Below are positions 1-64,000 of a DNA stretch of 64,000 nucleotides, in pieces. The stretch covers positions 1,674,001-1,738,000 of the forward strand of contig CM068769.1 in assembly GCA_035084275.1 (NCBI GenBank), in the 5' to 3' direction. This DNA comes from Hydrolagus colliei. Lineage: Eukaryota. Numbering within the stretch: position 1 is the stretch's first letter; each line of letters starts with the position of its first letter. The position numbers were made by a program, and so were the translations under genes. The notes below the pieces were generated by a model. It was not told the DNA's origin. It searched no databases and saw nothing but the letters and a program-made list of their open reading frames with translations.

Positions 1-459
1 CCCTTCAAAGTTAATTAATAATAATAATAATAATGATTTTGTATTTCCTTCCCTGTCTGTTTTGGGGAACATGTTGCGTCCGCGGTGTTTCCCGCACAAA
101 ATATACAGTTACTAATTCATGCAGCAGATCGTGTGTTGTACTATCAATTGTCTGGGTGATGCGATAATACACTGTATCGAAATCACAAATTATAATTTTT
201 TATAACTCACAAAAGAGTGTAATCTGTAAGCACTTTGAGATGTGTGGAAGATTTGAAACTGTATTCCCCTTTGTTGGAAATACATCTAAGCAAATAAGCT
301 GTGAACTATGATTTCTAACGTGAGAAAAATAGGCCAGTATTAAAAGTGTTCCCAAATGAAACCAATAAAGAAAAACAGATTGCTGTTATCGAAATATAAC
401 ACCTTGATTGAACCAATAAGATCCACGGAAGGGCGGATGCTTGTTTGTGAGAAGTACAA

Positions 460-950
460 CAAAAAATATGGATACATTGTTCATTAGTCAACCGAAGCCT
501 TGCGTTAACCAGGCTTTAGACAAACATTTGTACATTTCAGCTGAGCCAGCTATAGTGTATAGCAGGGAAACAGTGTCAACTGTAACAGGAAGCACCTGCT
601 GTGGCTGCCAAGCAAGTTGTTATAGAAAGCAACGTGGGAAGTTATGTCAGTTGCTGCTGATGTTATAGGTGTGTTTGTATCGCCATCTGTTGGTTGATTG
701 CAGCTAGAACACGTGTACTGCAGAGACAAATGATTGCAAATTGATTTCGACCCACCATATCTTTCCTGTTCCTATCCTATCCTTTGGATACTTACACCTT
801 ATTCCCATTTCCCTGCTCGTTTCTCATATTGCCTATGCCTCAATGGGACATTCGACTCCAACCTCATTCACACTCTCGTATTGCGACTTGCCTCTGCTGG
901 TACGTGGCACAGACTATTTAATTTTTTTCCTTGTACTTCTCTTGTATTTG
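460..950. repeat. Non-coding block paralogous to about 9865-10340
   Basis: Shared anchors caacc.aagccttgcg, ttagacaaac.tttg.acatttcagc, aggaagcacctg, gccatctg.tgg and aatgggaca.tcga. Confidence 0.8.
680..693 (-). promoter_or_regulatory. Candidate CTCF site CCAACAGATGGCGA
   Basis: Homologous position in the paralogous block; 2 mismatches to consensus. Confidence 0.45.
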
Positions 951-1189
951 GTAATGTTACATTTCGTAACGTTGACATTAAGAATTTACATTGCTGAATC
1001 ATAAGCTTGATATGGATATACATTTATATTACTTTTCTACAGCGACTCCCACATTGATGGCTCAAGGTGCTGTATTCCCTAGAGGAAAAGTGAGAACTAA
1101 TCTGGGTACTTGTTAACTATAACCGTCTCTTCTCACTGTCCCATACAACAACAGTTATGGTGGTTGAAGGTGTGTTTGCTTAAGCGTTG

Positions 1190-1450
1190 ATTTAGTTTGT
1201 TCTAACTGCACACCCAGAAATGTGTTCAGCTGTATTTTCGGCCGGATAAGTCGAGTTTTCTAACTACTGAGCTACAGGAACTAATTATAATCGCATGAAA
1301 AGTGGGTTCTCACTTACAACAAGTTAATCAGAGACGTGTGGATTAAGGAAACTTGCCGAACTACAAACACTTGTAATTAGATAACGCCTTCTACGCATCT
1401 TAGAAAGATACTCCCTCAATAGGAATCGAACCCAGTTCCTACCGAGTTGA
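1190..1450 (-). mobile_element. tRNA-derived SINE immediately 3' of the V1 RSS
   Basis: B-box GGTTCGATTCC (1422-1432) and SINE body motif caagtttccttaatccacac. Confidence 0.65.
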
Positions 1451-1488
1451 GTGGCGTTATGTGCCAATATGGCACATAACGCCACAAG

Positions 1489-1526
1489 GGTTTTTGTACG
1501 GGTGTCTCTGGGATGCCTTCGCTGTG
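1489..1526 (-). other. RSS of V1: CACAGCG / 22 bp / ACAAAAACC
   Basis: Heptamer 1520-1526 and consensus nonamer 1489-1497, directly after the coding end. Confidence 0.92.
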
Positions 1527-1821
1527 GGCTTCAGTGCACAAACATAGGCAGCGCTGTCGCTGAGCTGGAGGTTGTCGATCTTGAACTGGAAATGTTTCTT
1601 AGAGGAATCCATCAGGGCAGAGAAGCGTTCCTGACTGATATTCGTCCCGTAGGAATGCCTTTGGATGAGGAAAGCGGGCCCTTCACTGCGGCGCTGGCGG
1701 TAAAGCAGCACTGAGATGCTGTCACTAGTCGTGGAGACATTACAGCTGATAGTCAGTGAGGCGCCTTCGAAACGCCAGTCTGCTTTCGGGCTCTGCCTCA
1801 CCGAATCTCCATCACTGATTC
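1527..1821 (-). CDS. TRAV: TCR alpha/delta-type V exon, gene V1 (family A); open frame, Trp41 replaced by Leu
   Basis: Acceptor ttcctgtAG|GA ATC. Translation (G)ISDGDSVRQSPK...TISCNVS...VLLYRQ...RFS...LQLSDSAAYVCALKP has both Ig cysteines and a D-x-A-x-Y-x-C motif, and ends at an RSS. Confidence 0.93.
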
Positions 1822-1914
1822 CTACAGGAAACAATTGTGCAATTCAGTGTTGAAACGATCAATACTAAGTTAGAAAACAAACTCTATTGTGGGCCACATT
1901 TCATAGAGTATATG

Positions 1915-2230
1915 TAGTTCCTGTAGCTCAGAGGTTGGAGCACTCGCGTTACAAACGTGAGACCTTTGTTCATATGCAGGCAGATCAGGAAGAGACTTTG
2001 GGCGAGTTTCCTTACTCCACATGCGCGATTAATAATAATCCCTCCGAAAAAACAAAATGTTGTGATGAAAACTGGTAATTTTCAACGCACGACTGTTTGT
2101 GGGAACGCTGCGGTGTGCAATTGGCTGCCACGTTTCGCCAACAACTATACAGTCAATTCACTTTAATGTATAATCTGTGAAGCGAATCGAGACGCCGATA
2201 AGATGTGAAAAGCGCTATATCAAATCAACG
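1915..2230 (+). mobile_element. tRNA-derived SINE with L2-type tail (V1 intron)
   Basis: Head gtagctcagaggttggagcac, body tatacagtcaattcacttta, tail gtgaaaagcgctatatcaaat. Confidence 0.8.
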
Positions 2231-2616
2231 GTTATAATTACTGTATACTATGTCACACTTTCAGACGCTTTGAGAATGTCTTCACACACGGGGATATTTT
2301 GTTCTACAAGATGAATGTCTGTAAGAATTTGTCAGTCATTTGAAAATTAAATTGCACCGTCCTTCAAATGGAAACCTCTAATAATAATCATCCTTAAAAC
2401 TTATATAGCGCTTTGCACGTTTTCTAGACGTCATAAAGCGCTTCACAGAATATACTCTGAAGTGAATTAACTGCAGATTTGTGGGTGAAACGTGACAGCG
2501 AACTGTGCACAGCAATGTTAAAGTAACCAGGGTTAAAGGAGACTCTGTTTAGAGATGACCCGTGGTACGAGCATTGACTTGGATGGCTGTCGGTAATGAT
2601 ATCTAGATTAACTAAC

Positions 2617-2665
2617 CATGTAGTGAGAATGCGATGGCTGCGGAGAGCAAATATCCCAACTGCAT
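2617..2665 (-). CDS. TRAV: Leader (L-part1) exon of V1
   Basis: ATG at 2665, MQLGYLLSAAIAFSLH+G, donor G|GTTAGT. Phase 1 joins the V exon in frame across a 795-bp intron. Confidence 0.8.
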
Positions 2666-3189
2666 TGCGTTCAGACACCACAATCAGCGTTTACGTCTCT
2701 GCTGCTCTTGACACCGTGTGACACTGAGGCCACAGATATAGCTGAGAACCCTTTGTGATGTTGTCTCTTATCTGTGCGTCACTATCTCGTACCTCGAGCT
2801 GCTGTGGGCGTGTTGGACTGCTCCAATCAGATTCAGGCTTAAACGTGTACATTTGATCCTGAGTATACACACCCACAAATTACACAGTCAATTCATTTTA
2901 CAGTATAGTCATTGAGAAATATTAATGGTAAGGCGATTGATCAGATGGAAGGATCATTATAATAACGACTTATTTCCTCATTCAAACGCTCTCGCCTTCA
3001 GTCTTCATTCCAAACTTGAAACTTTATATGATCTTATATTTAGTGTAATACCAATATATCCGACCCACCTTTATATCTCAACAATACATGTAAAAGTTCC
3101 ATAAATACAAGCAACATTGACTCAAACCTCAGTGTTTCTTTGAATTCAGTAAGTAATTCATTATTAATACTAAACTTATTTTGAAGGAA

Positions 3190-3365
3190 TTATATCTACT
3201 GTAGATGAATTCATTCACGAGTCACCAAAAAGGGGGTTGCTACTGACTCCTGGCTAAATAGAGGTATACACATACTAAGAAAACTTGTCCAAAGTTTCGC
3301 GCAGCACGTAGTCGAACCCAGGTACTCTCGCTTCCGAAGAGACTTGCTCTCACTTCTGAGCTAGA
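3190..3365 (-). mobile_element. tRNA-derived SINE head 3' of the V2 RSS
   Basis: A-box tagctcagaagtgag (3349-3363), B-box ggttcgactac (3308-3318). Confidence 0.7.
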
Positions 3366-3379
3366 GGACACGGCATGAT

Positions 3380-3418
3380 AGTTTTTGTAGGGCGGTAACG
3401 CTGTTCTGTGTCTCTATG
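3380..3418 (-). other. Defective RSS of V2: CATAGAG / 23 bp / ACAAAAACT
   Basis: The invariant CAC is changed to CAT. The spacer and nonamer match the V4 RSS. Confidence 0.9.
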
Positions 3419-3728
3419 GAGCTCAGTGCACAGTAATACACCGCCGAGTCTGTGACTCTCACTTGGGATATATTTAACGGGACGGTTCTCGCCGCTTTAT
3501 CCACTGTTGTTGAGAAACGCTCTTTCGTAAAGTCTGCGTATTTGTGCTTGTTCCTGGTTGATGTGCTGAGGGTGTATTCTGGGGGTTTGTAGGGGTATTG
3601 TCGATACCAAAACAAATATGGATCGTCGCTGATTGTCACTGTTTAATTGCACTGCAGATACACATTCTCCCCTTCATTCACTGTCACAGTCGCTGGGAGC
3701 TGTGTCGCCGAGTCTCCTCCACAATTCC
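3419..3728 (-). pseudogene. TRAV: TCR V exon, gene V2 (family B), pseudogene
   Basis: Acceptor ttcccAG|GG AAT. Reads GNCGGDSATQ...YLQCN*TVT...LFWYRQYP...DSAVYYCALS, with in-frame TAA at 3643-3645. Confidence 0.93.
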
Positions 3729-3924
3729 CTGGGAAACACAAACACATCAGCGTTTAATGCAATAATAACGTAAACATACTTGTGTTTGATACAGCATCGT
3801 ATAGAGTGATCGTGCCATCTCCAAGCGTTTGTTTCACTGACTAGATATAGACTCCATTTTGTGGGTGAAAGCGGCAGGCAGTTGAGTGCATCTTTCCAGC
3901 ACAAACGGTCCTGGAATAATAATG

Positions 3925-4228
3925 ATAATCCTTGCATTTAGCATAGCGCTTTTCACTGCTTGGAGTCGTCTCAAAGCGTTTCCCAGTGTATACTGTGAAG
4001 TGTAATGACTATATTTTCTTCAGTAGCTGCATTTATCAAGGGATCAATAGCGTAGTAAAGTGATCTGCCCATCGACTAATAGATCGAGTACCTAATCACT
4101 GCTCGGTAAGCAGATATATATGTGGGTCTGTGGAAAATGTACATTTGTAATTTCGTCCAATCCCACCGGGAATCGAACTCAGATCCTTCAGCATGCGAGG
4201 CGAGTGTTCTAACCACTAGCTGTGGGAA
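3925..4228 (-). mobile_element. tRNA-derived SINE (V2 intron)
   Basis: Head tagtggttagaacactcgcc...gttcgattcc; L2-type tail with an (ATT)n end. Confidence 0.75.
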
Positions 4229-4338
4229 ACCACTTATCCACAAGTGGTATAGTATGTTGCTTATTCCATGCAATAAAACTTTGACTTTGAAGAACATGTA
4301 AAGGAATTGCATCCATATGGAGTAGTTGTTTGGCTTAC

Positions 4339-4384
4339 CTGCGAAGGTAATGATGGCGACTGCCACATATATGTACATTGTCAT
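4339..4384 (-). CDS. TRAV: Leader exon of V2
   Basis: MTMYIYVAVAIITFA+G, donor G|GTAAGC; paralogous to the V4 leader. Confidence 0.88.
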
Positions 4385-4524
4385 CTGTGTTAATGGCACC
4401 CTGTGTTGTGGAAGCGCTGGTGGTTTAGTGGGAGAATGTTGGCTGGGAAACTTTAAGATACCATGAGGAGGACTGAACAGGCAATGACATAAACAGGTTG
4501 CCATACACTGTGAGTGAGCTGGTC

Positions 4525-4605
4525 TGTGGTTTATGTACAACCTTTGGTTCTCTGTCACTGGGCGTCATCTTCTCTTCTCTGCCATCTCGCTCCTCCATTG
4601 GTTCT
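4525..4605 (-). promoter_or_regulatory. V2 promoter motifs (CCAAT, CRE half-site TGACG, TATA-like TACATAAA)
   Basis: Motifs at 4597-4601, 4563-4567 and 4530-4537, conserved in the same order upstream of V4. Confidence 0.55.
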
Positions 4606-4681
4606 CTTCTAACACTGACATGCCTTTTATCAAATGGATGGCAGACACCTGCAGCAAGATAGATCGATAGATGCATTACAT

Positions 4682-4985
4682 GTCATAGAATCATAGAATC
4701 ATAGAATTTTACGGCACAAAAGGAGGCCATTCGGCCCATCTAGTCTGTGCCGGCTCTTTGAAAAGAGCGATTCAATCCCATTGCCCTGCCCGCTCCCCAT
4801 AGCCTAATAGACCCGTTCTTCCTAAATAAAGATCTAATTCCCTTTTAAAAGTTGTTATCGAATCAGCCTCCACCACCTTTTCAGGCAATGCATTCCAGAT
4901 TCGAACAACTCGCTGAGTGAAAAAATTTCTCCTCAGCTCCCCTCTACTGCGCCTTGAAACTATTTTAAATCTGTGACCACGAGTC
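4682..4985 (-). mobile_element. CR1 LINE 3' fragment
   Basis: (CATAGAAT)3 tail, 3'UTR ggccattcggccc, ORF2 C-terminus RGHRFKI...FTQRVVRIWNALP. Confidence 0.92.
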
Positions 4986-5334
4986 GTCCAAACACATACA
5001 TGAGTTCCACACATCTGTACAATCTGTGGACTCATGTAGTTTAATGGTATCAACACTCGCCTTACAAGCACTTTGCATGCGTTTGATGCCTGCCAGAGCG
5101 ACACGTTGGTCAAGTTTACTTACTCCACACACCGACCGTGGTTTACCGAGAGTAAGTAGGATTATGGTTGATAATCGCGTAAAGAGCAGCTTTCCAGGGA
5201 AACAATCTCTCCCAGCATAGGGAACTCGATCCGTGTCTGTTTATAGGACAATGCTGTGCCGAACTGAATGCCTCGTTTCGCCAGCAAAACGAAAAGTAAG
5301 AACATTTTACGTTGTACACTGTGAAGTGATTTAT

Positions 5335-5440
5335 ATCTATCTATCTATATATCTATATATATATATACATCTATATATAATCTATATATATATATACATC
5401 TATATATAATCTATATATATATATAAACTATATGTATATT
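5335..5440. repeat. (TA)n/(TCTA)n microsatellite
   Basis: Directly visible. Confidence 0.9.
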
Positions 5441-5519
5441 ACAAAATAGGTAGGAGGAGGTGCTCAGAGGAACTCCCACAGTGTGTGTGTATGGGGTTAG
5501 ATAATTCCTTTATTTGTGT

Positions 5520-5745
5520 TGATCCCGGTCCTCACATCAAAACACTCAAGAATCTCGCACCATCCTACATTCGTGACTTCCTATCCCTCCCATCTCTTTA
5601 CCAACATGCCCGCCCCCTTCGTTCGGCTGGACCTGACATGCTCTACGTCCCCCGATCGACCCTCCCAACCAATCGCGGGCGAACCTTCAACCACTCTGCC
5701 CCCAACATCTGGAAATCCATCCCGAATTCATTCCGCCACAGTTTG
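5520..5745 (+). mobile_element. L2 LINE ORF2 C-terminal fragment
   Basis: LAPSYIRDFL...PLRSA...GRTFNHSAPNIWKSIP. Confidence 0.75.
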
Positions 5746-5847
5746 TACTGAGAAGTGAATTGACTGTATGCGCTACTGTATAAACGTGGCAAGCCACTTC
5801 CTCTATTTTGCAACCCTAGTACTCTAACCATTGGACTGCAGTCACCT
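5745..5847 (-). mobile_element. tRNA-derived SINE displaced from the V3 RSS by a CR1 insertion
   Basis: Head aggtgactgcagtccaatggttagagtact aligns to the head following the V5 RSS. Confidence 0.6.
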
Positions 5848-8650
5848 GGACAGACACATGGCAGATGAAGTTTAATGCAGAGAAGTGTGAGGTGATGCAT
5901 TTTGGGAGAACAAATAAAGGGAGGCAATATAGGCTAGATAGTACAATTTTAAATGATGTGAAGGAACAGAGAGACCTGGGGATTTGTGTTAGTGACTCGA
6001 TGAAGGTGGCAGGACAGGTAGGCAAGGCTGCTAAGAAGGCATATGGGATCATAGAATCATAGAATCATAGAATTGTACGGCACAAAAGGAGGCCATTCGG
6101 CCCATCTAGTCTGTGCCGGCTCTTTGAAAAGAGCGATTCAATCCCACTGCCCTGCCCGCTCCCCATAGCCTAATAGACCCGTTCTCCCTCAATAAAGATC
6201 TAATTCCCTTTTAAAAGTTGTTATCGAATCAGCCTCCACCACCTTTTCAGGAAATGCATTCCAGATTCGAACAACTCGCTGAGTGAAAACATTTCTCCTC
6301 AGCTCCCCTCTACTGCGCCTTGAAACTATTTTAAATCTGTGACCACGAGTCACAGATTCACCCACGAGTGGAAATAGTTTTTCTCTATTTGCCCTGTCGA
6401 AACCCCTCATGATCTTATAAACCTCTATTAGGTCTCCACTCAATCTTCTCTGCTCCAGAGAGAATAACCCTAGCCTATCTAGCCTCTCCTCATAGCTGAA
6501 GTCCCTCAATCCTGGCACCATCCTAGTAAATCTTCTTTGTACCCTTTCCAATGACTTCACATCCTTTCTGTCGTGTGGTGACCAGAATTGAACACAGTAT
6601 TCCAGCTGAGGCCTCACCAAAGTCCTATAGAGGTTAGTCAGCACTTCCTGACTTTTGTACTCTATACCCCTATTTATAAAGCCTAGTATCCCATATGCCT
6701 TCTTAACAGCCGTGTCTACCTGTCCTTACACCTTCAACGAGTCACTAACACAAATCCCCATGTCTCTCTGTTCTTTTACACCATTTAAAATTGTACTATC
6801 TAGCCTATATTGCCTCCCTTCATTTCTTCTCCCAAAATGCATCACCTCACACTTCTCTGCATTAAACTTCATCTGCCATGTGTCTGCCCACTTTACCAAT
6901 TTGTCTATATCCTCTTGCAGATGGCTACTATCCTCCTCACTGTTTACTATTCTCCCTAACTTACTGTCATCTGCAAACTTGGAAACTGTACTCCGTACAC
7001 CCAAGTCCAGATCATTGATGTAGATTACAAACAGCAATGGTCCCAAAACCGATCCCTGTGGCACACCACTGCTCACTTCCCTCCAGTCTGAAAAATAGCC
7101 GCTCACTACAACTCTCTGCTTTCTGTCTCGCAGCCAGTTGTGGATCCACGCTGCCACTGTCCCTTTTACGCCATGGGCCTTTAATTTCATAATAAGTCTC
7201 TCATGTGGCACTTTGTCAAATGCCTTTTGAAAGTCCATGTAAACTACATCAACTGCGCTACCATTATCCACCCATTCCGTTACCTCATCAAAAAATTCTA
7301 TCAGATTGATAAGGCAAGATTTGCCTTTAACAAATCCATGTTGACTGTCCTTTATTAGCCTATATCTTTCTAAGTGAAGATCTACCTTGTCCCTGATTAT
7401 GGACTCTAGAAGTTTGCCCACTACCGACGTTAGACTGACTGGTCTGTAGTTACCAGGCTTGTCCTTCTGCCCCTGTTTATACAAGGGAGTAACATTAGCT
7501 ATCCTCCAGTCCTCTGGCACGACCCCTGTGTCCAAGGAAGATTGAAAGATCGTGGCCAGAGTCCCTGCTATTTGCTCCCGTGCCTCACTTAGTAACCTAG
7601 GGTGCATCGCATCCGGACCAGGTGACTTATCCACCTTGAGCGACGTCAACCTTTTTAGTACATCCTCTCTGGTTATAATTATTCTATCCATTTCTCCTAC
7701 CCTCTCCTCTAATACCATGGCATTGGCTGTATCCTTTTCTTTTGTGAAGACAGAGGCGAAGTACTCATTCAGTACATCAGCCATGCCCTCTGCCTCCACA
7801 ATGAGATTTCCTCCTAGGTCCCTAATTGGCCCCACCCTCTCCTTGACCAAACTTCTACTCTTAATATGTTGGTAAAAAAACCTTAGGGTTCCCCTTAATC
7901 TTACTCGCTAATTGTTTTTCATGCAGTCTCTTTGCCCCTCTAACTTCCTTTTTTAGTTCTATCCTACACTTCCTATATTCTGCTTTGTTCCCCTCTGAAT
8001 TTTGAGCCTGACACTTATCATAAGCCTCGGATACTATGCTTTATAAATAGGTGTATAGAGTACAAAAGTCAGGAAGTGCTGACTAACCTCTATAAGACTT
8101 TGGTGAGGCCTCAGCTGAAATACTGTGTTCAATTCTGGTCACCACACTACAGAAAGGATGTGAAGGCATTGGAAAGGGTACAACGAAGAAGTACTAGGAT
8201 GGTGCCAGGATTGAGGGACTTCAGCTATGAGGAGAGGCTAGATAGGCTAGGGTTGTTCTCTCTGGAGCAGAGAAGATTGAGGGGAGACCTAATAGAGGTT
8301 TATAAGATCATGAGGGGTTACGACAGGGCAAATAGAGAAAAACTATTTCCACTCGTGGGCGAATCTGTGACTCGTGGTCGCAGATTTAAAATAGTTTCAA
8401 GGCGAAGTAGAGGGGAGCTGAGGAGAAATCGTTTCACTCAGCGAGTTGTTCGAATCTGGAATGCATTGCCTGAAAAGGTGGTGGAGGCTGATTCGATAAC
8501 AAGTTTTAAAAGGGAATTACATCTTTATTTAGGGAGAACAGGTCTATTAGGCTATGGGGAGCGGGCAGGGCAGTGGGATTGAATCGCTCTTTTCAAAGAG
8601 CCTGCACAGACTAGATGGGCCGAATGGCCTCCTTTTGTGCCGTAAAATTC
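5847..8650 (+). mobile_element. Outer 5'-truncated CR1 (5847-6049 + 8033-8650), split by a nested CR1
   Basis: The reading ...aaggcatatgggat (6049) resumes as actatgctttataaatagg (8033); the element ends in the CR1 3'UTR at aaaattc. Confidence 0.85.
6050..8028 (-). mobile_element. Inner CR1 LINE with a reverse transcriptase domain (frameshifted ORF2)
   Basis: ORF 6726-7850 has NYRPVSLTS, DFQKAFDKVPH, GVPQGSVLGP and KFADD; (CATAGAAT)3 tail at 6050; flanking ggat duplication. Confidence 0.95.
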
Positions 8651-8669
8651 CTGTACAAAAACCTTAGCA

Positions 8670-8708
8670 TGTTTTTGTACAGGTCCTTCGTAAACACACA
8701 GCACTGTG
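8670..8708 (-). other. RSS of V3: CACAGTG / 23 bp / ACAAAAACA
   Basis: Consensus heptamer 8702-8708 and nonamer 8670-8678. Confidence 0.96.
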
Positions 8709-8982
8709 CTATCCGCACAGAAGTAAGTGGCGGAGTCAGACACTCGCACGTCTTGGATCGATAACGTGCTGTTTTTTCCAACAGTCAAAGCATTTATCCT
8801 CTCCTGCTGCTTCATCTCTCTCGATCCCAACACCAAGTAAGTGATGGAGCCGTTTCCATGCTGTTTGTACCATTGAAACCCTGGGCTAGACACTGTGGTG
8901 CTGCACTCCATAATTACATTCCGATTTTCATTCTCTGTCAGAGCTTGAGGTCTCTGTGACACTTCACTTTCAGCCAAGACAC
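8709..8982 (-). CDS. TRAV: TCR V exon, gene V3 (family C), open frame
   Basis: Acceptor gtccccAG|GT GTC. Reads VLAESEVSQ...IMECST...FQWYKQ...VSDSATYFCADS. Confidence 0.95.
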
Positions 8983-9094
8983 CTGGGGACATAGAATATT
9001 CTTGGATAGTATTTCATAAAATGTCTGCAATAAAATTTATAATTATGTACCAGGAAAACCAGGATGCGTGTGTCCAATCTGATACTCTACTTAC

Positions 9095-9152
9095 ACAAGA
9101 TTGTTGCAATTAAATAAAAAATTATATATGGTGTATTAAAATCCTGCTTCAT
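9095..9152 (-). CDS. TRAV: Leader exon of V3
   Basis: MKQDFNTPYIIFYLIATIL+T, donor T|GTAAGT, phase 1; paralogous to the V5 leader. Confidence 0.85.
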
Positions 9153-10092
9153 TCTCAAGTCTTTTCTATTCGCGTCAAAATGTCTTTTTGATGTACAGTG
9201 GGAAATCAGCTACAGGCTGATAAATGTTTGCAAATTTTTGTGGAACGCAGTTAACCATGCAGATTATAAGTAGATTCTCAGTGACACCTTCACACACTTC
9301 TCACTTCCTGTGTGTTTGCTTCTGCAGAATTCATTCGCCAATTGGCTAGCCACTTGCTGCTGGTTAGCGGAGGTTTGCATGCGTGTGAAGTTAGCAAACG
9401 TGACTAATGTTTCACCCACCCTAATTGGTTCCCAATCAGGCGAGATTTTGGACAAATATATTTGCTCCATACACACACACCTTATTTAAGTTTAGAATAA
9501 GGAGGAAACCGCAGCTTAGTCCATTGGTGGTTCACTTTGCTGGGGATAATATTCCCCATCTCCAAAATGTTCTACATCAAAGGCAAGCAACACTAAAGTA
9601 ATCATTAATATTGATAGTATAATTACTACCATTATTATTAATATCGCTGTCCAGTCATCTATGTAATTATTCGGACGCCTTGAAGCATGTAAACAATATA
9701 ATTCTTCTGCACCTAAGTTTAATTAATTGTTGTCAGTTTTATCGTGTTCCCAATCTACACTGAAACAATCTACCTTACAGTAGTTACCAAAATCTAATGC
9801 AATTGTTAACAAAGTGAGATCCGCTAGAATGCGGATGCTTATGTTGGAGAAAGACAATAACATGAATATATGACATCCCCATTACCTTTTCGAGCAACCT
9901 AAGCCTTGCGATTGTCATGGTTACGATTTAGACAAACCTTTGAACATTTCAGCAGAAGCAGCAATAATACGCAGGATTTAACCAATGTGGACTGTAATAG
10001 GAAGCACCTGTTATAGCTGTCAAGGTAGATTGACACAGAATAGAACGTGGCAAGCTGTGTCAATTGCAGATGGTGTTATATGTGTGTTTTGT

Positions 10093-10106
10093 CTGCCATC
10101 TGCTGG
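10093..10106 (-). promoter_or_regulatory. Candidate CTCF site CCAGCAGATGGCAG
   Basis: Matches CCASYAGRKGGCRS at every position; lies about 940 bp upstream of the V3 ATG within a duplicated block. Confidence 0.6.
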
Positions 10107-10529
10107 TGAACTGTAGCTACTGCACGAGCATAATTTAAAAGCAAGAGTTTTTTGGGGGGCCCTACATAAAGTTCCTGGTCCTATTGTCTCCAATGGAAAT
10201 TGACATCTTAGTTCCATTTACTTGCTTTTTCCTCGTATTGTCTGTGCTTTAATGGGACACTCGAATTCATTCTCATTCACAGTCTCTTACTATGACATAT
10301 CCCTGATAATTGTTTCTCCACTTTAATTATATTCCTTGCTCTGATCCTGTAAACGTTGATTATATTCTGCTTCACCTTGAGCTGGCATTCACCGTTTACA
10401 TGACAGCAGCACAATAGTTACATGTGTGTGGCACTATTCATTTCGCGATGATGTCACAATGCAGTGTATTTACTACTACATCAACAAAAGAATCACATTT
10501 GAGACGTCCTCCCGATGTGACAGGCGCTA

Positions 10530-11020
10530 TGTAAGTACAATTTTGTTGCTGTTGTTCACGTCGGATGGACGTCCGAAGCCGCTGACCAGTGAGCTCGAGA
10601 ACTGAGCAATGGAGAGTGCAGCGTCTTGGGGAGGGTTGTGAGAGAGGTGACACTGGAGGGCGAGAGTTAGCAGCGAATGGACAGAGCGAGTAGGGCAGGA
10701 GAAGGCACGGTCGAAGAGTAGCGTCTTGAGACCGACATTGAAGGAGGCTATGGAGGTAGGGAGCTAGTCAGTCGAAGGGACTGTGGGAAGGAGAACCAGA
10801 GAGCAGCGAATGAAAATCCGTCCACCGATAATAGGGCGGGTCAGGCGGGGGACAAGGAGCAGATCAGATCCCACTGAACGGCGGGAGAACGGAGGTTAAT
10901 AGGATGACAGCAGATCGGCGAGTTGGTGGTGGGTAGGGGTGGCTAGGGGTTGGATCGCGAGGCTGGCAAGGCCGTGAATGGCCTTAAAGGTGTGGAGGAG
11001 GATTTTGAATTCGAAAACTT
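10530..11020 (-). mobile_element. L2 LINE 3' fragment
   Basis: RIEFKIL-type coding remnant with an L2 tail and (CAA)-rich end. Confidence 0.7.
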
Positions 11021-11329
11021 CATGCTAATTGACAAACAATCTGCATTTTTATTTTTGTGACATAAATAATAACCTTTGTCCTCAAATCCTATTGCCTCGT
11101 GGACCAACACAATCATGTCTTCAGTGACTGTTCTTTTTCGAACCATTGATTAAACCTTTTGTATCTGCACGTCCAGAACTGGTGTCACCTCTAAGCCACA
11201 GATGTCAAGCAAAGCATTGTTCATCGAACAGCTCAACAAACCAGGACCTTTGAAGTTATGTCAGTGACAATAATATGATTATGCTTTATACACAAATTAA
11301 TGCTAGCGTTTGACTACGCACCATATCAC

Positions 11330-11510
11330 ATATTTTACAGTAATTTTTACCAATGGAAAATGAATGTACAAGTCAACTAACAAACAGGTTTGAACTTAAT
11401 ACTGGGTAAACGGTGCAGATTAAGAAAACTTCAACAAAGATTCGTTCTGCATGGAATTGAACCCAGGTTCCTCGCTGGCGATATGAGTGCTCTAAAAACT
11501 GAGCTATATG
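11330..11510 (-). mobile_element. tRNA-derived SINE head 3' of the V4 RSS
   Basis: A-box tagctcagttttt (11494-11506), B-box GGTTCAATTCC (11453-11463). Confidence 0.75.
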
Positions 11511-11522
11511 ATTACACTTGGC

Positions 11523-11561
11523 AGTTTTTGTAGGGCGGAAGCGCTGATCTGTGTCTCTGTG
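11523..11561 (-). other. RSS of V4: CACAGAG / 23 bp / ACAAAAACT
   Basis: Heptamer 11555-11561 and nonamer 11523-11531. Confidence 0.94.
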
Positions 11562-11871
11562 GGGCTCATTGCACAGTAATACACCGCCGAGTCATTAACT
11601 CTCACTTCAGTTATATTTATCGGTACAGTTCTTCCCACTTCATCCACCATCGTTGAGAATCGTTTGTTTGTAAAGTCGGCATATTGTGGTCTATTGCTAG
11701 TGGACGTCGAAAGGATATATTCTGGGGCTGTGTTTGGGTAATGACGGTACCAGAACAGATAAAGAACGCTTGTGCCTGTAGCTGTGTAATTACACCTCAG
11801 ATACACATCCTCCCCTTCCTTCACTGTCACGGTAGATTGGAGCTGCGTCACAGAGTCTCCTCCACAATGTC
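11562..11871 (-). CDS. TRAV: TCR V exon, gene V4 (family B), open frame
   Basis: Acceptor tttccAG|GA CAT. Reads HCGGDSVTQ...YLRCNY...LFWYRHYP...NDSAVYYCAMSP. Confidence 0.95.
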
Positions 11872-12366
11872 CTGGAAATCAGACACACGTCAGCGTTCAG
11901 CAGAATAACAGCAATAACAAGAATAATGTCGGCATATGACAAAACTACATCTTGCGTCTTCATGTTAATTGAACGTTTACTACTGATTGTAGTTTAACGT
12001 ATACTGTCGGTTTACTTTACGGTCGAAACGTAGTAGACATTTGTACACAAAAGTGTTCCACAAACAGTCGTGGATTGAGTAACTGTTTTAACATTATCAG
12101 TTTCACATATTGACAGATAATTACCCCCCAATAAAGCAATCGGCGAACGGACCATATTCGAAATTACTTCCCAGGAATCACAGCAATGCATGATGAGTGA
12201 CAAAATTTGCCTAATGTTTCGCGCTGTCCCGGCCGTGGAAGGATCCCAGGTACTCTCGATTGTGACAGCTCTGTAAAGCTTGTTGTGTATTCATTATGTT
12301 AAGCAATAAACACTGGGCTGGATAATAAGTGCAGTTGGCTGACTATACAATGAGTGTATGGCTTAC

Positions 12367-12412
12367 CTGACAAGGCAATGATGGCTGCTGCCACGTATAT
12401 ATACATTGCCAT
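12367..12412 (-). CDS. TRAV: Leader exon of V4
   Basis: MAMYIYVAAAIIALS+G, donor G|GTAAGC. Confidence 0.9.
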
Positions 12413-12517
12413 GTATATGTAAAGGGCGGTGATAGTTTAGTTGGAGAATGTAGGCCGGGAAGCGGTAATATACCGTGAGGAGAGCTGAACACTAAATGAC
12501 AAAGAGGGAACAGGTCT

Positions 12518-12596
12518 GAGGTTTATGTACAAACCTTGTGTCTCTGTCAATGTGCGTCATATTCTCTGCTCTGCCATCTCGCTCCTCCATTGGTAC
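12518..12596 (-). promoter_or_regulatory. V4 promoter motifs (CCAAT, TGACG, TACATAAA)
   Basis: Motifs at 12589-12593, 12555-12559 and 12522-12529; paralog of the V2 promoter. Confidence 0.55.
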
Positions 12597-12699
12597 TCTG
12601 CCATCACTGACATGTCTTTGATCCACCGGGTGTATGACACGTAGCAACATGGTTATTATTCAACTAGTGAGTACCAGTTACGTTGACTCCATGCTTCAA

Positions 12700-12980
12700 C
12701 TCGGTGTTCAGAGCACTAGCTTTTCAAGTGTGTGTTCGAATCCACGCAGATCAGGGCGAAAGCTTGGACAAGTTTCATTACACCACACACACGCCTAGTA
12801 CTAATCCGTGCAACAAAACCCACCACAATAATAGAATTGGTGATTTCAATCCACGATTGTTTGTGGGTCTGGCAGCCGCATTTCGCCCGCAAATATACAG
12901 TCAGTTCACTTCACAGTGTACTCTGTGAAGCGCTTTAAGACTTCGATAAGATGTGAAAAGCGTCTGTATCAAGTGCAATA
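12700..12980 (+). mobile_element. tRNA-derived SINE
   Basis: gttcgaatcc B-box, tatacagtcagttcactt body, gtgaaaagcgtct tail. Confidence 0.75.
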
Positions 12981-13199
12981 ATTCTTCTTATTATTATTAA
13001 TTAATGTTTCCTTTCCAGCGACATCATTATCTTGTTAAATAAGTGACTCGAAACACGTCTGTCTGTGGGACAATGCTGTTGTGTACGATTGGTTGACAAT
13101 CGAGTGATAATGTTTCTTGAATGGATTACCATCCTACAAAAGGCGACATGCTAATTGACTATTAAATGGGTCCCTATTCACACTTCGGCAAACAGACAA

Positions 13200-13562
13200 C
13201 AATACTAATAATCTATGCGTTCGATATAGTGCCTTACCACTCATCGAGACGTCGAGGAGCGCTTCCCTGGTTGTAATGTGCTTTGCGTTTTACTTTATAT
13301 GTTATCGGATAAATGCGGCACATACCTGCGCACAACAGTCTCTCACAAAAAGTCGTTGATTGAAGTGATCATTTTAATTTGGAATTATGACACGCGGAAA
13401 AGCCATCGACTATTAGAATAATAAACTGATTCCTATTCAATCCTATGTACTCAGAAGCGTTTGGTGCTAGAAAACAATGACCGAGTTTTGTGCCTGCTGG
13501 GATACGAACCAGCAAACTTATCGTTTGTGAAACGAGTGCTTTAATCATTGAGCCACAGCAAC
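13200..13562 (-). mobile_element. tRNA-derived SINE 3' of the V5 RSS
   Basis: A-box tggctcaatgatt (13543-13555), B-box GGTTCGTATCC (13500-13510). Confidence 0.7.
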
Positions 13563-13569
13563 CTCAGCA

Positions 13570-13608
13570 TGATTTTGTACAGGCTCCTCTGGGACACGCA
13601 GCACTGTG
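13570..13608 (-). other. RSS of V5: CACAGTG / 23 bp / ACAAAATCA
   Basis: Consensus heptamer 13602-13608; nonamer has 2 mismatches. Confidence 0.93.
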
Positions 13609-13891
13609 TTCCATGCTGCACAGAAGTAATTGGCCGTGTCTGTCACTCGCACGTCTCTGATTGTCAGTGTGCTGTTCTTCTCTTTTGTATCAGCCAAAGC
13701 ACTTATCCTCTGCTCCGCCTTTACGCCTCTTTTTCCCAACACAAATAACCCTATGGAGCCGTTTCCATACTGTTTGTACCATTGGAAGTTGCGGACTTCT
13801 ATATTGGTCCTGCACTCTATAAACACATTTCCAATTTCGTTCTCTGCCATTGCCAGAGGTGTCTGTTTCACTTCGCTTTCAGCCAAAACAC
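13609..13891 (-). CDS. TRAV: TCR V exon, gene V5 (family C), open frame
   Basis: Acceptor ttcccAG|GT GTT. Reads VLAESEVKQ...FIECRT...FQWYKQ...VTDTANYFCAAW. Confidence 0.95.
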
Positions 13892-14013
13892 CTGGGAAAT
13901 ACAAATGAAGAATCTAGGAGAGCAATTTGGGGAAAACAAACACCACCATCGACAAAATTTATGGTTTCGCAGTAAAGCAAAGGTATGATTCTCCCAATAA
14001 ATAGTTTACTTAC

Positions 14014-14071
14014 ATAGCAGTGTTGTCATTGAATTTACAAATATATATAATGGATTGAAATTCGGCTTCAT
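14014..14071 (-). CDS. TRAV: Leader exon of V5
   Basis: MKPNFNPLYIFVNSMTTLL+T, donor T|GTAAGT. Confidence 0.85.
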
Positions 14072-14778
14072 TCTCTGGTTGAAACGTAACGAGCGTTCGG
14101 CAAGGTTGACTGGATTCTTTAGCTGTGCAGATGGTAATTATATTCTCGATCACGCCTTCACCCACAGCTGACTTCCGGCATGTTTGCTTGTTGTAAATTG
14201 TGCATTCATTAGTAGACTTTCATCAGTGCTCATGCTTACTGCTGGGTAAACAGTGCCATGTGTATGGATGAAAGTAACCCAGTCTTTCTGCTTAGTCGAG
14301 CAAGGAATACAAGTCCATATATGCACTTACCAATGCCAATCTCTGGGTGAGCGTCACAACAGTTGGAATTCAAAACATTCCTATTGCTATAACCACCCCA
14401 TTCGTCAGGGTTTTGTCTTGCAGGATTAATAGGAGCAGAGTGGAATGACTCCACGTCAATCCTGACTTGTCTGCTCGTCTAGGTCCTACTGATGAACCAG
14501 CCTGGTCTACCCTGTCATCCGCAGTATCGTGAAGTACTGCGAACCTGTCTACCTAAACAAACATGTCTACCACTGCAACTGGACTAGAGACCGTCACAGA
14601 TAGTTGGATAGATTCTGATATTCCGTTACAAAATTCAAGATAATCTGCCGTGAGAACTGCTTCCCTCCCACAAGTAGGAGAAGTGATTTTACTCAGAACA
14701 TTGTGGACGTTTACATAGTGCAACTGCACCCTCTTTCGGCAGTAAAGCGCTACTACGCATTTTCATTTTTAATTGAGT

Positions 14779-17700
14779 AACAACAACAACAACAAATTAC
14801 ACTTATAAAGCGACTTTCACGTCGGGGAGACGTGCCAAGGCGCTGCACAGGAGGCGTGTGATCGGAGCTGGCAGGGGATTGCACGAGGAGGGGTGAAACA
14901 CTTAGGGGAGGTCGAAAAATTCTGGGTGGAACAAATGGAACGGTCGAAGAGGAAAGTCTTCAAACCGGTCTTGAAAGAGGAAACGGAAGAAACGAGACGG
15001 AGAGATTGAGGGATGGAATTCCGTAAGCTGGGAGCGGAAAAACTGAAGGCCCGGCCTCCGATGGTGGGGCGTTTCGGGCGGGGGGCTTGGAGCAGGCCAA
15101 ATCCTGCTGAACGGAGGGTCCGGGTGGGCTTGTTGGAGGAGAGTAGGTTCGTTAATTAGGGCGGGGCAAGGCCATGTAAGGACTTGAAGATGAGGACGAT
15201 GATCTTGAATTTGATCCTCTGGAGGATGGGGAGCCAGTGAATACGTCGAGGGTGGGGGTTATATGGTCGCGAAGGCGGGATAATACACGGGCTGCAGAGT
15301 TTGGGATGACGTGCAGCCTATGAATGGAGGACCTGGGGAGGCCGACGAGGAGAGAGTTTCCGTAGTCCTGCCTACAGGTGATGTATGTGCTCACGAGTAA
15401 TTCGGCAGCGTGGGGGTTAAGATAATTGCGGAGCCTGGCAATATTGCGCAGGTGGAAATAAGCGGTGCCGGTCAAGGCACGGATGTGGGGGAGGAAGGAG
15501 AGTTTTTGGTCGAACGTGATGCCGAGGTTTCTGACTGGCTTTGTGAGGTGGGGAGTACAGCCTTGGAAGTTGAGGCTGGCAGCGGCCGATATGCGGAGGC
15601 GCTGGCTTGAGCCAATCAGGAGGGCCTCGGTCTTGCTCACGTTCAATTGCAGCAAGTCCAGGACTCGATGTCGGACAGACATGCTGTCAGAATATCGATG
15701 GTCTGGGGGTTGAGGGATGAGGCAGACAGGTACAACTGGGTGTCGTCCGCATACATGTGGAAATTTACCCCATGTTTGCGGATGACATCGCCCAGAGGGA
15801 GCGTATAAATGGTGAAAAGGAGGGGGCCGAGGACAGAGGCCTGAGGGACGCCGTGAGAAAATGTGCGGAAGTTTGAGGAAAAGCCATTGGAAGATACAAA
15901 GTGTAAACGGTGCGTCAAATAAAAATGGAACCAGTCAAGGACTATGCCTTGAAGGTTGAGGTGGGAGGAAAGACGTTGGAGGAGGATGGTGTGATCGACT
16001 GTGTCGAACGCAGCAGATATGTCAAGGAGGACGAGGAGGCAAAGGGAGCCCTGGTCACAGGCGGTTAGGATATCATTTGTAACCTTAACTAGGGAAGTTT
16101 CTGTGCTGTGAATAGGGCGGAAACCTGATTGGAGGGGTTCAAGAATTGAGTGAGTTGAAAGGAAAGAGCGGAGCTGGGAGGCAACCACTCTTGCAAGGAC
16201 CTTGGATAAAAACGGGAGGTTGGAGATGGGTCGATAGCTTGATGGTTGCGACGCATCAAGGGTTGGTTTCTTCAGGATACGGGTGATGGTGGCGGTTTGA
16301 AGGGAGCTAGGGACGGTGCCTGAGGAGAGGGAAATGTTGATGATGTCAGAAATGAACGGGTACAAAAAGTGGAGCTGGGTGTGGAGGAGGGGAGTTGGGA
16401 TGTGTTCCAGTGAGCACGTGGTGGGTTTCATGGAGGTGATTATTTTCGTGATTAAAGACGGGGAGTGGGGTTTAAAGTATGAAATGTTTGGTGGGTGTGT
16501 GTTGAAGTAACGGATGGAGGGGCGGAGGTGCAGGAGAGGTGGGTGGAGGAAAACGCGGAGCGGATTTTCTCTATTTTGGACTCGAGGAAGTCCATCATCT
16601 CCTCACAACGTTCGTTTGAGGAGAGGATCTGCAAAGCGAGACGGGGGGGGGGTGGAGGAACTGGTTGGTGGTGGCGAAGAGGATGCGGTGATTGTCCTTC
16701 GCATCCAGGATTATGCTGCAGTAGAAGGCTGATTTGGCGATGGCTAGGGCGGAGCGGTAAAATTTGATGCGTTCCAGCCAGATTTGCCGGTGGACCATGA
16801 GGCCAGATTTGAGCCAGGTGCGTTCACCTGCTCTCACTTGGATTTGAGTGAGCGGAGGTGAGTTGTGTACACGGTGATGATCGGGAGTGGGAGACGGTTC
16901 TGGAGGTGAGGGGGGCCAGGTGTCGAGGGTAGTGGAGAGGGTGTTATGGAGGGCGGTGGTGGCGGAGCAAAAAGAATGCCACTTTGGGAGGAGTTCGGAG
17001 GTTTCGAGGGCAGAGGTGAAAGTTTGAGGGGGAATCTTCTTCCAGTGCCGGCAGAAGATGGTGGTCGGTTTGGAGGTAGAGTAGGGAGGGATAGAGGTGT
17101 TGAAAGAAAGGCAAAAATGGTCTGAAATGGCCTTGTCGGTGATGGTGACGCCAGCGACGTTGAGACCTCGGGTGATCACCAGATCGAGCGGATGGCCGTG
17201 GGTGTGGGTGGCAATGTTAATGTGAAGGGAGAATTTGAAAGACGAAAGTATAGAGGAGAATTCAGAGGAAATGGGGCAGGAGGGAGTGAAATGGAGGTTG
17301 AAGTCGCCAAGAATGATCAGGCGATCAGAGGAGGCACGGAGGGAGGTTAAAAGTGAAGAAACGTCTGAAATGAAAGTGGGGGAGGGTTTGGGGGGGCGGT
17401 AAACCAATAGGATATTGAAGGAATTATGGGAGGAGTGAGAGAGTGTGAGCTGTTCAAAAGAGGGGAAGGAACCGGAGGAGTAGGGCGAGGGTTGACTTTG
17501 AAATAAAGGCAACACCACCGCCACGACGGCTGGGTCGAGGGGCATGGTGGAATGTGCGTGTGGCTTCAACGATGGGGAAAGTGTCGCCTGGGGTGATCCA
17601 AGTCTCCGTCAGGGCCATGATGTCAACGCTCTCATCAAGGATGAGATTGTTGATGGCCAGGGTCTTGTTGCAGACAGAGCGGACATTTTGGAGGCGGATG

Positions 17701-18780
17701 CGGAAAAAACAATTGGCCGAGGGGTGTGAGGGGGGACTGGGATGGTCGGCGGGGAGGGTTGGGATCTGGATAAGGGAGGAGTGGTTGACCCCCCGGGTTT
17801 GTGTCTAGTGGGGATGGCGCTGATGGTGGGGGGCAGGGCATTTGTTGTGGCTGCTGTTGGACAGCCAACGCCGAGTGCCACGGTGAGCCCGATGGAGAAT
17901 TCCAAAACTGGAACAGAGGGAAGCGGTGGGAGGGTCGAGCAGGGACAGTAGGCGAGGACTGCGAAGAGAAAGAAGGGTAGAGAAGGAATAACGGAGAGTG
18001 GGGGTTGGGGGGAGAAACTTGAGGAGGGGGAGGGAAGCTCGGGTCATGGCGGCAGCTATATTGAGCACGCGGGAGACAAGGAGCGAGGGATTAATAGGGC
18101 GTCATCATCCCAAGGGATGTGAGGCCGCGGCGGGGGGCTGCAGAGGCGCTGTGGTCGGGAGCCTGGCCGGGACTGAGGCCGAGACTGGGGCTGTGGGTTT
18201 CAGGGCCAATTGCCGGGGCTGCGTGGGCCCGGGCCATGGGTCGCCGGGTAGGCTGGAGCCGTGACCGGAGCCGCAAGTCTCGGGGCTGTGGGTCTTGGAG
18301 ACGGTCTTGGAACCGGGGCTGCGGGTCACGGAGCCGTTGGTCACGGGGCTGGAGCCGGGGCAGCGGGTCATGGGGCTGTGGCTGGGTCCGGGGCTGTGAA
18401 TCTCGGGGCTGGAGCCAAGGCTGTGGCTTTGGGTCCTGGGGCTGTGGCTGGGGCCGGGGCCGGGGCATCGAGTCCTGGGGCTGTGGCTGGGTCCGGGGAC
18501 GGGGCTGTGGTTCCTGGGGCTGTGGCTGAGGCCGGGGCAGTGGGTCCTGGGGCTGTGGCTGGAGCCGGGGCTGTGGGGCTTGGGGCTGTGAGTCTCGGGG
18601 CTGGAGCCACTTCTGTGGCTGTGGGTCTTGGGGCTGGGGCTGGGGCCAGGGCCGGGGCTGCGGGTCATGGGGCTGTGGGTCCGGTCGAGCAATCTCCGCC
18701 ATATGGAATTCTTAAACGTTTGCTGCAGAGAGGCAACTCTAGACCTGTGTGTCCCTCTCGCCGCCATCTTAAAAATATAC
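14779..18780 (-). mobile_element. Near full-length L2-clade LINE; ORF2 (APE + RT) broken by frameshifts
   Basis: APE motifs LQNVRS..NK, LTETW, RGGGVA, GDFNLH and SDH; RT motifs YRPISNLPFLSK, QSGFR..HSTETSL, LDISAAFDTVDH, GVPQASVLGP and YADDTQ; (TTG)n tail at 14779-14794. Confidence 0.93.
18260..18680. repeat. GC-rich degenerate minisatellite (cagccc/cggccc units) in the L2 5' region
   Basis: Visible periodicity; gives a Pro/Gln-rich ORF at 18091-18702. Confidence 0.85.
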
Positions 18781-18932
18781 NNNNNNNNNNNNNNNNNNNN
18801 NNNNNNNNNNNNNNNNNNNNNNNNNNNNNNNNNNNNNNNNNNNNNNNNNNNNNNNNNNNNNNNNNNNNNNNNNNNNNNNNNNNNNNNNNNNNNNNNNNNN
18901 NNNNNNNNNNNNNNNNNNNNNNNNNNNNNNNN
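18781..18932. other. Assembly gap (152 N)
   Basis: Run of N. Confidence 1.
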
Positions 18933-20086
18933 ACACAAACACACACAGACTGCGAGAGAGAGACACACACACAGACAGACTGGGAGAGAGAGACACACAT
19001 ACACACACACACAGACTGGGAGAGAGACGCACACTCACAGGGAGTGGGAGAGACTGTGGGAAAGAGAGAGTCACACACACACAGAATGGGAGAGAGAGAG
19101 ACATACACATACAGACTGAGGGAGAGAGAGGAGAGAGAGAGACACACACGCAGACTGGCAGAGAGACACACACAGACTGAGAGAGAAAGACACACACACA
19201 TAGAGACTGGGAGAGAGAGACACACGCAGAGACTGGGAGAGAGAGGGTGACACACACACACACACAGAGACTGGGAGAGAGAGAATCACGCACACATGCA
19301 CACACACAGAATGGGAGAGAGAGGCACACACACACAGACTGGGAGAGAGAGAGTGAGACACACACATAGACTGGGAGAGGGACACACACAAAAAAAGTAG
19401 CAGAGAGAGTACCGCACACATACACAGACTGGTAGAGAGAAAGTGGGACACACACATAGACTGCAGGAGAGAGACACAAACACAGATACTGGGAAAGAGA
19501 GACACACACACACGCACACAGAGTGGGAGAGACTGTGGGAGAGAGAGAGAGACACACACACAGACCAGGAGAGAGTCACACACAGAGACTGGGAGAGAGA
19601 GAGTCAGACACACACACACACACGGAATGGGAGAGAGAGACACACATACACACATAGAGACTGGTAGAGAGAGAGAGAGAGACACATACGCACTCACACA
19701 CACAGATTGGGAGAGAGAGACACACACACACACAAACTGAGAGAGAGACACACACACAGAGACTGGCAGAGAGAGACACACACACAGACTGGGAGAGAGA
19801 TACACANNNNNNNNNNNNNNNNNNNNNNNNNNNNNNNNNNNNNNNNNNNNNNNNNNNNNNNNNNNNNNNNNNNNNNNNNNNNNNNNNNNNNNNNNNNNNN
19901 NNNNNNNNNNNNNNNNNNNNNNNNNNNNNNNNNNNNNNNNNNGACTGGGAGAGAGAGACACACACACAGAGACTGGGAGAGACACACACACACACACAGA
20001 CTGGGAATGAGAGACACACACAGACTGTGAGAGACTGGGAGAGAGAGAGACACACACACACAGACTGGGAGAGAGACACACACACA
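18933..20086. repeat. Compound (GA)n(CA)n-GACTGG minisatellite, containing a 136-N gap at 19807-19942
   Basis: Directly visible; explains all the CVCVSLS/ERETHT pseudo-ORFs. Confidence 0.95.
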
Positions 20087-20782
20087 TGTGAAGTTGTACG
20101 TTTTTTACTCGTTCCTAGAACCGTTGTCTTACAAACAGACCATACACCGTGGATAGGGAAATGTAAAGTTTATTTACCGACAAGAGCTAATTCCCAGAAG
20201 TCAACAGTCTCCAAGTAGACCATTGGACACTCACGAGAATGAGCTGCAGTGATCAGTAAATGCAGCCTTTTTATACATAAAAAGCAGGGGTGTACTACAA
20301 GTACACCCAAAGGCAGTTGCAAAAATATTATCAATCACTTGGCTCCAACACACACACACAATCACTCCATGTCTCTCTAACAAGATTAAATGTTATCTAT
20401 TGATTAGTTCTTCACATACCAAGGATTTGTCGGCTATGGTTTAGAAAAATATAATATAAAGGAGTCCCAGTTTGGAACGATTCAGGCGAAAACAAGCTTA
20501 TATCCAGGTGGCGTTTGGACTAGACATCGTCACAGTTTCTTCAAGGTTTGCAGGAGTTACTGTTCCCTGTCCTGTAAAATGCTTAGATAAGGAAGCGACT
20601 GGCTTGGTGCCAATCTGCATTCCCCAGGATTTGCCTTTTTCATTTTGTTAGTGGGTTAAAAGTATAGAAATTACATCTAGGCATAAAATGGCTAATTTCA
20701 CATTTTGTTAGTGGGTTAAAAATATAGAAGTTACATCTAGGTATAAATGGCTAAATTTTACAATTTCACATTCCCTCCTTTT
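20087..20782 (-). mobile_element. LTR (TG...CA) with adjacent polypurine tract; truncated ERV 3' end
   Basis: Terminal inverted repeats TGTGAAATTGTA/TGTGAAGTTGTA; PPT AAAAGGAGGGAA (20771-20782) abutting the LTR; TATAAAA (20268-20275); AATAAA (20169-20174); 60-bp duplication in U3. Confidence 0.78.
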
Positions 20783-20809
20783 ATCATATCCCATATTCAT
20801 GTCATGTCA

Positions 20810-21632
20810 GAGCCTCCGCACCTCAGGCTCTGACAACGTCAGCGTTCAAGGCTGCTCTCTCCACCTCTCGAAGCCAATCAGGCATCTGGGCGTCATCTTC
20901 GACTCCGAACTATCCTTCCTCCTCCCACATCGGCTACATGAACGGCACAGCCGGTCATCACCTCCTTAATATTGCCAGAATCTGCCACAACCCCACACCC
21001 GATGCCGCCAAAACTCTCACGTACACCATTATCACTTCCAGGCTCGACTACGGGAACGAAGGGAGCTCTCTCCTCATCGGCCTCCTCCATTCCTCCTTTC
21101 ACAGGCTACAGATCATTCAGAATTCTGCAGCTCGTGTATTCTCCCGTAACAGATTTCGCGACTACATCACTCCTAACCTCGCCCGTCTCCACTGGCTCCC
21201 CATGCCCCAGAGGATCGAATTCAAGATACTCGTCCGCACTTTCAACGCCATTCACGGCATTGCCCCCGCCTATCTCTCTGATCTGCTGACTCCCTAGCAG
21301 CCTTCCCGCACTCTCCGTTCAGCAGACTCAGCCTTACACTCCCTCCACCGCCCTAACCGTCCATACATCAGCGGCCGGGCATTCAGCCTCTGTGTGCCCA
21401 CATTGTGGAACTCCATCCCACAGCCCATCCGCCTTGCCTCCTGCTGTTCATCTTGAAGTCGGGTCTGAAGACCTTCTCCTTCGGTCCCGCCTTCGGCTCC
21501 CCCACTAACTCTCCTTCCATATACTCCGAGACTCCCCCCAACACCCGCTCGTGTTCAAACCTGACTATTCAGCGCCTTGGGACGTCCTCTAGACGTGAAA
21601 GGCGCTATGTAATTGCAACTTTGTTGTTGTTG
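20810..21632 (+). mobile_element. L2 LINE 3' fragment
   Basis: ITSRLDYGN...IQNSAARV...LHWLPMPQRIEFKIL; tail gtgaaaggcgctat with (TTG)n. Confidence 0.88.
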
Positions 21633-21699
21633 TAGTGCATTCCCCGAATCTGTGTGAAAATTACACTTTTATTTTAGCCGTTTTCTAGACTCCTACAAA

Positions 21700-21965
21700 G
21701 TGTAGAATTCAAGCTCATTGGTTAGAGCACTTGTATTACAAGCGTGAGATCCGTGTTCGAATCCAGGCAGGTCAGGGCGAAACCTTGACCAATGTTCTTT
21801 AACCCTCATTCCTAATAATAATTCCAAATAAAAATTCACAATTGGTGAATTCAAGCTACGACTATTTGTGGGAAACTGCTGCGCGCATTTCGCCCACAAA
21901 CATAGACTGAATTCACTTTAGTTTATACTGTGAAGCATTTTGAGACATTTGAAGTGCTACTTCAA
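21700..21965 (+). mobile_element. tRNA-derived SINE
   Basis: agctcattggttagagcac head, gttcgaatcc B-box. Confidence 0.75.
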
Positions 21966-22019
21966 ATTGGAGGATTTTCTTTCTTTGCTTTTTAACTGCT
22001 TTATCTACCTGCCCTGTCA

Positions 22020-22900
22020 CCTACATAGTTTAACTGGCATGAACCTTCCGGTCTCTATTTCCACCCAATCTCATTAAGATGGTACCATCTAGCTTGAAGT
22101 GCTTCCACTCATACACCAACTCAAAATACATCACATCAGAATTTTCCACCTGAAATTTCCTCTGCCAGCTGTATTTGTATCATCTGCAAAATTACAAACT
22201 GAGCTATACATGCCCATGTCAAGTTCATTTAATTCAATCAAAAATAGAAATCATTCTGATACCGATTCTGGGAGATTTCCCTTCAGTCGGTAAAACAACC
22301 GTTCTCCACCACTCTCTGCTTTCTGTCTCCCATCTAGTTTTGTTACCATCCTGTCACTGTAGATGCAATATCATGATCTACTATTTTACTTAGAAGTCTG
22401 TCATGCATCGCATTTTGAAAATCCATGTAAACTACTTCAACTATATTATCTTCACTTACAACCCTCTGCGATACTTCATCATGTAAAACTCTTTCAGCTT
22501 TGTTCGACACGATTTCACAATTTTATTCCATACTTTTCTAAGCAAAGCATTATCTCGTTTTGGATTCGTCTGCAGAAAGCTCCCCACTTTTGACCTTAGG
22601 GTGGCTGATCTGAACTTCGAATATTTATTCTTCTGCCCTTATTCTGCAGATCAGAAATTATTTCAACCCTCCATTGCTCCACACAAAATCGATACTCAAG
22701 ACAATCCAACAATTGTGGCCAGAGCCTGCCTTATTGATTCGCTTACTTTCCTCAGCAATCTTGGATATATGCAATATGGAAATGGAAATTTTGAGACCAT
22801 CAACGGTTTTAATATCTCTTCTCGTTATTCTTATCTTATCCAATTATTCTATCATCTGTATCGATACTGTGGTATTGGCAGCATTCGCTCAACAAATGTA
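22020..22900 (-). mobile_element. Decayed CR1 RT fragment
   Basis: Nucleotide similarity to the inner CR1 (tcatctgcaaa, aaatccatgtaaactac); many stops. Confidence 0.55.
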
Positions 22901-23685
22901 ATGTTGTTGGCGTTGCATACAACAAGTTGAATATTCGCAATTTCATCTCTGTCGCTTCATCATGCTACTCCAGTGTTATCTTTACTGCTAAGCTGATAAA
23001 ACTCCAAATTGCAATTTGCTCATTTATATTGCTGAGTGATTGCTTTGATATGGAAAACATGTTTGGATACTATTTGCATTGTAATAGACAGTTATAAAGA
23101 AATGAAGGAAAAATAACCGGATAGATTGATATACATACAGAGATTTAAGAGATCAAAAGAGAATCAGGGAGGCAAAAAATGACTATGTAAAACTGACTAT
23201 ACTTTCATTCAAATACAATTCCCGTATTTCTTCAATGTGAAACTGTTCGCAATTGTTTTTGATATTGCACAAATCTTTTGAGAGTCAATTTCATTAATGT
23301 TCTGACCGCATTTTAGTTTACAAATCCTCAAAGATGTCAAGGCACCTGATCAAGATGATCCACGTCCAAGCCTTATGATAGGAGTTGGTAATGGCTAATC
23401 AAATATTTATATCGAAAAGGGTGACGCAGCTAATCGAGGAAGCTGCATGCCACTTATATAAACATTGCTGATGGACAAGTTATTAGATATTATAATAAAA
23501 GAGGAAGTAACTTGTCATCTGCAGAACGAACCTATAAAAAAGTATGTTTGCCAGGAAGTGATGTCCATTGTACAAAGAATAGTGGTAGTTTTCCTGTGTC
23601 TACGTTTCCAGAAATAATCTGCTGATAAAACAGCATGAACGTATAATTTTTCTGTATCTTTCACTTCGGGAGGGCGTCATAAAAT

Positions 23686-24250
23686 AATAGAATCATAGAA
23701 TCTTACTGCACAAAAGGAGGTCATTCGGCCCATCGAGTCTGTGCCGATTCTTTAAAAAGAGCAATTGAGTCCCACTTACCAGCTCTCTCCACAAAACCGC
23801 GCAAACCCTTCCTCGGCCAAAAAATGTACACCTCTCTTTTAAAGTTGTTACCGAATCTACCTCCACCACCTTTTCAGGCAATGCATACAAGATTCGAACA
23901 ACCTGCCGAGTGACATAATTTCTCCTCGCCTCCCCTTTGCTTCTTTTTGAAACTGTTTAAAATCTGTGACCACGAGACATCGACTTCTCCCAGCAATGGA
24001 AACAGGTTTTCCTTATATACTCTGTCGAATTACCTCATGATCCTAAACCTCTGCTTGGTCACTTCGTAAACTTCTCTGCTCTAATGAGAATAAACCTAGC
24101 CTTTCTAGCCGTTCCACATAGCTGAAGTCGCTCATTCATGGTATCAGCCTAGTAAAGCTCCTCATCACCCCTTCCAATGCCTTAACATCCTTCCTATAAT
24201 GTGACCAGAATTGAACACAGTACTCTAGATGAGGCTTAACCTTAGTTCTA
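23686..24250 (-). mobile_element. CR1 LINE 3' fragment
   Basis: agaatcatagaat tail, cattcggcccatc 3'UTR, aatgcata/accttttcagg motifs. Confidence 0.85.
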
Positions 24251-27159
24251 TTGAGGTTTTGCAAGAATACGTCCCACAATTTTGGAAGTTGACGAAAATT
24301 GTAGCATAGTTGCAGGGGCAGCAGTTATTAAAGCATGGTTGCAAAACTGAAAGCAAAGATGTATTAAGTGTATCATAAGTAGAGCGTCAATAGATGCCAA
24401 TAAAGCAAACTGGGGAATATGATGAACATGGCAGAGAATTTCAGAGGAATCTGCGGATCAAACAGCTTAATTGGAAGAAGATTACAATTTAATTTAATTG
24501 AGGAAAATGCAAAGTTATTAATTATGACAGACAAAAACCCTCCAATAGTCCACACCAGGACTATCCAATTTTTTTTGCTGTCCGAGGACATTTGCCTATT
24601 TGAGACACAACCGTGGGATGCATGAACATTAATTTTGCTCTTTCCTTCCAGAGACAGAATAACATCTCTCGTAAGTGACTACAATAATAAATATATTAAT
24701 AAAAACGCTTGCATTTGATATGCCATCTGATCACTTCTCCGAAACGTAAGAAAGCACTTCACATGATCAGCTGTCGTGTGTATTGACTGTGGATTCTGTG
24801 AGCCAAGTTTGAAACTGCTCATGTTCTCATTTGGGCAACTGAACTGCGTGTGGGAGACGAGCGATTTGGGAGTATGGGGCGGTCCAGTCCGACCCCTCTA
24901 CCATCGTGGCCGTACTTACAGACTCTCTGTCTCATATGCTGGAACACCATCCACAGTCCCTTCGCCTCGCATCCTCCCTTGTATACTTCAAGGCCGGTCA
25001 AAATAAACTCATTTTCGATCATGCCTTCTGAGGAAATCCACAGATCCTCTTCATACGACTCTCCGCTTCACAACCCACGAGCAGCAAACCTATCTGCATT
25101 TTCCACCAAACTATCCGCTCCCACTTCAATAAATCACTTATTGTCAACAAGCTCATCTTGCATTAATATTATGAGGTAAACAGAAAACTAGCTCTGCCAC
25201 CATCACCATGTTGAAGCCTCACCCCTAGATACAAGTTTCACCATAACCACTGTGGCTACAGGTGTCTCTTAATTCTCATGCTTCCCTTGGTCTTACCCGG
25301 TACTATGTGTGACTGTTTCTCTTTGTGTGAAAACTCAAATTTCACAACTCTTTCCTGCTCCCTAAATGTCACCCAGTACACGAACGCGCTTCGCCACTCA
25401 ATCGGCTTCAGTTCCGACCTGTCTATCATGGGAAATGGGCTTCTCCCTCTCACCAAATATCAAGCGCCACCTTGGATTAGAGATAGATTTACGATCCTTC
25501 TGCACTGACAGTGCTCCCAAGTCAGTTTTAAAGAACCAATAAAGCTCCCTGTTCATTCTGCATCCACCCTCTCAGGTCTGGGTTAGACGTGCAGTAAAAT
25601 TCTACACACTATTCATAGGTTTGGAAACATGTAGACGAATTATTTTTCCGAATGTTGCACTGTGTTATGGCGAGAGTAAGACATATACAGTGGGCTGAAA
25701 AGACACTTTATATCTTGTGAGCATTCAAGAAATGTAGATTGACGTACCTGAATTGAAGAAACAATCTGAGTTTCACCATTGTCTTCTGAAGACAACGTCA
25801 GCAGCTGGGTTCCGCAATTTCGGGTGGCTGGGCTATTCAGACTCTCTCTGGCTGTTTTCATACAGCTCCAATGCTGGCTTTACCAACGAGCCTGGAAGCT
25901 GAACACACCCAGGCTGTACATTACTCCTTTTATATGGCTGAGAAGTTAATGTTTCACTACTCACATGATTTTTTCTTTTGTAGTTCGAAACAGAAAGCCA
26001 CCAGAAGAGAAAACGATCGTGCAAGTGAACCAGAGAAAGAAAGACAATCTGAGTCCTTCTCAAACACACTCTCTCAATTTATCTCACTCATACTTTCATT
26101 CTCTTTCACACACTACCTGCCAAACTTCCTTCTCTCCTTCTGAAAAATGGTCTCTCACATACTTTCGTCATCTCTCTCTGAAGCACTCTCTGTTTCGCTT
26201 TCTCTCATTCACCCTTGCTTTTGTTATACATTTTTTCACACACGCAATGTTTCGCAGTTTGTTTTGCAGAAACATTAGTATACGTGATTAGCAAACCGTT
26301 GGCCTAGTCAAATCTGTACAGTACTAATTTAACGTAATTCACATTTTTTCAGGGTTAATCATTGATATGGGAAATCGCTCAATGTGCAAATTCTCTGTTG
26401 TGCAAGGTTCTGTGGATATATAACTGATGAAGCTTTCTGAGTGCCATTTTGTAGACAGAACACATCCCTCCAGGGAGAGTGATGGTATGCCATTTTAACA
26501 ATCGTTGCTGATTTCCATGAGCAAATGAAATACATGAAATTCTTAGAATTGTTTGGACATTTTATTCGGGACTCTTATGAGCACAGCGATGGTCTCGTCC
26601 ATTCTGGACAGGATTTGAATAATAAACGAGTTTTCAGGTTAACCATTCACAGACACATCCTTATTAATGTCCAATGTCCCCCTATTATTCTATTCTGGAA
26701 TGTCTAGAATTTAAGAGGGCAGGGCGTGTGTGTAACCTTATCATCCGTGAATTGAACAGGCCTCTAAAGTACAGAGTGCTTTATTTACCTGTCCTATACG
26801 GGGATAGGACAGGTAAATTTAATTGGGTTTCAAGATCAGCCAAGATCTCATTAAATGGCGAGGAAGTATCGAGGGGACGAGCGGCGTGCTGTTGCTCCTA
26901 ATTGTTATGTTTTTCTGTATTTCTGCTAGTCAGTTATAGAATCGTGTTATGTGTTTGTTTCATGGCAACCACATCGCCAGTCGTGAGTGGCGACACCTTC
27001 CACCGGAAGCATTCTGAGACGTCGTCCGGCGTGCGGGGCACTACATAGATAAACAAAATGTTAGTATCGTTGTCTGCTGATGGCAATCGATCCCCGGAAT
27101 GCAGCCTATCGACTCCTTGCCGTTGCTCTGACTTACCTTCGGTTCATCTTTCAAATGTT

Positions 27160-27400
27160 TCAAAACGCTTCACGGAATACACTGTGAAGTGAATTAATTA
27201 TATTTGTGGGCGAAGCACCGCAGCGAATCACGCACAGCAACGTCCCCAAAAACAGTCATGGATTCAAATACCCAATTTTGTTATCGTGCGTTTTTTGACA
27301 GGAATTACTATTAGGCGTGAGGAGTAAGGAAACTTGGCCAGGGTTTCACCTAGGTCTGCCTGGATTCGAATACCGGTCTCACACTTGTAAAGCGAGAGAT
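27160..27400 (-). mobile_element. tRNA-derived SINE
   Basis: B-box (attcgaatcc) and body gtgaattaattatatttgtggg. Confidence 0.6.
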
Positions 27401-27589
27401 ATAGGACATTCTCCCGACGCGAAACGGCGCTATAAGCATTTGCTTGTTTTTGCTCTATCCATAGAGCAACAGAAGCTCTACGATTGTTCAACTAAACCCC
27501 TTCAACGCCCCACCGCCATCACTCCAACCTACCATCCTGCTCTCTCGATTTGCATTCCTGGAGTAAAATAAGTAAAGAGCCCCTTAGAT

Positions 27590-28330
27590 TCGGAGGCATT
27601 CCGAAGGCGCTGAAATCCACGAATTAGGACATAAGCGAGGAGCGCATGGGGAGCGGGCGTATTCAGTGAAAGTTCAGTGCAGAGATTGTAGTGGGATGGA
27701 CGGTGGCACGGAGGAACACGACGGTCTTGAAGCATTGAGGCAATGTAGGGAGTCTAGTTGCATGGTGTTCCAGAGGTTGGGCAGAGAAGCTGAAGACCCA
27801 ACCGCTGACCGAACTGGGGACATGTAGAAAGCCTGCGCATAAGCGGTCGGCTGATTCAAGAGGTGGGAGGGAGAAAGACCATGTAGGGCGTTGAATGCAG
27901 AGACCAGCATTGTGAACTCAATTCTCTGACGGATGGGTAGTTATAGGTGTGAAGTGGTCACGAAGTTTGGTGTGGGAGCGAACACTAGCTGCATAATTCA
28001 GTATGATCTACACTTTATACAAGGAATCGTTGGAATCCCTCCAAGCTGGGCATTGGAGTAGTTGTGTAAGTTTGTAATGAAGGCATGTATACGTCATTTG
28101 GTGGCCGGATGTTGTTAAGTTCGACGATATTGCAGAGGGATTTGAAGGCTTACTGGATCATGGCATGGCATGGATAAGAGGGCTTATCAATAAGTTGCTC
28201 AGTTTCCTTAATAATTCTGTAAGGCGGAGTGCAACCATGCGCTCATGATGCCAGTGACTGAGGTGAGGATGTGCTGCTGCGATCCAATCCGGAGTGCCTT
28301 GTTGTTGTTGACGTTCAACTGTACAAAGTT
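27590..28330 (-). mobile_element. L2 LINE 3' fragment, decayed
   Basis: LHGLSPSHL...SLPNLWNT remnants. Confidence 0.6.
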
Positions 28331-31300
28331 GGTTTATATCTAAGACTTGATGTCTGGCATCAGTACCTCCAACTCTATCGCCTCATACCATGAACCATAA
28401 TGTTGTCACCTCCCTTCTCGACTTCCTCGACGTGAAATGCGCTCTATAAATGTAATTTTTGTTGTTGTTGTTGACCCCATATAATTTCCTCGCCACTAAT
28501 GCCAGTTGTGCCACCCGTAACCCGCAGCTGGTACAAATTTCTTAACATCAATTTCAAGATCTTCACCCTCAACTGAAAATACATTACAATCTTCTCTCCA
28601 CTTGTCCGACTTGTTCATACTTCAAACGTGTGAGCAGTTATACAGTGGCTGGATAATACCACTATTTAGGCTTTGTATTTTTGCGTATGTTTTCTGATTG
28701 AATGCTGTGCACACAATATTCTAGTTGCGGTCTCACCAATACCCTGAACAATTGCAGCAAGACTTTCCTACTACTAAGCAATATGTCAGGACAAAAGTGG
28801 TCCTTGAATCGAGAGTACAGAAAGAAATATAGAGTTGTACATCATTCGGATACAGGAAGTTGACGCAATATCTGCGAATAATGTCACCGTGGAGGATCAT
28901 GTAGCTATGGAATAGTAGGCGCCTGGTACAGAACCATCGGGTACGCCATAAGTGGCAGTGCAGGATCTTGACGAGAAACCTTTTTGTGCAACTAGGTGGA
29001 GATGGTGAAAGAGGTAAGAATGATACCAGGGACGCGAAGCTGAATGTAGCTGGTATAAACTGTCGAAGTAGAGTCTGGGTGTCTTCAGATACAAGAATCA
29101 GAAGCAAAGCCAGCATTGGAGCTGTGCAGTACCTGCAAAGCAAGGTAGATGGAGAAAGAGTGTGTGTATATCCCAGTCACCATCAGAATGAACATACCCA
29201 CTGGATTAGGGGCTATCACTGTCCTCACTTGCCAGCAGTGAGACCCGGTTTACACTTTTCCTGTTCTCATTGAGTATTTGTGTCTGAGGGTTTGACACTG
29301 CACGCTGAAATGTTTCTCTTAGTAATGTATAAAGTGATATCTTCAAGAACTGCTTAATTGAGCTGTCATTTTCTCACAAACTCAGATTTGGATAAGTGTT
29401 AGGGCTGAGGATGGGAATTTGCGGGAGGGACAATACCGGAACAGTCACCTTACCGCCGACCTTACTTGATGTTTTTTTTTGCTAGAAAATAATTGAACTC
29501 TTCCCCACATTCTACTCCACTGCCAACCTGTTGCACACTGACACAAGCTGTCTATATCTCTTCGCATCTTCCTTGCGTTCTCCTTATATCTCAGTTTCCC
29601 ACGGACCTTTGCGTTACTTGCGAAATTAGAACCATTTAAAATTTCGATTCGAATCCAGTATGCATTTCCTCAATTATTAATCTATATTTGCTTATCTACG
29701 TCATAGATTGTAGGTTAGATTCGTACTATTGAGGCACAAGCTTTGATCATTGTGGTTCTCCACTTTTCAATACCTGCCAATCTGAAAAGTACCAGCATAT
29801 CCGTTTCGATACATGCTGATATATTACACTGTTTGGCTCCTCACCAACCTTCCCTCCACAAGCTGCAGATCACATAGATCGCTGAAGCGTGTCCTCTCCC
29901 CCACCAGGTACCTGACCCCATCAAAATTACCCTCGCACTCAGCCCTGGCTCTCCATTCCGCAGAGGATCAAATTCAAAATCCTTATTGTCAAGTCCTTCC
30001 AAGGACTTGCCCACTCCTATCTCTCTGAGCTGCTGAATCCCTATGAACCTGTCCATTCCACTCAGCGTGCTGAGTTTTCCCCGCTCGATCTACCTGACCG
30101 TCTGCGCGTGGATTTCTACCCCAAGGTTTAGAAAGCCATCTCACAATCCGTTCGCCTTGCACATTCTCTTGCCTCGTTAAAGGATGGTCTGAAGACACTG
30201 AATTGCGTCCATGCATTATGTAGCTGCCCACTGTGCCCTGCGCCATTCGAACGCTGCACAATTGAACCCCCACCTCCATTCTCTGGTCGTGACCCCTGAC
30301 TGTTCAGTGCCTTTTGCCTTCCTTCTGACGTGAAAGGCACACTGCAAAGATAATTTTAGTCTTCTTGTACATTCCACGGTAACATAGATTTCATCATTTC
30401 AGACTGGTTGTCACATCAACCGTGAGCACCGACAAACTTTTTAGCATATCCTCTTGGCATATTCTTATCTTATCCAATCTTCCGATACTGTGGCATTCGC
30501 TGCTTCCTCCGTTTTTGAAAAAGATGGAAACAACTCATTCAGATCTATTCGTGCCTACAAAAGAAGATTGTTTCATTAATCGCCACCACCCTACGTTTGC
30601 ATAAACGTTTTTTTTTCTACTATTCCAGTTATCTTATTTTTCCAGTTTATGTTAACTGCTAACGTTGTCTCATACAACATCTTTGCCCTCTTCGTTTATT
30701 TTAAATTCTTCTCACTGTCTTCTATATTTTATTGAGTTAACTTTTTTAAAATCTAGCTTTCATAATCCTTCCACCTGTTTTATGCCTAATGATGTTGTGT
30801 TCAATTTCAAATCTGTTCACGGCCTTGCCCGTTCCTATATCTCCGACATGCTAACTCCCCATCAATCTGCCCGCTCTATCCGGTCTTGTTCATGTCACCC
30901 GCGCGACCGTGCCTATGCAGACATATTCCATTCTGGAACTTCAAGGCCGGTCTCGAGCCGCTACTTTTCAATCGAGCATACTGCTGCACCTTCACCTCTC
31001 TGCCTCCCTGACGTCCACCAAACCTGACCCTTAACTCCGCTAGGTTCTCTATCTCTGACTGTTCAGCACCTTGGGAGGTGAAAATCACTCGATCAATGTA
31101 TTTGATGTTGTTTTTGTTTAATCCCAATTTTCTTTATCACGCAAGGAGGATTTCGATTTTCAAAGATTACTCCAAGCCTAATGAGATTGTGGTCACTGTT
31201 GTCCACGTTTCTCCTGCTGAAAACTGCTTAATTCAACGACTACAGAATTAGATCCAACTGTACTTCCTTATAGGGCTGAACATATATTGTGTGTCTAGAA

Positions 31301-31734
31301 GAATGCGAGTATTGAGAGATTGGGGGAGACGTAGAGAATGTGTGCTTGATCCAGACGTTGCGGGAGACGGATGTATCTTGTATTTGTTGCACACGCAGCA
31401 AGAAGGAGACACTGAAAACAAGTATGAATGATAGCAAGAGAAGGTGATTGAGAAGGAATGTGAGAGAATGAGTGTGTGATTGTCTGAGAAATTGTTCGAT
31501 AGACACCAAGAGCGTTTTTTGACAGAGTGTGACTGAGGGAGATAAACAAAGAAAGATTGAGCGGGAAAATTTATTCTATCAATTCTTCACCACGGTCCAC
31601 AATCCTCTCTCACTCTATTATTCTCTCTCTAACATTTAAGCGTCATAACAGTTGTGGAGGTCCTCTCAGTGGTTGTAAGATAACAAGTTTAACAGCACCT
31701 TCGAGTTACATAGCGCAGAACAGATCATAGATAG

Positions 31735-31950
31735 ATTCATAGATTCATAGAATTTTACCGCACAAAAGGAGGCCATTCGGCCCATCTAGTCTGTGCCACC
31801 TCTTTGAAAAGAGCGATTCAATCCCACTGCCCTGCCCACTCCCCATAGCCTAAAAGACCCGTTCTCCCTAAATAAAGATCTAATTCCCTTTTAAAAGTTG
31901 TTATCGAATCAGCCTCCACCACCTTTTCAGGCAATGCATTCCAGATTCCA
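31735..31950 (-). mobile_element. CR1 LINE 3' end fragment
   Basis: Near-identical to 4682-4900. Confidence 0.9.
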
Positions 31951-32584
31951 GATTCCATACAGCAGCTCGGCGCGCTTGATAGGCAGAAACATAGATTATT
32001 GCTGTGTGCTTTAGCTCTGTGCTTAAAGCATTCAACTTACGAGTAAGATACTAGTGTTCGATTCCAGGCAAAGCGAATCGGTGGGCAAATTGAGGTACTG
32101 CACAAGCCTGACAACAATCCCTCAAAACAATAAGTGTCATTTTAATCTAAGAATGCTTTCTGTATCTGTTATATATAATTGGTTCGCCAACAAATATACA
32201 GTCAATTAATTTAACATTATAGGTGATGAAACGATTTGAGGCATTTACAACAGGTGATCAATTGCTTCATCCAATGCATTGACTATTAGCATCTACTGTA
32301 CAGGTTGAATTAAGTTACTGAAGTTCCCACATTCAATCGGAAAATGGAAATACAACACGTAAAGAAACGTTATTTTTTCTTCAGTTTTTAATTATTAAAT
32401 CTATTTATAGATTTGTTATCTCATTTTGCTTCATTCTGTGCATCTTCTTTCCCTCTCTCGTGTCTTGCTGAATCTCATAGTTTCCTGTATTTTCCTGCAT
32501 TTAACCAATATAATACACCCACGATACCAGTTTAATTATCCCTCAATCACACTGTCAATCAATTATTTCAATGATTCTCTTCCA

Positions 32585-32800
32585 ATCCCTTCCTCCCTCC
32601 CTCCCTCCCTCGCTCCCTCCCTCCGTCTTTCCCGTCCACCCTCTCTTTCCCACGCTCCCTCCCTCCCTCTCTCACTCCCTCACTCCCTCCCTCCATCCCT
32701 CCCTCCGTCCCTCCCTCCCTCACTCACTCACTCACTCACTCACTCACCCACTCACTCCCATTCCATTCACCGCCCTCCCTCTCTCCCTCCCTTGCTGATT
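32585..32800. repeat. (CCCT)n/(CTCA)n simple repeat
   Basis: Directly visible. Confidence 0.9.
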
Positions 32801-33199
32801 CCATCCTAACTCTTTGACTCCCTCTCTCATTTTCTCTCTCTCACACTCGCTCTACGTATCTGTATCTGCTTCCCGACCTTAGCAGCATTGACACTGACTC
32901 TGTGCCGCAAGCATGGCTAAAGACGAATGGTTGCAAGCGGGACTTCTATAAACGGGGGCGACGGGGTAAGGTGGAGAGATTGAGGGGTTCTGTTCTGTAG
33001 AAAAAATACATGAAAATGGGAGTATGGTTGCGAATCTATATGGGAGACAGAACGCAGAGGGAAGTGACGACCAGTTGTTTTTCTGTATGGTAGGAACACT
33101 GCTCTTCTTGATCTACACAAGTGACCAGTGTACAAGGGAGGATAATTGGAAGCTTGCGAATGGGTCAGTTGGGAAAATGCGTAGTAATTGCTGAGGAGA

Positions 33200-33890
33200 A
33201 GAGTAGAACGACAAACAGTCTAGTGAAATAGGAAGGCACGTGTCAGATGGAGTGTATTGCGGAGCAATACAATGTGATGTATTTTGTGGGAATTATATAA
33301 GTTGGAAAGTAAAATCTTAAAGTAGTGCGAAGGAACAGGGTGCAACTGGGTTTATATCAATAAATATTTGTAAGTGGCTCTACAGGTAGATACAGTGGTT
33401 TTTAAAAACTGTATGTGATGCAAAGCTTCAGAAATAAAGTGCAATTTTGATGTTGTTATTAAAAATAGAGGCATAAAAGTTAGGAAGCTATGATGATTGT
33501 TTACAAAAACACTGCTTCGGCCAGTTAGGGAACAAGCAACTTAATTCAGGAAGAATGTCAATAGCTTGGAGAGGGAGGATAGTGGAGTAGCGAAAATGGT
33601 ACCAGGAATTAGGGATAGATGAGGAGTGGAGAAAGACAAGAACTATTCTCCTTGGAGCAGAGAAGGTTAAGGGGAATTTCATAAATGTGTTCAAAAGTAT
33701 GAGTATTTTCGACAGGGTGAACACTGGAAAACCGCTTCCACTCACTGATAGATCGGCAACATGAAGTCACCAAGTTCAAACATCTGGCAAAAGAGGTGAG
33801 TAGAATATTTTTATACAACGTTTCGTTCCGCTCTGGAATGCATTGCCTTACAAAGTGCTGAAAGCCAATTCGATAAGAGTTTTCAAGAGA
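33200..33890 (+). mobile_element. Decayed CR1 3' fragment
   Basis: ctccttggagcagagaaggttaagggg and ctggaatgcattgcct motifs. Confidence 0.65.
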
Positions 33891-35500
33891 GCTTTATAAT
33901 GCTAACTTTTTATTGAATGCAAAGGAAACACATTCGATACGTCACAAATTAGCATGCATAGAAAAATCGCTCCAATCATCAGGAAAAATTTAAACATAAT
34001 TTTCCAGTGCTTTTCTAGTACGAGAAATCTAATTTCAGGAGCTAAAATACTGTAGAATAATGTCCAACATAAATTCGTACTAATCTACAGTCCAAGACTA
34101 CGTAGTACTGAATCTCGCAATGATAATAATCACAAAGCAGCGAAATAGCAGACGAATATTAGCATCTAAATTAACCTAATTGTAACCAAACTGATTTACA
34201 CAAATTCTACAGCAGCTTCATCTTCTTCATTATCCACCTCGCTGATACGTGCCTTCAACATTTTGCGAGGATATTTACAGGATCGCATGTGACTTTCCAG
34301 CCAACTTGGTGTTTTAATACCATACATGCTCAACATCAGCTACTTAATTCGGGACCTCATGTGATTGTCCTTAGAAATCGAAAGCTGTGATTCTCCGCTT
34401 CCAGATTTCTCATCTTCAGATCAGCATAGGCCAAAGGCTCTTTCGTTCCCTGCATTTGCTTCCAGTGTTATGTACAAATCATCCTCTCGATCTTCTTCAA
34501 TGGGTATAATGTGATAATTTTCTGATTGTTGCGAAGCTTTCATTCACAGCAAATAGTTCGCTCATTTTCATTGGCCTTATGATTTAAAGAAAACAAAACT
34601 ACGTGCGGAAAACGGCTACATTGGAGTTTTGATGTGATGGGAGACAATGATAGAAGCATTTATGCTTTCGCCTACATAAGCATTTGTTCTTACGCCTCAA
34701 TGCGACTCATTAAGTTTTAATGATAAAAGGGAAGCTTATCCAAACTTTCTCTCTGGTTACATTCGCATGGCTCAAAATCACCAACTATGATAGTTGATTA
34801 TCTGCCCATGTTATATCAGTGGTATCCCTGTAAATATTTTCAGCTCAATGATACCAGTTGTTAAGACTCGTCCACTCACACGGAGATGTTACACATTGAG
34901 CAGAGCATTCTTGTGCCCACCGCATATTTTTTTCTGCCAAAAATGCTGAATACACTCCTTGACTCCAAGTTCCAGTGGGCAGAATTCTGTTGGTGAAATA
35001 TTTCCTCAAAGTTAAGTAAGGCATACGATATATCAATAATACTCAATTTTCTTATGCTTTAATTAACTGTATACGAAATACCATCAATGTCACGGTCATA
35101 TTGGTTTGTGCTGAGTTTTGTGGTTCAGGAAACTTACTCATGGACGCCCAGTGTACAATGGGTAAACTAGTGTAACTTGTGTGCAGGTAAAGGTCACATT
35201 AAATAATATCATCTTTCCTGCAGCTTCTCACTGTTGGTCTGTGTTGGATTCAGAAGAAATGGGAGTTTTCACAAAGGAACGATCTTCAGTCATCATAGAG
35301 TTTTATTATATTTTTATTCAGTACTACATCCCAGTTATAGTACAGGCACTCCTCTTCTGATTCGAATAGTCACTTGTTAGTTCGAACCGTTGAATCTTGG
35401 AGGATTCAACACATATATACTCAGTTTGCTTTCTTTGTCCTACAGGACCTAATCAGTTAAGACAGTATTGCCCAACCAACATGCCCATATTAGGAGCGTT

Positions 35501-35651
35501 ATCCAATGGTCACACACACTTTGTTATCTTTCTACACTATAAAGTTATTTGATCCAATGGTCACACACACTTGATGTCATTCTACACTACAAAGTTAGCT
35601 GATCCAGTGGTCACACACACTTGTTATATTTCTACAATACATAGTTATCTT
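35501..35651. repeat. Three tandem ~50-bp copies
   Basis: Units start at 35501, 35552 and 35602 (atcca.tggtcacacacact...). Confidence 0.9.
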
Positions 35652-35815
35652 GTCTAAATCAGTCTAAACTGCCAGATAAACACAAACGTGTTGTTACAGA
35701 GTCACACATAAAACTGCTACATTCCAACAGTCTGTCATTGCCATTGTTTATGGCTATGACAACACCCTTTTTTAAAAGATATTGTCTATACAAGTAATAA
35801 AACGTGTTGTATTAC

Positions 35816-35905
35816 CTGATCTGTTCCTCCACACTAAGAACGCAGCAAAACTGAGGAAAATCACGCCAACTGCTATGTAAGATGTTATGTTGGAGTTTCC
35901 ATTTT
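35816..35905 (-). CDS. Isolated transmembrane exon TM1 (phase 1-1, 90 nt)
   Basis: ctctctctccAG|AA...AGATCAG|GTAATA; encodes NGNSNITSYIAVGVIFLSFAAFLVWRNRS. Confidence 0.6.
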
Positions 35906-36374
35906 CTGGAGAGAGAGTAATTTATAAATTTGTGTTAATTGAATCGATCTCCTGTTCACTCGAGTTCACATGTTACACTGAAATCATATGAATGAAAATC
36001 GCCTGTTATTACAGTGCCATGTTGTTCAGGTTATCCTAGAAATTAGCAGCCTAGAAGGATGCAATTGAATGGCCAGCAGCTTTGCGACTTCTCGTCGGTT
36101 CATCACGTATCCTCTTTCATAGTGCAGAGAACGGTTTCGGTGGGAAGTAAAAGATCAGAGGAACATGAGATGATTCAAAGTGTCCATCTTATTCTGACAG
36201 TGTGTTGCATAAAAACATAAAAATTAAGGATGAGCATATTTTATCCGAAAATCATAAAATTGTTTAAGATGAAGAAGGCACTTCTATTGAGTTGAATTCA
36301 TACTTTCAGAATACCCCAAAGACCATATTCTCATTAAAATATGTATCTGTTTTTTTAAATAAGAAGAGAATCAA

Positions 36375-36965
36375 ACAACAACATCAAATTGCACTTATAT
36401 AGCGCCTTTCACATCGGGAGGACTTCCCAAAGGCGCAGCACAGGAGGCATTGACCCGAGTTGGGAGGCGAGTGTTCGGGATGTGACAAGAAACGTAGGGG
36501 AAGTCGAAGAATTAGGGTGGGGAACAGAAGGCACGATCGAAAACGAAAGTCTTCATCTGGCCTTCAAAGAGAAATGGAGGAAAGAAGGTGGAGGGATTGG
36601 GGGATGGAGTTCCAAACGGTGGGAGCGGAAAAACTGAAGGCCCGGCCAAAGATGGTGGGCGGTTCAGGCGGGGGGCTTGGAGCAAGCCTCGTATTGTTGT
36701 ACGGATTGTCCGGGAGGGCTTGTAGGGGGAGATTAGGTCGGAAAGAAAGCTCGGAGAAGGCCGTCTAAGGCCTTGAAGGTGAGGACGAGGATCTTGAACT
36801 CGATCCTCTGGGAGATGGGCAGCCAGTGGAGACGGGCAATGGTAGGGGTTATGTGGACGCGGAAGCGGGAGCGGGATAGTATACGGGCTGCAGAGTTTTG
36901 AATGATCTGCAGCCTGTGAATGGATGAGCTGGGGAGGCCGACAAGGAGAGATATCCAAACAACAT
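36375..36965 (-). mobile_element. L2 LINE 3' fragment
   Basis: RVQDPR-type frame, L2 tail gtgaaaggcgctatataagtgc. Confidence 0.8.
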
Positions 36966-36974
36966 GTCATGTTT

Positions 36975-37500
36975 CCGGAATGTGGCATTTAAATTCGTGG
37001 TGCATTGATCGTGGTGATGTCGACGCCTTTGTGTGGGTGATAGGGGGATCCAATCATGTTATGTTGATATGCAGCAACGGAAATTTTTCTATTGATTTGT
37101 ACAGCTTTTATCACATATATGGCAAAGATAAAATGGACCGATTGACCTCCTTTTGTGCTATATAATTCCAAGATTATATAAAAGGAGTCGAACAAAGGTG
37201 GAGCCTTGATGCAAACATTACTGGAGCAAATGACAAATGAAGTTTGATAATTATGAATGCAAAGTACTACACTGGAAACGGTCCAGGAAATAACAAACAC
37301 AAGTAATCCACGGTTTGGATTGATCTTGCGAATGGGCAGCTGAAAGTTGGGTTAAATATCACATTGATCACGATGTGAATTGAGAATCAGACAGCAATGG
37401 ATGAAGCTCCGTGGATAGATAGTTTACTATTCGTGATATTCACCCAACAGTCGTGTGGCTGTAAGATTGTTGGAAATGTATTTTAGGGGTTCGTGACTGT
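36975..37500 (+). mobile_element. Possible decayed RTE-type LINE RT fragment
   Basis: Remnants resembling GV.QG, ...ETVQE.T and VGLNI; heavily mutated. Confidence 0.3.
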
Positions 37501-37849
37501 AAAGGAAAACCTGAAACTGGAAGCAATGACTAATTCTAATTTGCAAAATGATACTTGTGTTATAAGACAAGTTGAGGTATTATACATTTATTATTTTAAG
37601 CAACAATGATTTGTTATCTGAAAACTCTTGATACGGATAATGATGTTGTTTCAAAAGATAGTAGCTAGCACCGGTCTGGGAGTTTGGGTGGGGGCAGGGG
37701 ATGTGGGTTAAGGCAGAGAAAGTAACGGTAGGTATATGTGGTAAAATGGATTGTTGAAGATCGAACACGACACCAAGTTTCTAGACTGAGTTACCTATTT
37801 TTAACGTGCATCCACGGATGGTAATGCTGTTCCTACCTGAGTAGTTAAT

Positions 37850-38570
37850 GTCAACATTACTTGTAGCATCACACTGTCACCTTCACACTATCACTGTAAC
37901 ATTATCACCATCATATTTTCAATGGCTCACTGTGACCATCACTATTAATGGCAATGTCTCTTTCACTAAGACCATCACGTCACTATCAAACTTTCACCAT
38001 CTGACTGTCACCAGCAAAATTCATGCTCACCATCACTGTTACCGTCATATTGCCACTGACTCTGCCATTGACACTTTCGTTTTCTCTGCATTTTTACAGC
38101 CAATGTCAACGTCACCATTACTGTTGACATCGCACTGTCACACTGACCACTACTCTAACCGTCACTCTGTCTCTGTCACTATCACTGCAACGATTATACT
38201 GCTAATATCACCATCACTGTCTCCATCACAATGAAACTGTGACCATCACTTTCAGCTTTACACTGCCATTACCCCAATCACAATAAATGTCACCATCACA
38301 CTGTCGTTATAACCATCACTGTTACCATCGCACTGCCACAGTAATCCTGCTTTTAGATCATGCTTTCTGCCTCACTACCGCCTCTCGCCCTGCTCTCTAC
38401 CATGCCCTTTTCTGTTGCTCGGGTCGCGAAGCTGAACGTGAAGCGACTTAGAACGTCCAACGTGAAAGGCGCTCTGTCAATGCTCTGCGCTCTTCCTTAT
38501 TTTGCTGTTGTAACCATCACTGTTACCATCACACTGTCAGTGTAACTCTATCGTCATCACACTTTCACTG
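37850..38570. repeat. Degenerate (ACCATCACTGTC)-like low-complexity repeat
   Basis: Recurrent accatcactgt units. Confidence 0.7.
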
Positions 38571-38827
38571 CCCTTCTTCTTTGTAGCTAACACTACCAGC
38601 TCTGTTTTTACTGATCATCGCTGAGCTCAAAAATCAAACTGAGGGCGCACGACATCACATTCGTCACATTCAGTTGGTCACTGCGTATGACTAGTAGACA
38701 AAAGATACATGCAGGTGAGGATAAAATGAAATTATGCCCTCCTCGTCTTTCCTTCAGCTTCTCGCTCGGTCTGTTATTGCCCCAGTTTTTGACAGTGACC
38801 AAAGTGAATGCAACTGTTGTTTAGTAC

Positions 38828-38932
38828 CTGATTTTATCGTCCACACAAGGAACCCAGTGGACAAAACGAAGACAATCGCAGCTCCTAAATCCTGGTTAAA
38901 TATTATGCCAGTATTGTTCGAGTTTCCATTGT
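38828..38932 (-). CDS. Isolated transmembrane exon TM2 (phase 1-1, 105 nt), paralog of TM1
   Basis: ctttctctccAG|AC...AATCAG|GTACTA; encodes NGNSNNTGIIFNQDLGAAIVFVLSTGFLVWTIKS. Confidence 0.55.
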
Positions 38933-39442
38933 CTGGAGAGAAAGTAATTTCCAAATTGATGTTAATTTAACTGACTCCAGTTCACTCGATTTCACATACT
39001 TCGCTGCAATCTGATGAACGAAAATCTATTTTTAAAACATTGTCTCGTACCGATATGTTTCAAAGTGTTTCATATGTTTATATAAACGTACAAATCAGCA
39101 GCCTAGATGGAATCCATTCAACAAGAAGCTGTGTTGCGTCTCTGTGTCGTCATTTTTCCTGTGTATCCCAATATAGAGAACGGTTGTGTTACAAATGAAA
39201 CTAACAGAGCAACGAGACTTATTCAAAGCATTGATCTGATTTTGCTGTTTGTTATATAACAATATTTAACTGAAGAATTGTGATAATGAACAGCTAAATG
39301 TTAGAATGTTGAGACGCCGAAGGAACGACGGTGCCGTTCACATAAGTAAATATTGATAATAATAATACTTGCACTTGATAATAATCATTGTATTTTATAT
39401 AGAACTTCTCATACCTTATATACGTCTCATAGCGCTCCAAGC

Positions 39443-40330
39443 GATATAGATATAGATGTAGATATAGATGTAGATGTGGATGTAGATATAGTTATAGATA
39501 TAGATAGGTTAAGTGACTGGGCAGGTAGGCGGCAGATGCAGTATAAGGTAGGGAATTGCGAAGACATCCACTTAGGTGGCAAAAACAGCAGATAGGGTTT
39601 TTGGTACAGTGGGAGAGATTGGAAGTGTTGCTTTCCAGAGGGGCTTGGGTGTCCTTGTACATCAAACACAGAGACTTAGTACGCAGGTGCATCGGGCGAT
39701 TAGGCAGGATAACAGTCTGTTAGCTTTCATTCTGAAGAGGTTGGATTACAGCATTAGGGAAGTCTTGCTGCAGCTGTATAGGGCTTCGGTGAGACCGCAC
39801 CAGGTATATTGTGCGCAGTTGTGATCTCCTTATTTAACGAAGTATGTACTTGTCTTGGAGGTAGTGCAACGTACAAATACTAGGTTAGTACCTGGAATAA
39901 ACGGGTTGCATAGTGATGATAGATTGACTACTTTGAGATTATAGTCTCTGAAATATAGAAAAACTAGAGGGAATCTAACAAAAACCTATATGCATCTTAG
40001 GGGCACCACATATTAGATAGTGGGAGATTGTTTCCCCTGTTTGGAAAAACTAAAATTGGGGGTGACAATCTTAAATTTAGGGGTGAGCACTTTCGCACTG
40101 AGTTCAGAGAAAACTTCTTCAGCAGAGGATAGTAAATATATGGAATTCCTTATCCAAAGGGCGTTGGTGTTCAAGCCTTGATCATATTGGAAACTGAGAT
40201 AGATAGATTTCTCATTCTTAAAGGGAATAAGGGGTATGGATATGCGGCAGCTATCTAGAGTTAGAATGGAATATCAGCCATGATTGAATGGCGGGGCAGG
40301 CATGATGGGTCGAATGCCATGCTCCTGCTC
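39443..40330 (+). mobile_element. CR1 3' fragment (second subfamily) preceded by a (GATATA)n expansion
   Basis: DIDRLSDWA.R.QMQY.V.NCE.IHLG; LYRASVRPH..YC.Q; 3'UTR gggtcgaatg. Confidence 0.8.
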
Positions 40331-42439
40331 CTACTTCTTATGTTCCTATCCTCTGACGTAATATACTGTCAAGTGAATAGATAGTGTATTTGTGGGAGAA
40401 AAGGAGCATGAATATTATTAAGCAAACGTGCCCAACATTTCCTGCTGACCTGTCTGAAATCAAAGCACATGTCTTACGCTTGTAAGGCTATTGCTCCAAC
40501 CACTGAGCTACAGAACACCACCTACGTAGGTTTTTCAACGCCCTGGAATGTACTCCCGACGTGAAAGGCGCTCTACAAATGTAATTTTGTTATTGTTTTT
40601 GTTTTCAGATCATCTAGTCGTCTCAAAGCGCTTTACAGAATATTGTAAAGTGAAATGACTGTATATTTCTCGGCGAAATGGTGCACGCATATGAATGAGC
40701 AGCTAATGTATCCCAGATTTTTTGATGGTATCTTTAAACTGAATCGAATATGACACACCTATTCACTATTCGGGGGTAGTATGTGCATCGCGAAAAGATC
40801 AAGGGAGATGATACATTAAATCAAACTTCCTTCTGCGTGTTCTCAAGTGCATTAGCGATTCCATGGCACCAATCATATGGGACGGGATTTTCACAGTTAA
40901 CAGTCACTCCATCGCTTTTGATCGGAACACTAATTTTCCACATGGTGCATCCGTATAACACTTACGCTTGTAAGGCGATTGCTCCAAACATTGAGCTACA
41001 GAACGCCACCTGTATAGGTTTTTCAACGCCTTGGGATGTATTCCCCACGTATATTGAGTATACATTCCGAAAGAATGTAAAAACTTCTGATGGTATTTGG
41101 GATCTTCAAACTGATCCCAAATAGTGACAGTAATGTCACTGTATGAAATCCATAGATTAATTTATTTTAGTATGCCGGATGTCTGCCATATGTGCAAATC
41201 CATCATCACATATTAGTCTATTCAAATCAAACACAGTTTCATTCTACACAGGCAAATCCAAGAGATATATCGTCTGACTTGAATGTGCATTTCTCCTGAA
41301 TGGGTATCGGTAAAGATTTTGGCTTACATGGTTAACAGGGGCTGAGTGGGAGTATTAATTGCAGCAGTCAATAATTTGCATTTCCTGGTTTCCGATAAGC
41401 CAAACAGGCTGTGTTTTAATAAGCCATGTCTTGGAATACTGCGGAATGGCATTCGGGTTGTGCAGGCTGGACAAGCAGTAGGAAACCCTGCTGTCGATCA
41501 ATAGCAAACTAAACGGTTTTAGCTGTTTACATCTCAATTCACATTATGGAGGCAGCAAACTTTTTATTAATTGCAAACTCAACGTAAGGCTTTCTGTTAT
41601 CAGGTACATCAGAAGCGCCCGAACAGGTGTCGAAATCAACTCTGCGTAGTTTTCAAAAGTACCTTTTGCCCCGTCGCACAGTTCGTGAAGAAAATCTCTA
41701 AACCACTTCAACTCCTTTTTGATCATCTAAACATCATAGAATCATAGACTTTTACAACAACAACAATTTGGATTTATATAGCTCCCTCCACCCAGACGGC
41801 GTCTGAAAGTGCTTCATAATAACGGATCTCTGGAATGAGGCAAAGGAACGGGAAAACTTGAACAAAAGCACGATCCAAACGGAAACTGTAAACTGAAAAT
41901 AGAAAATAGTAAAAGATGCGGCGAGGCCTAGGGAGTTCCACAGCCACGTTGCGTAGTGGCTGAAGGGACGGAGCGATCAATTCGGAGGATAAAGAGGAGG
42001 CCAATCTCGGTAGAGCAAAGACAACGCGTTCTATTGTGCGGAGACAGGAGGTCATAGAGATAGGGAGTGCAGAGGAGTGGAAGGATTCGAAAACAAGGAT
42101 TCCATCCTTTCCGAGGCAGGGAGCCAGTAAAGTGTGGCAAGGAATGGGGTACACGGGTACACCTTTTATCTGGCACTGTTCCCACTCCCCTCAAAATCGC
42201 CGTTATCACCTCAACGTAACGAAAAACTTCCCTTGATGTGTCGCAGCTCTCTGGCTACCGGCCAATCTCTAACGAACCTTTCCTTTCTGAAAGATACTGA
42301 TAGCGTTTACTCAATTGAGGTATTAGGGGATATGGCGATAGGGAAAGTAACTAGAGTTAGGTCAGATGATCAGCCATGATCTTATCGAATGGCGGGTCAG
42401 GCTCGATGGGCCAAATGGCCCACCCCGGCTCCTAATTCT

Positions 42440-44160
42440 TATTTTCTTTCCAAGGTCCTCGAAAATGTGGTTGCGTCCTAGTTCGTCTCTTTCCTTTCAC
42501 CACACGCACTAACTTACTGCTCCCTCAGCTCCCCCTCCTCTGCCCATTGCTGGCTGATATCATCAAGTAGTCAAGTGGGCTTCACCCACCAATCGGATTT
42601 CCGTGCCACGAACAGCACAGAAACCGCTCTGATCAAGGTCAAAAACGATATCCTCGACACCTGCAACCAGATCTCCCTCTGCCTCCTCGTCCTCCGCGAT
42701 CTGTCCGCTGCCTTTGACACCGTACATCTTTCAATCCTCCTCAACCACCTATTCTCCACCCTCAACCTCCAGCCACAGTGCAAAAATGGTTCCGGTGATA
42801 ACTCTCACCGCGCATTCACTTGGTCTTCTCCAATGGCTTTTCATCCAACCATCGCAAAGTCTCATGTGGCCTAACATAGAGCGCAGCACTTGGCTCCCTT
42901 CTCTTCACCATCTACATGCTGCGACTCGGCGAGAACATCCGCCGACATGGGATAAAATGGGACAGATACGGACAGCCACCTGTTGCCGACACCACACGCA
43001 CTAACTTACTGCTCCCTCAGCTCCCCCTCATCTGCCCACTGCTGGCTGATATCATCAAGTAGTCAATTTCCACAGGATCCGTCACTGGCAACCTAAAAAC
43101 TGCTGCCATCACTCCATCCTTCAAAAAAACCTCCATGTATCCCTCAAACACTAGCCCCTACCGTCCTATCCTTAAACTTCCTTTCCTTTCCAAAGCACTG
43201 GAGAAAGTTGTTGAAAACCAAATCAGAGCTCAACTCTCTCTCTATCTGCATCTTCGAACCCCTCCAATCTGGTATCCGCCCTGCCCAGAGTATAGAGACT
43301 GCGATTGTGAAAGTCACAAATGACGTGCTCTCTATCTGCGACCCGGTCTCCCTCTGTCCCTTACCCTTCTGGACCTGTCCGCTGCGTTCGATTTAGTCGA
43401 CCACACCATCCTGCTGCACCGCCTGTCCTCCGTTACCCAGCTCAGTAGAACCGCATTCAACAGTTTCGAGTCCTACCTCACAAATCGCCAGCAGAATATC
43501 TCCACAAACAGCTTTTCCTCCCGCTCTCACCCAGTTCTCACCCAATACCCCTGTGGGGTAAACAATGGATCCATCCTCGGCACCTTCCTCTTTCTCATCT
43601 GCACACTCCCTCTTGGGGATGTCATCCGCAGACATTGGACACACTTTCACAGGTACCCGAATGACACGCAACTCTATTTCCCTACTTCAAATCAGAGATT
43701 CTGCAGTCCACTGATGTTCTGGAAGCCTGCCTGTCAGAAATCAGGAGCTGGATGAGCGCAATTTCCTTGCAGCTGCATGTTGACAAGTCGGAGGCCATAC
43801 TCCTCGGCTCTCGTCAACGTCTCCATTCGCACGGATCTCAAGTCCTCCACCTATCCGGCCTGCCCCTAAAATTCTCCGAACCCATGCACAACGAATGCGT
43901 CTGGTTCAACCCCCAACTTTCTTTCCTCCCCCATGTCCGGTCCCTCACCATCACCGCCTTCGACGGATCGCCCGTCTCCGGCAATACGTCAACCCAAAAG
44001 CCTCTGAAACCTTGGTGCATACGTTTGTCACGTAACGGATGGCCTATTGCAACGCCCTCCTCGCCGATGTCGGCTCCACCCCAATCCACCAAATCCAGCT
44101 AATTCAAAACTCTGCCGCCCGCATACTGACCCGCACCAAGCTTCACTCCCCTATTATCCC
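42440..44160 (+). mobile_element. Rearranged L2 RT fragments
   Basis: QSDFRA.NSTETAL, DLSAAFDTV, YRPILKLPFLSK. Confidence 0.75.
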
Positions 44161-44169
44161 AGCCCTTGC

Positions 44170-44725
44170 CAAACATCAAAAGAAAATAAGAACATAAGAA
44201 TTAAGAGCAGGAATAGGCCATTCGGCCCTTCCAGCATGCTTCGCCATTCAATAAGATCATGGCTGATCTTCTCACCCAGTCTGATTACCCGCGCTATCAC
44301 CATATTCCCAAATCCCTCTATTTTTCAAAAATCTATCAGTCTCAGACTTGAAAATGTTCAAAGATTGAGCATCTACAGCCTTCTGGGGTAGTGATTTCCA
44401 TAACTTCGCTAACCTCCGAGTGACGAAATGCTTCATCACCACTGTTCTAACAGGCTGACCCTTAATGTTGAGACGGCGTTCCTTGGTTACAGATTCTACT
44501 ACCAGGGGAAACAGTCCCTTAGTGTCTCATTTACGTAGCCCTTTAAGAAACTTGTACGTTGCAATAAGATGCCCCCTAATTCTTCTGTACTCCAGAGAAT
44601 ACAGGCATAGTTTATTCAACCTATCCAAATAGGTCAGTCCCCTCATCGCAGGAACTAACCTAGTGAATCTACGCTGAATCTAAGGCAATTATCTCATTTT
44701 TTAAATAACGAGACTAAAACTGCAA
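44170..44725 (-). mobile_element. CR1 3' fragment (AAGAACAT-type tail)
   Basis: aagaacataagaattaagagcaggaataggccattcggccc. Confidence 0.75.
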
Positions 44726-44729
44726 ACAA

Positions 44730-46010
44730 TCGGCTCCCTGTCCCTGGGAGGATCGACTTCAAGTTCCTCACACAGTTTTCAAGTCTCCCTCCATTCCTCT
44801 GCACCCCCTACATTTCTGATATCCTCTCCCCCCAACCCAGCACCCGCTGCCTTCGCTACGGGTCTGGCTACCTCCATGTCCCTGAATACGCCGTGTCCCC
44901 TTTCCTCCCATCTACAACATAATGGGTCTGTCTCGTGCGGCGTTCCTCAGGATTCTATCCATCATCCCCTCCTCTTCACAATCTGTGTGATCCTCTCAGT
45001 GGCATCATCCGCAGACATGAGGTAAATTTCGAAATTGATGCGGATGGCACCCAACACTTCCTTTCGAATTCCACCCTCGACTCTGGGACTACTGCAGTTT
45101 TGACTGTGTGTCTATCTGACACTGAGTCGTGCACGAGGGATAACTTCCTCCAACTAAACATCAACAAGGTGGAGGCCCTCCTGGTGGGCCCAGGTCAGCG
45201 ACTCCGCAAATGAGTCTCTTACAACTTCAGCGTTCAAGGCTGCTCTATCCAACTCTGGAAGTCAGCCAGGAATCAGGGCGTCTTGTTTGACACTGAACAG
45301 TCCTTTCTCCCCCATATCCACGCCATGACCGGCAAAGCCGTCCACCATCTCCGTAACATTGCCAGAGTCCGCCTTTGCCTTCCCCTTCCCCCATTCTGCT
45401 GAAACATTCATTCTTGCATTCATTCCATCTAGGATTGATTAAATGAATTCCCTCCTTGTTGGCCTACCCAGCACCTCACTTCAAGAACCGCAGGTTATTC
45501 AGAATTCTGCAGCTCGTGTATTCTCCCGCACTAGACGCCGCGACCACATCACTCCCACCCTTGCCAGTATGCTATAGCTCAACATCGCCCTGAGTATCGA
45601 ATTCAAGATCCTCGTCCTCACCTTCAAGGCCATTCAGAGATTTGCCCCGTCTCTCTTACCTACTGTCTTATTATTAGACCGTCCCCTCCGTTCAGCAGAC
45701 TCAGGCCTGCGTCTTCCGCCATAACTACGATCCCTCGGTGGCTGGGCTTTCAGCCTCTCAGCTCCCACAATGTGGAATTCCATCCCGCAGCAGTTCCTCC
45801 CTTTCGTCCTTCAAAGCCTATCTCAAGACCTTCCGCTTCGACCCAGAATTATACTCTACTCTTAACTCTTCCCCTTCTCCTACTCCCCTTCCCTTTCCAC
45901 CCACTCCGACTACCCACAATGCTCGGGTCGCGACCTAATTGTTCAGCGACTTGGAACGTCCTCCCGACGTGAAAGACGCTATATCAATGTAATTGTGTTG
46001 TTGTTGTTTC
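44730..46010 (+). mobile_element. L2 3' fragment(s)
   Basis: LQLNINKVEALLVG; attcagaattctgcagctcgtg; L2 tail with (TTG)n. Confidence 0.75.
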
Positions 46011-46339
46011 GTATAAGTGAGAATGCGGGCGGCATAATTTGGGGTAAGATTGATTTATTCAATTGTGTTGTAGGGGTGATCGGCGAGATGGGCATTCGAA
46101 TAGTATACCCATTCGGTGACAAAGGTTTTCCGCAGCTGTTGGGATGAGATATTGGCACAGACGTTCGATGCATTGGAGATGGAAGAATGCGGTGCTCGGG
46201 TTGGGGAGGTGGGCGATGTGGGCTAGGAGGGATGAATCATGGGTCGAATGTGACGCCTATGTTGAGTACATATTCAGAGAATTTTAGGGGCAGGTAGGGT
46301 AGGTTGAGTATGTGTGAGCCGTGTGATTGAAGACATCGA

Positions 46340-47270
46340 CAAGATCCAAAATGTATGGAAGCCATTCGGCCCATCGAGTCCATACCGACTGTTTAAAAAG
46401 AGCAATTTAACGTCAATCACACTCCCGGCTCTCTCTCCATAACCCAAAAACTCGAACTACCCAAAATAACATTCCTCTCGCTTTTATAACTAGGTATCGA
46501 ATCGGCCTCCATCAGGCAATGCATTCCGGATTCGAACAATTAGCTTAGTCACCAAATTTCACCTCAATTCCCATATGCTTCTTTTTAGAAACTATTTAAA
46601 ACTTATCACTAGACTTTCACTGGTTACCTTTTCGAATCCCCTCACGATTTTGAAAACCTCTATTGGGTCTGCTCGTACCCTTCTTTGTTCCAGTGAGAAT
46701 AAAGCTCGCCTCTCCAACCTTTACTCATAACCAATTTTCCTCATCTCTCGTAGAAACCGAGTAAATTTCATCCGCACACTTTCCAATGCCGTAACGTAGT
46801 TCCTGAAGTGTAGTGCTGATAAATGAACACATTACTCCAGACGAGTCCTAACCAGCGGTTTATGTATTCTATGTCCCTTTTTACGAAAAGCTAGTATCGT
46901 GCAAGCTTGTTAAACACACTTAATAACCTGCCCTGCCACATTCATAGATTAATTACATCAACCTCCATATTTCTCCGTTTCTTCACTCCCCACCCCAACA
47001 ATTGTACTAGCAACCTAAATTGCCTTTCCTCATTCTTCCTCCCAAGATGCATTACATCACATTTCTTCGCATTAAACATCATCTGCCATGTGCCTACCGA
47101 TTTTCACCTTTCTCTCATTGTCCGCTTACAGTCTGTAAGCGGACAATGAGCTTCCTCATTATTTACTAATTTGATCGTTTATATTTCTTAAAAAGAGCAG
47201 CGTTTCAAATCCCGATCCCTAGGGAATACCACCGTACACTAATCTCCATTCAGGAAACCAACCGTGAACA
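46340..47270 (-). mobile_element. Decayed CR1 3' fragment
   Basis: ccattcggcccatcgagtc 3'UTR; ccaagatgcattacatcacatt. Confidence 0.7.
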
Positions 47271-47439
47271 GTAACTACCTACTTAACTTATCCATCCGGC
47301 GTGGACGCCTTTGGGTGACTTTTGGGGTATTGTTGTTAATTTCTCTCTCCCAGACAGTTCCGGATCACTTTAATATCGTAGGATTAGATAGTCCTTAGAA
47401 TTCTGATGCTTTTTTACATATGTCTCTTATAACTCGTTC

Positions 47440-49175
47440 ATTTTTCCTTCCGTATCCAAGGTTGGGAATGATTTAGGTCAAGTTCACAGAAAGAGTGGAC
47501 TACCCCCTTGCACTTAAACTCGTGTTCACCAGGGACCTTTGCGTCTCGGATATCAGCATCACTGACGAGGCCATCTGCAACCACCAATTCATCTCCTTCA
47601 ACTCCTCTAAACCTCTCCACTCTACCCCCAAACCTACCATCTTCTACCTCTCGTGGACGGAGATTCCCCACAAAAACATTCTCCACTGTCTTCGAGTCCT
47701 CCGAAATCCTTGAATCTGGCCCACCTCCTGCACTAAACTATCTACCGCACTCACCGTTCTCAACCACACCCTCTACACCACATTCAACACACATGCCCCC
47801 CTCACTTCCCGAACTGCCTCCTGCTCCCGAAACTCACCCTGATTCATCATCCACCGTTCGTCCATCAAGCGCCAGGTAGGGCCGCTGAACGGTCCACCTG
47901 CATATCTGGCTGGACGGCACATCTTCCTATCGCTCTGCCTTATCCTCCGCTTAATTCTCCTTGTACACCAAGATAATGCTGGAGGCGAAGGACAAATCCC
48001 GTCTTCTCTACTCTACCAAAACCATCTGATCTGTCCACCTCGTGTCACCTCGCAGATCCTCTCCTCCAATTCCCGCAAGGAAATCCAGCAAGGAAATGCT
48101 GGATTTCCTCGTGACCAAAATAAAGGCTCTGCGGTCACTGTCCTCCCAACCTCCACCCCTGCCCACCTCCTCCACAACCGGTCTCCTACACATCCCTCAC
48201 TCCACACTTTCGACCGCATCTCCCCATCTTCCGTCATTGACAGGATCTGCTCCATGAAGCTCACCAACTGGTAGATTCCATCCCCACCCCTCTCCTCATC
48301 ACCCAGCTCCATCTTCTAGCTTCTCCGATCACCAACACTATCAAACTGTCCGTCTTGCCTGCGACTGGTCCAACCCACCATCAAAAACGTCAACATCATC
48401 CTTTTCTTAAAAAATACTTCCCTCGGTACATCGATGCGTCGCAGGTATAAAGCTACCGGCCAATCTCCAACCTTCCCGTCCTTTCCAAGGTCCTTCAAAA
48501 AATCGTTGCTGCCACCTCCGCTTTATTCTCACTAAACATTCACCAGTCTAACCCGTCCAATCGGGTTTCCGTGCCTCCCACAGCACGTAAACTGCCCTGG
48601 TCACGGTCACAAACGATATCCTGTCCATTTGAAACCTGATCGCCCTCTGCCTATTCGTCCTCCTCAACCCATCGTGGACTACGCTGTCCTACTCCAAACA
48701 CCTCTCCTCTCTACTCAACCTGCAAGAATCTGTCCTCGAATGGATCCGTTCCTAGCTCTCCCACCATCTTCACTTCGTCTCCTCCTATGGGTTTTCCTCC
48801 AGCCCCCGCACGGTCACATGTAGCGTCCCCCGGGTCACTGTCTTTGGCCTCCTGCTCTTCAGCTTCTAAACTCTCTCCCTCGGAGCCATCTTCCGCAGGT
48901 TTTCGGGCTTTCAGCGTCACTGCTCCTACAATATGCAAGTCCATCCTGACGCCCCTCGGCGTCGCTTCCTCCTTTGTCACCATCAAGGCTGGTATCAATT
49001 CCTTTCTCTTCGACCGCGCCTTCGGCTGCCCTTACTAACTTTCCCACTCTCCCACTCTCCTTCCCCTGCTCCGACCCGCCCCCCTCTCGGTCGGTTCCCG
49101 ACCTGACTGATCATCGCTTTTGGATGTCCTCCCGACGTAACACGCGCCATACAAGTGCATTTTTATTATGGATCG
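47440..49175 (+). mobile_element. Decayed, internally deleted L2
   Basis: APE remnant (D..I.NH), RT remnant tcgggtttccgtgcctcccacagcac, L2 3' tail. Confidence 0.7.
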
Positions 49176-49276
49176 TTGATTGCCTTCTTATCTTTCCCTG
49201 CATCCCTGACCTTTATTTGTTTCTAATAACGTCATTAAAAATATTGAATTTAACAATCAAATATTTTTGTCAATAC

Positions 49277-49396
49277 CTGTGAAAGTTCCGCTCATCCACA
49301 CAGAGATTGCAATGACAACCAGAATTACAAGTAGCCATACAATGAAAACATTGTTGTTTTGGCAACATCTGCAACGTCGAAATCCTTTTTCATTCT
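49277..49396 (-). CDS. Transmembrane exon TM3 (phase 1-1, 120 nt) of the predicted spliced gene
   Basis: tcattgtttttccAG|AG...TTCACAG|GTATTG; encodes NEKGFRRCRCCQNNNVFIVWLLVILVVIAISVWMSGTFT. Confidence 0.7.
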
Positions 49397-49569
49397 CTGG
49401 AAAAACAATGATTTAAAAATGAAAGCTTATAGACAGGCTGGATCAACTGCATCAATGTCAATCATGATGAAGAATAATTTATTGTTTCATGTTACCGTTT
49501 TTCAATAGTTAGAATAGAGAATGTTACGACTGCAACATTACATTTGCAAAGCGGCTTCATTTTCTCACA

Positions 49570-50700
49570 TCGGTAGGGGGGAAACTTCTAGAGACTATAA
49601 TCAGGGACAAGATAGATCTTCACTTAGAAATGTATAGGTTAATGCTAAAGGCAAAAACATATCTGACGAATCTGATAGAATTTTCCGTGAGATAACCAAA
49701 TGGGTGGAAGAGGGTGTTGCAGTTTATGTATTTTATATGGACTTTCAAAGGACATTTGTCAAAGTGCCATATGAATGGCATGTGAAGCAATTAGCTGCCC
49801 GAGGCATTAAATGGACAGTGGCAGCATGGATTCATAACTGGCTCGGAGACAACAAGCATAGTGTTGTGGTGAACGACTGTTTTTCTGACTGTAAGTACAT
49901 GTTCATTGTCGTCGCTCGGGGATCGGTATTGGCACCAATCTTGACCAATACCAAGATCTGTGCTTGGGTATACGGAGTACAATTTCCAAGTTTGCAGATA
50001 ATGTAAAGTTAGTAAAAAATTTAAGAGTGAGGAGGATTTTAGCAATCTGCAAGAAGATATAGACCGAATGGTAAACTGAGCAAATGAAGCCCAGATGAAG
50101 ATGAATTATTTCCAGCTGTAGTTTACTGTAGAGAAATGTAAATTGATGCATTTTGGTGTGATAAATGAGAGGAGTAAATATAGGCTAGATAGTACAACGA
50201 ATGAACAGAGAGACCCGTAGATTTGTGCAGATAAATAGATGAAGGTGGCTCTTAAAAAAAGCATACGGGATACTAGGCATTATAACTAGTGGCATATAGT
50301 ACAAAAGTCAGAAATATTAAACTTTGGATAGGCTTCAGCTGGATTAGGCTACTGTGTACAATTCTAGTGACCACACTATAGGAACGATGTTATGGCATTG
50401 GAAAGGGTGCAGAGAACATTTACTAGGATGGTAACAGGAATGAGGAACTTCAGTTATGAGGAAAGGATAGCGAGGCAAGGTTTATTCTCATTGGAAAAGA
50501 GAAGAATGCGAGGATAACTAATAGAAGTGTTTAAGATCATGAGTGGATTCGACAGAGTAGATAGAGAACAAATTTCCACTGGTGGGATTATCAGTGACTC
50601 GTTCTCACAGATTTAATATAGGTTAAAAATCATGCAGAGGGGAGGAGAAATATTTTCACTCAGCGCGTTGTTCGAATCTGGAATGCATTGCGTGAAAAGC
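49570..50700 (+). mobile_element. Decayed CR1 RT to 3' fragment
   Basis: AVYVFYMDFQRTFVKVP; WIHNWL; ctggaatgcattgc. Confidence 0.8.
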
Positions 50701-51880
50701 GCTATAAAAGTTCAATTTGGTAGTCGTTTCTATTTTACTGCTCCACTGGGACTTCATTCTTGACGTCGCTTCTCTCAATATTATCAGAAAAACTTCCTCA
50801 CATTAGCTAAACTATCCTAATCCTATTTTCTGCTGACCTCTGAGCACCTCTTTATCTCATATGCATTTAGTGGCAAGTTTGCAAACACGGCATTTTGTAA
50901 AGGACGTCTTTAGCTTGTCATTCAGCGATAGTAATGGAGTCTCTCTACACTATTCATTTACACATTTATCTGGGTGCTTTTATCAGTGATATGGTCAACA
51001 AAGCCGAAAACGTCGTGTATGTGTTTCTCCTTTGCTGCCTGGATTATTCTACGCAGAGCTTGTCGGTGGCACCAGCTGCTGTTTTCAACAAAGTCAGCTC
51101 ATTTTGCCCTGAAGAACCCAACTACATACAAGCTTACCCGGAACCCAGTTCTAGCAAGGATCCAGTGACACTCTAACAACGAACAGACCAATTTCAATAC
51201 CTTGTTTTATAGATCAAATTACTTTACTTACTGGCATCAGTCTACCACTCCGACAGTCTCGCACCTCAATACGCCATCGGGCCACTCCACTCAGTTGGCA
51301 TCGGCCTGATAATTGTCCCCGGCACCCTTTACTGCACATTTGGAGATTGCACCGACAGCTATTAAATCATGCAACAAAGTTGCATTTAAATGGCGCCATT
51401 TACGCCTCGTCTACATTCCTACAGGAGGTTCAGGGACCGTATCTCCCTCATTCTCACTTGACTCAATTTGCTTCCCATCACATGAAGGATATAGTTAATG
51501 ATCTTGGTCTTCATGTTCAAAACACTCCTTGGCCCTGTTCGCCCCAAACTCTGAAACCACTTACCAATCTACCCACTCACTCCGCTCAGGGGCATTGTTA
51601 CTTCTTCATGTCCCCCGCCTCGCTCGCCCACCATTGGCAGGCAAGCCTTCAGCCACTCTGCATTCACCCCAACCCCCACAACAGATGAAACGCCGCCTTC
51701 ATTCTCTCCGCCTCGCCACATCCGTAGACTGCTTGACACGCCACCTTAACGCCCTCTTATTCGACTGTGCTTTCGATCCACTTACTGCCCTCCACCAACC
51801 ACACTCTGCGGTCCCTAGCCCTAATTGTGGTCCGAAGTTCGCTGAGGCCAGTGTCTTAGGGTGACTAGATTACTTTAAAT

Positions 51881-52130
51881 GATAGAATCATAGAATCGTA
51901 AAATCATAGAAACATAGAAACATAGAATCATAGAATCATAGAATCATAGAATCATAGAATCATAGAATCATAGAATCATAGAATCATAGAAACATAGAAT
52001 CATAGAATCATAGAATCATAGAACCATAGAATCATAAAACCATTGAAGCATACACTAATAGAATCATAGAATCATAGAATCATAGAATCATAGAATCATA
52101 GAATCAAAGTATCATAGATTCACAGAATCA
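51881..52130. repeat. Expanded (CATAGAAT)n array, the tail of a minus-strand CR1 (52130-52790)
   Basis: About 30 eight-bp units followed by CR1 3'UTR/RT remnants. Confidence 0.9.
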
Positions 52131-53089
52131 TTTAATCCCACTCCCCATCTCTCTCTACATAAATGCGCTAACCCGTTCTCCCCAAATAAATGTTTAACTT
52201 TCTTTGAACACTTGTCATCGAATCGGCTTCCACAACCTTTTAAGGTAGTTCAGGTAGGACGTGAACCCAAGTCCTGTTCATTAATATAAATTAGAAAGGC
52301 CAGTCTTCCCGATATCGACCCATGGAGGACGACACTGTACATTTCCCTCCGGTCAGAAATAGAGACGTTCACCCCCCCCTCTCTGCTTTATGTCTCCCAG
52401 CCAGCTCTGGACCCATGCTGCCAATATCCCTTTAACACCGTGGTGTTTTATTGTACTTATATGCGTTTTATGTGGAACTTTGTGAAATATCTTTTGAAAG
52501 TCCATATAAATTACATCACATGCACTATCCTCCCTTCTTCCAAAGTAAAGATCTATCCTGTCCATAATTATCGTCTCTAGAAGGTTTCACACTGCTGATA
52601 CTACACTGACTGCCCTGTAGCTTCCTGGTTTGTCATTCTGCTCCTTTTTGTGCATGGGAGTAACGTTAGTAAATTTCTAGTCCTCTGGCACTAACACTGT
52701 GCCCAAGGAACAATGCAACATTGCGGCCAGAGCCTCTGCTATTTGATCCCGTACTTCGCCTAGTAACCTAGGTTGCATCCCTTATATACCAATATAAGGG
52801 TGAGAGTGCGTGAGAGGGAGGAAGGAGAGACGGGGGAGAAGGATCCCAAAATACATCAACACCAACACGACTACCCACAGCCATCAGATCGCAAACAACT
52901 CTGACTTCCCCCAAGTCACTAAACTTCCTCAATTCCCTAAACTCAACATCTTACACCTCCAAACTTTTCTCAGCTCCAAACATTTCTCACTTCCTCCACA
53001 GCACATACTACACGCTCACCAATTAACCACCACAAGGCGCACACCCGCCAAGTCCTCAACTGTCAGCAGAACGCACCACCACCACAACA

Positions 53090-53510
53090 ACAAAAAATAA
53101 TGTAGCGCCTTTCATTTCGGGAGGACATACCAAGGCACTAAACAGATAGGGCGAGACCAGAGCGAGGGAGGGGGGGATGGATTGGTGCAAGGGCGGAGGG
53201 AAGCAGCGTAGGAAATGGGGGAAGATTAGGTGGGCAGTAAAAGGCACGATCGAGCAGGCGATTCTTGAGATAGGACTTGAATGGGGAAAGTGGAAGCGAG
53301 GCGAAGGCATAGGTGGATCGATTTCCAGGGTTTTGGGGGAATCACAGCCACCGATGATAGGGCATTTCTGGCGGTGGACGTGGAGCGGGCTGATAGGGAG
53401 ACTATCTGAACGCAGGGGACAGGCAGACTGATAGGGAGACAGCCGGTCGGATAGATAGTGGGGAAAGGCGGTGAATGACCGTGAAGGTGAGGACGATGAT
53501 ATTGAACTTA
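53090..53510 (-). mobile_element. L2 3' fragment
   Basis: aacaacaaaaaataatgtagcgcctttca tail. Confidence 0.7.
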
Positions 53511-53976
53511 CCCCACCTTGCCTTCACCTATCACCACCCCACCACTTGCCCACAGCCCTCACGTCCTATGTAGCGCTCACCTTCCACATATCACTCACAT
53601 TCAACAAATTCCTCCAATCTCTCACAGCCTTCATCTCATACACAACAGCGTCCATGCTCATTTGCGTTATCCCCTTTCATCAGTCAGTACCCCACAGCTC
53701 TCACTTCGGCACAGCAACCAAATATCCAAACAACTGCACCCACATCGCTCGCACTACTTCCTTCACCATGCCACTTCCCTCACCCTGACAGAGCAGTCAC
53801 ACACCCCGCCACGCACACCACTCAAACAAACCACAAACCTCACCTCAATGTAGCTCCCAACTCCCAACAGCATTCACCGATGCACAGTACACAGTTCCCC
53901 ACCATACAGCTCCCCAAATTAAAGACGTGCACTTTCATTGCCTCCGCACATCCCTTAAATTTCACATAGTCCTCAC

Positions 53977-54039
53977 CCCTACTTCCGTGCACTTCCAGTG
54001 TTTGCATCACGTGCTGCGGTGAGATGCTCCTCAATTCCT
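53977..54039 (-). CDS. Predicted exon E7 (63 nt, phase 1-1), truncated repeat exon
   Basis: tttgctatAG|AG...AGTAGGG|GTGAGG; encodes ELRSISPQHVMQTLEVHGSR. Confidence 0.55.
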
Positions 54040-54683
54040 CTATAGCAAATTGAAATAAAATAAAGGGAAGGTTAATGTATCTTTCATTCTCCATATTCAT
54101 TGAGCTTTACTATTAATAATAATAACCCTTTCACATCCAAGAGAGTTTCGCCACGATATAAAAGCAACCGCACACAAATCGATCAGCCATCACTTACACC
54201 ACAGACCTCAAACACTACTATAAGACCACGCACTCCCCCCACAAACCCAGACCGTTATCCCCCACATCAAGAACCCTCAAAACCTAAAGCCTTCAACAAC
54301 CGCATATCCCTGATTTCCTCACTGCCCTCAGCATACATCCGCAGTCAGCACCCATCTCTCTCAAATCGCCACATTCATCACATCCCACATGTTAGGTAGT
54401 CCTAACCCTGGTGGGTTAGGACTACCTAACCCATCAGGTAACACACCTCACCACATCACTCATATCACACAACCATCACAGTCACTGCACAGATTATATC
54501 CCCACATCCCTCACATGCGCAACAGTTTTTTCCCCACACAGAGCTCACCAACTCCATACCCGTAACACATCGCACCCCTCATCCCCAAACAGCGATCACC
54601 ACAATAGCATCCCTTATCTCGCATTGCCCTCATCGCTACCTCAGTGATAAGCGAAAAGCCACAATCACCTCCGCAGGCCTCAC

Positions 54684-54785
54684 CTGTGACCTTCGTCTCC
54701 ATTGCTTCAAATTTTTGGTGCAAAAATTGTATAAGTGATTGTTCTTGCTGTTCCAGTTTTTCCGCCATGATGCTCCGACATTCCT
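54684..54785 (-). CDS. Predicted exon E6 (102 nt, phase 1-1), heptad-like
   Basis: tttgctacAG|AG...GTCACAG|GTGAGG; encodes ECRSIMAEKLEQQEQSLIQFLHQKFEAMETKVT. Confidence 0.72.
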
Positions 54786-55459
54786 CTGTAGCAAATTGCA
54801 GGTAACATAAACGTAAGGTCAATGTATCTTTCATTCTACAAACACATTGAGCTTTACTAATAATAATAGTATCCCTTTCACTTCTAAGAGATTTTCAGAA
54901 CGATGTACAAACAACCGCACTCACATCGCTCCCCTCCCACTCAGCTACCATTTCCAACTCAGCCTTCAACCACAGTTGTAAGACCACGCACTCCCCCTCC
55001 ACACCCAACCCAATCCGTAATCCCACACTTCAAGAACCCTCAAAACTAAAACCCTCAACAACCACTTAGCCATCCTTTCCCTCACTGCCCTCAGCATATA
55101 TCCGCAGTCACCAACTATCTCTCTCACATTCTTCACTAATAATTATAATAACCGTTTCATTTGATATAGTACTTTTCACGTCGTCTAGACGCCACAGAGC
55201 GCTACACAGCTTTGTCCAAAAACAAATACACCCATATCGCTCACTTCCTACTGAGCCATTACAGCTCTATTTATCTCCACATCCCCCAAATGCGCAACAG
55301 CCCACTCCCCGACACATAGCTCACCAACCCCATACCTCTAGTATCTCACACCCGTCATCCCCACACAGCGATCACTATCACAACATCCCTTATACATCAC
55401 AACCCTCACCTCCACCTCAGTCATCAATCGGAAGCCGTCACCACCCTCGCAGGACTCAC

Positions 55460-55573
55460 CTGTGATCTGCGTCTTCATTGTTTCAAATTCCTGGTGCACA
55501 CATTTTCTAAATGATTGTTCTTGCTGTGCCAGGTTTTGCGCCACATTATCCGGCGAGATGCTCCACACTTCCT
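55460..55573 (-). CDS. Predicted exon E5 (114 nt, phase 1-1), heptad-like
   Basis: tgttcaatAG|AG...ATCACAG|GTGAGT; encodes EVWSISPDNVAQNLAQQEQSFRKCVHQEFETMKTQIT. Confidence 0.72.
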
Positions 55574-57348
55574 CTATTGAACATTGCAGGCAAAGCAAAG
55601 GGAACGTTAGTCTACATTTCATTCTCCAAACATATTGGGCTGTAATAATACTGATAATAATAACCCTTTCATTTGACATATTGCTCTTCACGTCTTATAG
55701 ATGTCTCAGAGTGCTTCACAGCTATGTCCAAACACCTATACTCTCATCGCTCATCTCCCACTCAGCCACCACTGCCGCCGTCAGCCTCAACCGCAACTAT
55801 CAGACCACACACTCAACCCCCCAATCTACCCCAAAAGCCAATTACCCCAGGCTGTTACACTACACAGAGCCTGGAACACACCAATAATCCTCTGCACCTA
55901 CAGGGTGAGGGTGTTGGGGATGGTCGAGGTAGGGTGAAGGGGGAGGGGAGTGGGAGTTAGTGGGGCAGCCGATGGCGAGGTTGAAGTGAAAGTTCTTGAG
56001 ACCTGCATTGAAGGCGGAAAGGAAGGAAGGAAGGCGGATTGAGTTCCCCAATGTGGGAAGAGAGAAGCGGTGGACGGCCTAAACCAGCAGTTGAGGCCTA
56101 TGAGAGAGTTGTTTTCTGTGGTTTATCAACATTTGGAATAATGTCTAAAGCAGTGGCCAGCCCACAACAGGAGTTTGGTGGATCCCTCTTATCAGATTAA
56201 TCTGATTCTGTCTCTCAACTCGTGGTCTGAAAATGTGACTAGATTTTCCGCTCATTATTGGACTGACGCTCCATAGGGAAACAGTATTTTTCTATTCATG
56301 TTCAGAAGAATCATGGTTAATGCAATGCTGTATCACAACCGGGGCATAATACATAGTGCAATGGTTGTTGCGGTGCGATCCATCTAGCTCCAGATTTGTG
56401 AAACTTGCCGCCATCACTCTTCATCCTCCAACTTGACTCTGATTTGCTATCAAATTTGACAGTCGGGGATTGCTGCCAAAGTGGGGAGGGCTGCATGTTA
56501 CGTTGTCTGCGCTTTCAGTCAGTACGCTATCGGTAAAATCACATTTCATTTTGGTATCCGTTCGCCTGACTGGCCAAAAAGCTAATCCGACCTCAAACGA
56601 ATTGAGGTTTCCTGACCCCCGAAACCTCACTGTCTCCATCACTGCCTCCGTCTGATTATGTGGGCTTTGCTTCACTTAGTTAAAATTCTGCATCTCAATA
56701 TATCATTGCTCTTCCGAAAAGGATGTGCATCCCCCTATTAAACCAATACTTTATTAGCAGTGAATCCTCAATATCAGTTCAGCGATAGTGTGAATCCCAT
56801 CAGCAATGAGGCACTCCAAAATGTCTGAAAATCGGCTGTCTTTTACCAATGTCTTGACTGATTTTTCGAAAGGTCTATGTGTGCTCTACAGAGTGGTGTC
56901 GTATTGCTGGGATTTTTCTGTCTTATTGGGAATCACTGGTTTGCAGAAATCATACAATTGGGATTATTGTTTAATTATCTCACATAACGAGATATCAAAT
57001 TTAAATACCGTCTCCTCAGTGAATACAGAATTGTTGTTGTTGTAACCAAGGCCTCCAGACCTCAGCACCGTGATCGCTTCAATCGTTGAAATTGCAGGCA
57101 ATGACTTTCCTGGCATTGGATAGTGGTTCGTTTTATCGCAGGTAACGCTATGTGATCCCTGCTTTCCTATGGTGCATTTAGACATGCATTTTTGGTGCCA
57201 TAGATAGCCAATCAACTCTCACCTTAAAACCGTCGTCTTCTCTGCGAAATCTCTTCATCAGCCGACCACCCTTCACCCAGAGCATTAGTACGTCCTGGTT
57301 ATGTACAATGAGCAATAAAACTTCAATTTGTTGTTACCATTTACATAC

Positions 57349-57450
57349 CTGCATTAGAGTTCTCGGTCGGAGTCATCACCGGTTGTAGGCTACTCTGCAG
57401 GAACTTATTTTTTATTGTCTCCAAAGAGGTGGTCACGAACGTCGCCAAAA
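57349..57450 (-). CDS. Predicted exon E4 (102 nt, phase 1-1)
   Basis: gaatgcttctAG|TT...AATGCAG|GTATGT; encodes LATFVTTSLETIKNKFLQSSLQPVMTPTENSNA. Confidence 0.6.
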
Positions 57451-57569
57451 CTAGAAGCATTCAGATATAGTATCAATTATAGCACAGAACATGATTCATT
57501 CAATTGTCCCTGTTGTGCTGCTCACTCTCCAATGGATCTATCACGATTGAATAGTCATACTAATATTGA

Positions 57570-57860
57570 TATTGCGCTTTTCGCGTCTTAGTAACGTCTC
57601 AAATCAATTCACATAACATAGTATCAAGCGAATTGACTGTATATTTGGTGGCGAAACTCTGCTGCCAATTACGCACAGTAGTGTCGCTACACACAGCCGT
57701 GGATTGAAATGACCAATGTCTATTTGTTTTCTATGGATGTATTAGTATTAGTAGTGTGTGTGGAGTAAGGAAACTTGTCCAAGTTTTAGCACTGATTTGG
57801 CTGGATTCGAATAATGCATTCACGCTATTAATGCGAGTGCTCTAACCACTGTGGTACTGG
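57570..57860 (-). mobile_element. tRNA-derived SINE
   Basis: agtggttagagcactcgc head, attcgaatcc B-box, L2-type tail. Confidence 0.7.
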
Positions 57861-58539
57861 ATTTCCACAAGTTTAGTAATAATCCTTTCATTTTGATATA
57901 GCGCTCTTCACATCTTATCGACGTCCAGACGCGCTGCATATTATATATTGCAGACTGGATTGACTGTATATTGGTTGGTAAAATATTTGAAATTAGATTC
58001 TGGGTTCATCCTTAGCAACCCATTGTAAAATACATTGTAAATATATAAGACAAGACTGAACATAGTCTCAACCGTCAGTAACAGCAGTTTAATGGAACAA
58101 TGTGGAAGCTTTCTGTAATCGTGTTCCTGTGTTAGGAATATATTCATGAATTATTGAGATTTGCAAGACTAGATTCTTTTTTGACATATTGATATTTCAT
58201 CAGCTTGTCCACAAGATCTGTCCTGCAACCCCGTAACTTGTCCTAGATTTGTTAGGTACCGGATGGCATAAAACGTATCGACATTCGCACTTCGAAAACA
58301 TGTCTAGCAACAGGATAAGGTGAGCTGCAACTGTGTAAGCAATGAATGAATTGCATTATGTCCATGTTTACTAATAAAGCATCAAAGCCTATGTTTACTG
58401 GCAGCAGACCAATATGTTCATTCCACCGCATCGCTGCAGGAGTCAGAGGAATTATTTATCGTGGTTCTTTGTTCAGAATCCTGCTGACACTGGGGTTGAG
58501 AGAAACCCCAGTGCTGTAGACTGGCTGGTTTTGTTACAC

Positions 58540-58629
58540 CTTTGCCATTGTAGTCAATAAAAGTTTGGAGGCAATCTGGAATAGCCTTATCTTTTGCGAC
58601 AGGTTTGGTTTGAATTAACCTCAGTGATT
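58540..58629 (-). CDS. Predicted exon E3 (90 nt, phase 1-1), weak donor
   Basis: ggttttacccAG|AA...GGCAAAG|GTGTAA; encodes SLRLIQTKPVAKDKAIPDCLQTFIDYNGK. Confidence 0.4.
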
Positions 58630-59420
58630 CTGGGTAAAACCACACAAACCTTTTGCATAAATTCAGATGGCAGAGAGTATTCCCTACTCTCCCATTGCAT
58701 ATTCTGCCATAATTATGGATGCTGATATCTAAATCATTGTCAGTCTTCTTACTACTGGTGGCAACGAATAGCGAGAGTTCAACCAATACCCAGACATTAG
58801 GTAAAATAATGTGTGCAACGTGAAAGGAACTAGTTTGTAAATTCCTACAGAGTCTACTCTAGGGGTGGAAGACTTTAGCTGTGAGATCACGGCCTTTCAT
58901 TGCAAAGTCCACTAGCTCATATGTTAGAGTACCAGCCTTGCAAGCATGAGATGTCGGCTAAACCGAAGCAAGGTGCAAACTTACGTAAGTCTCATTACGC
59001 CACAAGCATAACAAAAGCAGCATACTGTGTTACAATTAATACATCAGTGTTTGCGGGACACTGCTGTGTGCAAATAACTGCCGTACTTCGCCCACAAATT
59101 AAGTGAGATATTTAGGAGACATCAAAAGCGCAATATCACATGCAAGAATTATTATCATTTGATATCCCCGTGACTGTTTGTCAACTGTTCATCACACATT
59201 TCCAATTTATAGTGGGCATCACAAATCCATTTTGCAAAATGATATCGCTAGCTAAATGTGCCCATCAATCGTTATCTGCGGTGTAGTTGAGGACTTTTGT
59301 GAAAGCGAGAAATACATACCGATTCTCCACAAAAAGTGCTGTCAGTATCCAACATTGCGTCACCAGAACATTGGTTCACTTGAGGAGCATGTTTATAATA
59401 TTCATAGTTGATAACCTCAC

Positions 59421-59663
59421 CTTTACCAGAAACTGCACAATTGGGTTGGATTTCTATTTCCTGTGACGTCCTGTAAATATAATCCACAAATTTCCTGGCC
59501 ATGCTAGCAAAGTTAGGATTTAGTTGACTTTCCGATTGCAGTTCCATGTCGTTCGTCGCCTTTGCGATTATTGGGCTCTCAAACATAAAGGCCTTCAATT
59601 TGTAGAAGTGCTTCCTGATGCGGTTTCTTGGCAGGTTAAACTCGACAGCTCTCTTGCTCACAC
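59421..59663 (-). CDS. Predicted exon E2 (243 nt, phase 1-1)
   Basis: attctttcgtccctAG|GT...GGTAAAG|GTGAGG; encodes VSKRAVEFNLPRNRIRKHFYKLKAF...SMARKFVDYIYRTSQE...VSGK. Confidence 0.7.
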
Positions 59664-61216
59664 CTAGGGACGAAAGAATATTCCACATAGATGTAATCGA
59701 TTGGCTGTCAGGAACAGCATGGTTCAATGTGCATGAGAAATCTGGACATGTTCAAGTATCACCAAACCAACAAATACCGAAGGATGGATGGACGGTAGTC
59801 CAGGGTACTTATGGAGACAATGCATGGCATTGGTGCAACTCGAACAGAAAGAAAAAGACTCAAAATATTACATTGTTCACCAAGCAGCGGTCGTTACTCC
59901 CGAAGGGCGACACTACTAAATCTGACAACGATAGACCATTTAGTATGATCTCAAAGTAAGAAAATAGAGTATTATCAGAAAGTAACAACATTGTGTCCAA
60001 ACAAAACATTATTCATTGACGGCCAACTGAGATTCAGACATAGACCAAGTATCAAACGTTTGTTGAGGAGTTAATAGCCAAAATGTTTCGTCGGCAGCCG
60101 TATGATTTCGTACATTCAGACTTTTAAGGGGCTTTGAACAGAGCTCCTAATGAAATATTCTTCTATGAACAATTGTCACTGAGTAGTAAGACATGGACCT
60201 GGATTTATAGGGAAATCAGTCCAAATATTAAAAGTTACTAATCAAGATGTGGATCTGCATGTAATGTATATTTGAAGGCATGGTTTCCAACAGAATACAT
60301 ATGTTTCAGTTTTCACCTAGTTGAGTTAGTTAATTCATCGCTGTTGATATCAATTCACGGTGCAGTATATTCTGCGATGCGCTTTCAGACTTGCAGAATA
60401 CGTGAAAAGCGCTATACCAAATGAAAAGTTTATTATTGTTATCATGATCAATAATTAGAGACGTTTGTAAATTTTAAAGAATTGTCTAATCGTTACAAAG
60501 GGCTTGAAAATCTAAAACCAGAGCAAAACGTTAGATGAAGCAATAATACTTCCTTGATCAAGTGCAGTTTCATTACACGAAGTCAGGAAATTTAGGGAAT
60601 CTTTTCTTTTCTCGTAGTGTAATGAATGGATTCGTGGATGATTTACACCCTGATATTGGACTCATTAATAAATGCTTTGTTCGTTTCAAAGGTGGACGCT
60701 ACGGTGTCGAATCGAGAAATATGGTATCAGATGTGAATCACTGTTGTGATCCAATGAATCCCGACCACACCTTTCCGCTTGAATATTAAACTGGGGAGAC
60801 CAATAGCTCAGCGGTTGGAGTTCTCACATTGCTAGTGAGTCATCAAGGTTCAGTTCTTTTTCAGGTTAAATTCCAGGCAGCAAGAAACCTTCAACAAGTT
60901 TCTTTTATCCATACTCTAATAAGAATCCTCGACCAATAGTATAATTTCAAATGCACAATTGTTTCTGTGACATTGCTATGAGAAATTTGGCTAGGTTTCG
61001 CCTACAAATGGAATCAATTGACATTGAAGTCTATTTTATGAGGTGCTTGTAGACACCCAAAATACGTGCTATGTCAAGTGCAATACTTGCTGTTATTATT
61101 AACAACATGATAGTTTCAAAAACTTGGAGCCCACGAATACACAATACTCCAACATTGGCCAAGAAAGCACAAGTGCTACAGTTTCCCTTTCCCAATGTAA
61201 CGGATGAGCTTGTTAC

Positions 61217-61389
61217 CTTTCTTCAAAGTCAGTGCATTCTCCAAATATTCATCCACGGTCACTTGTTGTCCATTAATGAACAGCCCAGAATTGAAATCCT
61301 GAAGAGCCCAGATGAAGAAACGTGCAATGATGGAGGGATCCCCACTGCACAACTTGTCAATCTTAGATTTAATAAGATCTGTGTTTTCG
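61217..61389 (-). CDS. Predicted exon E1 (173 nt, phase 2-1)
   Basis: tctttacttccttcaccatatctcAG|C...AAGAAAG|GTAACA; encodes ENTDLIKSKIDKLCSGDPSIIARFFIWALQDFNSGLFINGQQVTVDEYLENALTLKK. Confidence 0.68.
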
Positions 61390-63029
61390 CTGAGATATGG
61401 TGAAGGAAGTAAAGAATTCAAAGGCTTGCAGCTAATTCAGGATTAACAGGAAATGTAATATATCAATGCATTTTGTTGTTGTACCTGTGTCACTGCGAGA
61501 TATTTTCATTACATAACGTAGCAAATTAGTTGAGTTACGCAACACTTAAAAAAAATATTAACGGTAACTATCGTTGCATTTACACTCATTTTACATTGTT
61601 TTCATGCATGAACCTTAGACACACTAGTCTCGGAACCATATAGTGGTGGGTTGAAGACCACAAACGGACTCGGAAGCATTATGATTATGCCAATACGTAA
61701 GGTCCAATCTGCATGTTCAGGTGGACAAAATAGATCAGCTAGAACTATTTGAAAAGAGAATGGGTATTCTACTTTTGTCCTGGCCAATAATATTCCTCCA
61801 ACTAAAATTATGTATCATTTCATGTATATTTCATGTGTATTTTATAACATTGTTTTGTGGACCTAGCTGCAACACATTTACCACAAAATATAGTCAATCG
61901 AAAATGTGCGTGGAGTCCTGGAGCTGAGTGGTTAGAGCATTGGCCTTGCAACCGAGACACTTGAGTTCGAATCCAAGCATATTGAAGTCTTCGGAAAGTT
62001 TCCTTTCTCCACAAGCCTAATAGTAATCTCTCAAGCTAAAACAATAATACGTTAGTTACGCAATCCACGAATTGGTGGAAATTGATGGAGGCAATTGGCC
62101 GCATATACATATCCCACAAATATACAATCCATTCAGTTTATAGTATACTTTGGAAATCGCTTTGGCACATCCAGAATATACGTAAAGCTCTGTATCATAT
62201 TCCAAAAAATATCAAAGGCAAAAATAAACCGCCTATGCAGGATATCCTACAACCACAGACATGATATGGCAATATATCAAACGCAAGCATTATGATTGGT
62301 AACTCAAGTTAACTCACTCTTCATGTACCCTAGTTTACACTGGTTATTAAGCAGATTGGAAAGATAGGGAGGTTCGAGCACATGATGTAGTCGGGAAATA
62401 TTGAAATTGATTCAATACTTTTTGAACCGTGTACTCTGGTACGTATTCGAAAGGTGGGGGTAAGGAATTTTGTATCGGAATTCGAGAGAGCAGCAAAAAG
62501 GCAAAGTCGAACCAGGAAGTGACAAGGCTTAGTCTGTTGTTGCGGCCGCTTCGGATGTGATTTACGAATTGTCAAACTTTAAATATGGCACTAGCCAGGG
62601 AACCGATATGGGGTTGTAAGAAACCTATGTATGGAACAAGGTGCCAAACTTCCACACAGTGAGTCGGATGGAGCCTTCATCGATGAAAATATGTTCAAAC
62701 GTGCATTCGTTGAAGGAAGCCAATAAATATGGCTTCCATTTTACTGCCATTCACCTGCGCAAAGTTTACACTCATTCAATAGTTGATGTCCCCAAATCAG
62801 CTAACAAGTCACCAGCCCACAGGCAGTCATCGCTTTGGAAGTAGATTTTTGGTGCAATACACAGTTAAATTGAAGTTGATCCCCAAGGCTGCAGATGGCA
62901 TCCCCAAGAGGGAACATGTATGTGTAGAAAAGACCGGGACCAGGGTTTGCACATTGTGGAACACTGTAGATGGCCGAGCAGAGGGGGGATGCACCATGAG
63001 CAGTTAGTGAAGTAGGACCAGATCCAAGA

Positions 63030-64000
63030 GATTGCAACAGCCATAACATTTCACTTGTAGAGCGCTATTTAAGTCGAGAGGACGACCCAATCCGCTGAAC
63101 AGACAGGAAAGGGCCTGGGAGAGGGAAAACTGTGGGGTGGAGGGGAGAGGCCAGAGAGAGGTAGGAGTCGAGGGAGAGTTGGGATGGCAGCAAAGGCACG
63201 GTCAAATAGGAGGGTCTTGAAATCGGCATTCAAGTAGGAGAGTCAAAGTGACACTGGGATGCAGTTCCAGAGTGTGGAATTAGAGAGGCTGAATGCCCAT
63301 CCGCTGCTGGTAGGTCGTGTCAGGTGGTAGATACGGAGCATACCGGAGCCCGATGAACAGAGGTGGTGGGGAATTTTATAGTGGGCAGCAGGTCGTTGTG
63401 ATGGATGGATAGACAAAGCTGGGAAGATAGGAGTGATTTTGCTGCGGAGATTGGTACGGATGAAAACACGAGCTACAGGGTTCTGGAGATGTTGACCTTC
63501 TGACGGGAAGACCCAGGATTGCCGACGAGGAGGGAATTTCCGTAGTCGAGCCTTGATTCGATGATTTCGTGGACCAGGCTTTCGGCTGCCTGTGGGTGAG
63601 GCAGTGGCAGAGGCTGGCAATGTTTCGAAGTGGGTGGAAGGAAGCTATTGCTCAAGGCATGGATGTGGGGGTGGAAGCACATTTAAGGGTCGAACAAGAC
63701 GTCCATTTTCCTGAGTCGCTTAAAGGGCGGTGAGTGCCCCTCTGGATGCTAATGGCGTCAGCGACTGAGCTGCAGAGGCGCTGATCCGAGCAGCTCAGGA
63801 GGGCTTCAGTGTTGCGGAGACACAACTGGACAATTTTGTTTTTTGTCCAGGGTTCAATGTTAGACAGGCAGTGAGGACGTTAGTGAGAACGTGGAGTTGA
63901 GGGTGGAAGCAAAAAGATAGAGTTGGGTGTGATCCGCATGCATTTCAAAATTTACCTCATGTCTGCGAATGATGTCACCGAGAGGATCAAACAGAGTGTG
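63030..64000 (-). mobile_element. L2 3' fragment running off the window
   Basis: IIESRLDYGNSLL; LQNPVARV; NSTLWNCIP; L2 tail near 63060. Confidence 0.8.

Follow-up and report, generated by a model that had tools for sequence, protein, structure and literature searches.

Closest described systems

GBPs are interferon-type large GTPases of the dynamin superfamily. The closest relatives of the gene described here are vertebrate GBP1-7 and the shark and chimaera 'GBP1/2-like' proteins (Callorhinchus milii XP_007882584, Heptranchias perlo XP_067831538). The wider GBP/atlastin superfamily includes TM-bearing members, plant GBPL2 and the atlastins (PMC12034427), and TM-tailed GBP-like proteins also occur among our database matches, for example P0133 (467 aa).

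Like the GBPs, the gene found in the window (the whole 64-kb stretch of DNA that was analysed) has a PF02263 domain with the motifs FF..W..(R/Q)DF, DEYLE, NLPR..I..F and FVDYIY, shares their intron positions and phases and the alpha7 opening IPxC ... PTE, and has a polybasic stretch adjoining its predicted membrane anchor. Exons 5 and 6 of the window gene resemble a helical unit that is repeated in tandem at the C-terminus of the Callorhinchus GBP. Unlike the GBPs, which it matches at 30-42% identity (54% locally), it has the longest terminal branch in the tree, about five times the median length; it has QD for RD, a substitution common to only 2 of 119 homologues, and the FFPxFxW motif is short of three residues, deleted before the W. 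GBP_C is absent, with helices alpha8-alpha12 either gone or beyond recognition, an ancestral 281-nt exon is split, and a predicted TM tail anchor stands where GBPs have a CaaX box or amphipathic tail.

Like the atlastins and GBPL2, the window protein would carry a short helical bundle after its GBP-type G domain and insert into the membrane by TM, and GTP-dependent G-domain dimerisation of the membrane-anchored molecules would be expected (PMC12034427, PMC8565484). Unlike the atlastins, it is nearer to GBPs in sequence, none of the atlastin chains in PDB being matched at E<=1, and where they have a two-TM hairpin with an amphipathic tail behind it, it has a single TM, seven residues short of its C-terminus; the likeness would be convergent and not orthologous. 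P0133 shares the order of a GBP G domain, a helical region and one C-terminal TM whose end is basic, but it retains a recognisable GBP helical domain and has a Gly/Ala-rich linker, and no specific similarity links it to exons 5-8.

A gene of eight predicted exons on the minus strand

As the sequence-only reading had proposed, eight minus-strand segments are each flanked by AG on the 5' side and GT on the 3' side (8 of 8, the last one taken to a GT at 49277, which gives it 120 nt):

61217-61389, minus strand: exon 1, 173 nt, entered in phase 2 and left in phase 1; internal exon of a GBP gene; product ENTDLIK...FFIWALQDF...DEYLENALTLKK, including the G4 'RD' motif, here ALQD
59421-59663, minus strand: exon 2, 243 nt, phase 1-1; end of the large-GTPase domain; product GVSKRAVEFNLPRNRIRKHF...FVDYIYRT...AVSGK
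58540-58629, minus strand: exon 3, 90 nt; probably the first 30 codons of an ancestral 281-nt exon
57349-57450, minus strand: exon 4, 102 nt; putative alpha7 continuation
55460-55573, minus strand: exon 5, 114 nt; repeat unit 1
54684-54785, minus strand: exon 6, 102 nt; repeat unit 2
53977-54039, minus strand: exon 7, 63 nt; third repeat copy, truncated, the weakest exon
49257-49396, minus strand: exon 8, probably the terminal coding exon; acceptor TTGTTTTTCCAG, phase 1

Exons 2-8 are of phase 1-1 with lengths divisible by three, the junctions between all eight exons are phase-compatible, and the spliced 1007 nt contain no stop in one frame (335 codons), whereas either of the other two has about 20. 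The strand bearing the gene is G-rich and stop-poor (GC skew). Exons 2, 4, 5 and 6 have strong donors of 9.9-12.6 bits (11.0, 9.9, 12.6 and 11.1, respectively), in a region where only 2% of all GTs score 8 bits or more. Exon-like candidates with strong donors number seven on the minus strand of 49-62 kb and one on the plus strand there, compared with nine in the other ~115 kb, both strands counted; the minus strand of 49-62 kb is enriched sevenfold. The claim of a multi-exon, unannotated-looking minus-strand gene is upheld, and exons 1-2 lie far beyond chance. Five V-like ORFs spanning 1460-13913, one of them with a 23-spacer RSS, form a TCR-alpha/delta-like V array about 35 kb away from this GBP-like gene.

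Exons 1-2 belong to a GBP large-GTPase domain

Pfam matched exons 1-2 with PF02263 (E=2.8e-19, 69.7 bits, cutoff 21.1), thirteen solved GBP1/2/5 chains in PDB were matched with E values from 5e-21 to 1e-18, and 233 GBP-type matches were found among 1.84e9 representative proteins. The GBP profile scores of exon 1 (38.8 bits) and exon 2 (64.7 bits) were matched by none of 3000 composition-preserving shuffles, and exon 1 aligns with GBP5/GBP1 starting at residue ~145-150. By these alignments the GBP large-GTPase domain is represented in exons 1-2 by its C-terminal half, and this part is not the 'helical N-terminus' for which it had been taken. Membership of the GBP family is near certain. The gene is real and belongs to an immune gene family, as had been suspected. 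It had also been called an unrecognised, possibly lineage-specific protein, with the proviso that a known-family match would cost it its novelty and confirm the gene; with PF02263 and the GBP structures the novelty falls and the gene stands.

The matches looked up by name include shark GBPs and a Callorhinchus GBP (54% identity over 64 aa). No match among the 1.84 billion representative proteins fell below 1e-30 and no close relative was present, the best identity being 30-38%; among 15 billion sequences no orthologue or transcript-derived protein was found. Exons 1-2 run through 138 codons without a break despite ~60% amino-acid divergence, and this part of the G domain retains 20 of the 24 columns with a conservation of 80% or more.

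The exons were also compared with the Heptranchias GBP gene, exactly reconstructed. Exon 1 has the entry and exit phases of its 188-nt exon, and exon 2 corresponds to the 246-nt shark exon, both ends agreeing in residue and phase. The first junction reads LKK|GVSK vs shark LKS|GLSK and the second SGK|E vs NGK|K. On this comparison the positions and phases of the exon 1-2 introns are an inheritance from the ancestral GBP gene. Exon 1 starts at an acceptor displaced 12 nt downstream of the ancestral site, and the 12 nt upstream of it (61390-61401) read PYLS vs shark HYIT; by this alignment the ancestral acceptor is lost and the substitute is used.

The window has no exons for the first ~145 residues, which hold all the catalytic motifs (P-loop, switches, DxxG), and therefore the gene extends past 64000, beyond which, by the alignment, these exons lie. 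A first exon had been proposed near 62317 or 61741, and neither site holds: the candidate ATGAAGA|GT at 62317 leaves phase 1, whereas exon 1 must be entered in phase 2, and the candidates are out of phase or without similarity. On the best reading the window gene is the 3' two-thirds of a highly divergent GBP paralogue, truncated by the window edge at 64000, in a chondrichthyan genome that is probably that of a chimaera (holocephalan).

Exons 3-4, a probable remnant of the helical domain

The acceptor of exon 3 lies at the ancestral position, its 30 residues equal shark KLINLAITYMDALRSGQIPCVESAFVTLAQ in length, and its IPDC is in register with shark IPC (the IPxC motif at the start of helix alpha7); its donor is weak (4.1 bits). 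The tail of exon 4, PVMTPTENSNA, resembles GBP 'LPTET', and the Cys-to-PTE spacing is 37 residues here vs 34 in shark and human GBPs. Taken singly against the GBP profile the two exons are not significant (p ~0.12 and ~0.05), the two joined also align in an alternative register with the same profile segment, and four of six highly conserved helical-domain columns are lost. What is a single 281-nt exon in shark is broken up here by SINE-bearing introns of 1.1 and 1.8 kb, and exons 3-4 look like fragments of that one ancestral exon. No Pfam match to GBP_C (PF02841) was obtained in the joined protein, and tblastn with 159 GBPs over the whole window found no other GBP_C-like exon.

Exons 5-7, a tandem genomic repeat

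53750-56100, minus strand: tandem triplication, units of ~750-790 bp holding exons 5-7 with their introns

The repeat search returned families D2-D9 with spacings of 747-821 bp, and no other copy of the unit in the window except a ~60-nt SINE-like piece. Exons 5 (donor CAG|GTGAGT) and 6 differ by an in-frame 12-nt indel, and frame, acceptor and donor are all retained in both across ~25% divergence. Identity between units 2 and 1 is 71-83% in the exon and 72-79% in the flanking intron, and dN/dS for exons 5/6 is ~2.9, calculated from only 19 differences; purifying selection on exons 5-7 left no sign, exons 5 and 6 being conserved no better than introns. The score of exon 5 against a profile of the C-terminal GBP helix, alpha13, including the Callorhinchus repeats was reached by 2 of 5000 shuffles, and by 80 of 5000 when the Callorhinchus rows were removed. 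Exon 7 is homologous to units 1 and 2 over its first ~50 nt only, its ancestral donor is destroyed and the proposed new one scores 7.8 bits; it may be skipped, and the frame would be preserved. A stronger donor at 53844 gives a 196-nt exon out of phase with exon 8. The 'tandem heptad exons' of the sequence-only reading are replaced by a tandem genomic duplication: no heptad periodicity was significant, 30-65% of shuffles equalling the best a/d hydrophobic pattern.

Exon 8, predicted TM tail and probable gene end

49257-49396, minus strand: product ENEKGF-RRCRCC-QNNN-(TM VFIVWLLVILVVIAISVWMSGTF)-TGIDKNI, then TGA at 49259-49257
49362-49379, minus strand: RRCRCC
49293-49349, minus strand: TM core, 19-residue Kyte-Doolittle hydropathy 3.08
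49212-49217 and 49162-49167, minus strand: two AATAAA signals, by consensus match only, 40 and 90 nt past the stop

The hydropathy of the TM core is the second highest in all six frames of the window, where only two segments reach a 19-residue value of at least 3.0. AF2 placed a helix over this stretch (pLDDT 74-78) in a whole model that was poor (pLDDT 46). A basic, Cys-rich stretch followed by a TM helix, with the cytoplasmic-N topology of a tail anchor, had been claimed for the last exon, and RRCRCC and the hydropathy agree with it. Onward splicing of this exon had been claimed as well; most likely the gene ends here instead, since the proposed donor at 49277 is weak (4.4 bits) and an in-frame TGA follows six codons on. 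Exon 8, which is preceded by a 4.6-kb TE-rich gap, is probably the terminal exon of a tail-anchored protein.

Alternative readings of the locus

We lean slightly towards a working TM-anchored GBP-family gene with a GBP G domain, a duplicated helix exon and a TM tail; whether the eight-exon product is really made and functional is evenly balanced.

A serious, though less probable, reading is that of a decaying GBP paralogue, a unitary or recently dead pseudogene, in which exons 1-2 are the only genuine remnants, constrained until recently, the helical exons were lost to insertions, and exons 3-8 are open stretches that a search for AG...GT could string together in a G-rich, stop-poor strand. 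The split 281-nt exon, the non-significance of exons 3 and 4 taken singly and the weak donors of exons 3 and 8 fit it, as do the lost exon 1 acceptor, the RD to QD change, the longest branch and the lack of an orthologue or transcript-derived protein among the 15 billion sequences. Further, the repeat exons are conserved like their introns with dN/dS ~2.9, and the exon 5/6 frames stay open well past the exon ends, as ORFs of 118-127 aa on the G-rich strand. However, exons 1-2 keep 138 intact codons and 20 of 24 core residues at ~40% identity, a divergence at which neutral drift would bring stops, and therefore any gene death would be recent. The very strong donors of exons 4, 5 and 6, the repeat copies that hold frame and sites with an in-frame indel, and the compatible phases at every junction also speak against this reading, and a near-ideal TM helix, polybasic flank, stop and polyA signals lie in the right place, strand and phase.

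It is unlikely, though conceivable, that the gene is functional and GBP-like with another 3' end: exon 3 and/or 7 would be skipped or the unit 3 donor at 53844 used, and the TM exon would belong to a different transcript or be an alternative last exon, with a soluble short GBP as main product. Symmetrical phase 1-1 exons are freely skippable, the donor of the 196-nt alternative at 54039-53844 reaches 9 bits or more, another donor lies at 55410, and both the TE-rich gap ahead of exon 8 and the second register of joined exons 3 and 4 agree with this reading. But the 53844 donor leaves phase 2, in which exon 8 stops early without TM, the tblastn search with GBPs offers no further GBP_C-like exon in the window, and exon 8 is the sole candidate combining a coherent protein feature with a stop and polyA signals.

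A hitherto undescribed, lineage-specific family of membrane proteins, to which the C-terminal 140 residues without significant database match might point, has next to no chance and is ruled out by PF02263, the solved GBP structures and the shared GBP introns, the visible N-terminal 140 residues being unambiguously GBP with ancestral intron positions.

Proposed product

In the working TM-anchored gene that we favour, all that would remain of the helical domain after the G domain is a short stretch (helix alpha7, exons 3-4), and one helix-encoding exon would have been duplicated in tandem with its intron to give exons 5-6 and the truncated exon 7. The terminal exon would supply a juxtamembrane motif, basic and rich in Cys, and one TM helix; since this helix lies seven residues from the C-terminus, the predicted product of ~465-490 aa would be a tail-anchored GTPase, its TM inserted post-translationally and its GTPase domain cytosolic by the positive-inside rule. 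The cysteines of RRCRCC are candidate palmitoylation sites, and the TM with the polybasic stretch may stand in for the polybasic-CaaX prenyl anchor of GBP1/2/5. The gene may be decaying; it seems to have exchanged most of its helical tail and its lipid anchor for a TM anchor. Its protein would then be permanently membrane-resident and, like GBPs and the TM-bearing atlastins, would act via GTP-dependent head-to-head G-domain dimerisation, with a possible role in cell-autonomous defence or membrane tethering.

Exon chain and family identity

We read the minus strand from 49100 to 62500 and spliced the eight segments by script, and in all eight cases AG stands directly before the segment and GT directly after it. 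Numbered 5′ to 3′, they are as follows.

61389-61217, minus strand, exon 1, 173 nt, entry phase 2 and exit phase 1
59663-59421, minus strand, exon 2, 243 nt, phase 1-1
58629-58540, minus strand, exon 3, 90 nt, phase 1-1
57450-57349, minus strand, exon 4, 102 nt, phase 1-1
55573-55460, minus strand, exon 5, 114 nt, phase 1-1
54785-54684, minus strand, exon 6, 102 nt, phase 1-1
54039-53977, minus strand, exon 7, 63 nt, phase 1-1
49396-49277, minus strand, exon 8, 120 nt, phase 1-1

Joined together they measure 1007 nt, with 335 codons open in a single frame and about 20 stops in each other frame, so the sequence-only reading had described the eight AG/GT-bounded segments, the seven 1-1 phases and the stop-free frame accurately. 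A stringent scan for exon-like segments gave seven strong donors on the minus strand of the 13 kb carrying exons 1 to 8, one on the opposite strand and nine in the other ~115 kb of both strands, which argues that exons 2, 4, 5 and 6 are more than a reader's choice.

The joined peptide matched Pfam PF02263, the N-terminal large-GTPase domain of guanylate-binding proteins (GBPs), with E=2.8e-19 (69.7 bits, cutoff 21.1); the match covers positions 158-260 of the 264 in the profile, and the window thus holds only the C-terminal half of this domain. Thirteen distinct solved chains of GBP5, GBP1 and GBP2 in the PDB matched it with E from 5e-21 to 1e-18, in an alignment that starts from GBP residue ~145-150 and runs unbroken across the junction of exons 1 and 2, while no atlastin chain was among the matches at E<=1, so that an atlastin-type G domain was not found. 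When exons 1 and 2 were scored against a GBP profile, none of 3000 shuffles reached either score. A word-indexed search across 5.8 billion proteins found mammalian GBPs only, at 29-40% identity, and HMMER, run exhaustively against 1.84 billion representatives, gave 233 matches (best E=2e-25, none below 1e-30), of which the best 150 were GBP-type with 24-54% identity. Shark GBPs, from Cetorhinus, Heptranchias and Stegostoma, are among the named relatives, and the highest local identity, 54% over 64 residues, was to a GBP of Callorhinchus milii. In 15 billion sequences no orthologue or transcript-derived protein was found. By the Pfam profile, the PDB chains and the HMMER scan this gene is almost certainly a member of the GBP family; the protein that had gone unrecognised is thereby placed, and its supposed helical N-terminus is the second half of a GTPase domain. 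The proposal of a novel immune membrane protein holds for the gene, its immune relation and, probably, its transmembrane (TM) tail, and the flag of novelty is corrected to a known family.

Ancestral exon structure and the missing 5′ end

The comparison locus was the GBP1-like gene of Heptranchias perlo, whose 12 coding exons we rebuilt to a translation exactly equal to the annotated protein; from the fourth onward they measure 229, 128, 110, 188, 246, 281, 213, 103 and 332 nt. The junction of exons 1 and 2 (LKK/GVSK) equals the shark LKS/GLSK in residue and phase (phase 1), and that of exons 2 and 3 (SGK/E) equals the shark NGK/K in the same two respects. Exon 1 shares its entry phase 2 with the shark 188-nt exon, its AG sitting 12 nt downstream, and the 12 nt 5′ of it still read PYLS vs shark HYIT, from which it follows that the ancestral acceptor was lost and replaced in frame. 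With two junctions identical and a third of the same phase shifted by 12 nt, the ancestral GBP exon-intron structure is retained, and this match independently confirms exons 1 and 2 and the beginning of exon 3. The Heptranchias gene (fetched locus 3001-6281) itself opens with three exons of 168 nt in phase 0-0; exons two and three are tandem copies, 80% identical, and encode a ...GFNRRVPAATR... repeat on the N-terminal side of the G domain.

GBP residues 1-145 contain the G1 P-loop, GxxxxGK(S/T), switch I with its Thr, and the G3 motif DxxG (DTEG). Inspection of every ORF piece in 61390-64000, and tblastn first with 9 GBPs and later with 159, revealed nothing like this N-terminus of ~145 residues, and we conclude that the gene runs off the window end at 64000; one of its introns measures 4.6 kb. 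The earlier candidates for first exons in this interval therefore fall away, among them ATGAAGA/GT at 62317, whose exit phase is 1 where phase 2 is required, and that gene model was cut short by the window edge.

Within the G-domain half, 24 columns show >=80% conservation across 119 homologues, and the window protein retains 20 of them. Among the exceptions is the G4 motif (T/A)(L/V)RD, which confers guanine specificity and here reads ALQD; its Asp, present in 119/119 homologues, is kept, and the Gln in place of Arg is shared by only 2/119. FFPxFxW carries a 3-residue deletion. In a maximum-likelihood tree the terminal branch is the longest (1.85 vs a median of 0.36), and the protein groups weakly (0.65-0.74 support) with JGI/IMG and Logan short-contig sequences, probably through long-branch attraction.

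The helical domain and the repeated exons

Support thins downstream of exon 2. Exon 3 probably corresponds to exactly the first 30 codons of the shark 281-nt exon, with IPDC vs IPC in register, and exon 4 to the same shark exon, ending PVMTPTEN vs FPIETIEEL, so that the counterpart of one ancestral exon is split by 1.1- and 1.8-kb introns with SINE-like pieces. Taken alone, neither was significant against shuffles with the GBP profile (p~0.12 for exon 3, p~0.05 for exon 4), and their donors are weak (4.1 bits) and strong (9.9 bits), respectively. A short, dispersed SINE-like tail motif, GTGAAGAGCGCTATATCAAA, occurs at 2205, 55160, 55672, 57892 and 60402 (5 copies with <=3 mismatches vs 0.01 expected); a number of the gene's introns contain it, and some copies sit ~100 nt 5′ of the repeated exons.

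PF02841 (GBP_C, helices alpha7-alpha13) gave no match in the joined peptide at E<=1, and tblastn with 159 GBPs found no further GBP_C-like exon anywhere in the window. What is left of the helical domain are alpha7-like motifs and a weak, composition-sensitive likeness of exons 5 and 6 to the last helix only. Three genomic units of 750-790 bp, arranged in tandem, carry exons 5, 6 and 7. Between units 1 and 2 the exons are 71-83% and the neighbouring intron 72-79% identical, and dN/dS of exon 5 vs exon 6, from only 19 differences, is ~2.9; the similar identity of exon and intron and this ratio give no sign of purifying selection on the two exons. Both nevertheless keep their acceptor, a very strong donor (12.6 and 11.1 bits) and, despite a 12-nt indel that is in frame, their reading frame. 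In unit 3, homology extends over ~50 nt only; this unit has lost the ancestral donor and uses a different GT (7.8 bits) for the 63-nt exon 7, which is the least secure exon and can be skipped without loss of frame. A dispersed-repeat origin of exons 5 to 7 was rejected, as the only part of the unit with further copies in the window is a ~60-nt SINE-like piece.

The earlier description of tandem heptad exons holds for tandem, given the three genomic units, and not for heptad; the hydrophobic fraction at a/d positions was 0.44-0.60 at best and was reached by 30-65% of shuffles, that is, no significant periodicity. AlphaFold2 predicted a helix at 210-279 over the repeated-exon region (pLDDT up to 82) in a model that is poor overall (pLDDT 46, pTM 0.22, from a shallow alignment of 8 sequences) because just half of the G domain is present. 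With an alpha13 profile the result was significant only when Callorhinchus repeat rows, chosen after the likeness had been seen, were included; 2/5000 shuffles then reached the score of exon 5 and 35/5000 that of exon 6; without these rows the counts were 80/5000 and 845/5000. The alpha8 profile was not significant against the repeated exons, phmmer --max with this region gave nothing below E=0.2, and BLASTP without composition correction matched GBP C-terminal helices, yet those helices are rich in E, Q and K. A derivation of exons 5 and 6 from the last GBP helix, alpha13, is thus no more than suggested by the profile scores. In P0193, the canonical chimaera GBP (Callorhinchus milii XP_007882584), residues ~440-680 hold at least three tandem C-terminal helix repeats of ~82 residues (...HEAMAGKLQEQKRSLRQEFQEKSAAMQQEI...), and repeat expansion of a GBP tail is therefore not unique to this gene.

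Exon 8 and the probable membrane anchor

The acceptor of exon 8, TTGTTTTTCCAG, is good and in the correct phase, and the exon encodes ENEKGF-RRCRCC-QNNN followed by VFIVWLLVILVVIAISVWMSGTF. Over 19 residues this last stretch has a hydropathy of 3.08; a single other segment in all six frames of the 64 kb reaches >=3.0, and its value is higher. The donor proposed at 49277 scores only 4.4 bits, and the frame runs on through TGIDKNI to a TGA at 49259-49257, with AATAAA 40 and 90 nt beyond; on the simplest reading exon 8 would be the terminal exon and the product tail-anchored. The TM core spans residues 312-330 of the 341-residue model (hydrophobic to ~334) and is followed by ~7 residues and the stop; given splicing of exon 8 as proposed, it lies within ~30 residues of the C-terminus. 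Hydropathy exceeds 1.6 in just 15 windows of the model, all in one segment, which indicates a single TM. Atlastins are marked by their type of G domain, a three-helix bundle, a two-TM hairpin and a C-terminal amphipathic helix, and the single TM of the window protein differs from their hairpin.

The CaaX prenylation box is found only in GBP1/2/5-type members. It is absent from the C-terminus here, the protein ending ...SGTFTGIDKNI after the TM helix. The Cys-rich, basic stretch that had been proposed to precede the TM on a cytoplasmic N side is borne out by RRCRCC, the basic N-flank and the hydropathy, and a cytosolic basic/Cys-rich side is consistent with a cytosolic GTPase domain; RRCRCC might be palmitoylated. 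Within the 4.6-kb intron before this exon, the 8-nt unit AATCATAG is repeated ~32 times as a microsatellite (51878-52131), and a degenerate RT fragment (52356-52586, minus strand) adjoins it.

The V array and the remainder of the window

The 3′ end of the gene faces, across ~35 kb rich in LINEs and SINEs, an array of five V-gene-like ORFs of the FWYRQ...DSAVYYCA pattern. These and two assembly gaps are listed here.

1460-1843, minus strand, V-gene-like ORF
3364-3642, minus strand, V-gene-like ORF
8555-9013, minus strand, V-gene-like ORF
11507-11878, minus strand, V-gene-like ORF
13548-13913, minus strand, V-gene-like ORF
18781-18932, assembly gap (N run), unfilled
19807-19942, assembly gap (N run), unfilled

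Two families alternate among four of the five ORFs, one reading ...LFWYR.YP...DSAVYYCA and the other ...FQWYKQ.GNGS...D(S/T)A.YFCA. A heptamer-23-nonamer signal (CACAGTG-23-ACAAAAA) accompanies one ORF at ~8708, and one ORF finds its best matches, with 62-71% identity, in Ig-like V domains of Callorhinchus milii; the window is accordingly chondrichthyan and probably holocephalan. The position beside a TCR locus that had been claimed is plausible as regards a V array; as regards TCR, a PDB search of a V-like ORF could not tell V domains of TCRs from those of antibodies.

Long LINE-type reverse-transcriptase/endonuclease ORFs occupy 6192-8579 and 15155-17805 (for example 393 aa at 7907-6729; 337 and 319 aa at 17608-15646). 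Their C-terminal motif (...RRLRGDLIEVYKIM...) recurs at residues ~554-607 of P0017, an annotated zebra-shark GBP, whose gene model may contain an exon derived from a transposon. No tRNA gene was called in the window by ARAGORN; Rfam gave one tRNA-like match abutting a V segment 3′ end (13489-13562, minus strand, 34.3 bits, E=0.002), probably a tRNA-derived SINE head. The block 14000-20000, in which both gaps lie, is G+C-rich (0.50-0.54) with strong GC skew, and carries Pro/Gln-rich and TG-dinucleotide-type low-complexity ORFs.

Discussion

GBPs are central effectors of cell-autonomous immunity, and their membrane targeting in mammals relies on the CaaX prenyl switch. Among jawed vertebrates equipped with interferon and adaptive immunity, cartilaginous fishes are the oldest, and to our knowledge their GBPs have been little described. 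Whether the gene gives a functional eight-exon, TM-anchored product is, judged from the sequence, about evenly balanced. That it is a decaying GBP paralogue or pseudogene is a serious possibility, although short of probable: the acceptor of exon 1 was lost, RD reads QD, the ancestral 281-nt exon is broken up, no helical domain was matched, the repeats seem to evolve neutrally, the terminal branch is very long, and 15 billion sequences hold neither an orthologue nor a transcript-derived protein. On the other side, 138 intact codons at ~40% identity exclude long neutral drift and point to selection over most of the history of the copy.

We propose, tentatively and as a rather doubtful reading, that a cartilaginous-fish GBP may have been remodelled into a minimal membrane-inserted dynamin-like GTPase composed of a G domain, a tandem-duplicated stalk, a polybasic motif open to palmitoylation and a TM that serves as tail anchor, an immune-selected and fast-evolving, independent and atlastin-like alternative to prenylation beside a TCR alpha/delta V array. 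On the evenly balanced reading of a functional product, the polybasic-CaaX lipid anchor would have been exchanged for a polybasic/Cys motif with a TM anchor and the stalk cut down to a few helices, and the product would be constitutively membrane-bound and act by GTP-dependent dimerisation of its G domains. Reviews of vertebrate GBPs describe a CaaX anchor or none only (PMC9005921), and we found no paper in the literature on tail-anchored vertebrate GBPs. Atlastins and plant GBPL2 are TM-bearing relatives of GBPs (PMC12034427), which the proposed architecture resembles in this respect, as it does P0133 and a few other uncharacterised TM-tailed GBP-like database proteins.

If the gene is a pseudogene, it would be an ordinary by-product of the birth-and-death evolution that is typical of GBP clusters. 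If, on the other hand, the remodelled GBP is constitutively membrane-inserted without most of its stalk, vertebrate GBPs would have explored atlastin-like architectures, and the protein would offer a natural minimal construct for the roles of the stalk and the lipid switch.
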